Source of the DNA: a virus
Taxonomy: Duplodnaviria > Caudoviricetes
Virus record (IMG/VR): IMGVR_UViG_2663763243_000005
Coordinates: 14,632 to 78,631 of that record
DNA length: 64,000 nucleotides
Reading direction: 5' to 3' (one strand)
Shown: positions 1 to 64,000 of the stretch, in pieces
How positions within the stretch are numbered: position 1 is the first letter of the stretch
How the letters are laid out: the number at the start of each line of letters is the position of its first letter
Translations under genes and position numbers: made by a program
The notes under the pieces: generated by a model
Seen by the model: only the letters and a program-made list of their open reading frames with translations
Told to the model about the DNA's origin: nothing
The model's database searches: none

Positions 1-376
1 TTTCGCGCTCCGTTGCCATTGCCAGATCAACTGCGTCCTGAAGCGGTGCAATAGCCTCTGCGGCTAACGTTAATAAATTGGCTTTCTTGTATTCATCTGC
101 CTTTTGCTCCAGTTCTGCATGGGTTCTTGCCAGCACCCAGCCGGAGCCATCCCATTCATAATAATTGCCATCATCGGGACAGACTGATACAACACCATAA
201 TCCCCGGCTAAAGCTCGCTGGTAGATCTCAACACAATACGTCATAGAATCTACTGGCGCGGCGCTGAAATTAAAGGTTCCACCGGCGATATTGTCAGTGA
301 TCGTAACATCAATATAGCGCTCGATATTCCGTGAGCGGGGCGCGGTGGCAGTAATTTTATCTATATCATTAATCAT
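1..376 (-). CDS. Tail fibre assembly protein (3' end outside window)
   Basis: Not in ORF track. ATG at 376 overlaps the fibre stop (ATGA). Translation MINDIDKITAT...EWDGSGWV...IAPLQDAVDLAMATERE has the Tfa-type IAPLQDAVDL motif. Confidence 0.8.
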   Translation of the reverse strand, partial: MINDIDKITATAPRSRNIERYIDVTITDNIAGGTFNFSAAPVDSMTYCVEIYQRALAGDYGVVSVCPDDGNYYEWDGSGWVLARTHAELEQKADEYKKANLLTLAAEAIAPLQDAVDLAMATERE

Positions 377-1395
377 GAGATACGCATCCATAATGTGTTT
401 CGGGTAAGGCCATCATTAACCGCCGCAAAACCTTGGCAACGCCATGTCCCGGTTAATAGTGTTTGTCCGTTATTGTAGTTTGCAACGTTATTCCACTTTA
501 ATTCACTGCCCGCTTTCACATCCCCCGGATTAACGGCATTTCCGACATTGGTAGAATTGATGGCGAAAGCATAAGAGCCAATACCGTAAGTATCCGGCAC
601 TCTGGCTTGCGCTATTACATTGGCAATATAAGTGCTTAAATAGCCGCCCCATACTGAACCGTAGACATTCCCATCCGCAGCTAACCATGCCGCCGTATTG
701 CCTGCATAAACCGCCCCAATAGATGAAATGCCACCTCCTGTTACAGTGCCTGCCGTAGTCAGACTGCCGGGTAATGTGATGGCGGCATTTGTGGATTGAA
801 CTGCATTAACAATACGTGTGTCATTGCCCGCAGCCACGGTGTTAGCGATAGACCCCACATCCAGCACTGCCGCACCTTTAAGCCCTAAATTGGTTCGTGC
901 AGTGGTCTTGTTTGCCACATCATTCAAGTTTTGGTTTTTCAGTAATGCATTGGTAGCAATTGCCGCGGTATCCGTTAAGCCAAGGTTAGCAATGGCGGCA
1001 GCTATTGCCTCCGGCCCCGCCGCCGCGATTTCAGCAAGGTTACTGGCTGTCTGCAAATAAGTGTTTGGCTCTTCTTTACGCCATACACCGATATCTAATG
1101 TGCCTGTGGGTTCTACGCCGGTGTTTTCTGACAATGCAATATAACTATTGCCACCGTGACTCACTCTCGCCCCTGCTTGGTAAGGCGCATCGGCAAACCA
1201 AATTAGCTGCCCAAGGTTTTGCAATTCCTGCAAGGCCAAATCGACCCGATTATGCCACCAGTTTTCCCACTTGGCTTCGGGCGGATCTTCTGATGCACCC
1301 CCCGCCCAACCACGCGCAATCAGACCATCGCCGGGGCGTTCAAATTGCGCAGGTACACTGGCCCACGGCTGATTAAAGCTGTCATTTCTTGCCAT
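373..1395 (-). CDS. Tail fibre protein
   Basis: Start likely MARNDS at 1395; fibre repeat QNLNDVANKTTARTNLGL; C-terminal GTWRCQG...WMRIS; follows baseplate genes. Confidence 0.85.
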   Translation of the reverse strand: MARNDSFNQPWASVPAQFERPGDGLIARGWAGGASEDPPEAKWENWWHNRVDLALQELQNLGQLIWFADAPYQAGARVSHGGNSYIALSENTGVEPTGTLDIGVWRKEEPNTYLQTASNLAEIAAAGPEAIAAAIANLGLTDTAAIATNALLKNQNLNDVANKTTARTNLGLKGAAVLDVGSIANTVAAGNDTRIVNAVQSTNAAITLPGSLTTAGTVTGGGISSIGAVYAGNTAAWLAADGNVYGSVWGGYLSTYIANVIAQARVPDTYGIGSYAFAINSTNVGNAVNPGDVKAGSELKWNNVANYNNGQTLLTGTWRCQGFAAVNDGLTRNTLWMRIS

Positions 1396-1408
1396 ATATT
1401 GGCTCCAA

Positions 1409-2053
1409 TTAGATATAAGCGCCCATGCCGTATGGCTGAGCGTCGAAGGTGCCTTTATAGGCAAAGGGATGATGGTTAACGCGGATCAGGCTGGTTTTGA
1501 CGCCTTGCGGTCGGGGGATTAAATCAAAAAGCTGAATAAGCACTAAGACATTAGCGGGGATCGGTTTATCGACCCAGATAGTTTTCATGGTCATATCCTG
1601 CCCATCGATGATGGCGGAATTAACATCCAGAATATAATCAACGGCGGTTTTGATTTCATCCAAGGTGGCGTTGGTGTTATTTTTCTGGATCTTGGCTTTG
1701 ATTAATACGCGATAGAGATAATCCGACACCGGAACTTTGCCGATTTGTTCATGCGGCGCTTTATACGGCGCAACATTATAGGGCTGTGCACCGCCAGTAC
1801 CGTTATAAGCAAATATCGATAAGTAATCGCTGCGGATGAGTGGCCGCTCAGTAAATCCGGCAATGCGGCCACAGATATCCAGTTGATCGCCCTCGGCATT
1901 ATCAATATCCAACAGGTTATTAATTTTAGTGATCTGCTCTTCCAGTGAAGATTGGCTGATATCCGGTAAAATACTGATCCATTCAAGCAGTTTCGGCGCA
2001 TTTTTATATTGCAGGTAAATCCGTGACAGCGCTTTTTTACGGTGGTTATACAT
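1409..2053 (-). CDS. Baseplate protein (DUF2612-like)
   Basis: AEGDQLDICGRIAG motif; lies after baseplate J. Confidence 0.8.
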   Translation of the reverse strand: MYNHRKKALSRIYLQYKNAPKLLEWISILPDISQSSLEEQITKINNLLDIDNAEGDQLDICGRIAGFTERPLIRSDYLSIFAYNGTGGAQPYNVAPYKAPHEQIGKVPVSDYLYRVLIKAKIQKNNTNATLDEIKTAVDYILDVNSAIIDGQDMTMKTIWVDKPIPANVLVLIQLFDLIPRPQGVKTSLIRVNHHPFAYKGTFDAQPYGMGAYI

Positions 2054-3245
2054 AAACCACCTCGATATTCTCAGTACTGAACACCCCGAGCTGATTAAAG
2101 GCTATTCTCACTGCACTCTCATTGGCCTGCTCGACAGCAGTGCCAACGGTAATCGCATTCACAAAGCCATTACCGGCCACCAAATAATTGACTGGGGTAA
2201 ATAAACGGCCCGCGCCAATACTTTCACCAATTTTAAAGCCCAACTTAGAAAAGCCATTGGTCTGATCAAAACCGGTAATGCTGTAATCGACAATCGCCTG
2301 TTTAATCTCTTCGTCAATGAATTCGCTATTACTGGCGATCTCTACCCGTACATAAACCGGTATTAGTTGGGGGCGAAAAAAGGTTACGGTGATCGGGTTA
2401 CCTTTTGGGGTAACAGTATCCAACGAGATTTTATTGGGGAAAGTGTTATAACGGTTTAACCCACAACCGGGGTTTTTATTGATGGCAATGCTGTTAATAA
2501 CATCCTCGATGCTGCCACCATCAACAAATATCGCCATTGAGTGACCGAGCACCCCATTTTCGTCGGCTTGATCCTCAAAATTTTCATAAATACGCGCCCG
2601 TTTAACATCATCAATATTGACCAGCACCGCATAAATATTATCAATCTGATTGGAGCCAGGTAACGCTACTGATTCATTGCGCCGGATGCGAAATGCGTTA
2701 TTAGTTTCTTTATCCAATCCCATTGACGCTGCAGTGTTATTTGTCACCGCCGTAATGCCGCCGATCGGTGTGGCAATAATGGTAAGATTATGACTATTGG
2801 CCTCCTGCGCACCTGCCAGCGTACAAGTGACATTCACCGTCGCATTCCCTACCGCGTCAGTTACAACATCACCATCGGTCGCCCATAAGGTATTAGTCGC
2901 CCTATTTCTGATTAATGTCCCGGCATTAATTGGAGTAAAAGCGATACCGTGAAAATTAACGGTGGCGGTTGAATAGGTCGCACTTTTGCGTTTGATTCCA
3001 GCGAACGCAGCAATGCGGTCTAATTGTTGGTCAATCGCTGAGTTGGGATCAGCGGCGTGATAAGCATTAATTACCGCTTCATCCAGATTGGCTAATGCCT
3101 CACACCAGACCGCTATTGCCAGACCATCTGGTGATTCAGGATTAATATTCCAGCCGTCATCAATAGCAAGATAGCGCTGGCGCATAGTATCCAGATATTC
3201 ACTCAGCGTGGTGCCGCTGGCCCCGTCACGATTTATGGTTGCCAT
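2046..3245 (-). CDS. Baseplate J/gp47-like protein
   Basis: QLDRIAAFAGIKRK and ETNNAFRIRR motifs; 399 aa; synteny. Confidence 0.9.
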   Translation of the reverse strand: MATINRDGASGTTLSEYLDTMRQRYLAIDDGWNINPESPDGLAIAVWCEALANLDEAVINAYHAADPNSAIDQQLDRIAAFAGIKRKSATYSTATVNFHGIAFTPINAGTLIRNRATNTLWATDGDVVTDAVGNATVNVTCTLAGAQEANSHNLTIIATPIGGITAVTNNTAASMGLDKETNNAFRIRRNESVALPGSNQIDNIYAVLVNIDDVKRARIYENFEDQADENGVLGHSMAIFVDGGSIEDVINSIAINKNPGCGLNRYNTFPNKISLDTVTPKGNPITVTFFRPQLIPVYVRVEIASNSEFIDEEIKQAIVDYSITGFDQTNGFSKLGFKIGESIGAGRLFTPVNYLVAGNGFVNAITVGTAVEQANESAVRIAFNQLGVFSTENIEVVYV

Positions 3246-3595
3246 TAGATAAGATCCTCAGTGAACAGGAAATCAAATGCGTCGTTATTAATATCAATCA
3301 CCGCGGCAAATATCGTTATTTTGCGATTTTTCATATCGAGATCCATTTCAAAGCGGTTAATAGTCAGCACGCCTTTGGCCGCCAATAAGCGCTGTTTAAT
3401 ATTGGCTTCGGCAATGTCGCGTGAAGTTTTGCCCAATATGCTTTGAAACCACGGCGTTCCCTCGGTGGCATCAAGAAAATACTCGCCAAGAAATAACCGC
3501 AGGCAGCAGATCATGGCTTGCCGGGTTTCTTCTTTGCCGCTAGCAAACTGGCTACCGTGGGTAACAATGTCACCATCTTGGAAATTGCGGATCAC
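3245..3595 (-). CDS. Baseplate wedge / sheath initiator (gp25-like)
   Basis: GTG start after GGAGG; LRLFLGEYFLD..GTPW motif. Confidence 0.75.
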   Translation of the reverse strand: MIRNFQDGDIVTHGSQFASGKEETRQAMICCLRLFLGEYFLDATEGTPWFQSILGKTSRDIAEANIKQRLLAAKGVLTINRFEMDLDMKNRKITIFAAVIDINNDAFDFLFTEDLI

Positions 3596-3667
3596 AGTGC
3601 CTCCGGAAACAAAAAGCCCCGGCATAAGCCAGGGCGATAATAGGTAGGATTCAATCAGGGTAATGAG

Positions 3668-4348
3668 CTATTGCGGCCCATCAGTGCGATCATTGCCGCG
3701 TTGCACGCCGCCGTGGTCGTGGTCGCCAACTTCCAGCTCGCCAATCGCCAAGCCACCTTGAGTGACCTCAGTACGGCCATTAAGGGTGGTTTGCCCATTA
3801 TTGGTAAACTCTGGGCCGCTATAGCTCATGCCAGATTCGGTAAGCGCCAATGTGGTACCGCCAGCCGTCAAAGTCATTCCACTATCAGTAAGGTGAATGC
3901 GCACCCCGCCACTTTTGTTACTTAAACCAATCCCCTCGGTCGGCAAGCCCGCAATCGCGGTTTGTTGTGAGCGGTAACCAGGGGCAAAGAAAGCATCGGA
4001 CGGATTAAACATCCGTGCATCCAGTGGTGCTACCGGCCCGCCCTGACTGAGCCAATTATCGATAGAACGCTGGCTGAAATGAATATAGCCCTCGGTACCC
4101 GCTGGCAGCTCATGAAAAACCGTCCATTCGGCACTGCCAGAAAATTGCACCGGCACATGTTCGATAACGGGCAGTGTCTTAAATTGACCGTCACCGATAT
4201 GACGCTGAATGCCACACTCCACCACTGCGCGTTGTAGATCGGCGTTATAGCTAATGACCTTGCCGGGCATGCCGATCATCAAGTCACGCACCGTATCGCG
4301 CTTGAGCAGCATCATGGTGGTATACAGCGGGTTGCTCTCAATCATCAT
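3668..4348 (-). CDS. Baseplate central spike (Gp138-like)
   Basis: OB-type N-terminus, beta-repeat region, C-terminal HDHGGVQRG metal-binding apex. Confidence 0.85.
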   Translation of the reverse strand: MMIESNPLYTTMMLLKRDTVRDLMIGMPGKVISYNADLQRAVVECGIQRHIGDGQFKTLPVIEHVPVQFSGSAEWTVFHELPAGTEGYIHFSQRSIDNWLSQGGPVAPLDARMFNPSDAFFAPGYRSQQTAIAGLPTEGIGLSNKSGGVRIHLTDSGMTLTAGGTTLALTESGMSYSGPEFTNNGQTTLNGRTEVTQGGLAIGELEVGDHDHGGVQRGNDRTDGPQ

Positions 4349-4352
4349 TACC

Positions 4353-5246
4353 TCAGGGCATGCGCCATTGACTGATCAGCGTAGTTTTCCACGTGTCACC
4401 CCATAGAGTGCCTTCGTGGTATGTACGCAACACATTAAACTGGCCGGTCTGCTGCTGAATATTCGCCAGATTATTAAGGTCGGTGTTATACATGCCGCTG
4501 AAATTGATCGTCCAAAAGCTCGACGTAACATTAATTACATCAGCCGGCTGAATTTGATGATTCATTTTAACGTCAATTTCCATTGTGCTTAGATACCAGC
4601 GAGGCACCCCCTCCATGCCGTTCTGAGCGGTTATATCGTGGGTTACCCCTTTTCTTGCTGCTCCTTCTCTACCCAATAAAACGCGTGTTGGCGTTAGCAT
4701 CCAGTAATATTTCCAGTCCTCCCGTAAGGCATTCAAAATATCGCGGCACAGTCGACCACCTGCATTATAGGAAAAGGCAAAACGGGGAAGGTCTGAGAAA
4801 TCACCAATCACTTCAACATCAAGACCAAATTCACCTGCGACATCTTTCAGCATTTTTATGGCGGGAGTATTGGCTCCCCATACTTTAAAACTGGCAGTAT
4901 TCCATGCCAGCCCAATCGTGCGGCAATATAACCGCAGGCAGGTATTTACCCCCTCTTTGACCACTTCGACATTGTGAATCCGTCCGCTGAATATCGTGCC
5001 GATGTTGTCGCCATAACCAGCTTTTAATACCAGGTTGCCATAACGTTTTTCTTTATCGTCATAGCGCTGAATCAAGGCGCGGGTGCGCGCTGAAATACCG
5101 TAAAGAGTGATTCTGGCAGTAGCATCGACATTCTGCGGGGTATTATCGACGGCAAAGCGGATCTCTAATGGCGGCTGATAGGTAAGTTCATCGCCACTCA
5201 CTGGGGTAATAGTCAGTAAGTAATTGCGGCCAAAATAACTACTCAT
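4353..5246 (-). CDS. Baseplate hub protein
   Basis: LKAGYGDNIGTIFSGRI motif; lies before the spike. Confidence 0.75.
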   Translation of the reverse strand: MSSYFGRNYLLTITPVSGDELTYQPPLEIRFAVDNTPQNVDATARITLYGISARTRALIQRYDDKEKRYGNLVLKAGYGDNIGTIFSGRIHNVEVVKEGVNTCLRLYCRTIGLAWNTASFKVWGANTPAIKMLKDVAGEFGLDVEVIGDFSDLPRFAFSYNAGGRLCRDILNALREDWKYYWMLTPTRVLLGREGAARKGVTHDITAQNGMEGVPRWYLSTMEIDVKMNHQIQPADVINVTSSFWTINFSGMYNTDLNNLANIQQQTGQFNVLRTYHEGTLWGDTWKTTLISQWRMP

Positions 5247-5529
5247 TATCGGGATACCATGTCAGGCGATTATTAATACCAAGATTGGCGATAGTCGGGG
5301 TCTCCCCGGCTAATATCAGCGGGCCAATATCGGTATTAAGTCCCGCCAATAAATTAACGCCAATATGCAAAGCACGTCCCAAAACTACCGGTTCGCCCTG
5401 CTCATAAATATCGACGCAGAAATAATTAAAACGGGTGAGCCAGTGCAGACGAAAAACCAAATAGTGATTATTTAATTGCACTCGGAAACGCTGCACCGCG
5501 TAACCATTGTTTAATGGGATAATCTTCAT
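5239..5529 (-). CDS. Small baseplate protein
   Basis: 96 aa, coupled to neighbours; MKIIPL N-terminus typical of this module. Confidence 0.65.
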   Translation of the reverse strand: MKIIPLNNGYAVQRFRVQLNNHYLVFRLHWLTRFNYFCVDIYEQGEPVVLGRALHIGVNLLAGLNTDIGPLILAGETPTIANLGINNRLTWYPDNE

Positions 5530-6197
5530 TACGTGGCCTCAACAAAAACTTCACCAAATGAGTATTCACGTTGCCCCTGAGTGGCAGCACTATCGCCATA
5601 AGGTAAGTTGTCATTGGTTTCAGCGACCGTGTCGTAAATAATATTGAGCTGCAACAGTTCAACCACAATCTCTAACCCGCCCTCATTCTCTTTTTTCAAT
5701 TGGGTGCGGGTATTGGTGATCAGGCAATTTTTATAGGCTGCTCCCCGGCTGGCCACTAATTCAAACGGCGTATGTGAGCGCTGCAACTCACGCAATTGCT
5801 CGAGTAAATTTTGCGAACGGGTTGAGCGCGATTGTGATCCCAAGCCGCCGGAATACAAACTGGTGCCAACCGAAGCAGCCACTCCTGCCAGCGCCGCCGC
5901 TCGGCCAGAAAGCAAACTGGCCGCCATACCAGTAGTGATACTGGCTCCGGCCCCCAGTAGTCCGGCAATGCTGTTATCTTGCTGGGCCAGCAGTTCACGA
6001 AACCAGTTATCGGACACACCGATAATCATGGTTAGCGCCAGCGCACGCGTCACGGCGTTATCATGAGCGGTATTGGCATCCTCCAGTGGAAACTCACTGA
6101 CATCAGTGCGCAGCTCGCTCGACTCTTCCAGTAATGCATCAAAATAGAGATTGCCGATTTTCGGTCGATTACGAGTAAATAATCCGGTAATAGCCAT
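5529..6197 (-). CDS. Baseplate/tail tube initiator-like protein
   Basis: FDALLEES..VSEFPLE motif; directly after the tape measure. Confidence 0.65.
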   Translation of the reverse strand: MAITGLFTRNRPKIGNLYFDALLEESSELRTDVSEFPLEDANTAHDNAVTRALALTMIIGVSDNWFRELLAQQDNSIAGLLGAGASITTGMAASLLSGRAAALAGVAASVGTSLYSGGLGSQSRSTRSQNLLEQLRELQRSHTPFELVASRGAAYKNCLITNTRTQLKKENEGGLEIVVELLQLNIIYDTVAETNDNLPYGDSAATQGQREYSFGEVFVEAT

Positions 6198-7861
6198 CAG
6201 TAGTGCTCCGTATGCATCATGTCGCGCGCTTGCTGGGCCAGTTGAGTGGTGGCCTGTAGCACCCCGTCACGGATGGATTCACTATCACCGCCCACGGTAC
6301 CCACATGGATAATGTTGTGTTGTTCCAGTCTGACATCACCACGGGCAGCGGATGCGGTGACTGCTTGCATAGGGGTTGTTTGGCGGTCGCTGTAGCCCTG
6401 AATCTCTTCCCATGAACGTTTTGGCTGAGCGTAATTTGATGATGGCAGCGAGGCCCATACACCACCCAATCCACTAGTGGCATCCGCAAAATTACCGTTC
6501 GTCACATTTTCTAGCTGACCGGCACGTTGAATCAGAAACAGCGCGGCGAGATCCTGACTGCGTGGTGAAAAGTCGGTCAGATTAAGCGCTTTGGCGGCAT
6601 CATCCCAAGAGCTGCTGGTGAACTGATAGCGCCCAGCAGCCGAGGTTTTATTTTTAGTGCCGTCTGTTTGGGTGAAATCTTTTAATTGCCGTGGGTGGTC
6701 ACTGTTGTCATAGAATTGGTCGCCACCAAACATCGTGTTATAGCCAGAATTGGCATAACTGGCAGTTCCCTCGGCATTGGATAGCACATCCAGATACTGC
6801 CGAACGTTGGGATCATCAACCAGATTATTAAGGTCACTGCTATCACTGGGGTAAGGCACGCCGGGGTTATTTTTAGCCCAGTTCTGGCGTTTGAGTGCTT
6901 CGGGATTACTCATGGCTTTGGCATCGTCGGCGCTTGTAAAAATATTACCGGGCGTTAATGCCGCCGCTGCGCCGATGGTAACCGGATTGACCAGCAAGCG
7001 TGACAACCAGCCACGCCCACCAGCAGCACCTGCGGGTGGCTTACCACCGCCAGGTAGCATGCCGCCGACAAACTTTACTGCACCAGCGGTACCGGCCAGC
7101 CCGGCAGCAGTCAGAATCGCTTTTGACACTTCGGGATTTTCTTTAATAAACTGATTAATACTTTCTAATAACGCATTGATGATTGGCAGTAAGTCGCCAC
7201 CCATTGAACGGGCCAGATTGTCAAAGTTAGTCGCCAGATCCGCCATCTCTTTATTAAACTCGTTGGCTGAGTCAATAAGCTTGGGATCGAGCGGTTTATA
7301 TAACTCTTCAAAATTTTTCAGTGAGGCATTAAGCCCCTTGCTGCCGCCTTCCAATAAGCGGGTAAAAGGATCATTATCACCGCTGCCAATTCCACTGCGC
7401 AAATTTCGCCGCTGGTCATTATCCATTTTGCCGTAAGCATCTATAAGATACTTGAGCGAGTCCATGCCGGTTTTATTGGCAAATTCAGTCGGGTTAAACG
7501 CACCATTCCAATAGGCTTTATCGCCTAACTCCCCTTGTCTGGCACGCTGTTGCAGGTCAGGGATTTTCTGCACAATCTGATTCGCCGCATCCGGACTAAG
7601 ACCAAGACTGCGCATCGCATAACGTAGGCCGTCAATCTGCTTGACGGTAAAGTTGGTAATCCTACTCAGCCTGTCCATTTCTAATACTGAGGCAGATAAA
7701 TCAGCAGTCAGGGCTTTTAAGCCAACACCGGTACCGGCGGCAGCGGCCAGTTGCAATATTCCGTCTTTAATTCCTTTAACGGCATCATTGGCGGTTTGAA
7801 AGCTCTTTGCATCTGTTTCCAGGCCAAGGGAAACCAATAGAGAATCAATTGTCTCTGACAT
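6197..7861 (-). CDS. Tape measure protein with C-terminal lambda-R-like (GH104) muramidase domain
   Basis: N-terminal TIDSLLVSLG helical region; C-terminal AEGT...YNTMFGG...SAAGRYQF...DFSPRSQD...WASLP. Confidence 0.85.
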   Translation of the reverse strand: MSETIDSLLVSLGLETDAKSFQTANDAVKGIKDGILQLAAAAGTGVGLKALTADLSASVLEMDRLSRITNFTVKQIDGLRYAMRSLGLSPDAANQIVQKIPDLQQRARQGELGDKAYWNGAFNPTEFANKTGMDSLKYLIDAYGKMDNDQRRNLRSGIGSGDNDPFTRLLEGGSKGLNASLKNFEELYKPLDPKLIDSANEFNKEMADLATNFDNLARSMGGDLLPIINALLESINQFIKENPEVSKAILTAAGLAGTAGAVKFVGGMLPGGGKPPAGAAGGRGWLSRLLVNPVTIGAAAALTPGNIFTSADDAKAMSNPEALKRQNWAKNNPGVPYPSDSSDLNNLVDDPNVRQYLDVLSNAEGTASYANSGYNTMFGGDQFYDNSDHPRQLKDFTQTDGTKNKTSAAGRYQFTSSSWDDAAKALNLTDFSPRSQDLAALFLIQRAGQLENVTNGNFADATSGLGGVWASLPSSNYAQPKRSWEEIQGYSDRQTTPMQAVTASAARGDVRLEQHNIIHVGTVGGDSESIRDGVLQATTQLAQQARDMMHTEHY

Positions 7862-7880
7862 GGAAACCTCATATTTTAGG

Positions 7881-7910
7881 TATAAAAAAACCCACGCAGT
7901 GGCGGGTTTG
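7881..7910 (-). terminator. Intrinsic terminator downstream of the TA moron
   Basis: AAACCCGCCACTGCGTGGGTTTTTTT on - strand; a second hairpin lies at ~7938-7958. Confidence 0.6.
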
Positions 7911-7959
7911 ATGTTAATTCAGGGAAGTAGAAAAGCAAAAACCCGCCGGAGCGGGTTTA

Positions 7960-8403
7960 CTAGATCTCTTGCGAAAATTTCCTTGCATACTCTGCAAGTA
8001 TTCTCATCCTATCGTAATTTTTTGCCTTATCATGCGCAGGCGGCGTAAAGACAGCAATTAGCGAGTAACTATTTTCATCAATTAACCCTTTGGCATATAC
8101 CAAGGCTGTGTCTGATGTTCTGTACCACTGTAAGACTTGCTGGTCATTAAGATTGGCTGATTTTGGTGGAGCCTTGAATTTATCATCGCCCAACTCCAAG
8201 TGAATATGCCCAAGGCCTGAGTCTTGAATATCATCAGGCCTATCATAAACAGTATCACGGCCAAAATAGTCTGGTAACTTACCAGTAGATTTGTAAATTA
8301 TGAAATCATCTAAAAGAGATTGTTTCAGTGATGGAAAATCCACAAACACCGATGAAAGATAATACTCAAAGCTGTGAGGGTTATAATCAGCGGTTATGTG
8401 CAA
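7960..8403 (-). CDS. yafO: YafO-family type II toxin (mRNA interferase)
   Basis: FGRD..Y..P...L.HIHL...QW.RTSD..LVY..G...Y.LIAVF.P.AH motif series of YafO. Confidence 0.8.
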   Translation of the reverse strand: MHITADYNPHSFEYYLSSVFVDFPSLKQSLLDDFIIYKSTGKLPDYFGRDTVYDRPDDIQDSGLGHIHLELGDDKFKAPPKSANLNDQQVLQWYRTSDTALVYAKGLIDENSYSLIAVFTPPAHDKAKNYDRMRILAEYARKFSQEI

Positions 8404-8411
8404 TTTTTGCC

Positions 8412-8984
8412 TCAGTGGAATCGACCGGACACAAATACTTCAGTACCGTGCTTTGCAAGCGCACGCAGAGCATCCTTATCGATACTACTGATAAATACTT
8501 CAACCGGCTTAGTCATCTGGTTTATCAAATGATTTAGCTTAGCTGCTGACGCCCTCGCCTGCGCTATAACCAGCAGGGGTTCCTTAACGAATTGGCGTTT
8601 ATCTTCAGCGCATCCATTATAGACATTTTTGATAGCCCCTTCTAACCCACGTAACTGAAGCTCAATAAGATCAGTTTGTACCGGGTCAAGCTGTTTAATG
8701 CAAAAATCACGTTCAGATTCAGCAGAGTTCAGTAACAGAGCATAAGCCTTATTCAGGGTCTTCGTAAGACCTTTGATGAAGCCCAAGGCTTCACTCATCA
8801 TCAGATCTCTAGCCTGGCGATTATCTTCGGCGCTCAAATTATGACCATATGGAACATCATAAAGTCGCCCGACTTCAGGACAATACATCGCTGACGCCTG
8901 GTGCATTAGCAAGCCAACTGCGGCGGTGGTCTTGAAGGTATCAAAAAATGGCATTTTTCTTCTTAGTGCGTTTTCATTATGCAT
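8412..8984 (-). CDS. Putative antitoxin, helical, not YafN/Phd-like
   Basis: Ends 8 nt upstream of the YafO-like gene; GAGGAGG RBS; no family recognised. Confidence 0.55.
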   Translation of the reverse strand: MHNENALRRKMPFFDTFKTTAAVGLLMHQASAMYCPEVGRLYDVPYGHNLSAEDNRQARDLMMSEALGFIKGLTKTLNKAYALLLNSAESERDFCIKQLDPVQTDLIELQLRGLEGAIKNVYNGCAEDKRQFVKEPLLVIAQARASAAKLNHLINQMTKPVEVFISSIDKDALRALAKHGTEVFVSGRFH

Positions 8985-9075
8985 AGCGTCCTCCTCACAT
9001 TACAGGAGTACCTCTGACAAAAAACCAAAACAACGATGGTTTGGATAATTTATATAACTACGGTTGTTGACAATG

Positions 9076-9104
9076 AGTGTATAGCTCAAGCTATATCTAA
9101 TCAA
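9076..9104 (-). promoter_or_regulatory. Sigma70 promoter of the TA moron with operator-like palindrome
   Basis: TTGATT-17nt-TACACT on - strand; inverted repeat TATAGCT-CA-AGCTATA at 9080-9095. Confidence 0.55.
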
Positions 9105-9345
9105 CTTTATGTTGCTTTCTTATGCCGTTTATAGCTCGACATCAAACCGTGAAAAGGTGCCAAAATGAGTGGGTAGGTATACACATTCGCTTTTATGGCC
9201 TCTCACAAACGCCTTATAGCTCGTTTAAATGGCTATCAATTTTATGTTTTATTTTATGCTGTTTTTTGGTCACGCTAAGGCCTCTGTTAGCTTTTACGCA
9301 ATCTACGACATAACTATCGGCGCACAGATGAGCCAGAAAGAAAAA

Positions 9346-9555
9346 CTAACTACCACCCACCCCCCTTTCCACCACCGCCGCAATTTCATCCAGCACTTCA
9401 TGCATCAGTTGCACATCATCAATGGTGTAAGTGCCATCCAGCATATCAGACCACCTTGCCAGTGGCGGGCAGTGTTGCCCGGCACCGGCGCAAGGTCGCC
9501 ATAAAAACCAGTCTACGCGGGAGGGTGCTGCGGATTGTTTTCCGCGCTTTTTCCC
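9346..9555 (-). CDS. Tail assembly chaperone C-terminal extension (-1 frameshift product)
   Basis: Open -1 frame GKKRGKQSAAPSRVDWFLWRP...DGTYTIDDVQLMHEVLD entered from slippery G GGA AAA at 9555-9549. Confidence 0.75.
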   Translation of the reverse strand, partial: GKKRGKQSAAPSRVDWFLWRPCAGAGQHCPPLARWSDMLDGTYTIDDVQLMHEVLDEIAAVVERGVGGS

Positions 9556-9902
9556 TCGCCGCTGAGTTGCCAAAAAGGGCCGATATTTTCCCTCAGTACC
9601 TGCCCCAGCAATACCAGGTAATTATGGGCTTCATCTTGGAACAGGTTTTCGCCCACCGGGATGTTATCGGATTGGCGAACGATGCTACCGCTGTTAAAAC
9701 ACAGCTCTTTCAAGCGGTTTAAGCTCATCATATCGACGGAAGCTAAACTGGCCGCCATACCCATTGCGGTGACATTGGGATTGATCGCCGGTAACAAACC
9801 AGACTTAGCGGCGATTTGCAGCATTTCCACTTGATCTTTGGCCGGTGATGTTGCCCCGCGAAAAAGGGTGTCACCGATCACGACTTCAATTTGACGCCCC
9901 AT
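9513..9902 (-). CDS. Tail assembly chaperone
   Basis: Between tube and tape measure; in-frame slippery heptamers near the 3' end. Confidence 0.8.
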   Translation of the reverse strand: MGRQIEVVIGDTLFRGATSPAKDQVEMLQIAAKSGLLPAINPNVTAMGMAASLASVDMMSLNRLKELCFNSGSIVRQSDNIPVGENLFQDEAHNYLVLLGQVLRENIGPFWQLSGEGKSAENNPQHPPA

Positions 9903-9904
9903 AA

Positions 9905-10309
9905 TTAGGTTTCCTCTGAGTCAGCAAATTCAAAAATAAATTGTTCATCCGATACACCACTTTTTCCGGCGCGGGTAGCTGAGCCACGGTTAGTCATGAT
10001 GCCGTCGAACCCGGCAAAGCGTTCATCAGTGCCGGTCTGTGAAAAGGTAAAGGTGGCATCAATGCCGGATTTCTCCACCGCCAATAACTGCCGCGCCTGC
10101 ACCGAACCGGGGATCAGGTTGATGATCAAGCGTTTGGCGCGGGTTTTATTGTCCAGCCGTACTGACGTGCCGCCGATACCGCGTTTTAGCGCGGCGCGGG
10201 GTTCTAAATCTTCAATGGTGATCGGTGGGTCGGTATCACCAAAATCATCAATCGGGATACCAAAGACGGTGAGGTTAGAACCATCAGCGCCGTATCTGTG
10301 CATGGTCAT
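9905..10309 (-). CDS. Tail tube protein
   Basis: 134 aa, beta-rich, directly after the sheath. Confidence 0.75.
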   Translation of the reverse strand: MTMHRYGADGSNLTVFGIPIDDFGDTDPPITIEDLEPRAALKRGIGGTSVRLDNKTRAKRLIINLIPGSVQARQLLAVEKSGIDATFTFSQTGTDERFAGFDGIMTNRGSATRAGKSGVSDEQFIFEFADSEET

Positions 10310-10315
10310 AAGGGA

Positions 10316-11473
10316 TTACTCCACGGTGGCATTGATTTCAGCGATATGACCGGCACGGCCTAAAATCACTAACAGGGTGGTTAACGGGTAAACGCGTTTT
10401 TTGCGTTGGTCGGAGGTCAGTGAAAGGACATCTTCAGGGCGCGAACGGATAACAAAACCAAAGTCAGCCACTTTAGTCATACCATCATCGGGATCAACAT
10501 AAGAGCCTGTACCCAGCACACCATTGTTGAAAAAGCGTTTGCAGGTAGCAGCAACCGTAGACAACAACCCGTCATAGTCGCGTGGCGTTAGCGCGCGTTT
10601 GGTGCCGACATTGGCGATATAGTTGTAGCCATCCACTTGAATATGGTTTTTCAACACATCCAGATTGACCACGTCATCGATAAACTCACCATAGGACGAC
10701 ATCGATTTACTGTTGATCACCCGGCTGTTATCAATTTGCCCCGCCAGTTCAATTTTGGTGAAAAACACTGCGTTCTTGGCTTTTAAGGCATTGTAAGCAC
10801 TGGTCGCCATATCATCGCCGATGACTCCTGGTAACACCTGATACTCGCCAGTAATAGCAGTGTTTAGTCCTGTTGGTCTGAATTTATGGAACGCCGCCGC
10901 CAATTGCACCATTGAATAGGCTTGTGTCGGATCGGTAGTGACGGACTCAGCGGTTTTATAACCCGCAAACACATGACGGTTGCCTTTGCTTTTGAGCAGT
11001 GACACCACATCATCTACCTTGTTCTGGTCAGCAATGTCGTCATCACTAAATGTCCACCAGACCGGATGACCATTCGCATCAGACCAGTCGGCCAACTGGA
11101 GAATAATGTCATTGCTGGTTAAGTCGCTTGTTTTAAAGAAGTAGTGATAACGCCAAATGCGGTCAGTGGCGCTATTGACAGTTTCCAACAGCGAATTTTC
11201 AACATTCTTCATCCAGACGGTGATTTGTGGCGGTTTGGGAATTTGCGCAAAGTAGCGAGTCGCAATGTGATAAATCGGGCTGTCCGTTTGGAAATCAGCA
11301 CCAAGTTCTGGCAGTGATGCATAGTCGCGGAATGAGTCTGCATCAAACTTTGCCGCTTCTGCTAAGTCTGACGGATCAGCAAAGGTCAGCGCACTGGAAA
11401 AATCACCGTAGCCCAACCCTGCCGCCGTCAGAATAAGATTGACGGGGATAATATTATCAACCGGATAAGCCAT
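10316..11473 (-). CDS. Tail sheath protein (DUF3383-like)
   Basis: Start likely MAYPVDNIIPV at 11473; GEFIDDVVNLD motif; C-terminal GHIAEINATVE. Confidence 0.85.
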   Translation of the reverse strand: MAYPVDNIIPVNLILTAAGLGYGDFSSALTFADPSDLAEAAKFDADSFRDYASLPELGADFQTDSPIYHIATRYFAQIPKPPQITVWMKNVENSLLETVNSATDRIWRYHYFFKTSDLTSNDIILQLADWSDANGHPVWWTFSDDDIADQNKVDDVVSLLKSKGNRHVFAGYKTAESVTTDPTQAYSMVQLAAAFHKFRPTGLNTAITGEYQVLPGVIGDDMATSAYNALKAKNAVFFTKIELAGQIDNSRVINSKSMSSYGEFIDDVVNLDVLKNHIQVDGYNYIANVGTKRALTPRDYDGLLSTVAATCKRFFNNGVLGTGSYVDPDDGMTKVADFGFVIRSRPEDVLSLTSDQRKKRVYPLTTLLVILGRAGHIAEINATVE

Positions 11474-12017
11474 AAGAGCTGTCTCTTTCTCTAATTTGAA
11501 TGTCAAACCCTGCGGCGCGTAACAGCGCGTAGGATGCGGTTTTTTCGATGAATAGATGGATGTCAGTCTGATAGCGCGGCTGTAGTCCGGCTTGTAACAG
11601 TCCGGTAAGATTTCGGAAATTGCTGGAGAAACGCCAGGCGATTTTGTGACGGAACAGATAATCACTGACGGGCATCAGAAAATTGGCATTGGCTAAATGC
11701 ATAGCGGCAGTTGCTGCGCCCGTATTGAGCAAATTGACCGACAGCAAAAATTCCATTGAGGTACAGGACGTTTCTTGTAGATCTTGCCACTCTTCCCCTA
11801 ATGCCGGATCAGTTTCAGCAATGGCCGGGATAAATTCGCGCTTGCGCCGCGTTTGCCCATAGGCCCGAACCGGCACCGGGTTATAAGTGGCATATAAGCT
11901 ATTACCGATTGGTGGGTTACGACCTTGGTCGGCTAATACAACTCGATCAAGGGGAACTGCAGCGGCGAGTGAAATGAGTTGCTGAAATACCGGATACATC
12001 TCTTCAATGGTTTCCAT
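11457..12017 (-). CDS. Tail terminator / neck protein
   Basis: Synteny between head closure and sheath. Confidence 0.6.
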   Translation of the reverse strand: METIEEMYPVFQQLISLAAAVPLDRVVLADQGRNPPIGNSLYATYNPVPVRAYGQTRRKREFIPAIAETDPALGEEWQDLQETSCTSMEFLLSVNLLNTGAATAAMHLANANFLMPVSDYLFRHKIAWRFSSNFRNLTGLLQAGLQPRYQTDIHLFIEKTASYALLRAAGFDIQIRERDSSYGLSG

Positions 12018-12436
12018 CAGTCCGCACCTCGATAGCGTTCAACCAAGGCGCGACAAAAGCTACGCCAAGGCCGGTTATCGCAAGCCACCACCCGCCATTG
12101 CCGCATTACCAGCCCGTCACTGAATTCCAGTAAGTCGCTAAATTTCCCCTCGTCATCAGGCCAGAGATAATGCACACCATCGTTGATGTGCACCACTCGC
12201 AGATCCTGCGGGTTAGCCGTGCCGCCCATGCCGATCAGCATTTGAATATCTTTCCATTTTGCTGATTGGACATTCACCTTCTGCAATTCGGTGACCTGCG
12301 GTTCTCCCTGCTGCCAAATACCGCCGGGGCCGCTATAGTCACCGGCAGTCGGTCGAATCAACCGAATACCGCCCTCAATAGGCGAATTAAAGGTGGCATC
12401 AATATGCCCGTGCATATCCAGACCATTACCGAACAT
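12017..12436 (-). CDS. Head closure / neck protein
   Basis: Synteny; 139 aa. Confidence 0.55.
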   Translation of the reverse strand: MFGNGLDMHGHIDATFNSPIEGGIRLIRPTAGDYSGPGGIWQQGEPQVTELQKVNVQSAKWKDIQMLIGMGGTANPQDLRVVHINDGVHYLWPDDEGKFSDLLEFSDGLVMRQWRVVACDNRPWRSFCRALVERYRGAD

Positions 12437-12438
12437 GA

Positions 12439-12906
12439 TTAATCCTCCACGATATGAGTAAGTGCGCCTTTTAAATCGCCATGCCTGATAAGCGGTGTTG
12501 CCGAGCCTTTAGCTGCTACGGTGGCGTCAGCATTTTTGGGCTGAATACCGGCTTCTATCGCCTCTTGGCAATAACCCACCGCACGCAGACCAATCTGATC
12601 CAGCATTTGGAATGCCGTGATTTCGCCGCGAGTGACCTGCGCCGTCAGCACACGAAAGGCTTTTTTGATGTTGTCCTGATTTTGTCGCAGTGGAACGCGC
12701 AGAAATGAGCGCTCAGGGATACGCCCGTCAGCTGAGCCAAATTCCTGTACCGCACCAATCACCACAATGGGAGCACCATCTTCATACACCCCTGTCCCCT
12801 CCGGCAGCCCCACCAGCACTCGACGTTTTGCCGTTGCCCGCTGATGGATCTGGCGCAATTTCTGCGCCAGTTTTGTCCCGCCCCGTACTTCGGCCCGAAG
12901 TTTCAT
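12439..12906 (-). CDS. Neck / virion morphogenesis protein
   Basis: QEFG...IPERSFLR...PLI..GDL motif. Confidence 0.75.
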   Translation of the reverse strand: MKLRAEVRGGTKLAQKLRQIHQRATAKRRVLVGLPEGTGVYEDGAPIVVIGAVQEFGSADGRIPERSFLRVPLRQNQDNIKKAFRVLTAQVTRGEITAFQMLDQIGLRAVGYCQEAIEAGIQPKNADATVAAKGSATPLIRHGDLKGALTHIVED

Positions 12907-13310
12907 ACCATCATGGCCCCGGTACCGGCTCGGCGGCGCAAGCGCAGGAACTCCACCCCGTAGGTGGTCAGTGGTAAATCACCATTGATATTGAGATCGT
13001 CAGCAGTCACCGCCGGAACCGCAAAAGAGGTGGATTCATCACCAACCGATTTTGATGAGATGGCATAAGCCGCCCCAACATCACCACTGATAGCCCTTTT
13101 ACGCATCACCAACCGGTGGGCAGCAAAGGCAAACAGGCCACGTTTTTTGATTGATGCCGGGCGGGCATGATATTTCAGCCAACGTTGGCCGGTTTCCGAA
13201 TCGCCCTCCTCCAATGCCTGTATCACTTCGCGCTCAGCCCATAAGGTGGTATCGCTGAACTCCGGGTAATACTCGCGAAAGTCAGCCACAATTTGTGCAG
13301 TAATATCCAC
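12903..13310 (-). CDS. Head-tail adaptor (DUF4054-like)
   Basis: FREYYPEFSD, SSKSVGDES and TTYGVEF motifs. Confidence 0.8.
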   Translation of the reverse strand: MDITAQIVADFREYYPEFSDTTLWAEREVIQALEEGDSETGQRWLKYHARPASIKKRGLFAFAAHRLVMRKRAISGDVGAAYAISSKSVGDESTSFAVPAVTADDLNINGDLPLTTYGVEFLRLRRRAGTGAMMV

Positions 13311-13334
13311 ATCTCCCCCTAAAGTAAAAACCCG

Positions 13335-13715
13335 TCACGTGGACGGGTTATCAATGTTATCGGTTTCATCCGCTGGGGTTTCTGGCTCCGTGACATCATT
13401 CTGCGCCAGCTCGGCTTTTTTGCTATCAATCGCCTTTTGCAAGGTTAACGCTTTAGCCGCCGAGGGTGCTTTTTTACCAAATAAGGCTTCATATTCATCA
13501 CGTACCGCAGTGATATCCAGCCCACTATCATCTGCATGCTCATTAAGTGGAGCATCGAATTGTTCGGCGCGCATCATGCCTGCCTGAGTAAATAAGTGGC
13601 GAGTAAAGTTGCCATTCACCGCCGCTGAATGTCCAACAGCAATAGTGATGCGCTGGCCGGTTTCCTCATCGGTCACCGTCAGCGGTGATGTGTGCAAGTT
13701 AGTGAGTTCAAACAT
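13335..13715 (-). CDS. Hypothetical head-associated protein
   Basis: ORF after the capsid gene; YEALFGKKAP HeH-like segment. Confidence 0.6.
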   Translation of the reverse strand: MFELTNLHTSPLTVTDEETGQRITIAVGHSAAVNGNFTRHLFTQAGMMRAEQFDAPLNEHADDSGLDITAVRDEYEALFGKKAPSAAKALTLQKAIDSKKAELAQNDVTEPETPADETDNIDNPST

Positions 13716-13717
13716 GA

Positions 13718-14653
13718 TTAAACCCCATCGACATAGTGAGCGGCTTTAGGAATACGCCATTCCGTGCCACCGGTACGTAAAACGGCTGGCACTTTGAAAT
13801 TAACGTTGTCTGGTGTAGCTGGTGCGAGGAAGCGCAGCGGCATCACATCGTGGCCTTTCACTACTCGCATATCTTTTTTGTACACCACTAGACGATCTTT
13901 CTTCGCTGCCCCGGCTCCGGCCAGCAAGACATCATCATCAAAATCCATATCTTTGAAGTTGGTGCGCAGGAATTCCAGCAAGGTGACATTTGAAGCGTTA
14001 TGGGTTGATAACAGGGTGCGCATCAATAATTGATGTTGTTCCGAGGGCAGAACGAAACCATTAGGGCGGTGAACCGTGACGGTATTCTTCAGGTACACCT
14101 GGTTATAAGCGGCACCAAAGAAATCAATGATCGGTTGGGTGCCCTTGGTAGGGATAGCAGCCACCAAATCGGCCAAGGTCGCCGGAGCCGCCTCAACACC
14201 CACATTGGAACTGGTATATAGCCCCTCACCAATATCACTGTGACCGAGCAAGTAAATCTTATTCAGACCTTGTTCAACCACATCTCGTACCGCCTGACCG
14301 CGCTCCGCATCCAAATTGACGTTATTGAGCATGGCAAAACCGATTTCCTCAATGGAATAGGTGTAACCCAGTGCGGCGGTTTTGATCTCATGGAAGCCCT
14401 GATTCATGGCGATATCCACCGTCGGCACGTCAGTCGAGTTCGGGCCAAATATCTGTAACTCACCACGGGCATCAATCGAGCGGAACGCCACCACTTTTAC
14501 CCAGTCTGGCGCACTGTTATCCAGTGGTAGCAATGTGCTGTACTTAAACTGCGGATATTCCAGTCGGTAAATTTCCGATTCAATATGCGCAGCTTGTTGC
14601 ACCAGAAAAGAGAGCGCCGATACTGGGCTGACGTCAAATACACTTCGTTTCAT
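13718..14653 (-). CDS. Major capsid protein (DUF2184/encapsulin-like)
   Basis: 311 aa; GYTYSIEEI and TGGTEWRIPKAAHYVDGV motifs. Confidence 0.9.
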   Translation of the reverse strand: MKRSVFDVSPVSALSFLVQQAAHIESEIYRLEYPQFKYSTLLPLDNSAPDWVKVVAFRSIDARGELQIFGPNSTDVPTVDIAMNQGFHEIKTAALGYTYSIEEIGFAMLNNVNLDAERGQAVRDVVEQGLNKIYLLGHSDIGEGLYTSSNVGVEAAPATLADLVAAIPTKGTQPIIDFFGAAYNQVYLKNTVTVHRPNGFVLPSEQHQLLMRTLLSTHNASNVTLLEFLRTNFKDMDFDDDVLLAGAGAAKKDRLVVYKKDMRVVKGHDVMPLRFLAPATPDNVNFKVPAVLRTGGTEWRIPKAAHYVDGV

Positions 14654-14671
14654 GAATATGTTCCTTTAATT

Positions 14672-15196
14672 TTACTCGCCGCCAGCAGCTGCAGGTGTAG
14701 ATGCCAGAATGCCATCAACGCGAATTTCACCCACTTCACCGGCCACTACATCATCAACCCAGCGGACAAAATCTAATTCAACTCCGGTACCGCCTGCGGT
14801 TAACCGGCCCTGATTCCCCCCTACGGCTGTAATGACTGTTACGGTTTCGCCTGCGCTGGCACCATCGACACACAAGGCAAACATCGGCCCACGACGCAGT
14901 AACGACGCCACATGATCGATCTCATAACCCACTTCATAATCTGGGGGATTAGTGGGCACGCTATTGCTGAATACCGCCATCGAACGCACGGTAAAACCGA
15001 TAATCTGTGCGGCGGTAGTGGTCTGCGTGACAGGTGCACAAGAACGCGCGCCCACCCCACGGATCACTGCCCGACCAAAGGACACCATTTTGGTTTCCAC
15101 TCGACGCGAAACCACTTCACAGACATCCGTGGTTGAAATTTGGCCCTCGTAGGCTTTACCGCGCCATTTGGTGAATTCACTCTGAGCAATCGCCAT
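14672..15196 (-). CDS. Capsid decoration/cement protein
   Basis: Between protease/scaffold and capsid; SFGRAV motif. Confidence 0.7.
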   Translation of the reverse strand: MAIAQSEFTKWRGKAYEGQISTTDVCEVVSRRVETKMVSFGRAVIRGVGARSCAPVTQTTTAAQIIGFTVRSMAVFSNSVPTNPPDYEVGYEIDHVASLLRRGPMFALCVDGASAGETVTVITAVGGNQGRLTAGGTGVELDFVRWVDDVVAGEVGEIRVDGILASTPAAAGGE

Positions 15197-16395
15197 TATT
15201 TATTCTCCGCTTGTTTGCCATAACGTTTGTCCAGCCAGCTTTGGCGCACACTGTCACGAGTCGTCTGTGCATCGCCGGTTTTGACTTTCTTCATATCGCG
15301 ACCCAAATTGATGATGGAGTCATTAACCTCATTTTTATCATCCGGATCATCGTCATCCTCGCTTTCTCGCCGCTCTTCTTCGGCGTCGAAATAAGCTGCC
15401 AGGTAAGCATCCGGCGCTTTATCCCATGAGGGGTATTTGCGGCATTTGATCCCGGCACTGTCCAGCGCGGCACGCTTGATTTTTAGTGGGTCTACCGCAT
15501 CACAGCTAAATTCTGCACCGGCAATTTTGATAGCAGAGTCACGCGCTGCCACCACATCGGCCAGCCGTTTCGAAATCGCATCCTCAGACGATTTTTCTTT
15601 TAATGCCTCGATTTCTTCATCTTTGGCATCGGCTTTGGCTTCGGCTTCCTCTTTTTTCTGTTCAGCTTCATCCTTGGCGGCTTCGGCTTTTTCCTGCCCT
15701 TCCTCTGCGTCGCTGACACGTTTTTTTAGCGCATCCATCGATGATTGGATCAGCTGCTGGGTCGCTTCGTCAGCCACCTCTACGCGCACGCCGGAATCCA
15801 GCACAACTTTATACATGGGGGTTACTCCCTTGGGTTTACGGTCAAATAACCGCGCCAGGTGTCCGGCTCTGGCCTGATCACACAGTGCGATATGGTTGAT
15901 GGTGATGGTGCATTGAATAAATTCGTAGGCAGTACCGCAGGGCGCGATACCGGGGGCATAACGGTATTCAGAGGTGTAACCGGCGGATAATTCCTCTTTA
16001 TTTTGGTTGATGGCATCAATGGCGTACTGATCTTTAATCAGCAGATCGACCACCACATAATCAGGGTCATCGCTATCCTGTCGCCCTGGCGAAATAGCAT
16101 GCCCTGCGGTGACTTGCTTAAAGGTTTGGGCATTCACCAAATCATCAGGGTGATCAATGGTGACGTCTTTATTGTCATAACTGGCCAGACTTACCGGATC
16201 AAATACCTCCGCCGGTGGCCGGTACACATTGACAATTTGACCGGGTGGCCTGTCTTTTAATCCCAATTCAGAGGCGAGATATTGCTGCACACCGACGCGC
16301 GCAACCCGCCCGGGGACTTTTAAATAGCCCTCAGGAGTCATTTCTCGTTGGGAATTAATCGGAAAGGACACGCGGTCACGAACAGTGATCCGCAT
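15196..16395 (-). CDS. Prohead protease/scaffold (DUF2213)
   Basis: TPEGYL...ARVGVQQY...VTIDHP...ELSAGY...NHIAL..ARAG; coiled-coil acidic C-terminus. Confidence 0.9.
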   Translation of the reverse strand: MRITVRDRVSFPINSQREMTPEGYLKVPGRVARVGVQQYLASELGLKDRPPGQIVNVYRPPAEVFDPVSLASYDNKDVTIDHPDDLVNAQTFKQVTAGHAISPGRQDSDDPDYVVVDLLIKDQYAIDAINQNKEELSAGYTSEYRYAPGIAPCGTAYEFIQCTITINHIALCDQARAGHLARLFDRKPKGVTPMYKVVLDSGVRVEVADEATQQLIQSSMDALKKRVSDAEEGQEKAEAAKDEAEQKKEEAEAKADAKDEEIEALKEKSSEDAISKRLADVVAARDSAIKIAGAEFSCDAVDPLKIKRAALDSAGIKCRKYPSWDKAPDAYLAAYFDAEEERRESEDDDDPDDKNEVNDSIINLGRDMKKVKTGDAQTTRDSVRQSWLDKRYGKQAENK

Positions 16396-16406
16396 AATAT
16401 ATCCTG

Positions 16407-17264
16407 TTAGTAATCAAGCCCCTTGATTTGGGGAATTGCATGACAGCGGCAACCAATATGGGCTCTGCCGGGGAATAATCCGCTTTCACCGTGATAAGCC
16501 GCGCCCCGCGACCAAAGATAAATACCCACGCCATAACCCACATTGCTGCGGGAAATTTCAAAGCATTTGATTGTGGCCCGAGGGTATTTACCGGCAGGGT
16601 TGCCTGACACTCTTACATCTTGCGAGGTAGACCAGCGGAAACGGTTAATTCCTGCGCCGACCTGCCGAGTGTGAGTAATATCACTGCGGATTTTGGCGGT
16701 TTGGTCGCGGGAAATAAGATGCGCACGCTGATAGCTGGCACCGGTCACTTGCTGGAGATTTCTGACCATGGTGCTGAGCGAGTCACCGCGCATGATGCTG
16801 TCCATCACTTCCCGCTGAATATCATCGAAATAATCAGCGGACAGCGACTTAATCAGGGCGACATTACTTTCGACCGAGGCATCGAAATAATCCACTAATG
16901 ATTCATTGACCATTAATGAGGTCATATCAATACCGATAGCGCGATTAATTTGCTCAACAAATGCCGCAGAGCTTTCAGATTCTGCGCGACTCACCACTTG
17001 CCGGGCTAATCGGTCAGCCTGACGGCCCATCACTGAACTATTAAATTTGTCGGCGGCCTGCCTGATTGACTGTTTGATGATATCGACCAGATAACTATCA
17101 GCGGTGTAATTACGGCGCAGAATTGGTGTTAATACTTCATCAATCGACTGGGCCATCATCCGAACCATTTCACGTAACTGAGCACGATAATAACGTTCGG
17201 TTTCATCTGTCAGTTTAACTGGCCTGAGTTGTGCCCTCCGGCGCGGCGGCTGGGTTTTTATCAT
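16407..17264 (-). CDS. Minor head morphogenesis protein (MuF/SPP1 gp7)
   Basis: ISRDQTAK, WSTSQDVRV and PG...GCRC motifs; true start uncertain (17264 or slightly upstream). Confidence 0.85.
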   Translation of the reverse strand: MIKTQPPRRRAQLRPVKLTDETERYYRAQLREMVRMMAQSIDEVLTPILRRNYTADSYLVDIIKQSIRQAADKFNSSVMGRQADRLARQVVSRAESESSAAFVEQINRAIGIDMTSLMVNESLVDYFDASVESNVALIKSLSADYFDDIQREVMDSIMRGDSLSTMVRNLQQVTGASYQRAHLISRDQTAKIRSDITHTRQVGAGINRFRWSTSQDVRVSGNPAGKYPRATIKCFEISRSNVGYGVGIYLWSRGAAYHGESGLFPGRAHIGCRCHAIPQIKGLDY

Positions 17265-18600
17265 CGCCTGAAGTGTTGCCAAGCCGGAATTGATAATCAC
17301 CTTGTCGCTCGGCTGACTCATCATCTTCAAGTCGGGTGATGTCATTTTCTTGAATACCATAAACCCCTTGCTCCATCAGCTTACGGGCGACCTGCGACGG
17401 CAACACCACTTTTTGCTGGAGGCGAATATCATCAGCCTGTGCATCAGCCAGTCGCTGGGCCGATATCTCGCTATCAGTTGGTTGTGACAGTGGCGCAAAA
17501 GTAAAATCCAGACCATTTGGCATGGTGCCAAGGGTCGAACGTACCAGCACCTCATCCAGTTTTTTTAGGAACGGGCGGTATTTCGCCTCCTGATCCCCTT
17601 TGATGGTGCTGAAATAATTGTTCTGGTCACCCTGCCCTGAATCGCCCATACCTTTGGCCTGTACGCCGAAGATACGAGTCATCGGAATACCTGATGCGCC
17701 TGCCGTCCACTCCATCAGCACCGCCAACACCTCCCCCAAGCCACCGAAAGAGATTTGTTTGCGATCAAGGGTTTCTTTGGAATCCAGTAACGCCAGCCGA
17801 AATAGCGATTTCATCATGCCGAAAGTGTTATAGCGTTTGGCTATCGCCTCATCCATATCGCCAGAAGCTAAATCAGTGGCCAGATTTTCTTTACTGATGG
17901 TGTCGATATTGGCTTCGAGAATTAGTGAAGAAATCCCCCCTTTGGCGGCAACGGCATCTTTCACATCCTCAAGGCAGCGCCTCAAGCGGCTATCATCCCA
18001 GCCGCCGTTAATCATGCGTAAACGCATCGGCAAGGCCGCACCGGGCGCTCGCACAAAATGGCTGAAATGGATTTTCTGCTGACCGCCGTTTACCAGGTAG
18101 TAATCCGGCTGCATAAAGTTCTCAGCCAGCGGGTTAGAAACGTTGTATTGCTGCCCATTGATCAACATGCGATCCAACACCAACAAACGCTTAAGTGAGC
18201 CTTTCTTGATATTCTTTAATTCCAATTCATGAGACAGGTCTTGGTCGGTCAGCATCAATATCCCCGCCCCGCCATACAATCCGGCCCATTTAAAGGACTC
18301 TTGGGTGACCCCCTGAATATTGAACTGGTTTTCAGCATTGCGTAGTGCGGTAGCATCATCTGACGGAAATGAGCGCCATTCGCGGGTGGCGTCATCAACC
18401 GGAATATCAATAATCGAACGGGCGATCCAGTTTTCGGTATAAGCGGCCTCTAGCTCAGCAAAATCTTGCATCGCGCCATACATAAAGCGGCTATACATGC
18501 GCCGGTCACGGTCGGTACCCATGCCCGTCATCACATTCGACAAACCATCAGCAGTCAGGCGAATGCGGGGTTTACCGCCAAAATCCAGTTTTTCACTCAT
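17215..18600 (-). CDS. Portal protein (DUF1073)
   Basis: IIDIPVDDATREW, LYGGA and GIPMTRIFG motifs; follows TerL. Confidence 0.9.
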   Translation of the reverse strand: MSEKLDFGGKPRIRLTADGLSNVMTGMGTDRDRRMYSRFMYGAMQDFAELEAAYTENWIARSIIDIPVDDATREWRSFPSDDATALRNAENQFNIQGVTQESFKWAGLYGGAGILMLTDQDLSHELELKNIKKGSLKRLLVLDRMLINGQQYNVSNPLAENFMQPDYYLVNGGQQKIHFSHFVRAPGAALPMRLRMINGGWDDSRLRRCLEDVKDAVAAKGGISSLILEANIDTISKENLATDLASGDMDEAIAKRYNTFGMMKSLFRLALLDSKETLDRKQISFGGLGEVLAVLMEWTAGASGIPMTRIFGVQAKGMGDSGQGDQNNYFSTIKGDQEAKYRPFLKKLDEVLVRSTLGTMPNGLDFTFAPLSQPTDSEISAQRLADAQADDIRLQQKVVLPSQVARKLMEQGVYGIQENDITRLEDDESAERQGDYQFRLGNTSGDDKNPAAAPEGTTQAS

Positions 18601-18602
18601 CG

Positions 18603-20246
18603 TTAAACCCACTTGTCATAACTGATGCTGCCACCAGCAATTAATTCGATCTCTATCGAATCCATAATTGTATCGAGGATGTCGTCGTTTTTATGGCTAT
18701 CATCTGCTGAGAAATCAGCGCATTCCGTCAGTGCAGGCAGCACCCAATCCGTCGAGGCAGCCACCGCGCCATCCCAGTAATACACCTGCGGGATTTTTTG
18801 ACCGTCGTCAGTCATCAGTGCCGGAAGATAGACACAACCGGTTTTCATCTGCGGAATGGTATTCAGGCAACGGATCAGCTTATTTTGGCCTGAGCCGCGC
18901 GGGATGGTCAGAATGGGAATACTTTTACGTTTTACCAGCGTGGTAATCAGACCTTGCCCGGCTTGCTTATCCTCAATCCCCATATGGCGTAATGGCGCGG
19001 GGCGTTTCGGATTATACGGCCGCCATTTCTCCCATAAGTCTTGCGCGGTGGTCAGTAAGTCCTCCGGATCCCAGCGGCCACGCACACTGTCAATAATGTA
19101 GAGATTGCCATCAACCCCCATCCCCACCAGGGTAAAGACGGTGTAATCGTTGTAATCTTCAATTTTGCCGGAGTTGGTATCGACATAAACGGCGCGGTGA
19201 GTCAGCGGGGGTAAGTGGGTGTAGCGTTTAAACCAGTCGGTATCAATTAACCCGCCAGTCAATGCCCGTGGGCGCTGCATATATTGCGACATGAAAGTGT
19301 ATTCGTCGCTTTCCCACAACCGCAGCAAATCACCGACATATTCGTTTACCGGCCAGTAAGACCAATAACGCACCCCGCCGACCACCACACTTTCACTATT
19401 TTTTACCGAGAACCAACATTGTGAGCGCCACGGCTCCGGCAACGCATCAATGTATTCTTCACTGACCAGCGCCGGAATGGTGATGTGGTGAAAATCCACT
19501 CCCATCTTGCCGGACAGCATAAATCCGGTAGCGTCATCGGTATGAAGTCGCTGCTGGATAGAAACAAACGGGGTTGGATGCTCTTTGCTCTTATCACCGC
19601 GCCGTGAGCGGATGGTGTTCACTAAGATACGGTTCGCACTGGCCCGTTTGGTGGCCGAAAACATATCTTCGGGTTTGTTGTAATCATCCAGCCCAACAAA
19701 ACCGGAAAAATCAGGTCCGGGAAAACCTGCACGACCACCAGTTAATTGCCCACCGCTGGAGCGGGAAACCGTCTGCCCCACCATCCGGCCACGGCTATTA
19801 ACAATTTCCCACTCTTCTGCCTGATTAATACCAAAACGGCAAGGCCACAGTGATTGATACTCAGGGCTGGCGATAATATCGCGGGTGCGGCGGCTATTGC
19901 GTTTTACCAGTGTGTCAGCAAACGACACATTGAGATTACGAAAGCGTCGTAACTGGCCGGTCTGCACCAACATATTGATATAGGCTGGCAAATGAACCGA
20001 AATAAACTCGGTTTTAGTCCCACCAGGCGGTACATTCACAATCAGGTTGCGCGGTTGCAGCCGGTTATTGACCAAATCATCCAGCTTTGCGGCCATCATT
20101 TTATGATGCCAGTTCACCAATAGTCGGTCACTCTGCAACAGCTCAAACCAAATACGAGTGAAATTAAGAAAAGACTTTTCCGATCGGGATTTCAGGGCGA
20201 CACGCGACGGGAAATCCAGATTTTCCCATTCGAGAATATCGCTCAT
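18603..20246 (-). CDS. terL: Terminase large subunit
   Basis: Walker A variant NVPPGGTKT, LDDYNKP, QQRLHTDD, nuclease IEDK and NDDILD motifs. Confidence 0.95.
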   Translation of the reverse strand: MSDILEWENLDFPSRVALKSRSEKSFLNFTRIWFELLQSDRLLVNWHHKMMAAKLDDLVNNRLQPRNLIVNVPPGGTKTEFISVHLPAYINMLVQTGQLRRFRNLNVSFADTLVKRNSRRTRDIIASPEYQSLWPCRFGINQAEEWEIVNSRGRMVGQTVSRSSGGQLTGGRAGFPGPDFSGFVGLDDYNKPEDMFSATKRASANRILVNTIRSRRGDKSKEHPTPFVSIQQRLHTDDATGFMLSGKMGVDFHHITIPALVSEEYIDALPEPWRSQCWFSVKNSESVVVGGVRYWSYWPVNEYVGDLLRLWESDEYTFMSQYMQRPRALTGGLIDTDWFKRYTHLPPLTHRAVYVDTNSGKIEDYNDYTVFTLVGMGVDGNLYIIDSVRGRWDPEDLLTTAQDLWEKWRPYNPKRPAPLRHMGIEDKQAGQGLITTLVKRKSIPILTIPRGSGQNKLIRCLNTIPQMKTGCVYLPALMTDDGQKIPQVYYWDGAVAASTDWVLPALTECADFSADDSHKNDDILDTIMDSIEIELIAGGSISYDKWV

Positions 20247-20475
20247 GTGGTGATCCTGTGGGGTGGTGTTTTTGTGCCATTAACCCAATTAGTATTTAGA
20301 GTTTCCTACTTAATGTTTTTACAAAAAACAAGTAGTGTCAGTAATAGCATGATAAAATTATACTTTCGTTATAACTATTGAGTAATTAATTAGGTTTTAG
20401 TATGTTTTTTCATCAGAAAAAATACACGTAACCTTCGTGATTACATTTCCCTGACCTCTTGTGGAGAGCATTGTT

Positions 20476-20841
20476 ATGTCAAAAAATAAAATGAAAAACG
20501 CTAATAGATTCCACATCGAAAAATATAAATGTGGTGAATGCACTACTGATTACGAATGTTCGGATGTCGAAAACAGTTGGACATGCCCAAAATGTGGTTT
20601 TCGCATCGATATTTATGCGGAAGATGACTCTGGGGAAAGAGGCGTATTCGTTCGCAAAAGAGCTGATGAGGTTGAAGTCGGCGATTTAGTCCGCCCTTAT
20701 GGATTTCCGATAAATAAAGATTTTCAAGTCCTTGGAATACACAATTTAAAGGGTGGAATTCTTGGTATAGGTTTGAAAGAATACACTCAAATTAAATTAA
20801 CCCCAGATGAATGCGTTAGTTGCCGAGTCGGAGGATGGTAA
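20476..20841 (+). CDS. Zinc-ribbon protein (moron)
   Basis: CGEC...CPKC; opposite strand to terminase genes; AT-rich upstream region; GGAG RBS before ATG 20476. Confidence 0.75.
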   Translation: MSKNKMKNANRFHIEKYKCGECTTDYECSDVENSWTCPKCGFRIDIYAEDDSGERGVFVRKRADEVEVGDLVRPYGFPINKDFQVLGIHNLKGGILGIGLKEYTQIKLTPDECVSCRVGGW

Positions 20842-20970
20842 GTACTCGTCGCTTAACGACATAATCATTTTATACAGAAAAGGTGGCTGTAGTAAAAACA
20901 GACAGTCGCCACTTTCATTCAATCTTGCGTGTTTTTAAATTTAAGTACCAATTAACGATTTAATCCTGAC

Positions 20971-21978
20971 TCAATCCAACCCCGGCAATTTACCCTCTAG
21001 CATCTGCTGTGCTTTCGCATAATCTTCTGGCGTGTAACTCACCTGGCTAATGGCACCACCATCAGGGCCGCTGATTTCGGTCTTATTTTTCAGCATACCC
21101 AAATGCTGCCCAACCATTTTTAGCGCGTCGTCCTGATTACGGGTAATGACTTCTAAGCCAAACTTACCTTGCTTAACACCGGCATAAAGGCGGCGTGCCG
21201 AAATCGATAAATCCCGCGAATCGTGGAAATGCGCCCTGCCTTGCCCCTCACCATTGCAACGTGGGCAATCTGGATTAGGATCGAGCGTACTGTCAAAACC
21301 GTAACCGCCATCATCCAGTGGCGCAGGTTTACCGTTATTGGTTCTTTTCTCTGACTCTTCCTGATATTCCTGCTCGTTAATCCACTGGTATTTATTATCA
21401 ATCCCCCAGCAGTGACGACAACATAAACGGCGAAACTCTGAAATTTCGTTGGCATTAGCCGTGGCGATATCCCACCACCAATTTAAAACGGCATCCTGCG
21501 TGATATGCGTCCGTTTTTCTCTGGCTTCCATAGCATCGCGGATGGCTTTGTTTACCGATACATGGCGATACAACCGACGGGCAGCGGCAGCACCGGTTAA
21601 TCCCTCGCATTTATATCCGGCCCGTTTATATGCCGCCGTCTTATCTAAATCAATTAAATACTCACTAACAAATTTCGCCTGCATATCGTTAAGCCCGTAT
21701 CTACTGGCGATAGAGCTGCTTTCTTCAATTTGATTTTCAATTTCAGGCAATTCTATATTTTCAATTTTCGAAATTGATTTTTTATCTTTGGTTCGCAGGT
21801 TCGCACCGGAATTATGCGAACCTGTTTTGCGAACCTTTTCGGGCTTAGGCCATTCATCAGCTTTAGCCCTCTTCCGTACTGCGGTATCACTTACACCGTG
21901 CTTTTCAGCTAACGCACGAATTGAAAGTGGCCCAGCACAGTATTCGTGCTCTATCGCCTCCCAATCCGGCTTTTTCAT
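20971..21978 (-). CDS. terS: Terminase small subunit with Cys-rich insertion
   Basis: KPDWEAIE..Y HTH; FVSEYLIDL..TAAYKRAGY; CRHC...CPRC; HLGML...EISGPDGG. Confidence 0.9.
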   Translation of the reverse strand: MKKPDWEAIEHEYCAGPLSIRALAEKHGVSDTAVRKRAKADEWPKPEKVRKTGSHNSGANLRTKDKKSISKIENIELPEIENQIEESSSIASRYGLNDMQAKFVSEYLIDLDKTAAYKRAGYKCEGLTGAAAARRLYRHVSVNKAIRDAMEAREKRTHITQDAVLNWWWDIATANANEISEFRRLCCRHCWGIDNKYQWINEQEYQEESEKRTNNGKPAPLDDGGYGFDSTLDPNPDCPRCNGEGQGRAHFHDSRDLSISARRLYAGVKQGKFGLEVITRNQDDALKMVGQHLGMLKNKTEISGPDGGAISQVSYTPEDYAKAQQMLEGKLPGLD

Positions 21979-22057
21979 TTTTTACTCACACAATTGGTGT
22001 TGAACCATTCCCAGTATATTCTGTTAACTCTCACATCAAAGAACTGGGAGGTTCGAC

Positions 22058-22492
22058 ATGTCAGGTTATTCAAACTTATGGCACAGCATAGAGAATCACG
22101 TCAATGAAGTCCGTAGCATCAAAAACGTTGGCTACATAGATGTAAATGACAGCCTAAAAGTCGCTAATAGGACAATGCAGATATTTATACTGGATGTTTT
22201 CTTACATGAACATAGTAAGAAATACGGTTCGGGTGTATTCCCTTTAAAAGGTAAGAATGCCCTGCACCACAAAATCCTGATGAAATACAAATGGCCGCTG
22301 TCCGTTATACGGGAGATGAGCCTAAATGATTCCCTTTTTGTTCTTCAGGACGAGCTGACTATTGCGAACCTACCTGAAGATGCTCAGAAGTATTTGTCGC
22401 ATCAGGAAGGGACGGTTCAGATTGCTTTTGATGATCTACTGGATGATGAGTGGAATCCAGCTTTTGGCGAACTATTCCTGCAAAGGCAATAG
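22058..22492 (+). CDS. Phage-associated hypothetical protein (possibly ECs1072-like), moron
   Basis: GGGAGG RBS; opposite strand; LKGKNALHH...SLNDSLF motif recalled from ECs1072-type proteins. Confidence 0.65.
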   Translation: MSGYSNLWHSIENHVNEVRSIKNVGYIDVNDSLKVANRTMQIFILDVFLHEHSKKYGSGVFPLKGKNALHHKILMKYKWPLSVIREMSLNDSLFVLQDELTIANLPEDAQKYLSHQEGTVQIAFDDLLDDEWNPAFGELFLQRQ

Positions 22493-22658
22493 TACTGACT
22501 TCTTGGTACTCATTGCTTAATTCAGCAAGCTTTTCATTCAAATGTATTTGCTGATTTTCATTTGAAATAAGATGGCCGAGAGCTAATAGTTGCTCGGCCA
22601 GCCAATTGCTTAACTCATGATTATTCAAATTTCCGGAATAAATATAGGGTTTGTTCAT
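22359..22658 (-). CDS. Hypothetical protein, 3' end possibly replaced by the opposing moron
   Basis: AAGGA RBS and operon orientation, but last 134 nt overlap the + strand gene. Confidence 0.35.
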   Translation of the reverse strand: MNKPYIYSGNLNNHELSNWLAEQLLALGHLISNENQQIHLNEKLAELSNEYQEVSTIAFAGIVRQKLDSTHHPVDHQKQSEPSLPDATNTSEHLQVGSQ

Positions 22659-22693
22659 ATCATTTTCCTTATGGATGAAATGACAATAGGTAA

Positions 22694-22957
22694 CTATTGT
22701 TGAGGTTTTAAATGTTCCAGCAAGAAAATCATGGCTCGCGTGTCGCCTTTCTTGGCTTTGATAAAGAGAGAATTGGATATATCCGCTATCCCTTTGGCTT
22801 TTCCCCGGCGAACAGCCAGCCGGTAAAGCGAGATTGCTGATTTATCTTTCCTTAAATTATCAATGTCGATTTCCAGTGTGTCGGCTATCTGCTGTTCCGT
22901 TAATCCACGCCCTGCAAATGCTTCGACTTTATCGAGCGTCGGCTTATCCATCGTCAT
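22694..22957 (-). CDS. Small HTH protein (TerS-like HTH)
   Basis: GLTEQQIADTLEI HTH; AKKGDTRAMIFLL; ATGA-coupled to the mom-like gene. Confidence 0.75.
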   Translation of the reverse strand: MTMDKPTLDKVEAFAGRGLTEQQIADTLEIDIDNLRKDKSAISLYRLAVRRGKAKGIADISNSLFIKAKKGDTRAMIFLLEHLKPQQ

Positions 22958-23568
22958 GCCCTCTTTGGATAGGGTTTATGACGTGATATCAGGATTTTTT
23001 TCATTTTCTTGTCGAGGGGCATCAGGTATTTATGCTTTCCTGATGTTTTGAACTCTTGGGCGTTGGGATCTAAATGCTGTCGAATTGATTCAAGGTTTTG
23101 CTTTACCCCTTTGGCAGAAACACTGCGCGGGTGGGTTTTCTTACCTTTGATGATGAATGCGCCCACAGTTCCTGTACCAAACAGCCCCTCATATATCCAA
23201 TTGGTAGCCTGATAAATTCCGCCATGATGATTTTGGTCTTTATCTGCATAGGAGACGATTAGCCGCAGACCGGGGCAAACATCAGCGAGAAATTTAATCG
23301 CTTTTGCCAATATCTGACTAACTGGCGATATGTGTTGGCGTAGTGCCACACGGGTAAGTTCGCACACTTGATCCTGCTGCAAACTGTAAGGTTGCCCGAT
23401 ATGGTTATTGGCACCGCGGCTAAAAATAACGACACCAATAAATTTCCCATCTTCCCATGCACCCACTTTTACCAATTTTCCGACCGGCACCGCCTTTGCA
23501 TAATGCCAGTTAAGGCAGGCAAAGCTGGCAGCCTGATGAGTCGCCCAATCCACCGTGAGTGTTGTCAT
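22954..23568 (-). CDS. mom: Mom-family adenine modification enzyme (GNAT fold)
   Basis: WHY, ELTRVAL, IVSYAD..Q.H.G.IYQATNWIY.G and KHKY motifs of the Mu Mom family. Confidence 0.8.
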   Translation of the reverse strand: MTTLTVDWATHQAASFACLNWHYAKAVPVGKLVKVGAWEDGKFIGVVIFSRGANNHIGQPYSLQQDQVCELTRVALRQHISPVSQILAKAIKFLADVCPGLRLIVSYADKDQNHHGGIYQATNWIYEGLFGTGTVGAFIIKGKKTHPRSVSAKGVKQNLESIRQHLDPNAQEFKTSGKHKYLMPLDKKMKKILISRHKPYPKRA

Positions 23569-24137
23569 AAAACACCCCCACAGTGTGGGCAGAGTTTGGC
23601 GTCCAGGTGATCGAGCTTTCCCTGATCATCTTCGTTACCAGGCAGAAAATCGACATTCAACATTTGATCGATTTCATCAGACGAAAATCCGGTTAGACCA
23701 AGGTCAAAATTTTCTGCCAATAAATCACTTAACTCTAAAGTTAAGAGATCCTGATCCCACCCGGCATTCAGCGGCAATTTATTGTCAGCAAGACGATAGG
23801 CTTTTTTCTCAGACTCCGTTAACCCAGATAATGTGATGGTAGGAACTTGTTCAATACCCAACTGTTCCGCTGCCAATAAACGACCATGACCCGCAATTAC
23901 CTCACCCCGTTCATCAATAAGGATCGGGTTTGTCCAACCGAACTGTTTAATACTCGCTGCAACTTCATCTACTTGCTCCGCTGAGTGTGTTCTCGCATTT
24001 TTTGCGTAAACAATCAACGAATTGAGTAATTTATAGGCTATCTCTAATTTATTCTGATTTTTTACTATGGTCATTTTGCATGTTCCAACTATTATGACCC
24101 TGCTCTCGAGAGCAAGTGGGCCTTGGTTCGTACTCAT
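23565..24137 (-). CDS. ParB/Srx N-terminal domain protein with C-terminal CPHCG knuckle
   Basis: NARTHS..QV...SIKQFGWTNPILID...IAGHGRL.AA...YRLADNKL. Confidence 0.9.
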   Translation of the reverse strand: MSTNQGPLALESRVIIVGTCKMTIVKNQNKLEIAYKLLNSLIVYAKNARTHSAEQVDEVAASIKQFGWTNPILIDERGEVIAGHGRLLAAEQLGIEQVPTITLSGLTESEKKAYRLADNKLPLNAGWDQDLLTLELSDLLAENFDLGLTGFSSDEIDQMLNVDFLPGNEDDQGKLDHLDAKLCPHCGGVL

Positions 24138-24200
24138 GACCTTACCTGTGGGTATGAATGGCCGTTAGTAGCTACAACTACCAGCGGTCGCCCACCTTCC
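24101..24200 (+). ncRNA. Predicted cis-antisense RNA to the parB-mom leader
   Basis: Three-way junction closed by GTGGGC/GCCCAC; two hairpins with G-U pairs only on +; loop ACCTTACC complementary to the SD of ATG 24137; TATTAT -10 at 24090-24095. Confidence 0.55.
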
Positions 24201-24563
24201 TAAATAAAAAAACCACCAGCAACCATGCTCAGGGTGAGCGGAAGGTGTTACTGATGGCTTTGCTTGCGCATTATCAATGGCACTCAGTGAATGCTATTGA
24301 TAATGCTATAGTTCTGCTATTCACATGCTCATTTCTAGATTTTTACCACAGTGGGCTATATAAACCTCAGAAGTCGGAAATTACCCTCAAGGGTTTATTT
24401 ATCGCCTCAACGCAAGCTTTAGACAAAATGTTTTTTGGCAAAATATATGAGGAACTATTGTTTAGTTGCTTTCCAGTTAGGCCTCACTATAAGTTTCCTT
24501 GATCAAAATTGAGGAGACTTATACTTTCATCAGCATATGAAAAAATCTTAGGAACAACATATC

Positions 24564-25073
24564 GTGGAGAAAGAATTAGTTAGTCAACTTATTACCGCAG
24601 GAGCGGCTCTCTTTGGATCGCTTGTTGGTATCTTTGGCGGCTTTTTTTCAACAAAGCATTTGACCTCGTTGACCCAAAGAAGAGAGGCTTCAAACATCGA
24701 GAACGGTTTGACTGCCGAAGTATTGTCTATTGCAGCCGTTTGGCGTATTGATGAGCTTCATGAAATGTTCAAAACATTATTAACCCCATCTAATTTAAAA
24801 CCATCAGATTGGCCAAGGAAAATTGTTCGGCATATACCAAAGGGAATGAATGTTATTTTTGAGTCAAATGTTTCTAAGATTGGTATGATACGACCAGAAC
24901 TAGCATCTCTTGTTATTCAGTTTCATCAATCAATGAATGCTATTGAAGTCCTTTTTATGGCAAAACGTAGCGGATTTGAGTCAGTGTTTACAGACCATGA
25001 TGCTGTACGTGTTTTTAACTTTATCTGTCAGGCCAAAAGACACAAAGATGGAATTATTGCATTAGCTAGCTGA
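24564..25073 (+). CDS. Membrane-anchored hypothetical protein (moron)
   Basis: N-terminal TM LITAGAALFGSLVGIFGGFF; opposite strand; AT-rich. Confidence 0.7.
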   Translation: MEKELVSQLITAGAALFGSLVGIFGGFFSTKHLTSLTQRREASNIENGLTAEVLSIAAVWRIDELHEMFKTLLTPSNLKPSDWPRKIVRHIPKGMNVIFESNVSKIGMIRPELASLVIQFHQSMNAIEVLFMAKRSGFESVFTDHDAVRVFNFICQAKRHKDGIIALAS

Positions 25074-25180
25074 ATAGATGTGTTGATTTTTCTGGTTCTG
25101 GGAATTTTTTGTCTTTGTTCCTCATCCATTACAGAGAACTTAACCATTGTAATGGATATAAATAACCGCCCGTAGGCGGT

Positions 25181-25588
25181 TCAGTCAGGTAGACCAAATT
25201 TCTTTTTCGCATACGACTTTAGCAGCTCAATTCCGATATCCTTTAGGACAGTAATTGGCTGCTCGCCAATCTGTTTTAGCTTTTCAAAAACACTTTTATC
25301 TTGCAGGGCAGACGCAAAGTCATAGCCATCTGACGTTAGTCTGACGGTTGTATTCCATGAATCAATTCTATTTAACGTATACATAAGTCCTAGCTTTTTA
25401 GGGTCATATAAAACCAAATCAATAGTACTCACGTAACCTTTTTCTATCAGCATCAAATAATGGAAATATCCTTTCTCCGATGAAATATCGAATCCTTTTT
25501 CCTCTAACTCTTTCGTGCTTACAAAAGGCATTTCAGAACCTGAAAAAACTTCAAGCATACGTTTGAGGTATTCTAAATCTGTCTTCAT
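25181..25588 (-). CDS. DUF2513-like winged-helix protein
   Basis: MKTDLEYLK...FHY..L...RLTSDGYDF...VFEKLK pattern. Confidence 0.7.
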   Translation of the reverse strand: MKTDLEYLKRMLEVFSGSEMPFVSTKELEEKGFDISSEKGYFHYLMLIEKGYVSTIDLVLYDPKKLGLMYTLNRIDSWNTTVRLTSDGYDFASALQDKSVFEKLKQIGEQPITVLKDIGIELLKSYAKKKFGLPD

Positions 25589-25772
25589 TTATGGTGTCCC
25601 TACTTTACGAAGCGTAGCTCATGGTAAATGATTAATCATTAATGACAAATTTTTCACATCTAAGTATACGATCAGAATTTTTCCGCAGGGTTACGGTGCT
25701 TCACAGCATGACTCTCAAACTTCTCGTGTTTACGGCCTTAAGTTGGGTCATCAAAGTATTGAGGATCCATAT

Positions 25773-25901
25773 TTAACCTGAGTAAATACTGATGTGAATG
25801 AAACTGAACAGCCACAGAATGAATTCAATCACTCCCCAGCCAACAACGGCGCAGATGCAGCCAAGAATAATAAAAATCCCTGTACCCGGTAAGTTATACA
25901 T
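25773..25901 (-). CDS. 42-aa membrane peptide after the o-spanin
   Basis: TAATG overlap with the Rz1 stop; MYNLPGTGIFIILGCICAVVGWGVIEFILWLFSFIHISIYSG. Confidence 0.6.
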   Translation of the reverse strand: MYNLPGTGIFIILGCICAVVGWGVIEFILWLFSFIHISIYSG

Positions 25902-26164
25902 TACGTTTTTCTCCCAGAATTCTGCCGCCAACTAATGACCTCATCCAGCCGCCCCTTACAAATCCGCAGCTCATGCTTCAATGCCAGCGCATACAGCCCG
26001 CTATCGCCCCAAGTCGTACCGACGAACTCCGGTACCTCGCATTCAGTTAATACTGATTCTGGCGGTAACAATACAGGACAGGTTGCTGGTGGACGTGGTA
26101 GCGACTTACTCGCGCAAGATGTTAATGCTAGCGTCAGGCATGCGCTGAATAGCACACTTATCAT
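25901..26164 (-). CDS. rz1: o-spanin lipoprotein (Rz1-like)
   Basis: Lipobox LALTSC, Pro-rich, overlaps the i-spanin 3' end. Confidence 0.8.
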   Translation of the reverse strand: MISVLFSACLTLALTSCASKSLPRPPATCPVLLPPESVLTECEVPEFVGTTWGDSGLYALALKHELRICKGRLDEVISWRQNSGRKT

Positions 26165-26438
26165 CTGACGACGCCGCCAGAAACCGCTTAAGCCGGTCTT
26201 CACTTTCATTGCGTAGTTTCCTTTCTTTATCTAACTGGCGGGCGGTGGCTGCTCGGTTGGCGGCTTCATTCACCTGGTATGCATCGATGATGTTGCCCAG
26301 TGCTGTGTTTGTGGCTTGCTCATCACTCAGCGCTTTTTCCGCTTTTTGGATATCATTTGAGAGGCGATAACTGTTAAAGAACAGAGCCGACACAACCACC
26401 ACCAGCACAGCAATAAGTATTCCAATGGCCTTATTCAT
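26106..26438 (-). CDS. rz: i-spanin (Rz/DUF2570-like)
   Basis: N-terminal TM, coiled coil, DKCA..MP C-terminus; follows the endolysin. Confidence 0.85.
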   Translation of the reverse strand: MNKAIGILIAVLVVVVSALFFNSYRLSNDIQKAEKALSDEQATNTALGNIIDAYQVNEAANRAATARQLDKERKLRNESEDRLKRFLAASSDDKCAIQRMPDASINILRE

Positions 26439-26964
26439 CCAGCCCCCAACAGGTCAGCTCACTTTCCTGTGCACGGCGTTCAATCTGCCCGTAACAGTTA
26501 TTTGAGCGGATATTGCAATCCTTACCACCATCTCGAACCCAGCGTTTGATTTCAGCGCATGCACCTCTACGGTCGCCAGCATTGAGTTTTCGATAGAACG
26601 TGGAGGTGAGACATTTACTCGGGCCGATGTTATAGGGACAAAACGAAGCGATACCGGCAATCTGTGGTTCAGTCAGCGGTACCCGGACATTTATCTTTAC
26701 CCAATTGATAGCCTTGTCAGCCTCCAGCTTATTTACCGCAGCGCATTTCTCCGCTGACAGCTTCATCCCTTTCACTACCGGTTTGCCATCAACTTGAGTC
26801 GCACCACGGCAAACAGTCCAAATCCCCTTTCCATCTGGATAAGCTACCAGCCTGTTACCCTCTTTCTCATCCAAAAGCTGATCAAGAATTATTGTGGCCG
26901 GTGCTGCAACCATAATCAGAGCCAGGACAGTCGCGCTCAATTTGCTTTTTGTCGAGGCCATCAC
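26431..26964 (-). CDS. SAR endolysin (GH24 lysozyme)
   Basis: Weakly hydrophobic N-terminal SAR segment, then EG...AY.D..G.WTVC.G.T catalytic motif. Confidence 0.9.
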   Translation of the reverse strand: MMASTKSKLSATVLALIMVAAPATIILDQLLDEKEGNRLVAYPDGKGIWTVCRGATQVDGKPVVKGMKLSAEKCAAVNKLEADKAINWVKINVRVPLTEPQIAGIASFCPYNIGPSKCLTSTFYRKLNAGDRRGACAEIKRWVRDGGKDCNIRSNNCYGQIERRAQESELTCWGLDE

Positions 26965-27176
26965 TCACCATCCGGTTTATAGCCGTGGCGTCTGTCCCAA
27001 ATTTTCACGCCAGCATTAAGCAAAAATGTCAGGGCCATAAAAAACAAAGAGCCAAGTACGCCGATAACTGTCCACTCATCAGGTGTGAATCCAGCAATCA
27101 GCTCTTTAACCCAAAAAATGAAACTACCACCCGACACGGTATAGGAGACCGCTGTTGTTATATTGCTCATTTTCAT
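26961..27176 (-). CDS. Class II holin (pinholin-like) with M-K-M dual start
   Basis: 71 aa from ATG 27176 (GGAGGGGG RBS); two TMs; basic C-terminus. Confidence 0.85.
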   Translation of the reverse strand: MKMSNITTAVSYTVSGGSFIFWVKELIAGFTPDEWTVIGVLGSLFFMALTFLLNAGVKIWDRRHGYKPDGE

Positions 27177-27282
27177 AGTCTCCCCCTCCCTGATGGGTTG
27201 GGTTGGGTGTGAAGCGGAAAGAAAATACGCCACAATCACATGATAATTATGTGTATTGCAGATTATCTGGGCGCAAAAACGG

Positions 27283-27380
27283 AAAAACCCCGCAAAAAGC
27301 GAGGTTTTTTTGAGTTGTGTAAGCTACGTGACTAAGTAACTATGCTTATCAGAATATAACTATTTTTGCGTACGCGTTAT
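27283..27380 (-). promoter_or_regulatory. Late promoter pR' and terminator tR'
   Basis: TAACGCGTACGCAAAAA...TATTCT...CACGTAGC then hairpin AACCTCGC-TTTT-GCGGGGTT and U-tract, upstream of the holin. Confidence 0.65.
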
Positions 27381-27459
27381 TTTTTTTGTATTGTATTTTT
27401 GGAACAAGTTTTTTCAACTAGTAACATTCAGCAATTATTCACTTATACAAGGAAGAAAA

Positions 27460-28275
27460 ATGAATTTCAGTGATACTAAAAGTAGTGAGTTTCCTAAAAA
27501 AACTGTTGTTAATGTATTTGAAGTAAATCAAGACTCCAGTAACTCACTGTTCTCCTCTTTGCAACAGTGTGCGAACTTCAAGCAAGATGCCGAATTTAAG
27601 ATAAACTCGACTAGAACTATACGTATACGTAAGATTAACTACGACGGAAATAACTGCTACTGTCACATTACTTTCTACAATCCAAAAGAAAGCGTATCCA
27701 TAACGCCAATAACGAGCACTGCGCTGGATTTATTAGATGTGGATAACTACGACACTTGTCATCTATTTATGCTTGTGAATGGAAATCGTATACGTGCAAT
27801 ATCACAAATATCCTATAACTGGATGGATAAAAAAATAAAATTATTTTTAGATCAATTGAGTATTTACGTAAAACCAACTGTAGTATTAGACCAAGAAGTA
27901 ATTCAATCGATTAAAGATGAAGGATTTTCATCATTACATGTAAATGCAACCATTCACTCAACTACATTTAAAGATGATGCTATAACAGGTATTTTTAGAA
28001 AGGTTCCCAAGGCAGGAAGTAATGGCATTTATGGGAATATCACTTTTTCATCTAAAAATAATCCTGCAATCGCAGTTTCAGTTGAGAATAACACTCAGTC
28101 TTGGGTTGATGATTTAGGCTCTGATTTTTATATAAAAACAAAAAAAGGACAAAAAATAACTGGCGATAAAATAAAACTCCATAGGATGTATTATACTTTA
28201 CCCTATGGTTCTAAAACAATAACTTCCTCATCTGCTTTTGAAATTCTTTATCATTTTAAGTTAAATGTGTTATAA
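27460..28275 (+). CDS. Hypothetical soluble protein, RexA-like size and layout (candidate defence sensor)
   Basis: 271 aa from ATG 27460 (AAGGA RBS); very AT-rich; first gene of a two-gene moron. Confidence 0.7.
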   Translation: MNFSDTKSSEFPKKTVVNVFEVNQDSSNSLFSSLQQCANFKQDAEFKINSTRTIRIRKINYDGNNCYCHITFYNPKESVSITPITSTALDLLDVDNYDTCHLFMLVNGNRIRAISQISYNWMDKKIKLFLDQLSIYVKPTVVLDQEVIQSIKDEGFSSLHVNATIHSTTFKDDAITGIFRKVPKAGSNGIYGNITFSSKNNPAIAVSVENNTQSWVDDLGSDFYIKTKKGQKITGDKIKLHRMYYTLPYGSKTITSSSAFEILYHFKLNVL

Positions 28276-28310
28276 TTAAATGAGTAACAAGATGAAAGAG
28301 GGTTGTTATA

Positions 28311-28820
28311 ATGAAAATTAAAGATCTCGATTGGAAATTAATTTCAACCCTAATTATATTTATAATACTGTCTATTTGCTTTTCTTTTTTCTTGGGAAGA
28401 AATCTTTCATCAAATGAAAATGCATTAAATTTAATTGCGAACGTATTTGCCGTTCTGAGTGGTTTTTTATTGTTAGTTATAACAATGACTAGTGACACTG
28501 CATCTATTTCCTCAGGATTATCACAAACTGAAAAAAACAATCAAAAAACAAGATTTAACATAAGATTCAAACGATACTATTTACTTTTTTCATTGTATTT
28601 TTTCGTTTTGTTAATGATTTTCATTTACTACATAATATGTAAAAAACCTAATGCTATTGATTCATTAATATTAACTTATTTTCGTATATCGTTAGAGTAT
28701 TTAATTGCATTTTTCACATCACTATCATTTTCACTTTCCTTATTGATCCCAATATTGATAAGAGAGCTGTACTTCGAAAAAATAGAGCTCTCAGAAAAAA
28801 AAGATAATCATGATGACTAG
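28311..28820 (+). CDS. Four-TM membrane protein, RexB-like (candidate defence effector)
   Basis: Four hydrophobic segments, IANVFAVLSGFLL motif; GAGGG RBS. Confidence 0.75.
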   Translation: MKIKDLDWKLISTLIIFIILSICFSFFLGRNLSSNENALNLIANVFAVLSGFLLLVITMTSDTASISSGLSQTEKNNQKTRFNIRFKRYYLLFSLYFFVLLMIFIYYIICKKPNAIDSLILTYFRISLEYLIAFFTSLSFSLSLLIPILIRELYFEKIELSEKKDNHDD

Positions 28821-28822
28821 GT

Positions 28823-29230
28823 TTAGTCTTGACCTATATTTCTATCAAGAATACACAATACCCCACCAATAAACCCTATTGCCGTTTGCATCTCTTTCCT
28901 GATTGTCCCATCTGAGCACTTACGCCTTTTCGCTATCATTCGCAGTGAAACACCGTATACATAGTGCAAAATCACCAGCTCATACTCTTCTGGTTTATAC
29001 TTTTTCAATCGCGCCACACAGCCATCAATCATAATGCCGTCATCATCACAGCACTGTGGCCGTGATTTGTTGGTATATGGGAGTAGCCCCTTAAAGCCTG
29101 CGGCAATAGGTTGCCAATCTACCTGGCTATTATCATTAGCGGCCCATGCTCCCCAAAGCTCCAATAGATATTGAATATCCAGCATTGTTTTTTCCTGCTC
29201 TGACGGCAGGCTTTGCGGTGCGGCTCTCAT
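28823..29230 (-). CDS. Q: Late antiterminator Q
   Basis: DIQYLLELWGAWA...IAAGFKGLLP...CCDDDG...SDGTIRKEMQTA.GFI. Confidence 0.9.
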   Translation of the reverse strand: MRAAPQSLPSEQEKTMLDIQYLLELWGAWAANDNSQVDWQPIAAGFKGLLPYTNKSRPQCCDDDGIMIDGCVARLKKYKPEEYELVILHYVYGVSLRMIAKRRKCSDGTIRKEMQTAIGFIGGVLCILDRNIGQD

Positions 29231-29511
29231 AACTTACCTTCCTTTCGTAAAATATACTGGGTGCGCATAACGCCCTCGGCGTGATACAGACGGGCGGTGT
29301 CACTATCAATTAAACGGGTGCGCCGGTCACATTCGTCATGACATGCACCGCATCCCCAAGCCCCCTGCTCATCAGGTGGTTTGAGGGCGGTGCCACAGGT
29401 ACCCGCCAATCGGTAATGAGCCAGAACCACAGTTTCGGAATTGCCATTGCATATGCCGGGGATTCTTATTTGACACTCACGCCCCCTTGCCTCTTTGCGT
29501 AAATTAGCCAT
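29227..29511 (-). CDS. DUF1364/YbcO-like nuclease-fold protein
   Basis: LRKEARGRECQIRIPGIC...TVVLAHYR...C..CHD. Confidence 0.85.
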   Translation of the reverse strand: MANLRKEARGRECQIRIPGICNGNSETVVLAHYRLAGTCGTALKPPDEQGAWGCGACHDECDRRTRLIDSDTARLYHAEGVMRTQYILRKEGKL

Positions 29512-29519
29512 AAATCCCC

Positions 29520-30113
29520 CTACGCATAACTTAATAGCTGGCTGGCGGCATTCTCGGCAGCAGCTGGCGTGCTAAAAGTTTTGTTCAGGATAAATTGCCA
29601 AAGCACATCAAGAGTGGCTTTGTAGAGTTCAGCAAATTCGGTATCGTCCATCGAAGCAAAAGAGATCGATTTAGGCTCTTTAAATTGCGAGCCATCCGGC
29701 ATTTGAATAATGGCGTAATAACCAGCTTGAATGGTTGTCCAGCGGCGAAAAGCATCAAAGGATTTAAGCAGGGTTACGCGGTCGGCCCGCTGTTCTGCCA
29801 GGGTATCGAGGTACTGACGGGCTAATTCTTCCAGCGTATCGCTATGACCGGCATATTCTGCCAAATAGTTTACATAGCCGCGCACCAGTTTCTTTTCTTC
29901 AGGCGATATAGTGCCACCGGAGGGTGTCCAGTAATCAAAACCCAGATTCAATAAAGAGAAGTATTTACGGTGAAACTTTGGATTGCGGACCTGCTTAAAA
30001 TCAGCGGTGAGAATAGCCCCCAGCTTGACTTTATAATGCAGAAAATCTCTAACATCGGGCGTGGCCGGTGTCAGTGTCTCATTGCCAGATTTGATAAACG
30101 AAAGTTGTGCCAT
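29520..30113 (-). CDS. DUF1367 family protein
   Basis: RNPKFHRKYFSLL...KSFDAFR...KSISFASMD. Confidence 0.85.
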   Translation of the reverse strand: MAQLSFIKSGNETLTPATPDVRDFLHYKVKLGAILTADFKQVRNPKFHRKYFSLLNLGFDYWTPSGGTISPEEKKLVRGYVNYLAEYAGHSDTLEELARQYLDTLAEQRADRVTLLKSFDAFRRWTTIQAGYYAIIQMPDGSQFKEPKSISFASMDDTEFAELYKATLDVLWQFILNKTFSTPAAAENAASQLLSYA

Positions 30114-30186
30114 CTTGCCCCCAAGGGTGATGACACAACAACAACTTAGGTTGTCAGTTGTTCAGGCTGACTTGGTTATTATACCG

Positions 30187-30369
30187 TTAAATATCAGGGA
30201 TTGTAATGATATACCCCGCTCTTTCTGCCATCTCGATAAAGGCTGGCAGCGTTGCTATAAACTGATCGGGTTTTAATTGTGCAATACTTATTATGTTACC
30301 TTTTTCACTATGAATTACAGTTCGGCCATCCGCTGGTAAGTGTTGAATCAAGTTTTCTATAGTAATCAT
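30187..30369 (-). CDS. Small hypothetical protein
   Basis: 60 aa ORF in operon orientation, ending F.EMAERAGY. Confidence 0.55.
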   Translation of the reverse strand: MITIENLIQHLPADGRTVIHSEKGNIISIAQLKPDQFIATLPAFIEMAERAGYIITIPDI

Positions 30370-30516
30370 TAAGCTAATACCTTTATGATCTCAATAACCC
30401 CATACAGGGGACCTGGTTCAACCGATTTCATGTGAATGTCAGTTAAGTAAAGTTTCATATTCTAAATAGCGGATATAACCACATAAAAAGTATGAATATC
30501 AGCAATTTCTTGTTGA

Positions 30517-32712
30517 TTATGCCGCCATCCTCCAGATACACAGCTCTGGCATATTGGCCCTTACCAGTGCCTCGGCAAAGGGTGGCGGCACCGCATTGCC
30601 ACATCTTGCTACCTGTTCAGATTTGGGCCAGAGGGTGCCATCAATATCCCGATCAATAATGTAATCTGGCGGGAACCCGCTGGCGTTGTAGAGTTCACGG
30701 GCAATCAACATGCGCATACAAATATCAACGATGATGTATTCGCCTACCGATAGATATTGTGGTCGTGGTGCGGGGAATAAATGCCAGTCGTCTGGTAAAT
30801 CGCTGAAATGATCCACCAGCCGAGCACAGTTCCAGGCGTTATAGCGCTGCTCGTCGCTCAGAGGTTCAACATCAAAATTGTTTTCCACCAAGCCAAAACG
30901 CTCTTTAGTCGTCACCGCGTGTATTGGTTCCGAGAGATCTACTGAGCCACCGGTACCGTAATACTTGGTCAGAAAGGCGTTTATTATCCCGACATGATTA
31001 CCGCCGGCGGTTAAGGTCGGTACCGGTTCAGTGATCGGTTTACCATCGCGGCATGTGCCGCGCAATTGCACCAGGTGAGATGTACAAAGCGCGTGGTGAT
31101 CAACCGTGGTGATGGTGTGCAATGGCTGGTTAATATTGATGCCTGCACCGGTATAATTGCCACCGTAATGCTTTACCAAATGGGCAGCGACCATACCCAT
31201 GGCATGACCATTACCACCAGGGCGAACCGATGTACCGGCGGTGACTGTGGATAATGGCTCATCACATTGTTGGCCTATAGCGCCGGTTCTAAATTTGGTT
31301 ATATGCGGTGCCAGTATTGCACTGGCTAACTGGCTTTTACCTCCCCCACCCGCCGTAACGGTACCCAACGGTGTATTGATATCATTTGCCGTACTGTTAC
31401 CGAACTGACGCACAACAACAGGCGCAGCGACAGCAAAACCATGTGTTCTGGTAATGGTCTGCAACGGATCACGTAATGATTGCCCACGGAAGCAATCATA
31501 TTTGGTTTTGGTGCTGGTGTGGTTGCACTTCACCGCATACGGCTCCAGCAATAAATGCTCGGCCTTGCTGGTGATGGTGGTTAGCGGTTGGTCTATTGGA
31601 TACTGCAGACGATCGCCACCGAAACCGGTTTGGCCCAACCGCACAATAAACGGATCAGGGTTATCTATAACAAAGCGTTGCAGCCCTTTGACGATGCGCC
31701 GCAAGGTATTATCAGCCAAATCTTTCTTGCGACCGAAAATAGAGCGTGTTGGCTGGCTCCAGTCGATACATTCGGCCGCCGTTCGCCAAGGTTGCAGCAT
31801 GCCAGAAAGCACATCCGTAGAGTTTGGTGCGCCGTGGCTAGGTTCCGGCCAGACAACCGATTCACCGTCACAACGCCCGACCACAAACAGCCGTTTTCTG
31901 ATGGTCGGTGTGCCGTAATCACAGGCTTTCAGTTCTCGATGGTCCACGTTATACCCCAGCCCTGAAACCAACCTTGCCGCTTCAGGGCCATTGATATCTA
32001 TCTTCAAAAACTCACACACTTCGGTCAGCGCTGGATGATTGCCATCAATACCGGTACCCAGCATGTCAATAAATGCCTTGAACGTTTCCCCTTTACGGGC
32101 TGGATCGGGTCGGTGATTACCCTGGCTATCCGTCAATAATGGCCCCCAGCCGCGAAACTCTTCGACGTTCTCCAACATCAGAAAGCGTGGGCGGACTGCC
32201 AGCGCCCAGCGCAATACCACCCAGGCTAAACCACGAATTTCTTTCTTAACCGGCGTGCCGCCCTTGGCTTTGGAGAAGTGGCGGCAATCAGGACTGAACC
32301 AACCCAGCAATACCGGCAAACCGCCCGTTGATATGAGCGGGTCAACACTGAAAATATCCTCAGGGTAATGCAACGTACGTGGGTGATTGATGGCATGCAT
32401 CGCCATCGCCACTGGGTTATGGTTCATGGCAATATGTGGCTCATAGCCCAATGCTTGCTTAATCCCCTCGCAGCTCCCACCGCCACCAGCGAACCCCACA
32501 ACCACCAAACCATCCTGCAAATCAGGCCGCGCTACCGTGATTTCTTTACGTCGCGCCCATGCATGAGCCGCCTGTTGGATATGCTGCGGATTATCTCGAT
32601 TTAAAAACATCTGGTTCATTTGGAGCAAAAGCTGTTGCTGGTGGTCGGGACTCAAAGCATGTACCGGTATAACCGATGAGGCACATTGATTTACTTCCGT
32701 AGGCCAGATCAT
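30517..32712 (-). CDS. C5 DNA cytosine methyltransferase
   Basis: Motifs FAGGGG, SPDC, ENV, R.RLF, GNAV; central region of repeated P..T.T units. Confidence 0.92.
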   Translation of the reverse strand: MIWPTEVNQCASSVIPVHALSPDHQQQLLLQMNQMFLNRDNPQHIQQAAHAWARRKEITVARPDLQDGLVVVGFAGGGGSCEGIKQALGYEPHIAMNHNPVAMAMHAINHPRTLHYPEDIFSVDPLISTGGLPVLLGWFSPDCRHFSKAKGGTPVKKEIRGLAWVVLRWALAVRPRFLMLENVEEFRGWGPLLTDSQGNHRPDPARKGETFKAFIDMLGTGIDGNHPALTEVCEFLKIDINGPEAARLVSGLGYNVDHRELKACDYGTPTIRKRLFVVGRCDGESVVWPEPSHGAPNSTDVLSGMLQPWRTAAECIDWSQPTRSIFGRKKDLADNTLRRIVKGLQRFVIDNPDPFIVRLGQTGFGGDRLQYPIDQPLTTITSKAEHLLLEPYAVKCNHTSTKTKYDCFRGQSLRDPLQTITRTHGFAVAAPVVVRQFGNSTANDINTPLGTVTAGGGGKSQLASAILAPHITKFRTGAIGQQCDEPLSTVTAGTSVRPGGNGHAMGMVAAHLVKHYGGNYTGAGININQPLHTITTVDHHALCTSHLVQLRGTCRDGKPITEPVPTLTAGGNHVGIINAFLTKYYGTGGSVDLSEPIHAVTTKERFGLVENNFDVEPLSDEQRYNAWNCARLVDHFSDLPDDWHLFPAPRPQYLSVGEYIIVDICMRMLIARELYNASGFPPDYIIDRDIDGTLWPKSEQVARCGNAVPPPFAEALVRANMPELCIWRMAA

Positions 32713-33209
32713 TTAGCACCCCCGCCTTTTGTTTTGGCCCTGAGTATCGAATCCACATAAAAACGCTCACTGACATTGTGCAAGGTAAATTCCGCTACCG
32801 GTTTTTCATCGCGGGTAATATCAACATGTGGCGATTTCATCAAGCCAATCATACGCATCTGCAACATGCGCAGCGTAATGCCGTGATCCGGATAGGATTT
32901 ATCAAGCGCGGCAAGAATACCGGTATAGGTCAATGTTTTACCCAGCATCACTGCCACCAGCTCACTGGCTTTTAGCCGTAGTGCTGATGATGTGTTAGAT
33001 TTTTTAGCCGCTTTAGACTTCTCTGATTTCGTTGCTGCCGATGTAGGAATTACCACCTTTTTCGGCTTGACCGGCGGCGTATAAGGCGCTCGGCATCTGG
33101 CGCGAGCCGCCATTCCCCAGGCATCAATGATGCAGGATGAATGATCACATTTGTCGTCAATCACTGGCCGATTATCATTGATAAAATTATTACAGTTATT
33201 AATTTCCAT
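32709..33209 (-). CDS. Hypothetical early protein
   Basis: Starts in a CGAGGTATGACCAATG box; coupled to the methylase. Confidence 0.7.
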   Translation of the reverse strand: MEINNCNNFINDNRPVIDDKCDHSSCIIDAWGMAARARCRAPYTPPVKPKKVVIPTSAATKSEKSKAAKKSNTSSALRLKASELVAVMLGKTLTYTGILAALDKSYPDHGITLRMLQMRMIGLMKSPHVDITRDEKPVAEFTLHNVSERFYVDSILRAKTKGGGAK

Positions 33210-33226
33210 TGGTCATACCTCGCTCA

Positions 33227-33625
33227 CTACAGGGAATTCTTGTAATCCGTTGCTAACTTTTGCACCCGCCGACATTGGTCTAAATCAAACATGCCGATAT
33301 GGCATTGAGACATTGAAATCTCTAACTGTCCGGCCAACCATTCATATGCTTCTGGTCGCTTCATGCCAAACTCTTGCCACAGCGGATCAAATGCGGCATG
33401 TGCCAACCGCTTCGCCGCTCGTAACTGAGCGTTAGCCAGACGGCCAAGGGGATAAGCATCACTGTTTTTGTGACAGCCCACATAGGCCCCACAAGGCGCA
33501 CATGACCAAAAGAACTGTGAAGCTAAGTCTTGCCGCTGAGGGTAAATTTCATGTCCCCGCACCAGCTTCGCCCCTTTGCCGCAGTAATCGCAAAAGACCG
33601 CTCGGTTGATATTGATCGTTTCCAC
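33227..33625 (-). CDS. Zinc-finger protein (DUF3268-like)
   Basis: CDYC...C.PCGAYVGCH...PLGRLAN..LR...AH..FDPLW...CHIGMF. Confidence 0.8.
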   Translation of the reverse strand: METININRAVFCDYCGKGAKLVRGHEIYPQRQDLASQFFWSCAPCGAYVGCHKNSDAYPLGRLANAQLRAAKRLAHAAFDPLWQEFGMKRPEAYEWLAGQLEISMSQCHIGMFDLDQCRRVQKLATDYKNSL

Positions 33626-33628
33626 TTT

Positions 33629-34576
33629 TTAATCTCCGCTATAGGGCTGTTCACCACTTTCGGTGTAAGCCTGTTTGAGATAACCCCGCCAGGCGTTATG
33701 AGCTATCGTTTCGTTTTTCATCCGTAAATTGGCATTTTGGGCTTGTTTCAATGCCCTGCGTTCGGCTGAGTTTTTTGGCTCATTACCCTTGAGTACCAGC
33801 CGCCGGAATGCGCCTTCAAAATCAATATTCAAATGCCCTGTATGGGACTGGCTGGCTTTCGGCTCAAACAATCCCTGCCACTCATTGGCAATGCTTTGAG
33901 CAATGACCACCGCTGGTGCATGGCCGTTTTCCTTGAATATCGCCAGCTGATTGATTGCGCCCATTGCCCCCTGTTTGGTTTTAATTGGTTTTTTTAAATC
34001 ACAACGAAATTGAACCCACTCTTCCCACAACTCAGTCGGTAACCATTCCGGCAGTTCGATATTTAACGGATCAAATGTCTTACCTTCCCTTTTCCCCTTG
34101 GGGGGTACAGGGGGGTTTTCTTTTAGTTCTTTCTCTTCCTCTAACTCTTCCTCTGGTAACGCTTTTTGATCCGGTGGTGTAACGCCGCCAGCGTTACCTT
34201 TGTTGTTACGTTTTGATTTCGAATCTCTAAATTCAGTAACGCGCCTACTTGTAACTGCCCGTTTTTTAGAGCCTTTTCCGTTATGGCGGTCAAAGTCAGG
34301 AAAGTACATTTTCCCGCCGTCATGTTTTAACCATCCAACTGTTATCAGTGCATCAGCAAAACCAGACATAAAAGTGATACGGTCAATACCAATTCTTGTA
34401 ACGCTGACGGCGTTACCATCTGCGTTACCGTCGATGGTCTGTTGGTCAGCCCAGACCCAAACACGAATTAATTTCCCAAGCACTGTATCTGGGTCGATAT
34501 TCAGGATTTCAGCCAGTTGGAAGATCTCCGGTTTATCTGGAGTAATCACTTCGACTTTTATCCAACTTGATGCCAT
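33629..34576 (-). CDS. Replication initiation protein (O-like)
   Basis: WIKVE..TPDKPE N-terminus; LPEWL...W.EWVQFR...QSIANEWQGLF; position after the cII analogue. Confidence 0.8.
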   Translation of the reverse strand: MASSWIKVEVITPDKPEIFQLAEILNIDPDTVLGKLIRVWVWADQQTIDGNADGNAVSVTRIGIDRITFMSGFADALITVGWLKHDGGKMYFPDFDRHNGKGSKKRAVTSRRVTEFRDSKSKRNNKGNAGGVTPPDQKALPEEELEEEKELKENPPVPPKGKREGKTFDPLNIELPEWLPTELWEEWVQFRCDLKKPIKTKQGAMGAINQLAIFKENGHAPAVVIAQSIANEWQGLFEPKASQSHTGHLNIDFEGAFRRLVLKGNEPKNSAERRALKQAQNANLRMKNETIAHNAWRGYLKQAYTESGEQPYSGD

Positions 34577-34588
34577 ACCTACCCCGAT

Positions 34589-34777
34589 TCAGTGCTGCTC
34601 TGTAACGCTGATAACGTTACATTTGGCGTGACTAGTATTAAAAAGAGCGTTAAATGCTCTCCGTTGCCCTTGCATGGCTTCACGGGTAAATTGCCGTAAA
34701 ATCACCCGCGCCATATTTGCTGTGATAGGCATATTCCCGTACCGATAACCATTGCGATAAGTCAGTTTTTTAGCCAT
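34589..34777 (-). CDS. Small hypothetical protein
   Basis: 62 aa; GGAGG-like RBS; overlaps the upstream gene. Confidence 0.6.
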   Translation of the reverse strand: MAKKLTYRNGYRYGNMPITANMARVILRQFTREAMQGQRRAFNALFNTSHAKCNVISVTEQH

Positions 34778-35021
34778 GTGGCACCCGCCACGGCTTTTTA
34801 GCTTTAACGACTTTCGCTACCGGTTTATCCCGCATCCGCTTATAAGGCTTGGCGTATGTCTTAGCCCAAACTAACGCGCTGGCAAATGTAGAGTTCGGCG
34901 TATCGGTGTAATGCTTACCGCCTTGAATAGCCGCCGATCTGGCGACTGTCTCGCTAAAACCGGCACGTTGCAGTTCATCTCGTAATTGTTGCTCGACTTG
35001 TTCTCTGGAAAATCTGGCCAT
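34770..35021 (-). CDS. Small hypothetical protein
   Basis: 83 aa; starts in a CGAGGTATGACCAATG box. Confidence 0.7.
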   Translation of the reverse strand: MARFSREQVEQQLRDELQRAGFSETVARSAAIQGGKHYTDTPNSTFASALVWAKTYAKPYKRMRDKPVAKVVKAKKPWRVPHG

Positions 35022-35034
35022 TGGTCATACCTCG

Positions 35035-35475
35035 TTATGCAATCAACTGCTGTGTCAGCGGAATAAGTGCATGTATCGCCTCAGTGGCTTTAATTAATTT
35101 CTGCGACATATCAGAGCAGCCCAACAACACCGCACTCATCGCCAGCGAGAAATCGCGCAATGCTTGTGCCGCCAAATAATTCACTGAATTGGGGTTTTCC
35201 AATCTGGCACGCCGCTCTCCTGGCAATGCCTGAAGAATGGCTGGGGTAAGTTCGGCGATTTTTGCTCTGGCCTTGTCAGTGTCACTATCAACCCAGCGGA
35301 ACAAGCGCTGTTTGTTGTTGTATGTAGCGTGTTCATCCTCAATGGGCGTGAGTGGAAGCTCATCACCACCGAGATCGAAATAAGCCTGTGCCACTTCTGC
35401 CGCGACAATTTCTTGTTTGGTTTCTGCTGCCCAACTCCGCAATTCTGCGCAGATGGCATCATGTTTTAATTTCAC
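35035..35475 (-). CDS. ydaT: YdaT-family CII-equivalent regulator
   Basis: KHDAI..L.SWAA...QE.VAAE...AY...NNKQRLFRWV..DT......EL.PAI..ALP; position after cro. Confidence 0.8.
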   Translation of the reverse strand: MKLKHDAICAELRSWAAETKQEIVAAEVAQAYFDLGGDELPLTPIEDEHATYNNKQRLFRWVDSDTDKARAKIAELTPAILQALPGERRARLENPNSVNYLAAQALRDFSLAMSAVLLGCSDMSQKLIKATEAIHALIPLTQQLIA

Positions 35476-35493
35476 AGCGACCTCCTTATGAAA

Positions 35494-35513
35494 GCTGATT
35501 TTTAAAAATCAGC
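35494..35513. promoter_or_regulatory. YdaT-type operator (pRE position)
   Basis: Perfect palindrome GCTGATT-TTTAAA-AATCAGC, close to the TTGATT-N6-AATCAA site reported for YdaT. Confidence 0.7.
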
Positions 35514-35515
35514 GT

Positions 35516-35713
35516 TTACTGTGCTGGTGTTATAGGCTTGTCATAATCAATAGGGTCGTAATGCAATTCGCCATTAGAGGCTTTCTCTAATCGAACGGCC
35601 CTTTTCTCTGGGACTAAATCACCCCAAGCAGAAACTGATGGCGGCTTAACCCCCGCAGCTTTTGCCAGAGCACTCTTGGTGCCGAAATATTGAATGGCAT
35701 CTTTTTTTAACAC
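35516..35713 (-). CDS. cro: Cro-like repressor (DicC/YdaS type)
   Basis: GTG start after AGGAGAGG; AIQYFGTKSALAKAAGV...VSAWG..VP..RA. Confidence 0.85.
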   Translation of the reverse strand: MLKKDAIQYFGTKSALAKAAGVKPPSVSAWGDLVPEKRAVRLEKASNGELHYDPIDYDKPITPAQ

Positions 35714-35727
35714 GTCGCCTCTCCTGC

Positions 35728-35795
35728 TGTTAGATTTAGTTAACAAGTTATTTGTTCAGGAAATTTAAGTCAAGAGAATTTAGAATTACCTAACT
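35728..35795. promoter_or_regulatory. Three OR-like operators between cro and cI
   Basis: 18-bp imperfect palindromes (TGTTA-N8-TAACA type) starting at 35728, 35753 and 35778, 25 bp apart. Confidence 0.6.
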
Positions 35796-36188
35796 ATGAA
35801 AAATCCCGGTGAACGCATCAGAGAGCGGCGAAATGAGCTGCAACTAACCCAACGCAGCCTTGCAAAGGCGGTGAAAGTGTCCCATGTCACCATTTCACAA
35901 TGGGAAAGCAACGACAGTTCACCTTCTGGCAAAAATCTATTTGCCCTGAGTACCGCATTACAGTGCTCACCAACGTGGATTTTATACGGGGATACAGATC
36001 AATCCCCCTCACCCGCAGTAAAGATCCCACCTGAACTTGATGAGAGAGAAGCTGAACTAATTCAATTGTTTGCGTCTCTTCCTGAATCAGAAAAAGAGCG
36101 GCACTTAACAGACCTTCGGCTTAAAGTTGATGAGTTAAACCGACTTTTTGAAGAGCTGTTACAAACCAGAAAAAAACTCGCCAAATAA
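35796..36188 (+). CDS. cI: CI-like repressor (DicA/RacR type, no S24 peptidase domain)
   Basis: GERIRERR..L.LTQ..LAK.V.VS..TISQWE HTH; divergent from cro. Confidence 0.9.
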   Translation: MKNPGERIRERRNELQLTQRSLAKAVKVSHVTISQWESNDSSPSGKNLFALSTALQCSPTWILYGDTDQSPSPAVKIPPELDEREAELIQLFASLPESEKERHLTDLRLKVDELNRLFEELLQTRKKLAK

Positions 36189-36231
36189 ATATTCATACTT
36201 TTCAAATTCTTACCGCTAATTTCGCCCTTAT

Positions 36232-36283
36232 TGTTAAGTTTGTTTAAATTTACGATTGAATTTATTGTTAGTTTAAATTAACT
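36232..36283. promoter_or_regulatory. Two OL-like operators
   Basis: TGTTAAGTTTGTTTAAAT (36232) and TGTTAGTTTAAATTAACT (36266) resemble the OR sites. Confidence 0.5.
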
Positions 36284-36361
36284 TTAACCCATCAACGGCA
36301 CAACAGCCGCTTAGGTAAGCAAGTTCTGACAATCTGAAAGCAGATAAAAAGGGATAAGGCG

Positions 36362-36673
36362 ATGGCATTAGATCACGGAATATTAAACCTACCCCTCACT
36401 AAACGTGGGAATAGCGATTTTCACAAAGAGCTTGATGCTCACCTGAAAAGTGAAAAACGTATTGCGGCAGATAAACGCTTCGTAGCCGCTTCAAACTTTA
36501 ACGCTAACAAAGCTGCTGCACTTGAAGCCTTCAATCGTATCAGCGATACACTGTTAAAAGCAGAGGCGAAAAAACGTGGTGTAAGAGCAAGATCCCTGAA
36601 AAAAATTATTCGTGAAACATGTTCAGATAATCCAGTTAAGGCAATAAAGATTTTAGAATTGTTAACTGAATAG
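36362..36673 (+). CDS. Hypothetical basic early protein
   Basis: First ORF of the pL-like operon; RBS present. Confidence 0.65.
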   Translation: MALDHGILNLPLTKRGNSDFHKELDAHLKSEKRIAADKRFVAASNFNANKAAALEAFNRISDTLLKAEAKKRGVRARSLKKIIRETCSDNPVKAIKILELLTE

Positions 36674-36785
36674 GAACAACATAGTTAATATAAAAGAGTT
36701 ATTAGAAAAGATTCGTGAAATTATAGCGGGGTTAATAACGAGGCAATCATATGTTCATTTTCAATTTTTAATATTCAGGAAATTT

Positions 36786-36959
36786 ATGGAGCAACTATTA
36801 TTCGCTTTAGTTGTATCGGTATGCCCTGCTCATGAAATTTGTAGGGATATTGTCTATGAAGTTTATGACACCCAACAAGAATGTGAAAAAGTCATTTTCG
36901 AAAATAGGTTATTCAACGGCAACTGCTACCCAGTCGATGCCATTATTCATCAACAATAA
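36786..36959 (+). CDS. DUF1482 family small protein
   Basis: 57 aa, below ORF-track cutoff: MEQLLFALVVSVC...C.D....VYDTQQEC......GNCYPVD.IIH; AGGA RBS. Confidence 0.75.
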   Translation: MEQLLFALVVSVCPAHEICRDIVYEVYDTQQECEKVIFENRLFNGNCYPVDAIIHQQ

Positions 36960-36972
36960 CGAGGTATGACCA

Positions 36973-37305
36973 ATGAAATTTAAAGAAATTAAATTATCTA
37001 TTAAACCACTTTATAATGACGTTGCTCAGTTATCCGCAGAAAATGAAGTAATCGGCTATGCCGTTAAAAATAAAGAGGCTAATTCACCGCTGGCTTCTAT
37101 TATTTTACCTAATGGTGAACTTTTAGGGGATTACCATTGTATGGGCTGTGCAATTAAAGCCGCCACTAAACATTATATTGGCATTGGCGAAGATGAAGCC
37201 ATTGAGGCCAATTTCAGCTTCGGTAATAACAACGTCCGTAACTTATTATTAGCTGCATTGTTATCAAGTGTTGTTGATGATTTAACCACTCAATCCAGAC
37301 ATTAA
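36973..37305 (+). CDS. Hypothetical early protein
   Basis: 110 aa; HCMGC motif; starts in the repeated box. Confidence 0.7.
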   Translation: MKFKEIKLSIKPLYNDVAQLSAENEVIGYAVKNKEANSPLASIILPNGELLGDYHCMGCAIKAATKHYIGIGEDEAIEANFSFGNNNVRNLLLAALLSSVVDDLTTQSRH

Positions 37306-37400
37306 TAATTGCAGTCAACACCAGTGAAACGGTCGTAAAACTCAGCTTATTAAAGTGGATATATCGACGCCGAAAACGTAACCGGCATTAAAACAGACGT

Positions 37401-37512
37401 AAAAAAGCCCACACAAGGTGGGCAATCTTACCGGCTTAACGTCCCGGTGACGGCAGAGTCAGCGACCAAACCGACTCTAGCGAGGTATGACCAATGGCTT
37501 CCACCACTGGAC
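37401..37512 (-). ncRNA. Predicted antisense sRNA complementary to the six-fold repeated RBS/start box
   Basis: TTGTCT-18-TATAAT promoter (37548-37519), two internal hairpins, terminator GCCCAC-CTTGT-GTGGGC-TTTTTT (37423-37401). Confidence 0.65.
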
Positions 37513-37808
37513 GCCGAAATTATAGCGAGATCTCTATGCAAAAGACAACACTTAGAATCCTGGCTGATTCTATCGTCATCGCTAATGCTGCTAAATCCCC
37601 CGCATTAGTCGAAGTTGGAGCGAGTCCAGACGCGATAATGGGCACTGTTTCAGATCTAATAGAATCCGGCATTGTAGATGTACGTGATTTAATTTCTCTG
37701 GCTTTAGAGCAAATTAAAAAATGTGACTCTACGTCGTTAGATCATGTATTACCCACAGATGAATTAATAGCACTGACCGATTGTTATTATCAGATTAAAA
37801 ATAATTAG
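37494..37808 (+). CDS. Hypothetical protein under cis-antisense control
   Basis: 104 aa; starts in the repeated box; antisense promoter lies in its first codons. Confidence 0.7.
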   Translation: MASTTGRRNYSEISMQKTTLRILADSIVIANAAKSPALVEVGASPDAIMGTVSDLIESGIVDVRDLISLALEQIKKCDSTSLDHVLPTDELIALTDCYYQIKNN

Positions 37809-37821
37809 CGAGGAATGACCA

Positions 37822-39975
37822 ATGAGCTTATTTGTATGTGGGTTTCTACCCAAAAAATCAGCTATGGCAAATGGTGCTGTAGCCATGGCGATTACTGTTG
37901 ATGCCAAAAATCAAAAAATGGCAACAATGAAATCCACCATGTTATTAGAAGGGGAATTCCCCGGATCAAGTGGTAATTTCTTTGCACCTAAAGTGTGTGC
38001 TGATCGTGTGGGTTCCCCTCGACCGCCGGTACATGATGATGCTGAAGATAATGCCATATTCAGCACTGAATGGATGGAACATAATCAATGGAATGATGAA
38101 ACTAAAGAATTTGAACCTATCGTTATTGATAATACTGACGAAATTGACAATGTTAAAAACATCTTCGATTTACCAATTAACGTAAGAATTGCATATGTTT
38201 TATTATATGGCGTAGAGCCTGAAATTGTTGATAGCCATCTATTATCTAATGCATACGATTTAATTAATGATGATGAATCAGAGCCGTTATATCGTGCAGT
38301 TATTGATGGCTTGCCACGCTTACCACAAGTTAAGCACATGTACATCACTACATTGGCACAACTCATTGATGATGTTCAGGCCCACACTCCGGTATTTAAA
38401 TCATGGCCGGACGTTAACAAGTTTGCTGAAAAGTGGATCAACTCTCGTCCAGATGAGCGGGAACACCCTGACAATCAAGCGAATGAACAAGCCAATTCAT
38501 CGCCTACGCCAGCGAGTCATCGTGAACGCGATTATAAGCATGATTACGCCTCTCTCGATCTTGAAGTCGCCTGCGCCCTGTTCCCCGGTGATTATGATGT
38601 TTGGGAAGTGCCATCATCCATTTATCGTGGCGCTAAAGAAAAAGTAGAAAAAGGTGATGAGGCTTGGCGGCGCTGGTCAACTGCTTTACGGATTATCCCT
38701 GCCATTTTAGCGGTTTCCCGTGATGATCTGTTTGCAATGATCCGCAGTGCTGAACTGGATATTCATAAAGACCCAGCCAAGCTGAAAGCCTATATCAATC
38801 AGTGTTTACAGCTTGATGTAATCAAAGCCGATGATGTGAAAACAGCAAACCTTGGCGATGGCAAATTTAGTGTTGATGGCTTGACCGGCGCAGCCAACGA
38901 TTCACCGGCGAATACCAGCACAATCGAAAAACCAAAAACTGTTACAAAAGTGCCAAAAGGTGCAACAGAACAGCCCAATCATGTATCAAACATTGCAAAT
39001 AGCACCATTAATGACGAAACAGCGACCATTAACGCCGAGACCCATACCAATGAGCAGATAGAGTCTGAATCACCGCATCCTACCGCAGATGAGTTCCAAC
39101 AGCGGGCATCACAGATCGATCAGGATATCTCTAAGTTACCCAAAGAGTCTCAGGATAATTTAAGTATCTGGAAATCAGTACAGCGCACCGATCCCGCGCG
39201 TACCAAGCGCAAAGATACGACCAAAAATGGCAAAGTCATTCGCTCTGTGACCAGCATCAATCCTACCTATCAGACAATGAGAGCCACGGAAATCTTTGGC
39301 CCCTTTGGTAGCGGCTGGGGCGTGGATATTATCAGTGAGGAATTTATACCCGGCATCCCATTTATGGAGTCGATTCTGGATAGCAACAATCGAGAGATCG
39401 GGCGCAAGCCCATGCGTGATGGGGATGGCACCATTCTACGGACATCCAACCACACTATGCGGATTGAACTGTGGTACCAACACGCAGGAGGTCGGGGCCG
39501 CTTCCCCGCTTTTGGTCATACCAAACATATTTATCAGAGTACCAACGGTTTCATTTGTGACGATGAAGTCAGCAAAAAAAGCCTAACGGACGCCACGACC
39601 AAAGCATTAGCACAGCTTGGTTTCAGCGCTGATGTGTTTATGGGTCTGTTTGATGATGCTGAATACACCGCCGACAATAATATTGAGTTCGGTATTAAAA
39701 ATGCCAGCACTAAAGCTGATGATGTGGTTCGTCTACGTAAAGAGTTAGACGACAAATTCAAAGCCAATACCGAGACGATGAAAACAGCAGTCACGGCGAA
39801 TGAAGTGACAAAAATCAGCACCTCACTAACACGCACCATCGGGGTTCATCTCAAGAATGCCGAATCATCCCATGATGATGAACACGTCAAATATCTGACC
39901 GGCCGTCTAACCCGTTTGAATCAAATCAAAGATGAGTGCCTGACAAAATTTGTCACTGAGGGAGAAAAAGCATGA
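37822..39975 (+). CDS. RecE-N-like region fused to a Rad52/Sak-like annealing domain
   Basis: N-terminal part like the exonuclease VIII N-region (LDLEVACAL, WRRWSTALR); C-terminal ATEIFGPFG.GWG...KKSLTDATTKAL..LGFSADVF. Confidence 0.7.
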   Translation: MSLFVCGFLPKKSAMANGAVAMAITVDAKNQKMATMKSTMLLEGEFPGSSGNFFAPKVCADRVGSPRPPVHDDAEDNAIFSTEWMEHNQWNDETKEFEPIVIDNTDEIDNVKNIFDLPINVRIAYVLLYGVEPEIVDSHLLSNAYDLINDDESEPLYRAVIDGLPRLPQVKHMYITTLAQLIDDVQAHTPVFKSWPDVNKFAEKWINSRPDEREHPDNQANEQANSSPTPASHRERDYKHDYASLDLEVACALFPGDYDVWEVPSSIYRGAKEKVEKGDEAWRRWSTALRIIPAILAVSRDDLFAMIRSAELDIHKDPAKLKAYINQCLQLDVIKADDVKTANLGDGKFSVDGLTGAANDSPANTSTIEKPKTVTKVPKGATEQPNHVSNIANSTINDETATINAETHTNEQIESESPHPTADEFQQRASQIDQDISKLPKESQDNLSIWKSVQRTDPARTKRKDTTKNGKVIRSVTSINPTYQTMRATEIFGPFGSGWGVDIISEEFIPGIPFMESILDSNNREIGRKPMRDGDGTILRTSNHTMRIELWYQHAGGRGRFPAFGHTKHIYQSTNGFICDDEVSKKSLTDATTKALAQLGFSADVFMGLFDDAEYTADNNIEFGIKNASTKADDVVRLRKELDDKFKANTETMKTAVTANEVTKISTSLTRTIGVHLKNAESSHDDEHVKYLTGRLTRLNQIKDECLTKFVTEGEKA

Positions 39976-40484
39976 GCACAAGCGCCATATCATTAGCCAC
40001 TGATTACCGAAAATTGCAGGAAATGGCCGATAGCGGTGATGAACTCACCCCCGAAATGGTCGCTGACACTCTCTCTGGTATTGAGGGCATGCTGGAAGAT
40101 AAGTTCGATGCCTTGATGGCATTGGTTCGTAACACGCTGGGTCAGGCAGAGATATGTGCCAACGAAGCCAAGCGGATGAGTGCACGCAAGAAAAGTTTTG
40201 ATAATCAGGCTGAAATCTACCGTAAATATATATTGGAATGCATGATTCAGGCCGGCAAAGACTCGATCAAAACGGCGTCTAATACATTCACTGCCCGAAA
40301 AGGGACAAAAAAACTCGTTATCACCGATGTAAATTTGTTGCCTGATGAATATGTAGACTCCGTTTCTCAGGTGCAAATTATCACCACCCCAAAAGCCGAT
40401 GAAATCAAAGCTGCCTTAAATGAGGGCCTATTGATAGCCGGTGCCAAGTTTGAAACTGGCGAACGTTCGTTAGCCGTCCGCTAA
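39972..40484 (+). CDS. Gp157-family protein
   Basis: DTL.GIEG..EDK...E.KR...RKKS......LPDEY...IKAAL..G..I.GA. Confidence 0.85.
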   Translation: MSTSAISLATDYRKLQEMADSGDELTPEMVADTLSGIEGMLEDKFDALMALVRNTLGQAEICANEAKRMSARKKSFDNQAEIYRKYILECMIQAGKDSIKTASNTFTARKGTKKLVITDVNLLPDEYVDSVSQVQIITTPKADEIKAALNEGLLIAGAKFETGERSLAVR

Positions 40485-40501
40485 CTGATTTTTAAAAATC
40501 A
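40485..40501. promoter_or_regulatory. Second YdaT-type operator upstream of xis-int (pI-like position)
   Basis: CTGATT-TTTAAA-AATCA(A), same 17 bp as the cro-ydaT site. Confidence 0.65.
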
Positions 40502-40556
40502 AAACTGAACCGGTCAGCGCGTTACTATGCTGGCCGGTCATATCGAGGTATGACCA

Positions 40557-40871
40557 ATGGCTAAATTAATGACATTAACCGAATGGTGTGATGAAACGTA
40601 TGCGACTGACAAGCCGACGATTCAAACACTCCAACGCTGGGCCAGAAACGGTAACTTTTACCCTGCGGCAGAAAAACACGGCAGACAGTATAGGGTAAAA
40701 CCTAATGCTATTTATATCGATCCGAAGGATTTCAATCTCGGTAAAAAAATCAAAGATGCCAAAAGCGCGGCCCCTGCGCGGAATGCGTTTATGGAGAAAG
40801 TGATCAATGACTCGGCGGAAAAAGTACGATGCGAACTTACCGCGCAATCTCACCTATCGCCATCGCTATAA
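40557..40871 (+). CDS. xis: Excisionase
   Basis: MTLTEW...P...TL.RWAR.G..YP...KHGR.YRV...A.Y; overlaps int. Confidence 0.9.
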   Translation: MAKLMTLTEWCDETYATDKPTIQTLQRWARNGNFYPAAEKHGRQYRVKPNAIYIDPKDFNLGKKIKDAKSAAPARNAFMEKVINDSAEKVRCELTAQSHLSPSL

Positions 40872-41886
40872 ATCATACTATTGGCGCAATCCGTTAACAG
40901 GGAAAGAAATCCCGTTAGGCCAAATCTCCCGCAGAGAAGCCGTTTCACAATCTATCGAGGCCAATAATTATGTTGAGCAAAACTACTCTCCTGTATTACT
41001 ACTGGAAAAATTGAAAGGCACACAAGAGTACACAATGACCTCCTGGCTTGAACGTTACGATGTCATATACAAGCGCAGAGAATTGGCAATGAACACTTAC
41101 AAAGTTCGCAAGGGGCAAATAGCCATGATCAGCGAAAAGATGGGCAATATGGTTCTGGCTAAAATCACCACCCGTCACGTTGCTGAATTTCTAGAGTTTT
41201 GGGTGGCACAGGACAAAAAAACCATGGCCGCCACCATGCGATCAGTGTTGTCTGATATTTTCCGAGAGGCGATTGTCGAGGGCCATATAGATAATAATCC
41301 AGTGACACCGACACGCTCAGCTAAACCGGTGGTGAAACGTGAGCGCCTGGAACTGGATCAGTATCTCGCTATTCGTGAGGTCGCTGACACATTACCGGCG
41401 TGGTTTGGGCTATCAATGGATCTGGCACTGGTGACGGGCCAACGACGTGAAGATTTATCACTGATGCGCTTTGACCAGATTGTTGATGGCAGATTACAGA
41501 TAGACCAAGGCAAAACAGGAGCCATGATCTCCCTGCCCTTAGATCTTGAGCTTAAAGCCGTTGGCCTACGTCTTAACACCGTGATTGAACAATGTAGATT
41601 AGCCAGTAAGACTGATTTTATGATAAGTGCTGGCATCAGAAAAAATAGCCCTGATGGCTCACTGCATCCAGATAGCCTGACAAAGAAATTCGTAACGGCG
41701 AGAAAAGGAACAGATTTTCGTTTTGATGAGAGTCCACCAACTTTTCACGAGATCAGAAGTCTCGCTGGGCGATTGTATGAAAAGGAAAAAGGTAAAGAAT
41801 TTGCGATGAAACTGCTGGGGCATAAATCGGAGAAGATGACGAACAAGTATCTTGATACGAGGGGTAAAGAATACGTAATGCTATAA
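40807..41886 (+). CDS. int: Lambda-family tyrosine integrase
   Basis: Arm-binding N-terminus; catalytic GQRRED, FHEIRSL, LGHKS and KY residues. Confidence 0.97.
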   Translation: MTRRKKYDANLPRNLTYRHRYKSYYWRNPLTGKEIPLGQISRREAVSQSIEANNYVEQNYSPVLLLEKLKGTQEYTMTSWLERYDVIYKRRELAMNTYKVRKGQIAMISEKMGNMVLAKITTRHVAEFLEFWVAQDKKTMAATMRSVLSDIFREAIVEGHIDNNPVTPTRSAKPVVKRERLELDQYLAIREVADTLPAWFGLSMDLALVTGQRREDLSLMRFDQIVDGRLQIDQGKTGAMISLPLDLELKAVGLRLNTVIEQCRLASKTDFMISAGIRKNSPDGSLHPDSLTKKFVTARKGTDFRFDESPPTFHEIRSLAGRLYEKEKGKEFAMKLLGHKSEKMTNKYLDTRGKEYVML

Positions 41887-41964
41887 AAGACCGAATATCA
41901 AAATTCGTGTAATTTTCGTGTATTTTCGTTTTTACTAAAAAATAACCTTTAAAATCAACAAGTT

Positions 41965-41988
41965 AAAAAGAGACCGAATACGATTCCT
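41965..41988. repeat. att core (3' end of SdsR/RyeB) at the junction of two prophages
   Basis: AAAAAGAGACCGAATACGATTCCT matches the reverse complement of the SdsR terminator as recalled; flanked by ~10-bp spaced TTCG arm-type repeats at 41901-41930 and 42107-42136. Confidence 0.75.
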
Positions 41989-42152
41989 AAAGGTGAGAAT
42001 TCTTAAATTTATCTATATAAAACAATAAGATAATCAGAGTTATGACCTTTAGTCTGCGTTTGACACCGTCTTTAAAAGATCAACATGATCATATACTTAT
42101 TATCTATTTCGAAAATACTCGGGAAAAGTTCGGGCGCTAAAATGAGGGAAAC

Positions 42153-42365
42153 ATGATATCGACACTATTTATAGTCAGCCTAATACTAGCCGCAGTAATG
42201 ATCACCATTCACCCTGCTCTCTGTGTCCCGTTTGTTATCGCTGCTTACCTGTTAGCAGGTAAAGGCAATATGCACATGGATAGTAATACCAGCATCATTT
42301 TAGGGATCATCGGATTTATTCTGTTATTGGTTCTGTTCGTCATTGTGAATGACGCCTTCAAATAA
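42153..42365 (+). CDS. Small membrane protein
   Basis: 70 aa, almost entirely hydrophobic; GAGGG RBS. Confidence 0.7.
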   Translation: MISTLFIVSLILAAVMITIHPALCVPFVIAAYLLAGKGNMHMDSNTSIILGIIGFILLLVLFVIVNDAFK

Positions 42366-42478
42366 TTATTGATGGTGTAATGTAGATTAATCGCCGGATG
42401 CAACACATTGGTCGAATTGCTTAAAAATTGATTATTTGGTTAAATAATGCCATTTGATAAAAGGACTTGGGGTGAATT

Positions 42479-43036
42479 TTGCACTGCTGGAATTGGCATG
42501 ATTTTGAAGACGAGACGGAAGTTACCGAACATGACGAGTTTGACCAATACAACTTCAGCTCTGAATATGAGCCAAGAGAGCTGGTTGCCAGACAATTTTG
42601 GGTTGGAAAAGCTGAATCCGGTCACTTCTATACTATTGGTTTTGTAAAGATCGAAAAGCAATCTGTACTCAACAGCCTTTTAGGTGAGATGATCTACAGT
42701 AATCATCCCCTTGCCATTCCTAAAAGTGGCGCTTGGGTGGTAACATTCGACCTTGCCGATGAAGAAAATGATTTCGCTCATGTTAAACTTGATTATAAGG
42801 CTATAAAGGATTTAGTGTCTGAGGTTGCTTGTGCAGTTTATGACCATTATAATGTAACTAAGGCTGGGCTTTACTGTTGGTATGCTGCAAGGAAAGAACT
42901 TCTAAGCATTTATGATACGGCTCTCGGATTTGACTCTGACCGAAACATTAAGCTCAAGGTAATACCTTCTACGTCCAACTTTAATAAATTAGGTGATCAA
43001 GGGAGGGGTTATGCAATCATCACGAAATACTACTGA
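42479..43036 (+). CDS. Hypothetical acidic protein, possible degenerate GNAT-like fold
   Basis: TTG start after GGGGTG; beta-beta-helix-beta-helix pattern ending LYCWYAARKELLSIYD. Confidence 0.65.
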   Translation: MHCWNWHDFEDETEVTEHDEFDQYNFSSEYEPRELVARQFWVGKAESGHFYTIGFVKIEKQSVLNSLLGEMIYSNHPLAIPKSGAWVVTFDLADEENDFAHVKLDYKAIKDLVSEVACAVYDHYNVTKAGLYCWYAARKELLSIYDTALGFDSDRNIKLKVIPSTSNFNKLGDQGRGYAIITKYY

Positions 43037-43580
43037 ATTCCCGCCTGGCGATCAGCTTTATGCATCGTTGAATCGTAAGCTGAAAAAGACTTCAGCCAAC
43101 ATAACAAAGCGTAAACTTAATACTGGCGAGTACGTGATGTATCAAGGCAGAATAGTACCGGCTAATGTCGTAGAAGAGGCTAAAGCGGAAGCAGTAGAGG
43201 AAAGGCAGAGTCTCACTCATATTGCTGCAGATCGGCCAATGAGACACGTACTATTTCAGCCACTACGCGCTGGCCACCTAGGAGCTAAACGCCTGGATTC
43301 TGGTGCATGGATTGCGTGGATTGGTAGTCGGAAAAGCGTAACAGCCACTTCGGTAGAGACTTCAATCCGTCATCCGATGCACGTTATGGTAGCTGTACCC
43401 ATTAGACAAGATAGTTCTCAGGAGGTGCCAAAAGACGGCCAGCTCTTTTCTTATGATGCTAAATCTGGGCAGATGCTTCTGGTTGTAGCTCACGGGAAGA
43501 TTGGCGGCATGGTCAGGCGTTCGCACCGCTCAAGATCCCAGCAGCAAGCCATGGGGAACGTAGTTCTCAAAGCCAAATAG
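43011..43580 (+). CDS. Hypothetical basic protein, second gene of the operon
   Basis: GGGAGGGG RBS before ATG 43011; overlaps the upstream stop. Confidence 0.7.
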   Translation: MQSSRNTTEFPPGDQLYASLNRKLKKTSANITKRKLNTGEYVMYQGRIVPANVVEEAKAEAVEERQSLTHIAADRPMRHVLFQPLRAGHLGAKRLDSGAWIAWIGSRKSVTATSVETSIRHPMHVMVAVPIRQDSSQEVPKDGQLFSYDAKSGQMLLVVAHGKIGGMVRRSHRSRSQQQAMGNVVLKAK

Positions 43581-43598
43581 CCCCGAAAGGGGCTTTTT
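43579..43598 (+). terminator. Intrinsic terminator
   Basis: AGCCCC-GAAA-GGGGCT followed by a T-run. Confidence 0.8.
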
Positions 43599-43798
43599 AC
43601 TACCTGCTATTAAATCTACTCTGGTTCGGAAATTTTAGACCATCCTTGGCAATTCATGTTGACCTATCAAGCCGCATGGCAAAGTGCGCTAAAGCTGTAC
43701 GGTGTATATTTATAATCCGAAGGGGCTATTAACCGTAATATCGCTTTTGTAAGGAAGCGAGAACAAATGTATCTTGCTGCAGCAGAACTAGTGACTGG

Positions 43799-44410
43799 CT
43801 AAAACAATTCCATGGTTTGCCCAGAGGCTGGCCCCGGTTTTAGTGCAAAAGTACCTTTGATCGGTTCATCCAGCAGCAGAAATTTATCCAATTGCAGAGC
43901 GGGGATAAATTTAAAACCTTCTTGCCCACGAGCTCTAGCTATTTCTCTAGTTTCCATGAGTATTCTACCAAGTACATTCATCCCGTAAAAGCTGCCATCT
44001 GATTCACGACGAGCTCCCCAAAAAAGGTCTTTTTCAGAATGTTCAACAATATTAATAACACCAGTAGAATTAAGGAGTTGAAAAAAAACCTCCCAATTTT
44101 GGCAAAGTTTTATGCGGACGCACCATTTCATTATGGAGACTCGATTTTTCTCCCAACCATCACGTGTTTTCGGCTCATAGTATCTGGCTACTTGCTTCGC
44201 CTCAAAGGGGTTGCTTAGGGTGATTATCTCCTTTTGTATTTCCGGATAGTCTGGGTAACGGCAGGCCTGATAGAGGATTTCACTAGACTGGATAGGAATA
44301 TCGTTAACATACAGCGGAAATCCTCGCGCCATGTTAGATAGCCCGCCCCATTTTTCCGTCGTTTTTCTGAAACTGACTGTCTCATTGTTTGGATAAATTC
44401 GGTAGCTCAT
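43799..44410 (-). CDS. NADAR (YbiA-like) domain protein
   Basis: GLSNM, SE.LYQA, W......MK.....K, IVEHS..D.FWGA and G.N.LGRILME motifs. Confidence 0.9.
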   Translation of the reverse strand: MSYRIYPNNETVSFRKTTEKWGGLSNMARGFPLYVNDIPIQSSEILYQACRYPDYPEIQKEIITLSNPFEAKQVARYYEPKTRDGWEKNRVSIMKWCVRIKLCQNWEVFFQLLNSTGVINIVEHSEKDLFWGARRESDGSFYGMNVLGRILMETREIARARGQEGFKFIPALQLDKFLLLDEPIKGTFALKPGPASGQTMELF

Positions 44411-44412
44411 AG

Positions 44413-45492
44413 TTACTGATTATACCCGGTTCTGCGCATCAATGGATACCAGCAATCCAGTGCCCAGTTTGGGATCCCATCGCGCTCATATCTTCCCCAC
44501 CAGAAAGCTAATGGAGTATTATTTGGACAATTTCGATAAGTGAAAATGGTTCCACCGAACCCTAGTCCAGGGAATGTTGAAAAGCCGAGAGGTTTGAGAA
44601 TCGGAGCGGGATTTTGACTTTGCTGAAGTATATAAAAACCAGCCTTTGTCAGTGCATATTCAAAACGATAGCGATCAGCCATCTTGAGGAATATGTCGTT
44701 TGGCCTAAAATGGGTCCTTTCAGTGCCTTTGCGCGATGTATAGATCGCCGGATGTTGGATCCAGTCTGGTAGGTCAATACCATTACTACGTAACCAGAAA
44801 ACTTCAGAAGATGAGGAATAACTAAGGCGATTTTCGCGCGTTTTGATGAATCCGTTTTTTTTGATAATAAGTCTGATATTTCGCCCTTGAAACCTTTCCG
44901 CAAGAGTTGTCTCTAGCATATAAGTTGCATATCTATGAGTCCCTAGGAACCACACGCGGATAGTCACATTACTTAGGTTAAAGTGTTCTACAAACCAAGT
45001 AATATCGCTAAAAGCCTTGTTCCCTGAAAAACAAACATCGTCGAAGTAAATGAATTTATTGAATTGTGCAACTCTTTTGTTTTTGGAATTTCTTGATAAG
45101 GTAACTATACCTAATCCTTCGAATCCCTCTGCTTGGGTTTCTAAAAGTTCCAGTAAATTAATCTGACTAGTCCCACGATTTGTTTCTTGTATATTAAGGA
45201 ATGCTGATTCGTGGATAATAGGTCTATTATTCTCACTCCTGAGAATATCATTAATTTTTTCTACATAATCATTTTTGTTGATATATGCATTTCGAAGTAA
45301 CGCCAGCGTTTGCTCAAGAATGAAAAGTTTGTCTCTTTCCTCAAATTGCTCAATCCAGCGACCTACATGTACTGAGTTCATCCCCTGCCGAGGGGCAAGT
45401 TCATAGCCCACAAGAATTTCTGCAATTTGTTCTTGTATAGCATTTTTTTGTTCGGATTCATTATTGTCCATAGGATTTTCACACATAATCAC
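44413..45492 (-). CDS. Phosphoribosyltransferase-like protein (PRTase-CE type)
   Basis: PRPP-loop FIYFDDVCFSGNK; N-terminal RWIEQF; C-terminal PLGF...G....F.YRNCPNNTP..FW. Confidence 0.8.
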   Translation of the reverse strand: MIMCENPMDNNESEQKNAIQEQIAEILVGYELAPRQGMNSVHVGRWIEQFEERDKLFILEQTLALLRNAYINKNDYVEKINDILRSENNRPIIHESAFLNIQETNRGTSQINLLELLETQAEGFEGLGIVTLSRNSKNKRVAQFNKFIYFDDVCFSGNKAFSDITWFVEHFNLSNVTIRVWFLGTHRYATYMLETTLAERFQGRNIRLIIKKNGFIKTRENRLSYSSSSEVFWLRSNGIDLPDWIQHPAIYTSRKGTERTHFRPNDIFLKMADRYRFEYALTKAGFYILQQSQNPAPILKPLGFSTFPGLGFGGTIFTYRNCPNNTPLAFWWGRYERDGIPNWALDCWYPLMRRTGYNQ

Positions 45493-45853
45493 TCCTTTTT
45501 ATACAGTCAACAAGACCAGTCCCAAAATTTTGTGAGTACACATGTGTAGTTTAATATAATGCTGTAGTATCACAATTTCATAATAACACATTGATTTATA
45601 TTCTTTTAAAGATCACTTTCACAAAAATGAATTTACGTGCATGTCTATCTGAATCAGAAGAATTATAGCGCCGCACTTAATGTAGATTTACCATTTTCTT
45701 AAGTACTCTTTTGGCACAGAGCCTTCTGTCAGATCTAATTACACTCAGGCGAGGCTGCAATCGAATTGGCAAGCCAAACCATCTATAACCATAACAAAAT
45801 CACTTTACCCAAAAGTTAATAAATCAGGGAGTCCTTCCAAACTCCCTTTCAAT

Positions 45854-48800
45854 TCACTTATTAAAGTACGGATTCACCCTTTCCACCGCCTGCTTTACCA
45901 GTTTATTTCTGGTTGCCATCAACCGGTCAATTTTTTCTCTTTTCTGATCCGCTGTTAGTATCCGGTCCCGCCTCATCATTTCAATCTGGGCATTCAGTGC
46001 TTTCACTTGCTTTTGCGTCGCTGTTAGCCCCTGACGCTGCGATAATTTCCCTCTATTTTCCTCTATCAATTCATTAGCATCATCGCCACGCCCCTGCTTA
46101 CGGAAGCTGTTAATAGTGCTGTTGATCTGGTTGGCTTCGGTCATCATGCGGTAAAAATCTTCAGTGAACTGGGTAGACTTGGCCGGATCTGAACCTCTGA
46201 AGAATGATTTAATCACCGGTAACTCATCCAACCGCATGGCCGGGGTTTCGCCGTAGTCTTTCAGGTTACGCATCAGAAGATTGGTCGCCCCCATCACATA
46301 GCCGCCCAAGCTGCCGGTGTAACCCATCACAATATGATCCAGCATCTTCGGTGACATATTGGTCGCCTCACCTATTTCACGCATTAATAGGCTGGTCTGG
46401 TCATTATAACGGGCCCCGGCCATCAAATTGCTGTCGGCCATGTTCTCAATCGGCCCACCTTTGAAGAAATCATAGTTAACATAAGCCTCGGCAATCGGCA
46501 TCGCGACTTGTGGGATAGGGTTGAATGCCATCGTTTCCATAAAGTTATGTGCCACCAGCTTGCCAAATTTAGCCCCGGTATCTTTACCGCCCAGCGCGCG
46601 GACAAACCGCTCAGGTAAAGTGCCAAATATCGCGCCAAACTCGAACGGTTTTGGAAAGCGGATATGCTGATCACCAATCCACGCATGCCAATAGGTGTCT
46701 TTATCCCAGTCTTGTAGCTCTTCATAACGTTTGTCGTCCCAATTCAGCGCCATCAGTGCCAGCGAGGCGGCGGTGATCATGCCGCCGCGTTTCAGCACTT
46801 CGCGCGGATTCTCTTTGATAGCTCGGCCTAATTTACTCAGCCCCTGCATCCGGGCGTTGAAGAACGGCAGCATATCACTCAGGTTTATCATGATATTACT
46901 GGCCCCCATCATGCTGAAATCCATCAAGTCACGCGACTCAAATGCTGCCTGCGCCTTACTTTTCCCTGATTTAATGGCGGATTCATATGTGGCCAGTCGG
47001 TTGGCGTTTTCTGCTGCTTCACTGAGATTTTTATATTTATGCAAACCCTGTTCAATCTTGCCCATCACCTCTTTGCTGTTGCGGGCGATTGAGGACTCAA
47101 ATTCTAGTATCTGACTATCGTTGTAACCTTTACGCCGTAGAACACTACGAATGGTTTTAGCAGTCGATGCCGGATCATAAACATTCGAATAACCACCACC
47201 AAAAGTGGCACCGGCAAACATCATATCCACCAGGCTATCATCAGTGCGTAATGCTTTTTTAAATCCGGCCCATGAAGCGATAACCGGCTTAAAACCATCT
47301 TTGTTAATGGCCCATGAATGAATAGAGTCACGCATAAAGTTACGGATGATAAAATCAGGCATTGATGTGGTGCTGACGGTCAGTACCTTTTTAGCCTGGC
47401 GGGCCGCTTTCATAAAGGTGGAATTACTGCGCTCAAGGTCAATCATGGTAAAGGCGCGATACAGTTCAGGATCATTAACCTGTACCAGTTTTTCCTGCCC
47501 ATCAACAAACACCTTCACCACATCTTTGCCGATGCGCTCAAAGTCCATCTTGTTCGGTGATTCAATCACCTCCAGCACACCAGTATCAGCAAGGTTCACC
47601 ACTGACCTGCGCATTGCTTCATTTTTCATCGAAGCATCGACCGATTTCGCCACGTAGTTAAACAGGTTTTCGATAGGATCCTTAATGGTCAAATCGCTGC
47701 CTTTTAACTTGCGCACGGTACTGCTCTGGTTAGCAATGCCTTTACTGGTCCACGGCCCCTTCACCTCACCATTTTCTGCTTCACGGTAATAGGGCAAGTA
47801 CCAGGCATCCTCCCACTGTGCGCGGCTTTCTGGATCAATCAATCCCATATCCTGTTGCAGATCCAGAATCGACTTAATAAAGGCATCATACTTTTTCTTT
47901 TGACCTTCGAATAAAGCCTCATTACCCCGGTTGAGGGTTTTCATATAAGCAATTTCGTCAGCATTAAAGTTGTTCTCTTTGCCCTCTTTCATCAGTCGTT
48001 CAGAGCGATGGCCGGCGATCCATTTAAAGAAGTTTTCCCGATGGTTTCCCAGTCCGTCGAGAATACCCATAAGAGCATCCTCTTTACCGGTACCGGATTG
48101 ACGCTCGATTATCCCTTCGGCTTTGTTATAGCGCGGCAAGCCATGCTCTAAAGTGGCAGCAGTAACAGAGCCTGCTCCGGCAGCCATACGCGCTCCAATG
48201 TAGGCAGAACTTCGTGCATCATTGATACCAGCGGCATCTTCGGCATACTTCAGCGGAGCCATGCCATCAAAGGTTTTAGTATTGAGTTTACGGCCGGTTT
48301 CTTTTAGCCAGGCTTTCAGTTCCGTTTTATCTTTGCTGGTCACGGTGCCGTAGAAAGTCTTGGCCTTATCAAACCACCCCTGCTCAACGTTAAAGCCCAT
48401 TTTGCGGTTGGTTTCAGCATCCATTGATGGGTTAGCAGTGCGGGAGTAAAGTGCCTTATTCTTGCGAATATCGGTCGATGAGAGTATATTTTCAACTGAA
48501 TCTTGATTTGGTGAACCGCGTTTGAGCAATTGAAGCTCTTGGGCCGTACCAGATTGGGATTCTGAACCCTGATAAGTGTTCTCCTTGGGCAATTGGAGCC
48601 CAACAGAACGAAGCTTATCGGGGTTTTGTTTTTCTCGGCGGTATAACGCTAAACCAGCATCCTCCATACCTTGAACTTTCGCCATGCCCCCCACTGTGCC
48701 GTACACTGAAGCAACTCGATTAACTTCCAAGCGCCCACGTTTTGCATTCATATGAATAGCAGTAACCACCGGGTTTCCGTTTGCATCATGAGCCTCCAGA

Positions 48801-51800
48801 AGAGCAACTATTGCGTTATCCTGTGTTGCTGAGCGATATACTGCTAACGGGTCATGCATCAGCTCAGGAAGCTGCTCAATGACCTCAGTCGGTACGTTGT
48901 GTTTTATTCCATTGGTCGCTTTACGTACCGTATCACGAGAAATTACCATCTCCACATTGGGAGCGCCAAGCGCACGGAGTACCGGCGGTGTTCTGCCTAT
49001 TGAAACCGTTATGTCATCGGACCGTAACGAACGCATCGCTTTATCAAGCTCAGATCTATATTGTTCGGATTCCACTGGTAATGGCTTGAGTGGGTCCACA
49101 TCATCATGTTTCGAATACAGTGCGTCTGACCGAGAGAAAGTATTATCGAACTCCCGCGTTCCCGGCTGTTCACCATCATACATAGCCGTCTTTTTGAAGC
49201 GCCCGGCGACCGTGCGCAGAATATTACGTATTTCCGTTGGGGAAATGTCATTCGCATTCATGATGCCCGTTTTCTTCAATCCATTGATCAGCACAGAAAC
49301 AAAACGGTTCCACATCGCCCCAAGACCGCTGAGTTCTGAGCGCTCCGCCATGTGGGCTAAGAATTCATTAGCCTGCATTTCAGGGGACTCATTGCGGTAT
49401 GATTTATCGACTTCCCGCCAAACATCCTGAATTTCTTTATTTTTGCTGTCGCGAGTCTGATGTAATACGCGCATGATACGGTCGTATTCCACATCACCAA
49501 TGACTGAAGCCAGCCCGTGGTGCGCCAAGACCTCATGACGTAATTTCGCCCGAAGCTCGCGGTCGGAAGTAATGTTATCCGCCACCACAATCACCCGGCT
49601 GAGTTCCGGCTGATAAATAGCATGGACAATGCCGAATTCTTTCGGGATCCCGCTCGGCATCATGGCAGCCGCTTCAGCTTGGGTTTGCACTACCTTAACT
49701 TTGATTTTGGCTGCGCCATTCAAATTGCGCACCCAGACATCAGCGATAACTTGGGCCCGCCCTTGCCGTATTCCCTGAGTGGGTTTGTCGCCAGCGGCGG
49801 TATGACCGGTATCTGAAATCACATTGCCTTTGCCAATGTCAGTACCCTTACGCGAATAGAAAGCGATACCTTTATCGGTTGGCTTGGTTTTGAGGGTTTG
49901 GAATAGGTGATCAAATGCCTGGCGCACGCCGCCATTTAATTCAGCTTCGGTTGGATAAGCATAGGTTTTAGGATTTGCGTGTTCGTCAGCTTTGCGCAGG
50001 TTAACCAGATAATCGTTAGTGATACCTTTACTCTCGGCTTTATCCAGCAGATAGCGTTCAAATGCTCGCGCTGACATTTCCAGTTTAGTTGTCCAATATG
50101 CTTTGCTTCGCCCACTGTCCAGTATTGCCGCCCGTTCCCTCATTCCACTATTAGTGACTTTCATGACTGCGCTCTTAAAGGCGTCATATACCTCTTGCCT
50201 GACCGGATGAGTAATCTCTTGCCTTTTACCACTGCTAAGCTCATAACGAGGTCGTATACGATCGGTAATAAATTCAGATGAACGCTTACCGGACGACTCG
50301 CCATGGACATCATAGGTACCAAAATAGTTATCCAGTGCATGGAACCACTCATGTGCAAGTGAGCCTGCGCCATTACCTTTAGTTAGATTGATAACCACTT
50401 GCCCAGGCTCATAATGAGCTTTGGCCCCCGCCTTACCTCGCGCGCCAAATGCCAAGCCCAATTCGCCATTCAATGACAGCGATTTTGGCGGCACATTCAG
50501 TAATTCGGCCATATCAACCAACGAGTCATAAGCATCGTTTAATTCAGTTTGGCGGCGTGCTCCCTCAACATAGTTACCAAACTGAACACCTCGGAAGCCG
50601 AAGGCATCACTAAATTGTTCAGGCGTCACATTGCCCTTACGGCGCTCAATGCCGGTACGTGGCTCATTGGTCGCTTTGCGTTGTTCCTCCCGAGAGACTT
50701 TGCGTAATTTATCCAGTTTGGCTTCTATTTCTGCGCGGTTCTCTGCCAGATAAGCGCGTGCCTCATTGGGTGTTTTGAAGCCCGCTTTCAGCGGCAAAAT
50801 GCCCATGGCCCCTTTGTAGCCAATAAACACGCTCTTATCTGCCCGCCGGGTATAGATCTCTAACTTAGCCTGTCTAGGCGTTAACTGAGCCTGTTTAAGC
50901 GCGTCATCTCCTTTATCACTATTAATCTTGGTCTCAATAAATTCCTTGGCTTTGGGTAATAGCTCCGGCATTGAACCCGCTGAAATATCAGTTTTCATCC
51001 CTCCAGGGGTAACCAGCTCATATAGGGTTTTCCCACCGGGATAGCTCTTGCCATCAAAGTAAGTGTAATGGCCGGAACGAATTGAGTATTTTGACGCTTC
51101 GGCCATCTGCTCAGGCTTAAACTGCGAGATTAAGTCAATAGCATCTGCGGCAGATCGTAAGGAGGACTTACTGCGAAAAATGGTTTTTATATCATCAACA
51201 CTCGCATGGCTATTGATAATAGAACTCGCTAAATCACGAACCCCCTTAACCTGTTCAGCCCACTGATTAAGCTTATAAGGGGATCCCGGTTTGTTCGGGA
51301 TAAACGAGCGCAATGCTGCAAGTAATGCCAGTTTCTCTGGTTCAATGCCATTTTCATGCATTTTGCTGTAATCAGGGTGTGGGAAGAGTTTCGAAAGAGG
51401 CTGTTTCTTAATTTCTTCGATATCACGGTCGGCTTTCAGTGACTCGGCCAACTGGCCCCATTTATGCTTCGCCGCCCCCTTAAGTTCCTCACCAAAATCA
51501 TCAATTTTTACGTTACTGTTTTTGGCTGGCTGCTCACCAGATGCCACAACGCCCTCATTGGAGGGCGCTGTTTTCGTGTTAGCTGTTGTGGATTCCGGCG
51601 GCAGACGCACACCAAAGCCATCACCAACGGGTTCAATCACCGCCCCCGGTATCTTGGCCCACTTCGTGAATCTGGCTACTTTCTCATTGGGGAATGGCTT
51701 ACCGTGGTGCAATCTCAACTCACCTTGTGGACTTTCTGGCTCAATGTGACCTTCTTTGGTTGATGCAATACCGCTATCAGTTGATTTTGCAGGTAATCGC

Positions 51801-54037
51801 ACGCCAAAACCGTCGCCTACTGGCTCAATAACAGCACCTGGCATTTTTGCCCACTTAGTGAATCTGGCCACTTTCTCATTAGGGAATGGCTTGCCGTGAT
51901 GCAATCTCAACTCGCCAAGAGTTTCACCTTTTGCATAAGCTTCGGTACGTGCATCTATAGGGACACCACCAGCACGCTGACGCTGATCGGTAATCGCTGT
52001 TTCAGACTGTTCCCCCATAGCCTCAGTAAAGCGGCGCACATCTTTACGCTGCCCCCCGTCAAATTGTGGCGCTTGCCCAGATTGAACCTCATCCGGGTTA
52101 GTGGCTGGCCCATCAGCAAAGATGATGTTTTTATCCGTAATGGCCTGCGGATCCGTTTGCCCATCGTAGGTATGGGTTTCGCGCACCGCAGCTTGTTGCT
52201 CTGCCTGCTCTCTCGGCAAATACACTTGCCCTCGAGTCTGCTCTCCGGCAGTAAATTGCGGCGCGGCACCGGCTTGGGTTTCATCACCTTGAATTGGCCC
52301 CGGCATAGGGAAACCTTCGCCCGGATGAATATTACCGGGAGCTGGCAGGCGTGGCGTTCGCTGCGCCCGAATCTGGTCGGCTTGCTCAAGTATCGCTAAT
52401 TCATCAGGGGTAAAACCTTGCTCTCCTGATTCCATTTGCTGCTGAATAAGATCTTGTGCGGTCGGCTGTGCTTCTGGCTCTGCCAGTGAACGCTGAACAT
52501 CGCTATCATCAGCAAAGCCTTGCACCCGAGGATCCTGACGTAAATAAGCTGGGGTATCGCGGAAATCATCAATTTGAGAGTTGGGTACACCATTTTCACT
52601 CACTGAACTCCTCTGTACAGCCACTTCAGGGGAAGCCTGATTTTCTGCCTGCGGTGTAACCTCCTGCTGTTTGGAGGGATCGATATTTTCAGATACGGGT
52701 GAACCGTCAGCATTAACTGGGTTTTCTGATGTTGCTTCTGCTGCTGATCTGTGGCCGCGAATTCCACCGACAGTACCGGCTGCGCCACCAATAGCACCAC
52801 CTAGTACCATATTATTGACGCCAGTCTCTAGCACATCTTTCATTGGATCTATCTTCTGTCCCGCAGTATCGATCAATTGACGGTTTTGAAGATAACGTTG
52901 GGATGTGCCTTGTACTAACTCAGTCCCCCCTTCTGCAACCGTACCCGTTGCAAATCCTGACATGACACTTTTCGCAGCTCCCTTTTTGGTCAAAAGGTTA
53001 AGAATGGTGTGATCTCCAAGCGTCGATGCGGCAATATTTATCGCTAACATGCGTGGGTCAGCGGTAATACTCCCGGCAGCCTGCTCTGCAACTTGACTAC
53101 GTGCCAGTGTTAGTTTTTGAGTGTCAGATAACTCTTTATGCGCGGGATCACTATCTACCTGAGAAAATGCTTTCTGAAATGTCGGACTCGCAATGAGTTG
53201 TTCAAAAGGTATCGCGTTTATTTCATCACGTAATTCATTACCAGATGCACCCTGAGCAGAGCCAGCCATGATCCCAACATATCCTGTTTTCTGCGCGACC
53301 TGCCTCGCCTGAGATGCCGTCTCTCTTGCCGTCATTCTGGCTGCTTCTTCGGGTAATGTCTTGCTGAGTCGATTAAATACAGCCTGCTCTACTGCTCGTT
53401 CTGCTCCCTGAGCCCCCATCTTGGCAATCCAACCACCAGTGAGCATTTGTGCAATACTTGGAACCGCATTCATCATCCAGGTATCTTTATCAAACAAACC
53501 ACTACCGGCCTTCCAGTTACCTTGCTTATCTTTCTCTACAAATTTTAGTGCGGCTGCATCTCTAGCGCCTTCGCTATAGCTACTTTGGATTTCTTTTGAA
53601 ACTTCTCCAGTCAATGAACCCGCACTTTTTATGAACGCGGTACCCGTAGCAGATAGAGGATTTCCCGAATTTTCACGCATTACATTTAGCATTTCGGGAC
53701 TGACAGGGATATTAATTGCAGGCTCTCTCTCGCCATTACGATACTCCTCAGCCTTGCTTCCCAATTTTTGGACACCAGCATTAAATAACTGAGCACCACT
53801 ATGCACCAATTCGAAGGGGGCTGAGGCTATAGCAAGACCAACATCTTTTAAACCTATACTAGGGTCATTACTCTGCGGCGCTTTTGACTGTCGCCCAGCG
53901 GCTTCACGCGCGGCCCTAACGGCACCCCAGTCAAAACCGGTATTAGCATTCTCACCGGGCTGCTGGATATTGAGTGTTTCACGATTACTGTTATTGGTTT
54001 GCTCTTCTGGACGTTGTTGCTGCGGATCGTAGGTCAT
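45854..54037 (-). CDS. Giant polyvalent/ejection protein (LPD1-like, metallopeptidase-like, MuF-C-like, LPD38-like domains)
   Basis: 2727 aa; FGFRGVQFGN...GSLAHEWFHALD; RHEVLAHHGL; G.TPPVL; PFFNARMQG...RFPKPFE. Confidence 0.85.
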   Translation of the reverse strand: MTYDPQQQRPEEQTNNSNRETLNIQQPGENANTGFDWGAVRAAREAAGRQSKAPQSNDPSIGLKDVGLAIASAPFELVHSGAQLFNAGVQKLGSKAEEYRNGEREPAINIPVSPEMLNVMRENSGNPLSATGTAFIKSAGSLTGEVSKEIQSSYSEGARDAAALKFVEKDKQGNWKAGSGLFDKDTWMMNAVPSIAQMLTGGWIAKMGAQGAERAVEQAVFNRLSKTLPEEAARMTARETASQARQVAQKTGYVGIMAGSAQGASGNELRDEINAIPFEQLIASPTFQKAFSQVDSDPAHKELSDTQKLTLARSQVAEQAAGSITADPRMLAINIAASTLGDHTILNLLTKKGAAKSVMSGFATGTVAEGGTELVQGTSQRYLQNRQLIDTAGQKIDPMKDVLETGVNNMVLGGAIGGAAGTVGGIRGHRSAAEATSENPVNADGSPVSENIDPSKQQEVTPQAENQASPEVAVQRSSVSENGVPNSQIDDFRDTPAYLRQDPRVQGFADDSDVQRSLAEPEAQPTAQDLIQQQMESGEQGFTPDELAILEQADQIRAQRTPRLPAPGNIHPGEGFPMPGPIQGDETQAGAAPQFTAGEQTRGQVYLPREQAEQQAAVRETHTYDGQTDPQAITDKNIIFADGPATNPDEVQSGQAPQFDGGQRKDVRRFTEAMGEQSETAITDQRQRAGGVPIDARTEAYAKGETLGELRLHHGKPFPNEKVARFTKWAKMPGAVIEPVGDGFGVRLPAKSTDSGIASTKEGHIEPESPQGELRLHHGKPFPNEKVARFTKWAKIPGAVIEPVGDGFGVRLPPESTTANTKTAPSNEGVVASGEQPAKNSNVKIDDFGEELKGAAKHKWGQLAESLKADRDIEEIKKQPLSKLFPHPDYSKMHENGIEPEKLALLAALRSFIPNKPGSPYKLNQWAEQVKGVRDLASSIINSHASVDDIKTIFRSKSSLRSAADAIDLISQFKPEQMAEASKYSIRSGHYTYFDGKSYPGGKTLYELVTPGGMKTDISAGSMPELLPKAKEFIETKINSDKGDDALKQAQLTPRQAKLEIYTRRADKSVFIGYKGAMGILPLKAGFKTPNEARAYLAENRAEIEAKLDKLRKVSREEQRKATNEPRTGIERRKGNVTPEQFSDAFGFRGVQFGNYVEGARRQTELNDAYDSLVDMAELLNVPPKSLSLNGELGLAFGARGKAGAKAHYEPGQVVINLTKGNGAGSLAHEWFHALDNYFGTYDVHGESSGKRSSEFITDRIRPRYELSSGKRQEITHPVRQEVYDAFKSAVMKVTNSGMRERAAILDSGRSKAYWTTKLEMSARAFERYLLDKAESKGITNDYLVNLRKADEHANPKTYAYPTEAELNGGVRQAFDHLFQTLKTKPTDKGIAFYSRKGTDIGKGNVISDTGHTAAGDKPTQGIRQGRAQVIADVWVRNLNGAAKIKVKVVQTQAEAAAMMPSGIPKEFGIVHAIYQPELSRVIVVADNITSDRELRAKLRHEVLAHHGLASVIGDVEYDRIMRVLHQTRDSKNKEIQDVWREVDKSYRNESPEMQANEFLAHMAERSELSGLGAMWNRFVSVLINGLKKTGIMNANDISPTEIRNILRTVAGRFKKTAMYDGEQPGTREFDNTFSRSDALYSKHDDVDPLKPLPVESEQYRSELDKAMRSLRSDDITVSIGRTPPVLRALGAPNVEMVISRDTVRKATNGIKHNVPTEVIEQLPELMHDPLAVYRSATQDNAIVALLEAHDANGNPVVTAIHMNAKRGRLEVNRVASVYGTVGGMAKVQGMEDAGLALYRREKQNPDKLRSVGLQLPKENTYQGSESQSGTAQELQLLKRGSPNQDSVENILSSTDIRKNKALYSRTANPSMDAETNRKMGFNVEQGWFDKAKTFYGTVTSKDKTELKAWLKETGRKLNTKTFDGMAPLKYAEDAAGINDARSSAYIGARMAAGAGSVTAATLEHGLPRYNKAEGIIERQSGTGKEDALMGILDGLGNHRENFFKWIAGHRSERLMKEGKENNFNADEIAYMKTLNRGNEALFEGQKKKYDAFIKSILDLQQDMGLIDPESRAQWEDAWYLPYYREAENGEVKGPWTSKGIANQSSTVRKLKGSDLTIKDPIENLFNYVAKSVDASMKNEAMRRSVVNLADTGVLEVIESPNKMDFERIGKDVVKVFVDGQEKLVQVNDPELYRAFTMIDLERSNSTFMKAARQAKKVLTVSTTSMPDFIIRNFMRDSIHSWAINKDGFKPVIASWAGFKKALRTDDSLVDMMFAGATFGGGYSNVYDPASTAKTIRSVLRRKGYNDSQILEFESSIARNSKEVMGKIEQGLHKYKNLSEAAENANRLATYESAIKSGKSKAQAAFESRDLMDFSMMGASNIMINLSDMLPFFNARMQGLSKLGRAIKENPREVLKRGGMITAASLALMALNWDDKRYEELQDWDKDTYWHAWIGDQHIRFPKPFEFGAIFGTLPERFVRALGGKDTGAKFGKLVAHNFMETMAFNPIPQVAMPIAEAYVNYDFFKGGPIENMADSNLMAGARYNDQTSLLMREIGEATNMSPKMLDHIVMGYTGSLGGYVMGATNLLMRNLKDYGETPAMRLDELPVIKSFFRGSDPAKSTQFTEDFYRMMTEANQINSTINSFRKQGRGDDANELIEENRGKLSQRQGLTATQKQVKALNAQIEMMRRDRILTADQKREKIDRLMATRNKLVKQAVERVNPYFNK
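51599..51916 (-). repeat. 42-codon internal duplication in the giant protein
   Basis: 51599-51724 and 51791-51916 both encode GELRLHHGKPFPNEKVARFTKWAK(I/M)PGAVIEPVGDGFGVRLP. Confidence 0.95.
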
Positions 54038-54056
54038 TTAACAGACTCCAAATTTT

Positions 54057-54100
54057 AGGCATAAAAAAAGCCCCACTAAAAAGTGAGGCTTGGCATCTTT
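54057..54100 (-). terminator. Intrinsic terminator, copy 1 of an identical 44-bp repeat
   Basis: AAGCCTCAC-TTTTTA-GTGGGGCTT plus T-run on -; identical to 62056-62099. Confidence 0.8.
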
Positions 54101-54158
54101 CTGTAAACTATCTTAAAATCTTATTCTTTGGAAGTATCACTTACCCAAGAGCTAAATC

Positions 54159-54938
54159 ATGACTAAAGAAGAACAATATTATCGAGAAATATCGACAAAA
54201 CGCTTCAAAATCACATTTCATGAAAATGATAAAGCGAAAGTAAAATGTCCAATATGTTTAAAATCTGATGCGTATCTGTCTTGGGAGACCATGCAACTAG
54301 AAGAGACTCAAGAATCTGTCAAATATAGGAGTCATGAAGAGTGGGAACCAGATTGGCTAGAGTACGACTATTCGGCCACCTATGAATGTGTCGAATGCAA
54401 ACAAAGAATACGTTCGTTGGGAACTGCTGCTAACCGTTATCATGAAAATTATGACCCTCGTACTGGAGATCATTATATCGATGAGTATAAGGTCTTTAGC
54501 CCTCAGTTTTTCCTACCATCATTAGTCATATTCGAACCTACGCAGCAATGCCCTAAAGAGGTCAAAAAAGTTTTGTTTGACTCGTTTAAACTGGCCTTTT
54601 GTGATATCCCTTCGGCTGCAAATAAAGTCCGTGTTGCATTAGAAGTATTAATATCTTTAGAAATACCAGCGAATGAGCTAGTAAATAAAACCTTACATCA
54701 GAGAATCCCTCTCTTAGAAGCAAAGTATCCAACTATTGATGGAATTAAAGATATATCTCTTGCCATAAAATGGATTGGAAATGCTGGCAGTCATCAGCAA
54801 GATGGTGTTCCAGAGTTTGCATTAAAATTTGCGTATGAGGCATTTGAAGTTATTTTGAGAGAAATATATGAAACCAAAAAATCAACTATTGGCGAAATGT
54901 CTGGGTTAGTAAATACTTTGAAGGGAAAGTTTAACTGA
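54159..54938 (+). CDS. Zn-ribbon + DUF4145 (HEPN-like) protein, moron
   Basis: CPIC...CVEC; SAANKVRVALE...L.QRI...IKWIGNAGSH. Confidence 0.8.
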   Translation: MTKEEQYYREISTKRFKITFHENDKAKVKCPICLKSDAYLSWETMQLEETQESVKYRSHEEWEPDWLEYDYSATYECVECKQRIRSLGTAANRYHENYDPRTGDHYIDEYKVFSPQFFLPSLVIFEPTQQCPKEVKKVLFDSFKLAFCDIPSAANKVRVALEVLISLEIPANELVNKTLHQRIPLLEAKYPTIDGIKDISLAIKWIGNAGSHQQDGVPEFALKFAYEAFEVILREIYETKKSTIGEMSGLVNTLKGKFN

Positions 54939-56330
54939 CTATTTCTTAGTTGATAATCGTTGTATTTCCCTTAACTGCTGGGCGGTATTACTATCATCTG
55001 TTGGACCGTTTTGAACTTGATTGGGCGGTGTACTCTGTGGCTGCCCTTTCCCTTGCTGTGTCTGCTGTCGCAGTTGTTTCCATGCCATAAAGAACTGTTG
55101 ATCCTGCGGGCTATTCAGGTCGGGAACTTCACCAAACTCTTTTCGATACTCACCGGAAAATGCTTCCAACTCAGCTGGGTCAATCTGAGATTGATTCTGA
55201 GAACCACGGCCCCCACCAACACCATAGAGTTCAGATGCTTGCTGGCGGCGCTGCTCAGAGTTGCCCTTAATCTCCAGCTTTGCGGCGGCCAACTGTTTTT
55301 CATCCATCATCGCGCCATCTTTATTTAGCGCGGCCAGCTGCTTACCCTCATCTTTGCTGATATCCAACAGTTCTTTGCGATAGCCCTCACTTTCCTGACG
55401 CATGGCGGCTTTATCTGGCGGGTTAACCATACTGCCAATAAACTTGGCTCGTTCTGGCTGGTTAAGTTGCCCTACCATCTGGCTATAGCCTCTGACTTTA
55501 TTCATAAACTCATCGATAGGGATTTTCGCTACCTGGTTATCATTCACATCAGCAGAACCAAATTGGGTCATAGGTTTGTTGGCGGTCGAACCATCGCTGT
55601 AGGTGACTTTCAGACCGGGAATAACAAACTTACCATCTTCACTGATACCAATATGTGCCAACTCTTTGCTCTTAATCTTCTTCCCTGACTCTGGATCGAC
55701 TTCATCAATATTGCGTTCAATATATGGGGCAAGCACAGTATTCATCGTTTTTAATACTTTCGGGTCGTTATAGTTCATTTCCCCGGAAAGCACCTTCGGC
55801 ATAATCTGGTTAATCTCCATCACGTTATCAATTGCTCCCTGACCAAAGAAACGAGATGGATGCAGTGGATTATCCTTTGAAATTTGCCCATACAATTGGG
55901 GGTCAACCTGACCGGAGGTTTCAATCTGCTTGTACAGCGCCTGAACAACCGGCATTTCTTCTTGCATGCGCTGCTGGCGTTCAGCTTGAGAACGCTGGAA
56001 ATTAAACTCGCTCTTACGCATATTGAGTTCCTGCGCCCGCATCCCTAAGCTGGCATTGGCCGTGCGCTGACTCGCCTGCGCCAAGCCATAGTTCTTATTC
56101 CACTGCTCATCACCCACGCTATCACGCTGCGATTTATATTGGTGATCACGATTGTCGGTCTCTTTGCGCCAATCCACCTGATCTTTCGCCAGGCCATAGT
56201 TACGATCAGAGTCCTTAACCTGTTGCTGTTGTGCCGCATCCCGCAAACCTAGCTCGCGATTACGGCTAATCGCCTGATCCGCCGTGTTGAAGCCCGCCAG
56301 AAATCCGTCAGCTAAACCTTGTACACCCAT
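54939..56330 (-). CDS. Internal virion/DNA ejection protein
   Basis: GLADGFLAGF N-terminus, Q-rich coiled coil; precedes the giant protein. Confidence 0.7.
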   Translation of the reverse strand: MGVQGLADGFLAGFNTADQAISRNRELGLRDAAQQQQVKDSDRNYGLAKDQVDWRKETDNRDHQYKSQRDSVGDEQWNKNYGLAQASQRTANASLGMRAQELNMRKSEFNFQRSQAERQQRMQEEMPVVQALYKQIETSGQVDPQLYGQISKDNPLHPSRFFGQGAIDNVMEINQIMPKVLSGEMNYNDPKVLKTMNTVLAPYIERNIDEVDPESGKKIKSKELAHIGISEDGKFVIPGLKVTYSDGSTANKPMTQFGSADVNDNQVAKIPIDEFMNKVRGYSQMVGQLNQPERAKFIGSMVNPPDKAAMRQESEGYRKELLDISKDEGKQLAALNKDGAMMDEKQLAAAKLEIKGNSEQRRQQASELYGVGGGRGSQNQSQIDPAELEAFSGEYRKEFGEVPDLNSPQDQQFFMAWKQLRQQTQQGKGQPQSTPPNQVQNGPTDDSNTAQQLREIQRLSTKK

Positions 56331-56342
56331 AATAATGATCCT

Positions 56343-56603
56343 TTAGAAGAAACTACTGGCCAGCAAACCCACTGCGGCACCAATACCCGCACCAATCGGC
56401 CCACCCGCAGCACCATAGGTGGCACCCACCGCCATGCCAGTACCGGCCCCGACGCCAATCATGCTCATTTGGCTCTGTTTCTGTTGGGATTTGAGCTGCT
56501 CATTGGCAGATTCGCGCTGTATCTCACGGTTAGAAGCATCACCTAGCCCTTGCATGGCCTGCTGCCGAGTATCCCGTGCAACATCAATCAGTCCGTATCC
56601 CAT
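56343..56603 (-). CDS. Small ejection protein with glycine zipper
   Basis: C-terminal GPIGAGIGAAVGLL. Confidence 0.7.
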   Translation of the reverse strand: MGYGLIDVARDTRQQAMQGLGDASNREIQRESANEQLKSQQKQSQMSMIGVGAGTGMAVGATYGAAGGPIGAGIGAAVGLLASSFF

Positions 56604-56986
56604 TAGTGACTCCCCCCGCCAATACTCATTTGCTCACGTAGACTTGCACTGCCACCGGTTAAAATATTCATCTGCCGATCTTGCTCAGCCTCCCGGATTC
56701 CATTCTTCGCCCCGGCAGTGGCCAGTGCCGAGCGCAGACCTAAACTGTTATCGTTCGGGTTTGCCGTCTGAGTAGTGCCATAACGCGCCAACTGATTTTG
56801 AGTACCCAACTGAGCAGAACGCAGACTGTTGGCAGAGCTATCACTGACGCGGGTTAATTGCTGATTCATCAGTTCGCCGCTGGTAGCCAAACCCATCAGC
56901 TCTTTTTGCTTTGGATAAAAACGAGTGAGCCAATCGTTATACTGATCACGAATAAGATTGGCATAGGTATCAGATGCTTGTCCCAT
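56603..56986 (-). CDS. Small virion protein
   Basis: Coupled ORF; AGGAGG RBS. Confidence 0.7.
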   Translation of the reverse strand: MGQASDTYANLIRDQYNDWLTRFYPKQKELMGLATSGELMNQQLTRVSDSSANSLRSAQLGTQNQLARYGTTQTANPNDNSLGLRSALATAGAKNGIREAEQDRQMNILTGGSASLREQMSIGGGSH

Positions 56987-57001
56987 AACTACCTCCTATC
57001 A

Positions 57002-57637
57002 TTAGCTGCCGCCAAAGATGCCAGTGGATTTACTACTCACGTCTTTGAGACCATAAGTCGATTTGCTGCTGACATCCTTTACCCCATAATTACGAGCGGC
57101 CATACCACCCGCAGCACCAACTAATTGCCCTACTGCCTGTCGGTCGCTAAGTGACTTCTGTGCATCGCTGGTCGCTTTACTTAAACTCTGGCTGGCAATG
57201 TTGCTATAACCAGACAGTGCATCAGCTTTTTGCCCTGAACCCATAGCGACAACATCCTGTAAGCCGGCGACATATTTATCCTGTTGTGAGGTTTGCGCCC
57301 GGTTGGTGGTGTCGATTTGCCCTGCTACTTGGTCACTTTGCAGCGTTTGCAGTGCTCCCTGAAACTTACCGCTACTCGGATCAACACCACCGGCTGCCAG
57401 TTCCGTCGCCGCCTGTTGGCGTGCCTTACCAAACTCCTGTTGATAACCTAAGTTGACGGTCCCAGCAGCATCATCGTATTTCGACTCGTTATTCATACTG
57501 TCTACTTTGCTAATAAACAGATTTTCCATTGGCTTAAGTTCGTTCTGGTACAGCGTCCATTGTTTACCCGCAATTTCAGCCGCTGCCAGTTCCTGAGAGG
57601 TTTCTTTAACCTCGGTGCTACCGCCACCTTTGCCCAT
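57002..57637 (-). CDS. Internal virion protein
   Basis: MGKGGGS N-terminus, GVDPSSG motif, Ala/Gln-rich. Confidence 0.75.
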   Translation of the reverse strand: MGKGGGSTEVKETSQELAAAEIAGKQWTLYQNELKPMENLFISKVDSMNNESKYDDAAGTVNLGYQQEFGKARQQAATELAAGGVDPSSGKFQGALQTLQSDQVAGQIDTTNRAQTSQQDKYVAGLQDVVAMGSGQKADALSGYSNIASQSLSKATSDAQKSLSDRQAVGQLVGAAGGMAARNYGVKDVSSKSTYGLKDVSSKSTGIFGGS

Positions 57638-57652
57638 AATGACCTCCCATTT

Positions 57653-57799
57653 TCACCACCAACGAACTACGGATAGCACGCTGGCCACACCATATAAAAT
57701 ACCGACCAGTACAGTGAAGTAATACATGCGCCGGAGTGTTTTACTTCGTTCAAACAGTTCTAGAGCTTTCACAACCCATTCTCCTAGGTTAATATTCAC
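57653..57799 (-). CDS. 48-aa single-TM peptide ending RWW (type I toxin-like)
   Basis: Below ORF-track cutoff: (M)NINLGEWVVKALELFERSKTLRRMYYFTVLVGILYGVASVLSVVRWW; SD-like GGAG before two possible GTG starts. Confidence 0.6.
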   Translation of the reverse strand: MNINLGEWVVKALELFERSKTLRRMYYFTVLVGILYGVASVLSVVRWW

Positions 57800-57801
57800 C
57801 C

Positions 57802-57872
57802 ATCTTCTCCCTTGCCTTTTTCAAGGTGCAGAAAGTAGAAAGCCCCGACTGCGGCTAACAGTTCGGGGCTTT
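57802..57872 (+). ncRNA. Predicted antisense RNA to the RWW peptide leader
   Basis: TTCACA-16-TAATAT (57768-57795); ends in hairpin AAAGCCCCGA...TCGGGGCTTT. Confidence 0.45.
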
Positions 57873-57892
57873 CGCTTATCTACTCGTTTACA

Positions 57893-58267
57893 TTAAACCG
57901 GTATTTTGAATTTCATCAGTCCATCTTCGTCCACCAGACGCTCAAAACCGAGACGCCGCGCAATTCGGATAAACCCTTTTCGTGCTGTATAAAACTCCGC
58001 CCAGCGCCCGCCTATCATCCGAGTCAGTTGCTGAACCTCTGGGGTGTACTTAACCAAACCTTGCTGCCCGCTACTAATACCCAGCCAAACCACCACATAA
58101 GGAATGCCTTCTTTCATTCGCGGGCGCAGGACTATCACTGCATCGTCCGCTGAAAAGCAAAACGCCTGCTTGTTACGGCAGGCGTCTTGGACATGAATGA
58201 GCAAATCAGGATCACCAGCATCGCTAGCGATTTGCGCCAGTTTAGAATTTAAAATAGTTTGCTGCAT
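57893..58267 (-). CDS. GNAT-like virion morphogenesis protein
   Basis: 124 aa, RKGF...ARRLGF C-terminal pattern; precedes the ejection genes. Confidence 0.6.
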   Translation of the reverse strand: MQQTILNSKLAQIASDAGDPDLLIHVQDACRNKQAFCFSADDAVIVLRPRMKEGIPYVVVWLGISSGQQGLVKYTPEVQQLTRMIGGRWAEFYTARKGFIRIARRLGFERLVDEDGLMKFKIPV

Positions 58268-59240
58268 CCAACACCATGATAGGGATACTTGAAACGTAAT
58301 AGGTTAATGGGCCATGGGATGCCGGTTGATTTCTGGCCCATCCCCAAGCAGGGCCAATCTGCGTGCCGTTGCTGTTCACCCAGACATAAACCTGCCACGG
58401 GTAACTGTACATCGCACCAATATTGCACGGCGCGTACATGGGTCGGGCAATGCCCTCGATACTCCGCATTGAGCCTAATGCTGCACCGGTTAAAGGAACC
58501 AATTTAGGGCGGGCCAAAATATCGTAGCCCGAGTTATAAACCACTGAGCCATTTTGTTTCGAATAGATTTCCAAGCCATATTTGCTGCGATTTAACTCAC
58601 CATTACCAAAAATACAGACCTTGGCTCTAATGGTCGCGCCGCCACCGCCATTGACATAAAAAACCCGATATCGGCGGTCAGTGGGGTCAGGCGACATACA
58701 AATGGTTTTACTGGCATCTGTTGTGTAGAAATAACACATCACCTGATCGGCTGCGAAGGCCGGATTAATATTACTGGGTAACCAGCCATCATTTATATCA
58801 ACTTCACCTTTAAATAACAGGCAAGAGAATTGACTGATATTGCTAATGCCGGTGAAGTTATTAACCCCCATAAATTGGATACCATAACCGCCCACCGATC
58901 CAGAAGCGGGCCAGATATAAACACCATAATATGAAGCAGGAATTGCACCATAATAATTAACTGAGTTTACTTTCAGTGTACGGTTAGCGTCTAAATAAGG
59001 TTGATTATAAGCGAATCCACCTGGTACCCACTGACTACCACTAACGGTGTAATCAAGCCAGGCATAAGAAGACATCCAAAGAAAATAGTCATAGCCAGAA
59101 GGAATAGTAATCCCCGTATTCCATTCCCCATATGAAGTACCTTTACTGCCCATGCCAACTATTTTAGTGACCGTAGTTTTGTTATCCATCACCACCGATG
59201 TGCCATCAGGACGGAAGACTTCTAAACCGTAGCGCGACAC
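58242..59240 (-). CDS. Tail tip accessory protein
   Basis: Repeated YGLE(V/I)/YGIQ modules, Gly/aromatic-rich; follows the J-like gene. Confidence 0.65.
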   Translation of the reverse strand: MSRYGLEVFRPDGTSVVMDNKTTVTKIVGMGSKGTSYGEWNTGITIPSGYDYFLWMSSYAWLDYTVSGSQWVPGGFAYNQPYLDANRTLKVNSVNYYGAIPASYYGVYIWPASGSVGGYGIQFMGVNNFTGISNISQFSCLLFKGEVDINDGWLPSNINPAFAADQVMCYFYTTDASKTICMSPDPTDRRYRVFYVNGGGGATIRAKVCIFGNGELNRSKYGLEIYSKQNGSVVYNSGYDILARPKLVPLTGAALGSMRSIEGIARPMYAPCNIGAMYSYPWQVYVWVNSNGTQIGPAWGWARNQPASHGPLTYYVSSIPIMVLDAANYFKF

Positions 59241-59306
59241 TGCCAGACACCATTAAAATTAAACTCAGGGGGAGGATTCTTACCCACGGACATACACGCG
59301 GTTAAA

Positions 59307-60413
59307 CTAATCAAGCTTGCCAAGACGAACCATAAGCGCACCTTTCTCATCATAAACCTCTATTCTCTCGTTAGTGATAACAAGGCCGATGCTGCCCGCA
59401 CCTTGTCTAATAGTGATTCTTCCCGTATTTGAAACACTGAATAGGTCGCCAATTTTCAGATTACCGACGGCGTCTACGGTGAATTTACCGTTATTGATAA
59501 TTGCGCTATTGAGCGTGGGCGTTGAAATGCTGATTCCTGCTTTAACTTCATCAGCGATAATGGTTTGAGCATTTAAAATTTTGATGGTGGCTTCACGGAT
59601 AGCAGCTTCATCAATAACTACTCGCCCGTCAGAAATAGAAAACGGAATAGCATAAGAACCGGTATCAGTAGGATTGTTTGGGTCAAAGACAAAAAACTGA
59701 CTGGCCGATATGGCGACCTGAGCAATGGGTTTACCCTCAGCATCCCTGCCAGCGACAATTCCGATACCTGCGGTGATGCCGCTGGCATCAACTTTGGTGC
59801 TCCACATTTTTTGAAATGCCTGGCCGCCATTCTGGTCAAGATCATTGACGCTATTGGCGAGATCACCGATTAATGGCGATTCATTAATTTCCTTATTAAT
59901 CAGGTCAATGATTTCATCAATATCAGCAGCGGTTTTGGCCGGAGTTCCCTCACTGGCATTAAATGGCCCCGCCACACCTGCGGAGTTAATAAAGCGGATC
60001 CAGTAATAACCTTGCCAACCCGGATCAACCGGGTCGCCATAAACCGCCGCCGCCGAGCTGGCTACCATCACCGCATTAGCCAGGTTATCTTCAGTGCTGC
60101 GATAGATTTCCGTCAGCGAATGCCCACGGTAATTCGGCATCTCCCATTCCAGCAGTACCGCGCCAAAACCGCCGTTGGCTTTAAAGTTTCGTGGTTGAGT
60201 GGGAAAAGAGGGGGCTGGGCCAGTATTATCATTGGGATGAGGTTTGAGCTGTAATTTACCGCCCGCCCCTGCACGTAACTTGGCTAAATCCAAATCAGCC
60301 AACTCGGCATAAGTGACGGCACGATTACGACCGTCACCGCGCTGCCCGGTCAACACCTCAATATTTTCAGAGAGTGCCGCAGCATCACGACCCGCACGGA
60401 ATCCTTTGGTCAT
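59307..60413 (-). CDS. Tail tip fibre protein (Fn3-like + DUF1983-like)
   Basis: WSTKVD...AGIGI...ASQF...PF....G.V.I..A.I; C-terminal IEVYDEKG..VRLG. Confidence 0.75.
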   Translation of the reverse strand: MTKGFRAGRDAAALSENIEVLTGQRGDGRNRAVTYAELADLDLAKLRAGAGGKLQLKPHPNDNTGPAPSFPTQPRNFKANGGFGAVLLEWEMPNYRGHSLTEIYRSTEDNLANAVMVASSAAAVYGDPVDPGWQGYYWIRFINSAGVAGPFNASEGTPAKTAADIDEIIDLINKEINESPLIGDLANSVNDLDQNGGQAFQKMWSTKVDASGITAGIGIVAGRDAEGKPIAQVAISASQFFVFDPNNPTDTGSYAIPFSISDGRVVIDEAAIREATIKILNAQTIIADEVKAGISISTPTLNSAIINNGKFTVDAVGNLKIGDLFSVSNTGRITIRQGAGSIGLVITNERIEVYDEKGALMVRLGKLD

Positions 60414-62038
60414 GCTGGCATCTCCGCCATTGAGGTACTCAGGGTAATACGGTCAACTTGCGCGTAACCCCAGACCTCAACCGTCCATTTGCGGCCGGTG
60501 ATCGGCGGCAACTTCAGAAGCCCATCCATTAAGGAGCCCGGCGGCAGCGACAGCACCGGCGCACCATCAACAATCAAATTGACCCCCACGCGAATTACAC
60601 TCTCACTCATGATGCGCAAGCAGGAAAATGAGGTGCCGGGAGGGGCCAGAAATGGCTTGCTGCGCCATGTAATCGGCAACGGCGTGGTGCTGACTTGAGA
60701 GATGGTTAATTTATCGCCTTTAATGGTGTAGAGCGTATCCGACTCCAGATCATTAAAAGCAGTATCAAAAACGGTGGTCAGGTGGCGGATATCCATCGCT
60801 TGCGGATCGAAAATAAATCCGGCGCTGGTTCCTTTTTCCGTCTGGTAAATCGCCAGATATTCGCCTTCCACCTGCCATGCTTTGATACTTTCAGGATTGA
60901 AGTTTTTCCGCCATTGCCGTGGCTCGATAATCTGCTCAGTGGCAACTAATGCATTGCCAGCACTATCAACCGATACCAACCCATTGGGTGACGCGTAGAG
61001 CGCAAAGCTATCCATACTCACCATGCTGCGGCGGCTGACACAGGCTTGCATCACCGGTAACTTGGCGTTGGTTATATTGGACGGAGTGATACCACTGAAC
61101 AGATAAGGCCGCCCTTTGGTTCCCACCACCAGCCCGGCACCAATAGGTGCAATAGCCACAATATCGTGCTCGGTACTTTGCTTGTAATTTTCCGGCCAGG
61201 CATAGGGGAGAAACGCCTCAGAGAACATGACTTGGTTACCAGCAAAACCAGCGGCTATACCGTTTGCCATCAGGCACAAACCAATCATTTCATCTGGCGG
61301 CATCAGGAAGTTTTCGGTTTCCAATACCGGCCCAAGTTCTTTATCAAGCAAAGTGTCCTGATACACAAGCACACCAACGTCCAACTCGACCAACAGCAGA
61401 TAATCAGCAACCCCACCGCCAGATGCAGAGCGATAAATGCGGCGGCGGGTGATATTTGAATTCTGGCTGCCCGGTGGTTGCAGGGCGAGATCTACGCTAC
61501 TGCCGGGGTACACAATGGTCACTTCCTGCGAAACTGGCCCCGGCGGCCCCTCTTCCCCGTAGCCCGTGACATAGGTTTCAACATAAAAACGGGTATCGTC
61601 ATCGGTTGGATCATCATCACCATGATCAGCTGGCGGCGTAATTGCAGTGACCTCAATAGGATTAACTGGAGCTGGAATGCCCAGCCGAAAACTCACCGCC
61701 GGGAAATTACCCTCTCCTTGAGTCGCTATTTCATTGCTGGTGACCTTGGGATATTTGCCATCAGTGAAATAGACCCGCTCATATTTATCCTGCGCCACCG
61801 GGCTGCGGATTGCATCTGCCAAGTCAGTCCAGGCAAACCAATAATCATCGCGGTAACGGAAAATAGTGGTTGGCTTCAACTTAAATGTTTTCCCACTATC
61901 AACATCCGCCATAACCGGTGTAATAACGCCGTGGCGAAAATGGCAGTTTTTAGCAATGGTCGCCGCTTGCTCTGGCAATAGATGTGGCACTGCCCGCGGC
62001 ATTTCGCCACGCATGGTAGTGATATCGATAGCTGACAT
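60410..62038 (-). CDS. Tail nozzle/stabilisation-type protein
   Basis: 542 aa beta-rich; FSE...PYAWP, ACVSRRS and TWRSKPF motifs. Confidence 0.7.
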   Translation of the reverse strand: MSAIDITTMRGEMPRAVPHLLPEQAATIAKNCHFRHGVITPVMADVDSGKTFKLKPTTIFRYRDDYWFAWTDLADAIRSPVAQDKYERVYFTDGKYPKVTSNEIATQGEGNFPAVSFRLGIPAPVNPIEVTAITPPADHGDDDPTDDDTRFYVETYVTGYGEEGPPGPVSQEVTIVYPGSSVDLALQPPGSQNSNITRRRIYRSASGGGVADYLLLVELDVGVLVYQDTLLDKELGPVLETENFLMPPDEMIGLCLMANGIAAGFAGNQVMFSEAFLPYAWPENYKQSTEHDIVAIAPIGAGLVVGTKGRPYLFSGITPSNITNAKLPVMQACVSRRSMVSMDSFALYASPNGLVSVDSAGNALVATEQIIEPRQWRKNFNPESIKAWQVEGEYLAIYQTEKGTSAGFIFDPQAMDIRHLTTVFDTAFNDLESDTLYTIKGDKLTISQVSTTPLPITWRSKPFLAPPGTSFSCLRIMSESVIRVGVNLIVDGAPVLSLPPGSLMDGLLKLPPITGRKWTVEVWGYAQVDRITLSTSMAEMPA

Positions 62039-62055
62039 AGTGAGTGATTTCCGAC

Positions 62056-62099
62056 AGGCATAAAAAAAGCCCCACTAAAAAGTGAGGCTTGGCATCTTT
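62056..62099 (-). terminator. Intrinsic terminator, copy 2 of the 44-bp repeat
   Basis: Identical to 54057-54100. Confidence 0.8.
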
Positions 62100-62319
62100 G
62101 GGTAATTTAGCGCGTTGTTGATAAGAGAGCAATGGGGTATTTATTTAATTTAAGGCGCATAACGACCAGGCTGCGAGGTAGAGGATATTTTTCAATATAT
62201 GTGGGAAATATCTGATGTTGTTATATTTTCAGAATTTTGCTCGCCATAATTGTTTGGAGTAATCATCCAAATCCAATATGCTTAGGCGGGAATATATAGG
62301 GCAATAACAAGGAAAAGTT

Positions 62320-62775
62320 ATGGATACGGTTGAGCAACTCAATGGAACATATTTTTATAAAGGAATGGTAAACCTTACGCCGCAGGAATTATTATTTTGG
62401 GTTATGATTGACGTTACAGAGGAGCAGTTAGGTGTACAAGATATGGTAGCTGTTGCATCCCTTATTCTTGGCGGTAACTATATTTCAGTCCCCGGAAAAC
62501 CATTAACTGCAACGCCGGGAACCTCCCCCGCCTCCCTATTTTTTAGAAAACATCTACGCTATACCTTTAAGAGTCGGGTTCTTCCTACTCTCACACAAAA
62601 ATCTTTTAGCTTAAGAAAGATAAAAATATTTTGGGTAAACAACCTAGGGGCGTTTGTTGGTCGTGCTGTCCCTGTCGTTGGATGGATTATTTTAGCTAAT
62701 GATATAACTCAGATCAGCATTAAGACGGCTACACGCTACAACAATATTGTCCGAATGGAAGATCAATTATGGTAA
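62320..62775 (+). CDS. STM2901-family protein
   Basis: MDTVEQLNGTYFY.G..NL...EL.FW...GTSPAS...LGAFVGRAVPVVGW. Confidence 0.8.
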   Translation: MDTVEQLNGTYFYKGMVNLTPQELLFWVMIDVTEEQLGVQDMVAVASLILGGNYISVPGKPLTATPGTSPASLFFRKHLRYTFKSRVLPTLTQKSFSLRKIKIFWVNNLGAFVGRAVPVVGWIILANDITQISIKTATRYNNIVRMEDQLW

Positions 62776-63095
62776 CGTCCCCCAATGTTGAACAGCAGGT
62801 TATCGAGTTTTTTAAAAAAGAACTTCCTTTGGTAACAACAATTACCTTCAAAAAAATCCCTGTTGAAGTCGATTCTGCGCTGCAAAATAATTTTGTATTT
62901 GAAGACATAAGTGATGCCACCGACGCCTATTTCAAAGCATTTAACGTCAATTATGATAATTTCTATTGGAGTAATTATTTTCCTTGGAAAGAAAAAGGAC
63001 TCTTTTCTCGTAAAGAACCTATCCAAAATAAAAAGCCACTGACAATAAGAATGTTTGCAGAATCTGCAAAAGCTGGCCGCTGGCTATACGATTGA
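62769..63095 (+). CDS. DUF1493-family protein
   Basis: YF..FNV....F.W.NYFP...PLTIRMFAESAKAGRWLYD. Confidence 0.85.
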   Translation: MVTSPNVEQQVIEFFKKELPLVTTITFKKIPVEVDSALQNNFVFEDISDATDAYFKAFNVNYDNFYWSNYFPWKEKGLFSRKEPIQNKKPLTIRMFAESAKAGRWLYD

Positions 63096-63129
63096 AATAG
63101 CCGGGTAATTAAGCCCGGTTTTGCTATCC

Positions 63130-63522
63130 CTATTCCGGCGCTGTCGGCCACCCAATATCCGGCGCAAGAGAAACATCAGCGTTTTTCACTGCAATACGGT
63201 ATTGCTTCCACGCTTTCAAATCAGATCGCAGTTTATCTGGCACATCTTCTTCACTATCCACCAGCCCCTCAATCTCATCAGTAATAGCACCAATGATGTC
63301 CGATGCGTGAGATAAAATAGCTGTTTGCTTTTGCGTAGCTTCAATAATCATCTGTTGCAGAACGCGCGGCGCGGGGCCAGGTAACCATTCACCATTTTCA
63401 TTTGCGTAGTAAGTAGGATCGGGTCGTGGGCCAGACATGATGACGTAGCTATCTGGCAAAGCAAAAGGTTCGATGTAAGAAATACTCTCGGTAGATTCAC
63501 CGGGTATCGCGTAAATAACCAT
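63130..63522 (-). CDS. Tail fibre assembly protein
   Basis: LKAWKQYRI.V...D...APDI.WP..PE C-terminus. Confidence 0.85.
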   Translation of the reverse strand: MVIYAIPGESTESISYIEPFALPDSYVIMSGPRPDPTYYANENGEWLPGPAPRVLQQMIIEATQKQTAILSHASDIIGAITDEIEGLVDSEEDVPDKLRSDLKAWKQYRIAVKNADVSLAPDIGWPTAPE

Positions 63523-63529
63523 AGTTACC

Positions 63530-64000
63530 TCAATCTATTGTCCATACAGCAACTCTGTATGGGAGTGTTGTAGCAACATTGGCATTATTTGAAAATCCAT
63601 TTAAAGTCAATGGGCTATACGAACCGAGCTGTTGGTTTGCAGAAACCACAACAATCTTGTCATCTACATATGAAGCGGCTATCCCATAGGATGATGAACC
63701 AGAACCAATATTACTACCGTCTCGCATTTCACCCCATGCACCAACTAGAACTTCAACACGGCAATCGGTTTTTCTGCCGGGAAATGGGTTAGTAACTTCA
63801 ACGCGCTGTGACAGGGTTATATTTCCCGGTGATGCCTGAGTTCCTCCTGGGTAAACATATGCGAATTGTGGTTGCTTTCTAGCCTCTAATGTCGTGACTC
63901 GAGTTGTCAGCAATGTTATTTGAGTCGCCAGCTCCAGCGCATTTATCTGACCTTCATTGAATGCCGTACCAGCAAGTAGAATGACATAGCAACCCGTTGC
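63530..64000 (-). CDS. Tail fibre protein, C-terminal part (5' end outside window)
   Basis: Frame stays open to the window edge (ATGCYVILLAGTAFNEGQINALELATQI...); upstream of the Tfa gene. Confidence 0.75.
   Translation of the reverse strand, partial: ATGCYVILLAGTAFNEGQINALELATQITLLTTRVTTLEARKQPQFAYVYPGGTQASPGNITLSQRVEVTNPFPGRKTDCRVEVLVGAWGEMRDGSNIGSGSSSYGIAASYVDDKIVVVSANQQLGSYSPLTLNGFSNNANVATTLPYRVAVWTID

Follow-up and report, generated by a model that had tools for sequence, protein, structure and literature searches.

A ParB-N gene and a Mom-family gene form a widespread module, here in the late region of a lambdoid provirus

The pairing of a ParB-N gene with the gene for a Mom-family enzyme is a widespread module whose linkage goes far beyond chance. 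We describe it from a provirus of which the window, as we call the whole stretch of DNA that was analysed, covers 64,000 nucleotides. An earlier note on this DNA had stated that ParB-N domains often accompany DNA-modifying enzymes near terminases, and for this locus the link is supported. Within its Mom clade, which is very widespread, the gene immediately upstream of Mom encodes ParB in 78 of 80 viral contigs, in 66 of 80 genomes of species from bacteria, CPR and archaea, and in 4/4 cultured phages, counts that do not represent independent events because the synteny of close prophages is inherited. All 120 rows with a linked ParB group within one 133-row clade of a quick tree (SH-aLRT 99), and two of the three long homologues found are ParB-Mom fusions, both of which keep the ParB tail. 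No ParB was found within 2-2.5 kb of Mom in seven distant Mom phages (0/7), and Mu has none. An orphan ParB beside a DNA-modifying enzyme is the mark of phage modification cassettes, and it is what the ParB-Mom locus presents.

What might a ParB-like protein do for Mom? On balance, although without great confidence, we favour a late-expressed module for modification of the phage's own DNA, in which ParB-N would be a dedicated accessory partner of Mom and the third gene, encoding a small HTH protein, would belong to packaging. Expressed late, the module would act on phage DNA after replication. By analogy with Mu Mom, the enzyme would most likely take glycine from the host's Gly-tRNA(Gly) and attach it to adenine N6 in the phage's duplex DNA; the product would rearrange to N6-carbamoylmethyl-adenine, and the modified adenine would shield the DNA from restriction. 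As an accessory subunit, ParB-N would most likely bind nucleotide and load or activate Mom on duplex DNA, a role suggested by the ParB-like activators of thymine dioxygenases and by the fusion of the same ParB module to N6/N4 methylases. Family membership, gene order kept in relatives, the fusions and the place in the late operon are observed; from these we infer the chemistry in this phage, a physical contact between ParB-N and Mom, and the action of ParB-N. Counterpoints to the proposal are the sufficiency of Mu Mom alone in vitro, D111 in place of Mu R151, N47/H84 in ParB-N, and a window that lacks a tRNA-Gly-like element.

Gene order and the late operon

The three genes of the module (Table 1) are joined, as the note had stated, by 4-nt stop/start overlaps of sequence ATGA, read on the plus strand as tcat at 23565-23568 (ParB-N/Mom) and 22954-22957 (Mom/HTH). 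Such overlaps are nothing unusual for a phage operon; it is the gene order kept in relatives, not the start overlaps, that goes beyond chance. The operon had been placed just upstream of the terminase. Upstream it is, but it does not abut the terminase, as a two-ORF insert precedes TerS. The insert (families phrog_3501 and phrog_5286/NCBIfam ECs1072 family, E 2e-50) occurs in some close relatives only, the gap between the HTH gene and TerS being 13 nt in others, and it lies outside the module. The packaging-linked position is found in most relatives: in 65 of 79 relative loci the module precedes genes for packaging or the head.

Table 1. Features of the window discussed in the text
Feature	Coordinates	Strand	Family match or position
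ParB-N protein, 190 aa, stand-alone	23565..24137	-	PF02195, phrog_620
Mom-family GNAT-fold enzyme, 204 aa, predicted N6-adenine DNA modifier	22954..23568	-	PF25680, phrog_1384
HTH protein, 87 aa, probably a shortened TerS-like family member	22694..22957	-	phrog_309
Insert, two convergent overlapping ORFs (99 aa minus, 144 aa plus)	22058..22658		between HTH gene and TerS
TerS (terminase small subunit)	20971..21978	-	PF03592 E 4e-22; phrog_51 E 5e-55
TerL (terminase large subunit)	18603..20246	-	phrog_38 E 8e-96
Antiterminator Q	28823..29230	-	PF06530 E 6e-48
Holin, lysozyme, Rz1-like genes	27239..25901		between Q and module
C5 cytosine DNA methylase domain in 731-aa protein	30517..32712	-	PF00145 E 2e-14

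The phage is, as supposed, not transposable, its gene set (int, Exc, cI-like, Q, holin/lysozyme/Rz) being that of an integrase-type lambdoid provirus. The note's remark that no com gene was visible also stands: the Com zinc ribbon (PF10122) has no match at E<=1 in the phage's own 78.6-kb provirus record, where a local tblastn with two Com proteins gave a best E of 0.77. The separate C5 methylase that it had named, as part of a two-layer shield, is present, 6.4 kb from the three genes, and together with Mom it plausibly gives two DNA-modifying activities in one phage. Q lies upstream of the lysis genes and the module on one common strand, an arrangement implying that the module is transcribed late. 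Timing of the modification by ParB-N or the HTH protein, or its targeting by either, had been suggested. For ParB-N this is conjecture, and late timing has a simpler explanation in the location of the module after Q and the lysis genes; the HTH protein probably has no part in the modification.

The HTH protein has no Pfam match. Its match to phrog_309, a family annotated 'terminase small subunit', has E 2e-20 and covers only the middle third of the profile (positions 144-247 of 319). Downstream of Mom, 21/47 distant viral loci have homologues of 109-155 aa, and in loci L067-L069 and in Salinibacter phage B2_17 the homologue is followed directly by TerL; in the window, a separate Terminase_2 TerS comes after the HTH gene. 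Aligned with its homologues, the window protein is without their N-terminal GGGRP arm and C-terminal tail. In Salmonella phage SPF_0923 the same small HTH gene is placed after a glycosyltransferase and before TerS. The protein is probably a shortened TerS-like packaging protein rather than a modification factor, and would head the packaging block. In annotation, such a small HTH gene should not count toward the ParB-Mom pair.

Nature and possible role of the ParB-N protein

ParB-N scores 28 bits against PF02195 (cut-off 26.3) and matches phrog_620 at E 3e-62 and phrog_498, the N-terminal module of ParB-methylase fusions, at E 2e-50. Its profile finds the N-domains of Spo0J, Noc and ParB in the PDB (E 1e-10), and the best Foldseek folds for its model (pLDDT 82) are Noc, ParB and KorB. 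A ParB/Srx CTPase-fold is followed by a helical middle and a conserved C-terminal tail, F.PG.EDDQGKLD....CP.CG. Among 25 homologues N47, G83, N119, C183, P184 and C186 are invariant, and the conservation of R49, H84 and R86 is 90% or more. The phosphate-binding R/R/N of Spo0J and Noc has counterparts in R49, R86 and N119, and boxes I, II and III, which contain R49, G83/R86 and N119, correspond to QPR, GERR and EN of those proteins, again with at least 90% conservation in the 25 homologues. The residues predicted to bind nucleotide phosphate are thus in place. N47/H84 stand where ParBs that hydrolyse CTP have their catalytic Q/E, and a canonical HTH domain was not found (29 bits for TIGR00180, cut-off 58.45). 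With these features and a length of 190 aa, the protein does not fit a canonical partition ParB.

The protein shares 55-69% identity with the N-terminal parts of ParB_N-N6_N4_Mtase fusions, which are abundant and match it over residues ~25-165 only, the conserved tail being confined to the Mom-linked form. Some ParBs (e.g. those of loci L009 and L010) are mosaic, 75-80% identical in the N-domain and 86-99% in the tail and Mom, a pattern compatible with coupling of tail and Mom and equally with plain linkage. A Com-like role of the tail, or a zinc site shared with Mom, was considered and rejected: the tail holds a single CP.C, and C18 of Mom is replaced by V in several ParB-linked homologues. 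Relatives of ParB-N are found beside other enzymes, in Yersinia phage vB_YpM_39 beside a ParB-Methyltransf_23 fusion, and in phage SPF_0923 beside a TAGT glycosyltransferase in the order ParB-X-HTH-TerS.

Could ParB-N instead serve packaging or partition, for instance by binding the pac site or as a nuclease helping the terminase, and be functionally unrelated to Mom, with which it would only share the start of the late packaging block? The usual position of the module ahead of packaging or head genes would be accounted for, Mom-less ParB-N proteins hold the same place in other phages, and a pattern of 'ParB-terminase loci' has been described (PMC4738411). However, phages Appa and Shade have the pair in a neighbourhood of replication or early genes away from the terminase, ParB is absent beside the seven distant Mom genes although those phages package DNA too, and neither the ParB-Mom fusions nor the restriction of the tail to the Mom-linked form would be expected of a packaging protein. 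We regard this explanation as unlikely.

Equally unlikely in our estimate is that ParB-N controls the expression of mom rather than catalysis, as a stand-in for Mu Com/C or as a DndB-like repressor of a toxic enzyme. Within one Mom clade Com can take the upstream place of ParB, as in the ParB-less locus L150, where a gene for a Com-like zinc ribbon overlaps the mom start; DndB is a ParB-like regulator, as cited in PMC12704722; and a small hairpin at the 3' end of the ParB gene, at 23577-23589, covers the likely mom Shine-Dalgarno sequence. Yet the hairpin has 5 bp, and terminator-like matches number 8 against 6.0 +/- 2.8 in shuffles, counts not above those of shuffles, and we rejected it as a translational switch. 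In-frame fusion to the enzyme it controls is unlikely for a regulator, this ParB module also occurs fused to methylases, and ParB-N is without the canonical HTH domain.

An accessory partner of Mom is the reading to which we return. That ParB is not universally needed follows from Moms within the ParB-linked clade that have none, namely a Pseudonocardiaceae clade of seven plus loci L152 and L155, L150 being one of these Moms. The further step, that this large cross-phylum clade of Mom enzymes depends on ParB, with ParB-N (a nucleotide-binding fold with an invariant tail) as the required loader or activator along duplex DNA, is put forward tentatively, as something short of probable. If true, orphan ParB plus base-modifying enzyme would be a general two-component design that takes in methylases, dioxygenases, glycosyltransferases and Mom, and in those relatives with a tRNA-Gly look-alike in mom it would be a self-contained machine of three parts: loader, enzyme and private glycine carrier.

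The Mom-family enzyme and the tRNA-Gly-like element

The Mom-like enzyme of the earlier note is a true Mom-family member. It matches PF25680 over the full length of the profile (positions 2-202 of 202; E 5e-45, 154 bits against a cut-off of 27.1) and phrog_1384 at E 5e-63. A match to Mu Mom had been set as the check, and the nearest solved structure to its model (pLDDT 89) is indeed that of Mu Mom, 8bv8, with TM 0.69-0.72, E 2e-10 and 207-209 aligned columns, in a match that extends over the Mom-specific insert; other GNATs reach TM values of about 0.45, those next in rank about 0.41-0.52. Six of the seven residues important in Mu Mom are kept, H22, Y23, R73, S84, D109 and Y119 aligning with Mu H58, Y59, R111, S124, D149 and Y159. 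The seventh, R151, which is essential in Mu, is D111 in the window enzyme, at a position that is variable across the family, and Mu W48 and W181 are not kept.

Many relatives carry a tRNA-Gly-like element that abuts or overlaps the 3' end of mom, with G1-C72, C2-G71 and G3-C70 pairs, an NCC anticodon and mostly U73. It is present in 35/80 genome loci and 26/47 distant viral loci, and its helices covary: 94.2% of cells are paired, against 67.7% in shuffles, and 18/19 pairs have changes on both sides. The NCC anticodon and the G1/C2/G3 acceptor are shared by all 11 seed elements and nearly all of the 52 aligned. In Appa and Shade the element is the sole tRNA-model match in the whole genome. The tRNA model alone scores that of Shade at 37.5 bits; our custom model, R1, scores those of phage loci L086 and L087 highly, and an Rfam scan of these two loci at E<=1 gave no match. 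In the window, neither ARAGORN nor R1 found a tRNA or tRNA-Gly-like element. By analogy with Mu, the elements of the relatives fit the known Gly-tRNA co-substrate of Mom.

That the window's Mom clade makes a different mark or uses a different substrate from Mu Mom, for instance another aminoacyl group or base, is the least probable of the alternatives, for although identity to Mu Mom is only 22% with R151 not kept, the only tRNA of phiEf11, near its module, is a tRNA-Asn, and ARAGORN assigns the Methanobacterium element to Val, the near-constant glycine-type anticodon and acceptor, the six catalytic or active-site residues and the fold match over the Mom-specific insert all speak against it.

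Comparison with known systems

Recent work showed that hypermodification by Mu Mom takes a single enzyme, which borrows a charged tRNA: the glycine of Gly-tRNA(Gly) is placed on N6 of adenine and rearranges to N6-carbamoylmethyl-adenine, and 'a single viral enzyme' works alone in vitro (Silva et al. 2026, PMC13219725). The window enzyme shares with it a Pfam family over the full length, a GNAT fold with an extra insert and, presumably, late expression and an anti-restriction role. It differs in its low identity and altered residues, in the absence of Mu's ~36-aa N-terminal extension, and in its setting, since the module is not at the end of a transposable phage and has no com, whereas in Mu the gene for the Com zinc ribbon overlaps the mom start. 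Unlike Mu Mom, which acts alone, the window's clade nearly always has a ParB-N gene upstream. At stake is whether Mom-based anti-restriction in ordinary temperate phages differs from that of Mu, and the ParB-Mom pair is a good annotation marker of phage DNA modification.

The combination of ParB, Mom and tRNA-Gly was already described in 2011, in Dehalococcoides ssrA genomic islands, where a ParBc protein is followed by a Mom homologue, as in the window, with a tRNA-Gly-like locus in mom (McMurdie et al. 2011, PMC3146451). Those modules are in integrative islands with serine recombinases, not in a tailed-phage late operon, and their tRNA-like locus lies in the first 150 bp of mom, whereas the window has none. 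This was the only report of ParB beside Mom found in the phage DNA-modification literature, where Iyer et al. 2013 and the supplement of Silva et al. 2026 may mention the pair; the momylation literature found does not mention ParB, and searches for 'Mom-like' with 'ParB-like' or 'tRNA-Gly' found nothing. The position of the window genes is reminiscent of the 'ParB-terminase large subunit' loci (Iyer, Zhang, Burroughs, Aravind, NAR 2013, as cited in PMC4738411), in which ParB and a variable DNA-modifying enzyme lie next to the terminase and modification is predicted to proceed in step with packaging.

Closest in the ParB itself are the ParB_N-N6_N4 methylase fusions (e.g. Psychrobacter phage pOW20-A; Kaljevic et al. 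2025, PMC12704722), in which the identity noted above covers the N-terminal ~140 residues. The target of their enzyme is an exocyclic base amine in duplex DNA, as is predicted for the window Mom. They are fused and SAM-dependent and lack the C-terminal tail, whereas the window Mom is separate and translationally coupled.

Closest in the suggested mode of action is 5mYOX176, which requires ParB176 on dsDNA, although ParB mutants in the NTP site still worked in that system (O'Toole et al. 2026, PMC13229309). There a ParB-like protein switches on a phage DNA-modifying enzyme unrelated to Mom, a Fe/2OG dioxygenase rather than a GNAT acyltransferase, and ParB dependence is reported where ours is conjectural; the window ParB, in turn, has a short conserved CP.C tail and no recognised dimerisation domain. 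What is at stake is whether ParB activation reaches a second, chemically unrelated class of enzymes. Both systems place an orphan ParB-like gene beside a post-replicative phage DNA-modifying enzyme (in the window, a predicted one), and in both a single enzyme family is divided into ParB-linked and ParB-free subclasses.

The ParB-Mom pair and its distribution

The ParB-Mom pair is a real, well-conserved module. Among 80 IMG/VR loci with a Mom relative (57-100% identity), tblastn places ParB directly upstream of Mom in 78; of the two exceptions, L064 is ParB-positive by profile and L059 has a 5'-truncated Mom. In 80 species genomes, spanning bacteria, CPR, Methanobacterium and one Woesearchaeota MAG, ParB is upstream of Mom, within 800 nt and on the same strand, in 66, with ParB farther upstream in two more loci and a flank too short for a verdict in two. 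ParB is directly upstream in each of the clade's four cultured phages, phiEf11, Shade, Appa and B2_17; none of seven phages with distant Mom-like genes (no more than 35% identical) has ParB within 2-2.5 kb. In a quick-search ML tree with a midpoint root, built on 139 distinct rows after removal of duplicates and of sequences with <150 aligned residues, all 120 ParB-linked Moms fall within one 133-row clade (SH-aLRT 99). Two of the three homologues longer than 357 aa are ParB-Mom fusions.

The ParB-less Moms inside this clade comprise a Pseudonocardiaceae clade of seven and three further loci, L150, L152 and L155. L150, from a Rhodobacteraceae MAG, has a Mom of the ParB-linked clade and no ParB, and a Com-like zinc ribbon, the only Com among 160 loci, overlaps its mom start. 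This mom is followed by a host acyl-CoA dehydrogenase gene, as at the end of a Mu-like prophage. The ParB-less Pseudonocardiaceae prophages have an ABC-ATPase-GNAT fusion (phrog_11143; Pfam ABC_tran and Acetyltransf_7) after Mom, a pair for which DNA acylation has been predicted in print (PMC7824862).

Setting in the prophage and link to packaging

By gene-content annotation the window phage is an integrase-type lambdoid provirus. The earlier note had described an operon of ParB_N, Mom and HTH genes in a non-transposable phage with a separate C5 methylase and no com gene, and this is correct: two ATGA overlaps couple the three ORFs, and the complete 78.6-kb provirus record contains one ParB_N match and no Com. 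Its placement of the operon just upstream of the terminase holds for gene order, which after Q runs holin/lysozyme/Rz, ParB_N-Mom-HTH, TerS, TerL, portal, head and tail, but a two-ORF insert parts the HTH gene from TerS. The insert, whose ORFs share 134 nt of overlap, is carried by only some close prophages.

Features of the window and of related loci (coordinates of the window or of the locus named)
Feature	Coordinates	Strand	Match or content
ORF 1, ParB_N protein, 190 aa	24137..23565	minus	PF02195, 28 bits vs cut-off 26.3; phrog_620 E 3e-62
ORF 2, Mom, 204 aa	23568..22954	minus	PF25680 E 5e-45, whole profile; phrog_1384 E 5e-63
ORF 3, HTH protein, 87 aa	22957..22694	minus	phrog_309 'terminase small subunit' E 2e-20
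Hairpin CCCAC/GUGGG	23577-23589	minus	5 bp
Two-ORF insert between HTH gene and TerS	22058-22658	convergent	99 aa, phrog_3501; 144 aa, ECs1072 family E 2e-50
ORF, 126 aa	20461-20841	plus	two CxxC pairs
YafO-type toxin-domain ORF	7960-8403	minus	PF13957 E 3e-23
Q	28823..29230
C5 methylase, 731 aa	30517..32712
Int, Exc, cI-like gene	35.8-41.9 kb
Second mobile-element-like stretch	43799-64000
L150, Com-like zinc ribbon	2691-2921		PF10122 E 7.5e-12
L150, Mom	2851-3612
L135, ABC-ATPase-GNAT fusion	3811-4959
L167, ABC-ATPase-GNAT fusion	3701-4939
L082, Yersinia phage vB_YpM_39	880-2876		ParB-N 207 aa, then ParB_N-Methyltransf_23 fusion 457 aa
L083, Salmonella phage SPF_0923	316-3317		ParB, TAGT, HTH87-like 69-aa gene, TerS (Terminase_2), TerL
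L141, tRNA-Gly-like element	3602-3675
L158, tRNA-Gly-like element	3562-3634
L081, tRNA-Gly-like element	1166-1239
L086, tRNA-Gly-like element	3098-3169
L108, Methanobacterium element	3606-3683
L001 (phiEf11), tRNA-Asn(GTT)	3105-3177

In close relatives the TerS-TerL gap can be as short as about 30 nt or as long as 1.5 kb, a variation that identifies the gap as an insertion hot spot. In the window this gap holds the 126-aa ORF, which is on the opposite strand and has no family match. The YafO-type ORF, within the tail-gene block, is probably a moron. Past the integrase comes a second mobile-element-like stretch that includes tail-fibre genes, a polyvalent protein of 2727 aa (LPD1, LPD5, LPD38, MuF_C) and a pair of NADAR and PRTase-CE genes; the 'provirus' record may thus consist of two elements.

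The 87-aa HTH protein (HTH87), which had no match in a Pfam/NCBIfam scan, has homologues downstream of Mom in 33/33 close viral loci and in 21 of 47 distant ones. The distant homologues are 109-155 aa long and all match phrog_309; in the alignment, HTH87 is without the N-terminal arm and C-terminal tail of longer homologues. TerL directly follows the homologue in three related loci (L067-L069) and in B2_17. We read HTH87 as a TerS-like packaging protein. In 79 non-redundant distant loci, the largest ORF of at least 250 aa to start no more than 2.6 kb downstream of Mom encodes TerL in 52 cases and a different head or packaging protein in 13; in the remaining 14 it has some other match or none. 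This count leaves out the close Yersinia/Serratia loci and 26 loci in which the flank was too short or contained no ORF of this kind. The ParB-Mom pair of Appa and Shade lies away from the terminase.

A tRNA-Gly-like element at the mom 3' end of relatives

Of the nine tRNAs that ARAGORN finds across the 80 genome loci, eight adjoin the 3' end of mom, and five of these eight are typed Gly. Appa has a tRNA-Gly(CCC), its only tRNA-model match, 33 nt past mom; in Shade an unannotated cloverleaf with UCC overlaps the mom stop, and B2_17 has an annotated tRNA-Gly. G1, C2 and a CC at positions 35-36 of the anticodon are common to eleven such elements. A covariance model made from these eleven detects the element at the 3' end of mom in 35/80 genome loci and 26/47 distant viral loci; it gives no match in the window, in close relatives of the window, or in phiEf11, Mu and the distant-Mom phages. 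On 52 aligned elements, in an alignment itself fitted to the model, 94.2% of cells pair, versus 67.7% when shuffled and 29-49% with partners slid, and both-side changes occur at 18 of 19 pairs, a strong covariation signal. In 49 of 51 cases the start of the element falls -8 to +9 nt from where the conserved part of Mom ends. The mom ORF reads through the element in 42 cases, and its stop lies within the element in six and ahead of it in three. An NCC anticodon, a G1-C2-G3 acceptor and mostly U73 are typical, and in many copies the D-arm is reduced or the loops are odd. In Methanobacterium the element at the mom end, which ARAGORN types as Val, carries A73 and an ACC-containing loop; the only tRNA of phiEf11 lies about 670 nt upstream of ParB. 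The tRNA-Gly-like elements at the mom 3' end support a predicted use of glycyl-tRNA by this Mom clade.

ParB and Mom compared with known systems

A 25-homologue alignment, a PDB profile search and a pLDDT 82 model, whose best fold matches are Noc, ParB and KorB, show that the window ParB has the ParB-CTPase fold. By alignment and profile, the predicted phosphate-binding residues R49, R86 and N119 are kept, and N47 and H84 occupy the positions of Q and E in hydrolysing ParBs. The fold is followed by a helical middle part and a low-confidence tail, in which Q172, G173, L175, C183, P184 and C186 are invariant across the 25 homologues. Over its first ~140 residues the protein shares 55-69% identity with the N-terminal parts of a very large number of ParB_N-N6_N4 methylase fusions, matches that do not extend to the tail. 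A further match is phrog_498 (E 2e-50), which represents the N-terminal module of such ParB-methylase proteins. ParB is mosaic in close prophages (L009, L010, L013-L023): its N-domain is 75-82% identical to that of the window, versus 86-97% for the C-terminal 65 residues and 94-99% for Mom, and this greater divergence suggests that the N-domain has been exchanged, perhaps with ParB-methylase genes as partners. The hairpin near the 3' end of the ParB gene falls in the codons for CPHCG and spans the G-rich stretch just 5' of the mom ATG; it may be chance.

Relatives of the window ParB adjoin modifiers other than Mom, a ParB_N-Methyltransf_23 fusion in Yersinia phage vB_YpM_39, where the ParB-N protein and the fusion are both annotated 'hypothetical', and another in Salmonella phage SPF_0923, where the enzyme is a TET-associated-type glycosyltransferase (TAGT; PF20691 E 3e-35). 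Judged by sequence, the SPF_0923 cassette is the window's cassette with Mom swapped for TAGT. The window locus is an ordinary representative of the cassettes in which an orphan ParB accompanies a DNA-modifying enzyme in front of the terminase. A phage thymine dioxygenase requires a ParB-like activator on dsDNA (PMC13229309); the available text of a survey of the ParB-CTPase fold makes no mention of Mom (PMC12704722).

The window Mom is an ordinary Mom-family member, 97-99% identical to Yersinia proteins already named Mom at NCBI and 90% to Serratia Mom proteins. The best structural match of its model (pLDDT 89) is Mu Mom 8bv8 (TM 0.69-0.72), versus about 0.45 for other GNATs. In alignment the two share H58, Y59, R111, S124, D149 and Y159 (Mu numbering), whereas R151, W48 and W181 of Mu Mom are not kept. 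We infer the chemistry of the window Mom, a ParB-Mom contact and the role of ParB. The combination of ParB, Mom and a tRNA-Gly-like element is not new: Dehalococcoides islands that carry a ParBc gene and a homologue of Mom have been described (PMC3146451), and there a tRNA-Gly-like locus is embedded in mom, unlike in the window, whose mom is without one. Mu Mom, which acts alone, uses Gly-tRNA(Gly) as the donor of the glycine that it attaches to N6-adenine in dsDNA (PMC13219725), and Mu has com where the window's clade has ParB.

Follow-up and report, generated by a model that had tools for sequence, protein, structure and literature searches.

Why do six unrelated genes, lying on both strands of a phage genome, begin with the same 16 nucleotides? 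The genes in question belong to the early region of a Rac/lambda-like prophage, where they are distributed over two divergent early operons. We analyzed the 64,000-nucleotide stretch of DNA that contains them (positions 14,632 to 78,631 of the IMG/VR record IMGVR_UViG_2663763243_000005; hereafter the window), together with the full record and related loci.

The box and the genes that it heads

Exact copies of the box, CGAGGTATGACCAATG, occur five times in the window: at 33207-33222 and 35019-35034 on the minus strand, and at 36960-36975, 37481-37496 and 40544-40559 on the plus strand. A sixth copy with one mismatch (CGAGGAATGACCAATG, with A at position 6) lies at 37809-37824 on the plus strand. 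The first-pass annotation had described these five exact copies and one single-mismatch copy, and our counts confirmed them: at two or fewer mismatches six matches were seen against 0.04 expected from 100 shuffles, none of which (0/100) reached six. Every box consists of a Shine-Dalgarno (SD) core, GAGG, a fixed 8-nt spacer and an ATG. The proposal that this last ATG is always the gene start also held, as all six window copies end in the ATG of an ORF, and the orientation of the box relative to its gene is constant, with the repeat directly at the translation start.

On the minus strand, the box at 33207-33222 heads a 166-aa ORF (32709-33209) that shares 4 nt with the gene for a 731-aa DNA methyltransferase (30517-32712). 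The box at 35019-35034 heads an 83-aa ORF (34770-35021), which comes next after the YdaT/CII-like gene of the rightward early operon and opens a block with the O-like replication gene. On the plus strand, the box at 36960-36975 adjoins the stop codon of a DUF1482 gene and heads a 110-aa ORF (36973-37305). The box at 37481-37496, which we call the cis box, heads a 104-aa ORF (37494-37808) and is the template of the predicted anti-box described below; its flanks are conserved at the nucleotide level from -60 to +22, with an identity of 0.92 over the upstream 60 nt. The variant box at 37809-37824 heads the 717-aa exonuclease gene (37822-39975), with which it travels in 26/27 family members, and a Gp157/Gam-like gene (39972-40484) is coupled to the exonuclease gene through a 4-nt overlap. 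Finally, the box at 40544-40559 heads the 104-aa excisionase gene (40557-40871); this gene and the integrase gene (40807-41886) overlap. PHROG or Pfam matches support five of the six box-headed ORFs. Three of the boxes lie directly against the upstream stop codon and a fourth is separated from it by 4 nt; the remaining two come after non-coding spacers (175 and 59 nt).

No copy at two or three mismatches was found in the 78.6-kb record. Searching the full 78,631 bases at up to three mismatches returned the same six boxes, and the next-best sites had four mismatches; the box is therefore a discrete entity, and the late genes and the remainder of the record carry no copy, in agreement with what had been reported for late genes. 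A motif count over the genome and its relatives had also been proposed, with frequent occurrence at host gene starts named beforehand as the outcome that would speak against a special role. In five whole host genomes (3.7-5.6 Mb) there were 35 copies at one or fewer mismatches, and 35/35 lay in prophage early regions, in a single cluster per genome spanning no more than 8.2 kb (in G005 the cluster is made up of three small contigs). The reversed pattern gave 0 matches in the same five genomes. Across related loci we counted 213 box copies, the majority of them heading ORFs, and these ORFs sort into 18 protein families.

The first-pass annotation had further drawn attention to an out-of-frame ATG upstream of the gene start. 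This ATG is present in the box, but the emphasis placed on it found no support: the related variants of the box in other lineages have AAG instead, so the upstream ATG is unlikely to be a functional feature, and we rejected it as a functional uORF.

A predicted antisense RNA opposite the cis box

A candidate gene for a small RNA (sRNA) of about 110 nt was found on the minus strand at 37401-37512, marked by a promoter-like site, a fold, a terminator, covariation and matches to a model (R1). The promoter-like site (37519-37548, minus strand) reads TTGTCT, an 18-nt gap and TATAAT, matching the consensus at 10/12 positions, and sits just inside the 104-aa ORF. The putative intrinsic terminator (37400-37423, minus strand) is a 6-bp G+C-rich stem followed by TTTTTT. 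Together the two elements bracket the cis box on the minus strand, and at the sequence level both are conserved across lineages. Since the predicted sRNA would be transcribed across the box of the 104-aa ORF, it would contain a perfect 16-nt complement of the box. This anti-box matches five boxes at 16/16 positions and the exonuclease box at 15/16, and covers both the SD and the start codon.

The predicted RNA is laid out as hairpin 1, the anti-box (nt 17-32), hairpin 2, hairpin 3 and a terminator hairpin with a U6 tail. In this fold the SD-complementary part of the anti-box is unpaired, and in the consensus fold its CAUUGG portion is paired within hairpin 1. The loop of hairpin 2 (37464-37469) is UUGGUC, the complement of GACCAA, which is the invariant core of the box. 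The fold has a predicted energy of -48.5 kcal/mol (z = -4.0), and 0/200 shuffles folded as well. A search of Rfam 15 with window positions 30000-43000, both strands, at E ≤ 1 returned no family matching the sRNA.

Covariation was assessed on 29 distinct copies from lineage A, over 31 base pairs. The proportion of paired cells was 99.2%, against 96.0% in shuffled alignments (0/500 reached the observed value), and the covariation score of the helices was 0.148 against 0.084 (again 0/500). Both-sided, compensatory changes were present in 7/31 pairs of this lineage, and the terminator stem has a compensatory change at pair 94/102. Controls in which the alignment was slid gave 23-48% paired. The model R1 scored 145.6 bits at the window sRNA and gave a full-length match opposite the exonuclease gene in 81/81 loci, namely the window and 80 loci that were retrieved by exonuclease homology and not by the box (E from 1e-35 to 2.4e-4). 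Plus-strand matches at the same places had E values of at least 0.019. A -10-like hexamer ends 4-10 nt before the RNA start in 46/48 distinct upstream regions, despite differences in the plus-strand ORF that overlaps it.

Box and predicted sRNA occur together. Exactly one sRNA match was found in each of the 34/34 IMG/VR contigs with two or more boxes, and none in the six contigs with a single box; the locus sets are related, having been found via the box or one gene, so that locus counts do not equal independent events. In an order-level genome sample R1 matched 11/151 genomes at E ≤ 1e-3, nine of them new; four of the nine were inspected, of which one (L255) looks real and three resemble matches to the terminator only. 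The phage ST64B has no boxes and only a weak R1 match (16.3 bits), and has a different leader element in common. The cultured phage ZF40 carries the box/sRNA system, and its equivalent of the sRNA (locus L252, NC_019522.1 5237-5369, plus strand) lies under the ORF annotated gp08. With regard to RNA data, three raw-read sets matched only 36291-36347 and are without the prophage, and the run bearing a relative consists of contigs, which give no strand, ends or level.

An sRNA target was among the roles that the first-pass annotation had suggested for the box. The sequences favor this suggestion: antisense to the box at 37481-37496 lies a candidate sRNA gene with an exact anti-box, and all related loci examined keep it together with the boxes.

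Matching of boxes and anti-boxes, and the proposed mechanism

An antisense RNA to one gene necessarily includes the anti-box, and its existence alone is thus no proof that the other boxes are targets. Box types differ among lineages (GGTATGACC, GGCAAGACC, GGCAAAACC, GGAAAGACC) and are uniform within one genome, although descent within gene pools is another possible source of this uniformity. The longest perfect complement between the trans boxes and the sRNA of their own genome averaged 13.8 nt (n = 251, with full complementarity in 134); with sRNAs of other types the mean was 7.7 nt (n = 6458). Spacer positions with no evident ribosome-binding role are invariant within each lineage and change together between lineages. 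In several lineages the cis box heads a mere mini-ORF of 4-38 codons, indicating that the box is kept there without serving a real gene start. In addition, UUGGUC occurs 71 times in 31 representative sRNAs, compared with 2.3 ± 1.6 in shuffles.

When duplex energies with nt 12-36 of the sRNA were calculated for the record's 2100 candidate starts, the six box genes took ranks 1-6 (from -29.5 down to -44.5 kcal/mol; mean -10.4), a ranking that follows from the identity of the box sequences and is not independent evidence. This seed-region calculation was used in place of full-length duplex energies, which gave no discrimination. The match is also not always exact. In the lineage of L209 and L213, the box belonging to the sRNA and the trans boxes disagree at one central position, and the contiguous complement shrinks to 9-10 nt. 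The mismatch of the exonuclease box to the anti-box is stably kept (26/27); perfect pairing is thus not always maintained.

Three further candidates were set aside. In lineage C a hairpin-loop motif seemed to covary with box type, but a lineage with the other box core has that loop variant too. An 11-nt complement of the box within the exonuclease gene (39512-39522) was taken as a chance match, being confined to close relatives and absent at about 49% exonuclease identity. A match to GGTATAACCGATG at 32666, inside the methylase gene and on the opposite strand, is likewise due to chance.

On balance we consider it probable, though by no means assured, that a multi-target antisense RNA encoded by the phage represses the translation of early genes, and that box identity is kept as its target. 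The box would then be the common translation-initiation region of several early genes, its identical sequence being maintained as the target of the RNA of about 110 nt that runs from 37512 to about 37401 on the minus strand. Transcription would start from the sRNA's own promoter inside the 104-aa ORF, cross the box of that gene and end at the intrinsic terminator. The RNA would expose the single-stranded, SD-complementary half of the anti-box and a second motif, UUGGUC, in a hairpin loop. From the complementarity we infer trans pairing with the boxes that head the exonuclease, excisionase, replication-block and other box-headed genes of both early operons. Such pairing would mask the SD and the ATG and block ribosome binding, and may expose the mRNA to decay. 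The net outcome would be that leaky early expression is silenced in the lysogen, or that the shut-off of early genes is timed.

If this is true, one RNA and a shared 16-nt ribosome-binding "operator" would control a set of early genes across two divergent operons, as a post-transcriptional counterpart of a repressor-operator system. The natural box/anti-box variants would then be ready-made orthogonal pairs of translational repressors. The cultured phage ZF40, which carries the system, makes it open to study in the laboratory.

Other explanations for the identity of the box

It is possible, although we think it rather unlikely, that the box is simply a selected standard intercistronic and initiation cassette for the first gene of coupled blocks, offering a well-spaced SD, a spacer free of structure and re-initiation past the adjoining stop, and that the antisense RNA, if made, acts in cis only, on the gene that it overlaps. 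GAGG does stand 8 nt before the ATG, three of the six boxes adjoin an upstream stop, and later genes of box-headed blocks overlap or sit close. Inheritance of the exonuclease variant with its gene is as expected for gene-specific tuning, and the start-associated sequences of Cluster K mycobacteriophages, as they appear in the excerpts of the literature discussed below, show that motifs of this sort occur for which no partner is known. However, the box is missing from late genes, even though these need strong translation. The lineage-specific switching of non-ribosomal spacer positions, the retention of the cis box in front of a mere mini-ORF, and the additional UUGGUC loops of the sRNA, which would be unnecessary for cis pairing, also argue against a cassette.

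A broader role for the predicted antisense RNA, which we put forward tentatively and regard as unlikely, is RNA-level immunity. A constitutive prophage sRNA would silence the prophage's own leaky early transcripts as well as the early genes (for replication, recombination and excision) of superinfecting relatives with the same box type. An arms race would have produced the box types, which would correspond to RNA heteroimmunity groups in the manner of P1/P7 c4 but regulon-wide. By analogy, this logic might also explain the start-associated sequences of mycobacteriophages.

RegA and RegB are regulators of T4 early genes, and the box could in principle, as the first-pass annotation had also allowed for an RNA-binding regulator, be the operator of a similar RNA-binding translational repressor or endoribonuclease of phage origin. 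An invariant stretch of 13-16 nt over the SD and ATG would fit a protein footprint in size, the box is limited to early genes, and lineage-specific variants fit co-evolution with a phage factor. We nevertheless judge this very unlikely, because no candidate protein was seen (the small ORFs associated with boxes had no matches to RNA-binding families) and a complementary RNA partner that explains the same facts was found.

The first-pass annotation had also raised a microhomology boundary for module shuffling. The box would on this view be a linker of the Susskind-Botstein kind, used in recombinase-driven module swaps and kept as recombinants arise through it. Joints at the box do occur. Some pairs of loci with identical 60 nt downstream and unrelated sequence upstream break exactly at the box, and a 202-nt cassette forms one precise box-to-box indel (L040 and L118 against L015, L028 and L033), this being one class (2 loci vs 3 loci) among 283 same-strand box pairs. 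The C-terminal part of the phage exonuclease matches annealing-protein annotations. Columns no more than 50 from a box, which are about 8.5% of the alignment, held 25 of 119 recent change points; the scan was a stricter version that replaced a first one, which rate differences along the exonuclease gene had dominated.

Yet four kinds of mosaic-breakpoint test on related loci gave no clear enrichment at boxes. The break rate was 0.40 at box junctions (905/2260 comparisons, 104 junctions) and 0.336 at box-less junctions (1794/5337, 385 junctions). Switching of non-homologous upstream partners was seen in 4/9 box-headed and 9/20 box-less classes (Fisher p = 1.0), stricter minimum counts gave 3/7 against 8/14 and then 2/5 against 6/9, and the cycle rank was 0 in both junction sets. 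Recent crossovers were mostly intragenic, the two largest accumulations being 24 in the exonuclease gene and 18 in the excisionase gene. Second-order selection, moreover, would not fix 16/16 positions. We therefore hold it highly improbable that recombination keeps the box identical.

Least credible of all is that the conserved hairpins at about 37400-37512 act in sense within the leftward early mRNA, for instance as an antitermination or processing site, and that no antisense RNA is made: Watson-Crick stems fold on either strand (z = -3.0 for plus-strand 37400-37530) and the region lies within the 175-nt non-coding spacer inside the operon, but the promoter-like hexamers, the U-tract past the terminator stem and four pairs (columns 6-19, 10-15, 41-52 and 43-50) that are mostly G-U as minus strand and mismatches on the other fit the minus strand only, and in lineages outside the training set of R1 all significant matches were on the strand opposite the exonuclease gene.

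Comparison with known phage systems

The box strings were absent from the published texts searched, a set with supplementary files and subscription journals outside its scope, and the ZF40 genome paper makes no mention of ribosome, Shine-Dalgarno, motif or antisense. Among the literature matches listed for phage sRNAs that target ribosome-binding sites, the titles and abstract openings described no comparable system. Excerpts of a 2025 review cover eleven phage sRNAs that act on either one target gene or host targets, and contain no shared-RBS regulon (PMC12197685).

Short conserved regulatory repeats that lie between early genes or accessory genes and allow modules to be exchanged are known in lambdoid phages as boundary or linker sequences (Clark et al., 2001; Susskind and Botstein, 1978; as cited in the excerpt of PMC3029335) and in T4-type phages as PeSLs. 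In the excerpt of PMC2839356 the latter are promoter-plus-terminator cassettes for which recombination and mini-circles have been shown experimentally. The box resembles both in these respects. Unlike the PeSLs described there, its repeat is a ribosome-binding site, and breakpoints are not enriched at it.

The predicted sRNA is closer to P22 sar, P1/P7 c4 and lambda OOP, which the same review excerpts describe as small RNAs with their own promoters, complementary to the ribosome-binding region of a phage gene (PMC12197685). In c4 the complementary stretches lie in loops, and sequence differences set P1/P7 heteroimmunity (PMC12197685). These RNAs belong to lysis-lysogeny circuitry, and the predicted sRNA shares with them, as far as those excerpts go, a promoter or promoter-like site of its own and complementarity to an RBS. 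Judged by sequence, the arrangement that characterizes the sar, c4 and OOP genes, a Rho-independent terminator and an own promoter-like site on the strand opposite the target, is present here too. In the accounts given there, each has one target or operon (ant, cII), whereas the predicted sRNA is complementary to six start regions in two divergent operons. It differs from them also in that its target would be the shared RBS itself and in having no sequence or Rfam relationship to them; it is a prediction from sequence.

The nearest parallel to the box is the start-associated sequence (SAS) of Cluster K mycobacteriophages, which the excerpt of PMC3203893 gives as 13 bp, GGGATAGGAGCCC, located 3-7 bp before the start and present in 11-19 copies. 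Its function was still termed unverified in 2025, with no known partner molecule in the excerpt concerned (PMC12699233). Like SAS as portrayed there, the box is a short, asymmetric, single-orientation repeat at the starts of many unrelated genes in the non-structural part of the genome. Both have an SD core together with conserved positions that the SD cannot explain, both are essentially without copies in the host genome, and both are conserved across subgroups whilst being tied to different gene families. The sequence, the host (Mycobacterium for SAS) and the copy number differ, so on this description the box is an analogue of SAS and not a member. Unlike SAS in these accounts, the box includes the ATG and has a gene for a complementary antisense RNA predicted beside it. 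If the proposed mechanism is true, it would offer a testable answer to the identical start-associated sequences, a question that on these sources has stood since 2011 for Cluster K mycobacteriophages.

Box-headed genes in the early region

A motif count of the window found the 16-nt SD-spacer-ATG box CGAGGTATGACCAATG as exact copies at 33207-33222 and 35019-35034 on the minus strand and at 36960-36975, 37481-37496 and 40544-40559 on the plus strand, and as a copy with one change (T6A, with A at position 6) at 37809-37824 on the plus strand. Shuffling gave an expectation of 0.04 matches, and six matches were reached in 0 of 100 shuffles, which bears out the claim of the first-pass annotation that one box precedes six genes on both strands. 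As that annotation had also stated, the ATG at the 3' end of the box was the start of the ORF in all six copies. The gap from the upstream stop codon to the box was 0 nt in three copies and 4 nt in one, and two copies were preceded by non-coding spacers (175 and 59 nt). Across the 78,631-base virus record there were no sites between 1 and 4 mismatches, which makes the box a discrete element; its reported absence from late genes was confirmed, as was its absence from the rest of the record.

These genes lie in the early region of a Rac/lambda-like prophage. Its plus strand has the HTH repressor gene (35796-36188), after which come a 103-aa ORF, a DUF1482 gene, box-headed 110-aa and 104-aa ORFs, a box-headed 717-aa exonuclease (phrog_2489) to which a Gp157/Gam-like gene is coupled, and last a box-headed excisionase overlapping the integrase. 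The minus strand carries a Cro/YdaS-like gene, a YdaT/CII-like gene, a box-headed 83-aa ORF, an ORF of 62 aa, an O-like replication gene, a DUF3268 gene and a box-headed ORF of 166 aa that overlaps the gene of a 731-aa DNA methyltransferase. This layout makes the box genes the first in tightly packed or overlapping blocks in both early operons.

Three other features of the region were recorded. By tblastn, the N-terminal half of the 717-aa protein (window 37822-39975) matches RecE/exonuclease VIII-like proteins and residues ~440-675 match phage proteins, one of which carries the annotation RAD52-like annealing protein; the product may be a fused exonuclease-annealase. Within 36250-36347(+), reads from three RNA runs of a related strain matched the window only at 36291-36347, all beginning at 36291 with loose ends in front of it. 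Immediately before this position there is an A+T-rich promoter-like stretch. The segment had the highest contig depth and is probably where the leftward early transcript starts, with a conserved leader common to other prophages. Directly before the excisionase box, a 10-bp hairpin (ACCGGTCAGC...GCTGGCCGGT, 40505-40543) is kept in relatives and, as a T-rich run comes after it on the minus strand, could be a terminator for transcription from the integrase side.

Box types among related loci

The exact box was found in 58 IMG/VR stretches from 40 contigs, with at least two copies in 34 contigs. Together with the window, these viral loci hold 213 copies (at most one mismatch) before ORFs of 18 protein families. 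All six window families recur box-headed, each in 22-33 loci, and T6A was seen in 26 of 27 exonuclease-family cases. Pairwise identity in the viral loci was 0.96-1.00 for the box against 0.38-0.92 for the 60 nt on either side, a contrast that is partly built in, as the 58 loci were found through the box. Free of this bias is a set of 80 loci retrieved by exonuclease homology alone (identity 98% down to 36%), in which the same gene positions are occupied by boxes of related sequence: GAGGTATGACCAATG, GAGGCAAGACCAATG, GAGGCAAAACCAATG, GGAAAGACCAATG, along with variants in spacing. Box type was near-uniform inside a locus and different between lineages, with a mean difference of 0.70 within and 1.59 between loci. 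Spacer positions switch together in five or more copies, a concerted change that is not expected of a mere good ribosome-binding site and that fits the earlier view that the identity exceeds what an SD needs. The out-of-frame ATG pointed out by the first-pass annotation is present in the window box, but positions 7-9 are AAG in most lineages, suggesting that it is incidental.

The proposal that the box is a boundary for module shuffling was not supported, as breakpoints were not clearly commoner at boxes than at box-less junctions. Exact joints exist, with the 60 nt downstream identical, the upstream sequence unrelated and the break at the box, and in one case a 202-nt cassette (box and 62-aa ORF) is precisely present or absent between two boxes. 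The homology-break rate was 0.40 at 104 box junctions versus 0.336 at 385 box-less junctions, and the upstream neighbor switched to a non-homologous one in 4/9 box-headed versus 9/20 box-less classes (Fisher p = 1.0). In 17 aligned leftward blocks, 25/119 recent change points lay no more than 50 columns from a box. The points piled up most inside the exonuclease (24) and excisionase (18) genes. The box can serve as microhomology, though it is no preferred joint; linker or boundary sequences and T4-type PeSL cassettes, as far as they are described in PMC3029335 and PMC2839356, are the analogues for such a role.

Nor is the box a motif of host gene starts, since in five whole host genomes 35/35 copies (at most one mismatch) lay in one prophage early-region cluster per genome and a reversed-pattern control gave 0 matches. 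With one genome per species, 112 stretches matched the exact box; among the 80 matches listed, single matches were spread over all phyla, in line with chance, and multi-copy matches occurred only in Yersinia, Serratia, Erwinia, Izhakiella, Mixta and Rahnella.

A predicted antisense RNA across one box

A promoter/terminator scan of 35400-37600 identified a promoter-like site (TTGTCT-18 nt-TATAAT, 37548-37519, minus strand; 10/12 consensus positions) and an intrinsic terminator followed by TTTTTT (37423-37407, minus strand), which bracket the 37481-37496 box (the cis box; the other copies are trans boxes). The sRNA predicted between them (~37512 to ~37401, minus strand) has a fold of -48.5 kcal/mol (z = -4.0), and its nt 17-32, the anti-box CAUUGGUCAUACCUCG, are the exact complement of the box. 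It would account for nucleotide conservation from -60 to +22 around this one box, for two conserved hexamers with a variable spacer in the first codons of the 104-aa ORF, and for the 12-14-codon mini-ORFs left where the 104-aa gene was replaced. A search of window 30000-43000 against Rfam gave no match with E of 1 or less.

Alignment of lineage A (29 distinct copies) gave four helices with 31 pairs, of which 7 showed compensatory double changes, and left the SD-complementary part of the anti-box unpaired. Paired cells (99.2% versus 96.0% in shuffles) and covariation score (0.148 versus 0.084) were each equalled in 0/500 shuffles, and slid controls were only 23-48% paired. G-U predominates in four pairs as read on the minus strand; read on the plus strand, these would be mismatched.

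A covariance model, R1, gave full-length matches for the window and for 80/80 homology-retrieved loci, lineages outside the training set included. The matches lie 350-1500 nt upstream of the exonuclease gene and on the strand opposite to it (E 1e-35 to 2.4e-4). In those lineages the -10-like hexamer was kept in 46/48 distinct upstream regions, the terminator was kept and the anti-box fitted the lineage's own box type. Exactly one sRNA copy was present in 34/34 multi-box viral contigs and none in six single-box contigs, although the loci are kin and such counts are not independent events. The mean uninterrupted perfect complement of trans boxes was 13.8 nt with their own sRNA (n = 251, full-length in 134) versus 7.7 nt with sRNAs of other box types (n = 6458). 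The invariant box core GACCAA has UUGGUC as its complement, and this hexamer recurs in sRNA hairpin loops (37464-37469 in the window), with 71 occurrences in 31 representative sRNAs versus 2.3 ± 1.6 in shuffles. Several lineages have only a mini-ORF behind the box that underlies the sRNA, and some of them have an ordinary SD-ATG start ~35 nt downstream; this box is therefore kept as part of the predicted RNA gene and not as a gene start.

Elsewhere, an 11-nt box-core complement (TTGGTCATACC, 39512-39522, plus strand) inside the exonuclease gene is kept in most loci of at least 80% exonuclease identity; it is absent from relatives at ~49% and is probably a chance match. In L031, L033, L040, L048, L118, L144 and L150, the repressor gene is directly followed by an extra box, which precedes tiny ORFs (9-27 codons) with a common T-T-R-Q-R-like motif. 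These may represent remnants or leader peptides, or may offer the predicted sRNA further decoy targets.

Proposed control and known systems

The boxes are probably targets of a new, conserved predicted antisense sRNA. The first-pass suggestion of an sRNA target is supported by this conserved predicted RNA, whose anti-box fits its own boxes, and we infer pairing in trans from complementarity and the rest of the mechanism from that and gene layout. By pairing with the box, from SD to ATG, on every box-headed early mRNA, the sRNA would block initiation. Its promoter faces the leftward early operon, so that the sRNA would build up in the lysogen and set a threshold for leaky early transcripts to exceed, and strong early transcription upon induction would titrate it. 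Counting against this are that hairpin 1 covers part of the anti-box, that the exonuclease box stably keeps one mismatch and that one lineage's sRNA differs from its own trans boxes at a central position.

In a cultured phage, ZF40 of Pectobacterium, boxes precede gp03, gp05, gp07, gp13, gp16 and gp18, and R1 has a match (E = 1.4e-6) on the strand opposite the exonuclease gene, within annotated gp08. This gene (NC_019522.1 4919-5407, GTG start) overlaps the predicted sRNA (5237-5369) on the other strand, and its 5' part may be a mis-annotation. Blastn with a lineage-B sRNA (from L202) matched only ZF40 (two records) and one 29-nt stretch among 50,697 phage records, and 1/5,426 complete E. coli genomes. 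No description of the boxes or the sRNA was found in the published literature searched; the system is rare in model organisms, which may be why it has so far gone unnoticed.

A different non-coding element of ~35-80 nt, without annotation in those records, lies just downstream of the repressor gene and leftward promoter in ZF40 (6067-6148), ST64B (locus L251, 2501-2534) and locus L240 (4735-4814). Phages of Salmonella, Klebsiella, Citrobacter, Pantoea, Pectobacterium and E. coli share it at 90-100% identity, and it may be an early-leader RNA under conservation.

The closest analogue of the boxes is the start-associated sequences of Cluster K, which, as far as PMC3203893 and PMC12699233 describe them, are alike in position, orientation, restriction to non-structural genes, absence from the host and an SD core with unexplained conserved positions; their function is given as still unverified (PMC12699233). 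For the mechanism, the closest analogues are the RBS-blocking antisense RNAs P22 sar, P1/P7 c4 and lambda OOP, each described with one target gene in the account of PMC12197685. Compared with the antisense control of temperate phages described there, the predicted sRNA would differ in serving a regulon with a shared RBS.

What the first reader, a model, noticed from the sequence alone, without database searches (positions are those of the whole stretch)
37401..37548. Candidate one-to-many phage sRNA that can mask the RBS and start codon of six early genes
Seen on the - strand: promoter TTGTCT-18-TATAAT (37548-37519), a ~110-nt RNA with hairpins CCAGTGG/CCATTGG and AGAGTCGG/CTGACTCT, and an intrinsic terminator (37423-37401). 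The RNA contains AGCCATTGGTCATACCTCGCTA, with the anti-SD part (TCATACCTCGC) unpaired between the hairpins. It is fully complementary to the start of ORF 37494. It could also pair with five other starts: xis (19 nt perfect), ORF 33209 upstream of the methylase (19 nt), ORF 35021 upstream of the replication gene (18 nt), ORF 36973 (16 nt) and the RecE/Sak fusion (19 nt, 1 mismatch). Known: cis-antisense RNAs with the promoter inside the first codons exist (SymR, P22 sar), but they act on one main target. Inference: a single sRNA imposes a translational layer of lysogeny or immunity control on both early operons. I do not recognise a described system with this layout.
Basis: partly seen in the sequence, partly recalled or inferred. 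Interest (0 to 1): 0.9.

Follow-up and report, generated by a model that had tools for sequence, protein, structure and literature searches.

The report
Prophage small RNA matching six start-sites
A Yersinia-type prophage carries a conserved small RNA gene, read backwards inside its early operon, whose exposed stretch mirrors a private ribosome-binding/start-codon tag on six early genes, so one RNA probably holds most early functions down, although no transcript or repression has yet been seen.

Summary
The 16-19-nt SD+ATG box occurs 6 times (0.03 expected), only in the early region. On the minus strand, 37548-37401 holds a promoter-like site, a well-folding ~113-nt RNA (z -4.2) and a terminator.

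Relatives make it a real RNA gene. I found 43 viral contigs, 12 genome contigs (Yersinia, Serratia, Erwinia, Mixta, Izhakiella) and Aeromonas phage pAEv1818. In hairpin 2, 7 of 10 pairs change on both sides and 99.8% of cells stay paired; G.U pairs fit only the minus strand.

The seed comes in private types (A, C, B/D, E), and the early-gene boxes of each phage carry the matching type. Every contig with two or more exact boxes also has the RNA.

There is no Rfam match. The closest known RNA is IsrB of Salmonella Gifsy prophages: same slot beside recE, same orientation, same hairpin-loop motif. It has been detected experimentally, has no known function and has no boxes.

Most likely this is a cis- and trans-acting anti-RBS repressor of the delayed-early gene blocks. 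Expression and repression are untested, and the RNA-seq attempt told nothing.

The scan has noted this kind of element before on other DNA (e1-5795162, e1-1965382, e1-5795254).

The parts
37519..37548 (-). sRNA promoter, TTGTCT-18-TATAAT. The -35 overlaps codons 3-4 after the internal ATG at 37536 of the opposite gene.
   Evidence: Promoter-like hexamers at 16-19 nt spacing recur in at least 10 different upstream sequence contexts among relatives (read). The homologous IsrB 5' end was mapped about 6 nt after its TAGAAT (PMC2330248 passages; sequence).
37400..37512 (-). Predicted sRNA of about 113 nt. The 5' end is inferred as 7 nt after the -10; the 3' end is the U tract.
   Evidence: The covariance model R1 matches 37397-37529 at 154.6 bits.
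37491..37510 (-). Hairpin 1 (CCAGUGG-UGGAAG-CCAUUGG). Its 3' arm is the anti-start-codon part of the seed.
   Evidence: In relatives, one-sided changes in the 5' arm keep pairing (G.U to A-U in L022, L048, L057; A-U to G.U in L064).
37478..37498 (-). Seed (anti-box) GCCAUUGGUCAUACCUCGCUA. The anti-SD part, 37478-37490, is unpaired in the MFE and centroid folds.
   Evidence: It is complementary to the six boxes.
37455..37479 (-). Hairpin 2. Its loop UUUGGUC (37464-37470) is a second complement of GACCAA in the box.
   Evidence: 10 pairs, 7 with changes on both sides, 99.7-99.8% paired. The loop 3' base is C where the box has G (types A, C, E) and U where it has A (types B, D).
37429..37453 (-). 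Conserved 3' core CCGUCACCGGGACGUUAAGCCGGUA. Two overlapping helices (CGUC/GACG and ACCGG/CCGGU) may form a pseudoknot. It may be a chaperone platform (inference).
   Evidence: helix CGUC/GACG has 2 of 4 pairs with double changes and 100% paired. Helix ACCGG/CCGGU has 1 of 5 with a double change and 98.5% paired. The invariance of 19 of these bases in A1 follows from the search pattern used.
37401..37423 (-). Intrinsic terminator (GCCCAC-CUUGU-GUGGGC plus U6). It works only on the minus strand.
   Evidence: One stem pair covaries G-C to A-U in 8 of 40 sequences. The + strand has no U tract after the stem.
37480..37498 (+). Box copy opposite the sRNA (cis target). It is the start of ORF 37494-37808, or of a leader ORF fused in frame to ATG 37536.
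   Evidence: In relatives the same ATG opens 12-14-codon ORFs that stop before the next gene.
36959..36977 (+). Box at the start of ORF 36973-37305 (110 aa, phrog_2434, unknown function). 16 nt pair.
37808..37826 (+). Box at the start of the 717-aa RecE-like exonuclease (37822-39975); gam (39972-40484) overlaps its end. 19 nt pair with 1 mismatch.
   Evidence: The same T-to-A mismatch is present in all 10 type-A recE-like starts listed.
40543..40561 (+). Box at the start of xis (40557-40871); int (40807-41886) overlaps its end. 19 nt pair.
35017..35035 (-). Box at the start of the 83-aa ORF 35021-34770. This ORF heads the closely spaced block that contains the replication gene (34576-33629) and DUF3268. 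18 nt pair.
   Evidence: Orthologues (MA-F-S/T-R/K-EQ) carry the box type of their resident sRNA.
33205..33223 (-). Box at the start of the 166-aa ORF 33209-32709, whose end overlaps the start of the 731-aa DNA methylase gene (32712-30517). 19 nt pair.

Best explanation
Positions 37512-37400 (minus strand) encode a ~113-nt small RNA of an uncatalogued family distantly related to IsrB of the Salmonella Gifsy prophages. It is made from its own sigma-70 promoter, against the direction of the early-left operon.

Between two hairpins it exposes an anti-Shine-Dalgarno stretch, which continues into an anti-AUG stretch held in the 3' arm of hairpin 1.

This seed is the complement of a private 16-19-nt junction box (stop codon, CGAGG, UAUGACCA, AUG). 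The phage places that box at the first cistron of six early gene blocks on both divergent operons. The blocks are: the small ORF plus replication gene plus DUF3268; ORF166 plus methylase; ORF110; ORF104 or its leader; recE-like exonuclease plus gam; and xis plus int.

Pairing covers the SD and the start codon. It should therefore block 30S binding and, through translational coupling and duplex cleavage, lower the whole block. The cis copy pairs over the full RNA length.

The switch genes (the cI-like, cro/YdaS-like and cII/YdaT-like genes) have no box and would escape.

The most likely use is a prophage-expressed threshold filter that keeps leaky early transcripts (excision, recombination, replication) untranslated. 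As a side effect it would act on incoming phages that carry the same box type.

Shown: the sequence features, RNA-level conservation and covariation, co-variation of seed and boxes, and restriction of the boxes to prophage early regions. Inferred: transcription, repression, timing, and dependence on a chaperone.
For: 1. The box is non-random and confined to the early region.
- 6 copies against 0.03 expected.
- 6 in the 78.6-kb record and 0 for the control pattern.
- In a 4.0-Mb Yersinia genome with the identical RNA, all 6 matches (up to 1 mismatch) lie within 7.2 kb around the RNA gene.

2. It is an RNA gene.
- 43 of 44 viral loci (L031 false), 12 of 12 genome-contig loci and pAEv1818 share the architecture.
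- Hairpin 2 has 7 of 10 pairs with changes on both sides and 99.8% of cells paired. Shifted controls give 27-43% paired.
- About a fifth of the hairpin-2 cells are G.U, which would be A-C on the + strand.
- Promoter-like hexamers persist in at least 10 different upstream contexts.

3. Seed and boxes change together.
- Type C RNAs: 20 of 20 trans boxes are type C.
- Type A RNAs: 103 boxes are type A, 35 are equidistant between A and C, and none is type C.
- Type B/D phages carry B/D boxes at orthologous genes.
- Type E: 4 exact copies in a 4.8-Mb genome, all within 5.3 kb around its RNA gene.

4. The hairpin-2 loop is a second complement of the box core, and its 3' base follows the G/A difference between box types.

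5. All 7 further contigs with two or more exact type-A boxes have the RNA.

6. The anti-SD part is unpaired in the folds of types A and B.

7. IsrB, the homologue in the same slot, is a detected 88/94-nt transcript in Salmonella lysogens (PMC2330248, passages).
Against: - No transcript evidence. Contigs from RNA runs span the whole region without strand information, and the raw-read run had 0 reads.
- The co-variation rests on about four lineage-level events. The cis copy of the box necessarily matches the RNA, so a shared constraint on all boxes could mimic part of the signal.
- Exceptions exist. The recE box always has one mismatch. The type-F RNAs (L087, L090) differ by one central base from their own type-A trans boxes. 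Type-B RNAs face many D-type boxes, which would leave a one-base bulge. xis of type-D phages carries a type-A box.
- In types C and D the seed is largely paired in the MFE when folding starts just after the -10.
- IsrB-bearing Gifsy-2 has no repeated box, so the family can exist without the one-to-many layout.
- Single-sequence promoter and terminator scans are at chance level.
Confidence: 0.6

Rival explanations
1. Cis-only antisense RNA. The RNA is real but controls only the transcript it overlaps (the leader or ORF 37494 and, downstream, recE-gam-xis-int), by duplex formation, RNase III cleavage or transcriptional interference. The boxes are alike for another reason, such as a preferred translation-initiation junction or short homology that lets gene cassettes be swapped between related phages.
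For: - Complementarity in cis covers the full RNA length.
- IsrB sits in the same slot in Gifsy-2, and that phage has no boxes.
- Mismatched cases exist: the recE box, the type-F RNAs, and xis in type-D phages.
- The box always lies at stop/start junctions of a mosaic gene set.
Against: - Four private box types each match the resident seed at dispersed orthologous genes.
- The hairpin-2 loop, which lies opposite no box, is also complementary to the box core and follows its type.
- In pAEv1818-type phages the copy opposite the RNA opens only a 13-codon ORF, yet the seed is maintained.
- No contig with two or more exact boxes lacks the RNA.
Confidence: 0.22
2. The box is the site of a phage protein (a RegA-like translational repressor, or a nuclease acting on the junctions) that differs between lineages. 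The RNA is then a decoy or competitor for that protein, or an unrelated neighbour.
For: - The GACCAA core appears twice on the + strand leader, once in the box and once in the loop of the complement of hairpin 2.
- T4 RegA is a precedent for one repressor acting on many early start sites (recalled, not checked here).
Against: - No candidate protein that co-varies with box type was identified, and I did not look for one systematically.
- The G.U pairs place the conserved structure on the minus strand, not on the leader.
- Perfect 16-19-nt complementarity is what an RNA partner needs and more than a protein site needs.
Confidence: 0.08
3. It is not an RNA gene. The promoter-like and terminator-like sites are chance, and the hairpins belong to the + strand leader.
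For: Promoter-like and terminator-like sites are no more frequent than in shuffles. No expression data were obtained.
Against: - Covariation includes G.U pairs that fit only the minus strand.
- The U tract lies only on the minus strand.
- The -10 is conserved at a fixed distance from hairpin 1 in many upstream contexts.
- The homologous IsrB was detected by Northern blot and primer extension.
Confidence: 0.03

Closest known systems
IsrB-1 / IsrB-2 sRNAs of Salmonella Typhimurium prophages Gifsy-2 / Gifsy-1 (Rfam RF01386)
   Same: - It lies between the recE-type exonuclease gene (sbcA) and the preceding small gene, and is read against the early-left operon.
- Its promoter overlaps the start region of the gene it faces.
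- It has a hairpin with the loop CGCUUUGGUCGG. This matches UUUGGUC in our hairpin-2 loop and is identical to the loop of the type-E relative L079.
- It ends in an intrinsic terminator.
- It is a detected 88/94-nt RNA induced by starvation (PMC2330248, passages). [quoted passage not shown]
   Different: - RF01386 scores our RNA at 13.4 bits against a gathering score of 35 (E 4.3).
- It finds nothing in the genome that holds an identical copy of our RNA.
- Our model R1 does not find IsrB in Gifsy-2.
- IsrB lacks hairpin 1 and the anti-SD/anti-AUG seed, and Gifsy-2 has no repeated start box.
- No target or function of IsrB appeared in the papers I could search.
P22 sar RNA (cis-antisense over the ant ribosome-binding site)
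   Same: It is a small phage antisense RNA that pairs with a translation start and lowers synthesis (review PMC12197685, section 2 read).
   Different: sar acts on one overlapping target. Here the same seed also matches five non-overlapping starts on both operons.
P1/P7 c4, P4 CI and N15 CA immunity RNAs (recalled; Rfam C4 family)
   Same: These phage immunity RNAs have exposed bases that pair with repeated short sites in early transcripts. Their specificity types differ between related phages.
   Different: - They are processed from the sense leader of the operon they control, and they act on two sites in one transcript.
- No Rfam C4 match appeared here.
- Our RNA has its own antisense promoter and six sites.
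- This comparison rests on recall, not on a call.
STnc6030 of Salmonella prophage BTP1
   Same: It is a prophage-expressed antisense RNA that protects the lysogen from related phages by base pairing. Escape mutations fall in the paired region (review PMC12197685, section 4 read).
   Different: It has a single target inside a late (tailspike) gene, and it has no shared start box.
T4 RegA translational repressor (recalled)
   Same: One regulator shuts translation of many early messages by occupying their start regions.
   Different: RegA is a protein with loose sequence specificity. Here the regulator is an RNA with an exact, lineage-private match.

Membership tests
IsrB (Rfam RF01386) | Covariance-model score at or above the gathering score (35 bits) | tested here: not met
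   The window scores 13.4 bits, E 4.3. There is no match at gathering score in the window. RF01386 gives no match at E<=0.001 in G001, which holds the identical RNA. As a positive control, Gifsy-2 scores 99.3 bits.
IsrB (Rfam RF01386) | Position and orientation: next to the recE/sbcA-type exonuclease gene, antisense to the early-left operon | tested here: met
   Gifsy-2 IsrB lies at 5993-6080 (+), between exoVIII (3070-5955, -) and STM1010. In pAEv1818 the RNA lies directly before exodeoxyribonuclease 8. In the window one extra ORF (37494-37808) lies between the RNA and the recE-like gene.
IsrB (Rfam RF01386) | Penultimate hairpin with the loop CGCUUUGGUCGG, followed by a terminator | tested here: inconclusive
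   The loop motif UUUGGUC is present, but on an additional hairpin (hairpin 2). The hairpin that aligns with IsrB's (ACCGG/CCGGU) has a different loop. L079 is intermediate.
Trans-acting base-pairing sRNA with an anti-RBS seed | Independent transcription unit (promoter, terminator) that yields a stable structured RNA | tested here: met
   Sequence and covariation evidence only. The transcript itself has not been observed.
Trans-acting base-pairing sRNA with an anti-RBS seed | Seed complementary to several non-overlapping mRNAs, with co-variation of seed and targets | tested here: met
   Five trans sites pair over 16-19 nt. Private types A, C, B/D and E are documented, with the exceptions already listed (type F, the recE mismatch, xis in type D).
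Trans-acting base-pairing sRNA with an anti-RBS seed | Demonstrated repression of targets, and chaperone (Hfq or ProQ) association | not testable with these tools
   No functional data exist. ProQ association is reported only for IsrB (PMC5391140, passage).
Cis-antisense RNA (sar / SymR type) | The RNA overlaps the translation start of the opposite gene, with its promoter inside that gene | tested here: met
   The RNA (37512-37400) covers the SD and ATG 37494. Its promoter (37548-37519) lies inside ORF 37494.
P1 c4 / P4 CI immunity RNA (Rfam C4) | Rfam C4 model match, and processing from the sense leader of the controlled operon | tested here: not met
   No C4 match appeared at E<=10 in 37350-37600. 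The RNA is antisense and has its own promoter.

The most novel reading that the evidence does not exclude
Each lineage of these Rac-like prophages labels the first cistron of every delayed-early gene block with a private 16-19-nt translation 'barcode'. It also carries one IsrB-family RNA whose seed, and a second loop, read that barcode. The RNA, made by the resting prophage, would then be a second, post-transcriptional immunity determinant, independent of the repressor. Its specificity types (A, C, B/D, E, F) would decide which related phages are silenced on superinfection and which co-resident prophages cross-regulate. This reading would also give the orphan Salmonella sRNA IsrB an ancestral function.
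Probability: 0.3. Interest if true: 0.8.

Novelty: new variant of a known kind. Interest (0 to 1): 0.66.

Why it matters
Phage antisense RNAs described so far act on one overlapping gene or on two sites in one leader (review PMC12197685, sections 2 and 4 read). Here one RNA would control most delayed-early functions of a temperate phage (excision, integration, recombination, replication, a methylase) through a tag written into their start sites. The lysis-lysogeny switch genes would stay free.

Three consequences follow:
- The orphan sRNA IsrB, known since 2008, gets a testable function.
- The lineage-private seed/box pairs point to a second layer of phage immunity specificity.
- The pairs are a natural set of orthogonal sRNA / start-site pairs that could be reused as regulators.

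The four searches of the held papers and the Pas-sRNA preprint (abstract) describe no such layout. This scan has noted the same kind of element before on other DNA.

Tried and rejected
1. Expression. The look-up of sequencing runs and read laying covered X1, X3, X4 and X13. The three oligo-dT RNA runs are kept as contigs. One 3.9-kb contig spans the whole stretch and the others miss the RNA gene. There is no strand or end information, and DNA carry-over is possible. The raw-read run X13 gave 0 reads. This is neither support nor refutation.

2. Whole-window RNA duplex energies. One search timed out. One search is not discriminating: only the cis site stands out, three boxes (xis, ORF 33209 and the recE-like start) sit among unrelated windows at -40 to -45 kcal/mol, and the other two are not in the top 20. 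I dropped this in favour of mismatch counts.

3. Rfam. There is no family at gathering score in the window. There is nothing at E<=0.1 in L001, L076, L079 or L082 apart from a tRNA.

4. RF01386 across 151 Enterobacterales genomes found nothing, and nothing rang in the 14 control genomes either. That search is therefore uninformative about IsrB's range.

5. R1 across 151 genomes of the order.
- Strong matches came only from the two genomes already known.
- Of the six weak matches, L079 is a true relative (type E).
- L076 and L082 are a different multi-hairpin RNA.
- L080 and L081 share little beyond the terminator.
- L077 and L078 were seen only as weak alignments and not pursued.

6. E. coli complete genomes gave no match. 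Pas sRNAs of E. coli (abstract only) were rejected as unrelated. E. coli 'IsrB' (AzuCR) is a different RNA that shares the name; this is recalled, and the listing was the prompt.

7. I first set aside L058 ('Sphingomonas') and L066 ('Streptomyces') as false hits without looking at them, and left them out. One search showed that both carry a full match, and one search showed it is identical to the type-B RNA of L029. The loci have 52-53% G+C, so they are probably contaminant contigs (inference).

8. The leader GCCGGAAAGACGG plus box plus short ORF, seen in relatives, is not in the window.

9. Supplementary files of the papers were closed. Table S1 of PMC2330248, and the ProQ data cited in PMC5391140, may hold more on IsrB that I could not see.
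Full report
**What is in the window.**

On the minus strand, one search finds TTGTCT-18-TATAAT at 37548-37519. It also finds a terminator-like stem at 37423-37407 (6 pairs, 5 G-C) followed by TTTTTT. On their own these scans are at chance level: 7 promoter-like sites against 8.1 expected, and 3 terminator-like sites against 2.4.

The RNA between them (37512-37400) folds into four parts:
- hairpin 1, CCAGUGG/CCAUUGG;
- an unpaired UCAUACCUCGC;
- hairpin 2, AGAGUCGGU/GCUGACUCU with loop UUGGUC;
- a short hairpin and the terminator.

MFE is -47.4 kcal/mol and z is -4.2. None of 200 shuffles folds as well.

The + strand opposite reads TAG-CGAGG-TATGACCA-ATG, that is a stop codon, an SD, an 8-nt spacer and a start. 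This box occurs six times with up to 3 mismatches, against 0.03 expected. There are no further copies in the 78.6-kb provirus record. All six copies lie at ORF starts in the early region.

**The neighbourhood.**

The prophage is Rac-like.
- An HTH repressor lies at 35796-36188 (+).
- It faces a Cro/YdaS-like gene and a CII/YdaT-like gene on the minus strand.
- These are followed by a small ORF, the replication gene, DUF3268, a 166-aa ORF and a 731-aa methylase.
- On the + strand lie small ORFs, a 717-aa RecE-like exonuclease, a Mu Gam-like gene, xis and int.

The six boxes sit at the first cistron of closely spaced or overlapping gene blocks (coordinates):
- 35021, then the replication gene and DUF3268;
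- 33209, then the methylase (ATGA overlap);
- 37822, then gam (overlap);
- 40557 xis, then int (overlap);
- 36973 and 37494, each alone.

The repressor, cro-like and cII-like genes have no box.

**Relatives show a real RNA gene.**

blastn against isolated phages found only Aeromonas phage pAEv1818. The match is 55 nt at 85.5% and covers the 3' part and the terminator. It lies in the gap before that phage's exonuclease VIII gene. The flanking sequence shows the same architecture with different hairpin sequences.

A pattern from the shared core found 44 viral contigs. 43 of them have the architecture; L031 is a false hit. The same approach found 12 genome contigs. These are Yersinia aleksiciae (RNA identical to the window's), Y. 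frederiksenii, five Serratia, Erwinia, Mixta and Izhakiella. The other two contigs, labelled Sphingomonas and Streptomyces, carry a type-B RNA identical to L029's. At 52-53% G+C they are probably contaminants. I had first wrongly set those two aside.

The 32 distinct versions then in hand were aligned (A1). A model-based alignment of 40 distinct versions followed (A4; 40 of 41 sources matched).

Structure counts on these alignments:
- In hairpin 2, 7 of 10 pairs change on both sides while 99.7-99.8% of cells stay paired. Shifting the partner by 1-3 columns gives 24-47% paired.
- About a fifth of the hairpin-2 cells are G.U. On the + strand these would be A-C, so the folded strand is the minus strand.
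- One terminator pair covaries, G-C to A-U in 8 of 40 sequences.
- In the 3' core both CGUC/GACG (2 pairs with double changes) and the overlapping ACCGG/CCGGU (1 pair) are kept. This suggests a pseudoknot or alternative folds.

One caveat applies to the core. Nineteen of its bases are invariant in A1 only because I searched with them. Variants turned up once I searched by box instead.

Promoter-like hexamers at 16-19 nt spacing persist in at least ten different upstream contexts (read). In type A the -10 keeps a fixed distance from hairpin 1.

**Seed and boxes change together.**

The unpaired seed falls into types:

| Type | Box it mirrors | Where seen |
|---|---|---|
| A | CGAGGTATGACCAATG | the window |
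| C | GAGGCATGACC... | |
| B and D | GGAGCATA(A)ACC... | |
| E | GAGTTTTGACC... | L079 |
| F | one central change from A | L087, L090 |

One search scored 55 loci. It counted sites with ACCAATG and up to 2 mismatches to any of four 15-mers, and excluded the cis copy. Duplicates L002-L012, plus L031, L058 and L066, were left out.

| RNA type | Trans boxes found |
|---|---|
| C | 20 of 20 type C |
| A | 103 type A, 35 equidistant A/C (the GAGGAATG form), 6 D-like, 2 A/B, none C |
| B | 5 B and 8 D |
| D | 10 D, 4 A/B, 1 A |

After collapsing identical site sets to 27 combinations, the pattern holds. Type C gives 10 of 10. Type A gives 42 A, 16 A/C, 3 D and 1 A/B.

Orthologous genes carry the box of their resident RNA. 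The gene before the replication gene (MA-F-S/T-R/K-EQ) has the A box in type-A phages and the D box in B/D phages. xis has the C form in type-C phages.

In a 4.8-Mb genome the type-E box occurs exactly four times. All four lie within 5.3 kb around its RNA gene and on both strands. Hits with 2 mismatches elsewhere are at control level.

In the 4.0-Mb Yersinia genome all six A boxes lie around the RNA gene.

The hairpin-2 loop, which faces no box, is also complementary to the box core. It reads UUUGGUC against GACCAA in types A, C and E, and GUGGUU against AACCA in types B and D.

I searched viral contigs for the exact type-A box. 14 contigs were not already known.
- All 7 with two or more boxes, and one with a single box, have the RNA.
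- The other six have one box each and no RNA in the locus.
- Five of these six were checked over the whole record and had none (L114 was not checked). They are fragments, estimated 8-76% complete, and single 16-mer hits may be chance.

**Results against the reading.**

- No transcript was seen.
- The co-variation amounts to about four lineage-level events.
- The cis copy of the box matches the RNA by necessity.
- The recE-like start always carries one mismatch, in 10 of 10 type-A cases.
- Type-F RNAs mismatch their own type-A boxes by one central base.
- Type-B RNAs face many D boxes.
- xis of type-D phages has an A box.
- In types C and D the seed is mostly paired in the MFE if the RNA starts right after the -10.
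- Erwinia G004 holds two type-A RNA genes, so prophages of the same type can coexist.

**The cis target.**

In the window the box ATG (37494) is in frame with ATG 37536. In relatives with other downstream genes the same ATG opens a 12-14-codon ORF (MASTTGRR.YS...) that stops before or inside the next gene's SD.

In pAEv1818 the copy opposite the RNA opens a 13-codon ORF before recE. Two further boxes there open 14-codon ORFs that overlap annotated starts.

The unit from promoter to terminator is thus a portable cassette. The first 14 codons of ORF 37494 may be a leader.

**Comparison with known systems.**

Rfam 15 has no match at gathering score. The best weak match is isrB at 13.4 bits (gathering 35, E 4.3).

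In Gifsy-2, IsrB (99.3 bits) lies between exonuclease VIII/sbcA and STM1010 and is read against them. That is the same slot and orientation. Its promoter overlaps the exonuclease start. Its hairpin loop CGCUUUGGUCGG contains our hairpin-2 loop motif, and it is identical to the loop of L079, which looks intermediate.

However, R1 does not find IsrB. RF01386 does not find our RNA in G001. Gifsy-2 also has no repeated box. I therefore call the RNA a distant, enlarged relative of IsrB and not a member of RF01386.

IsrB was detected as 88- and 94-nt species induced by starvation (PMC2330248, passages). [quoted passage not shown] I found no function for it.

A 2025 review of phage sRNAs (PMC12197685, sections 2 and 4 read) lists sar, OOP, aQ, STnc6030, sas and others. 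All of these act on one gene. Comparisons with P1 c4, P4 CI and T4 RegA rest on recall.

**Mechanism and verdict.**

The best-supported reading (0.6) is a cis- and trans-acting anti-RBS RNA. The open anti-SD stretch, and perhaps the hairpin-2 loop, would start pairing. The duplex would then extend over the AUG by opening hairpin 1. The ribosome is excluded, and coupled downstream cistrons fall with the first one.

IsrB is expressed in lysogens. By analogy, the RNA would filter leaky early transcripts in the prophage state and would be overrun on induction. Type-specific action on incoming phages is a bolder possibility (0.3). The main rival is a cis-only role (0.22).

It is a new variant of a known kind. 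Earlier notes of this scan (e1-5795162, e1-1965382, e1-5795254, e1-6253905) describe the same kind of element on other DNA and named IsrB as closest. I tested that lead here.

Noticed in passing
L076:1501-1660 (-) and L082:1501-1660 (-), both in genome G057: This is a different candidate sRNA, next to a tRNA gene in L076. It has three successive hairpins whose loops all read UUGGUC or UUGGUA (GGCGAG-UUGGUC-CUCGCU, UGUCGGGG-UUGGUC-CCUCGGCA, ACUGGG-UUGGUA-CCCCGGU) and then a terminator. It has no Rfam match. It shares the loop motif of IsrB and of hairpin 2 here.
   Followed up: partly
window 37429-37453 (-): The conserved 3' core can form two overlapping helices (CGUC/GACG and ACCGG/CCGGU). Each has some compensatory changes in relatives (L097, L090, L115), which suggests a compact pseudoknot or a switch.
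   Followed up: partly
window 37808-37826 (+) and the recE-like starts in L013, L020, L022, L041, L048, L064, L084, L100, L111: The box of the recE-like exonuclease always reads GAGGAATG instead of GAGGTATG, in 10 of 10 type-A phages listed. A fixed single mismatch to the RNA might tune repression of this gene.
   Followed up: no
L052:11883 (+); G002:C1:487372-487386: In type-D prophages the xis-like gene carries a type-A box that does not match the resident type-D RNA. This is probably a swapped xis-int module.
   Followed up: no
L020:4515 (-), L022:4287 (+), L024:3574 (+), L025:3763 (-), L032:6751 (+), L001:1575-1650 (+): A recurrent leader is a small hairpin GCCGGAAAGACGG (reminiscent of a nut boxB stem-loop; recalled), followed by the phage's own box type and a short ORF that overlaps the next gene's start. 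It is not present in the window.
   Followed up: partly
G002 (Serratia fonticola), C1:184364-184496 and C1:492028-492160; G004 (Erwinia), C51 and C69: One genome holds two prophages with different RNA types (A and D). Another holds two type-A copies. This bears on whether the types act as compatibility groups.
   Followed up: partly
L058 (contig labelled Sphingomonas sp., 42.5 kb) and L066 (labelled Streptomyces sp., 1.4 kb): Both carry a type-B RNA identical to that of viral contig L029, in loci of 52-53% G+C. They are probably contaminating phage or enterobacterial DNA in those assemblies.
   Followed up: partly
window 36929-38100, as covered by the contig of run X1: The related prophage copy in that run differs at 25 positions, and none of them lies between 37349 and 37633. 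The RNA gene and its promoter region are the best conserved part of the stretch.
   Followed up: no
window 36786-36959 (+): A 57-aa ORF with a hydrophobic N-terminus ends in TAA directly before the box of ORF 36973. It is a possible small membrane or Kil-like early protein.
   Followed up: no
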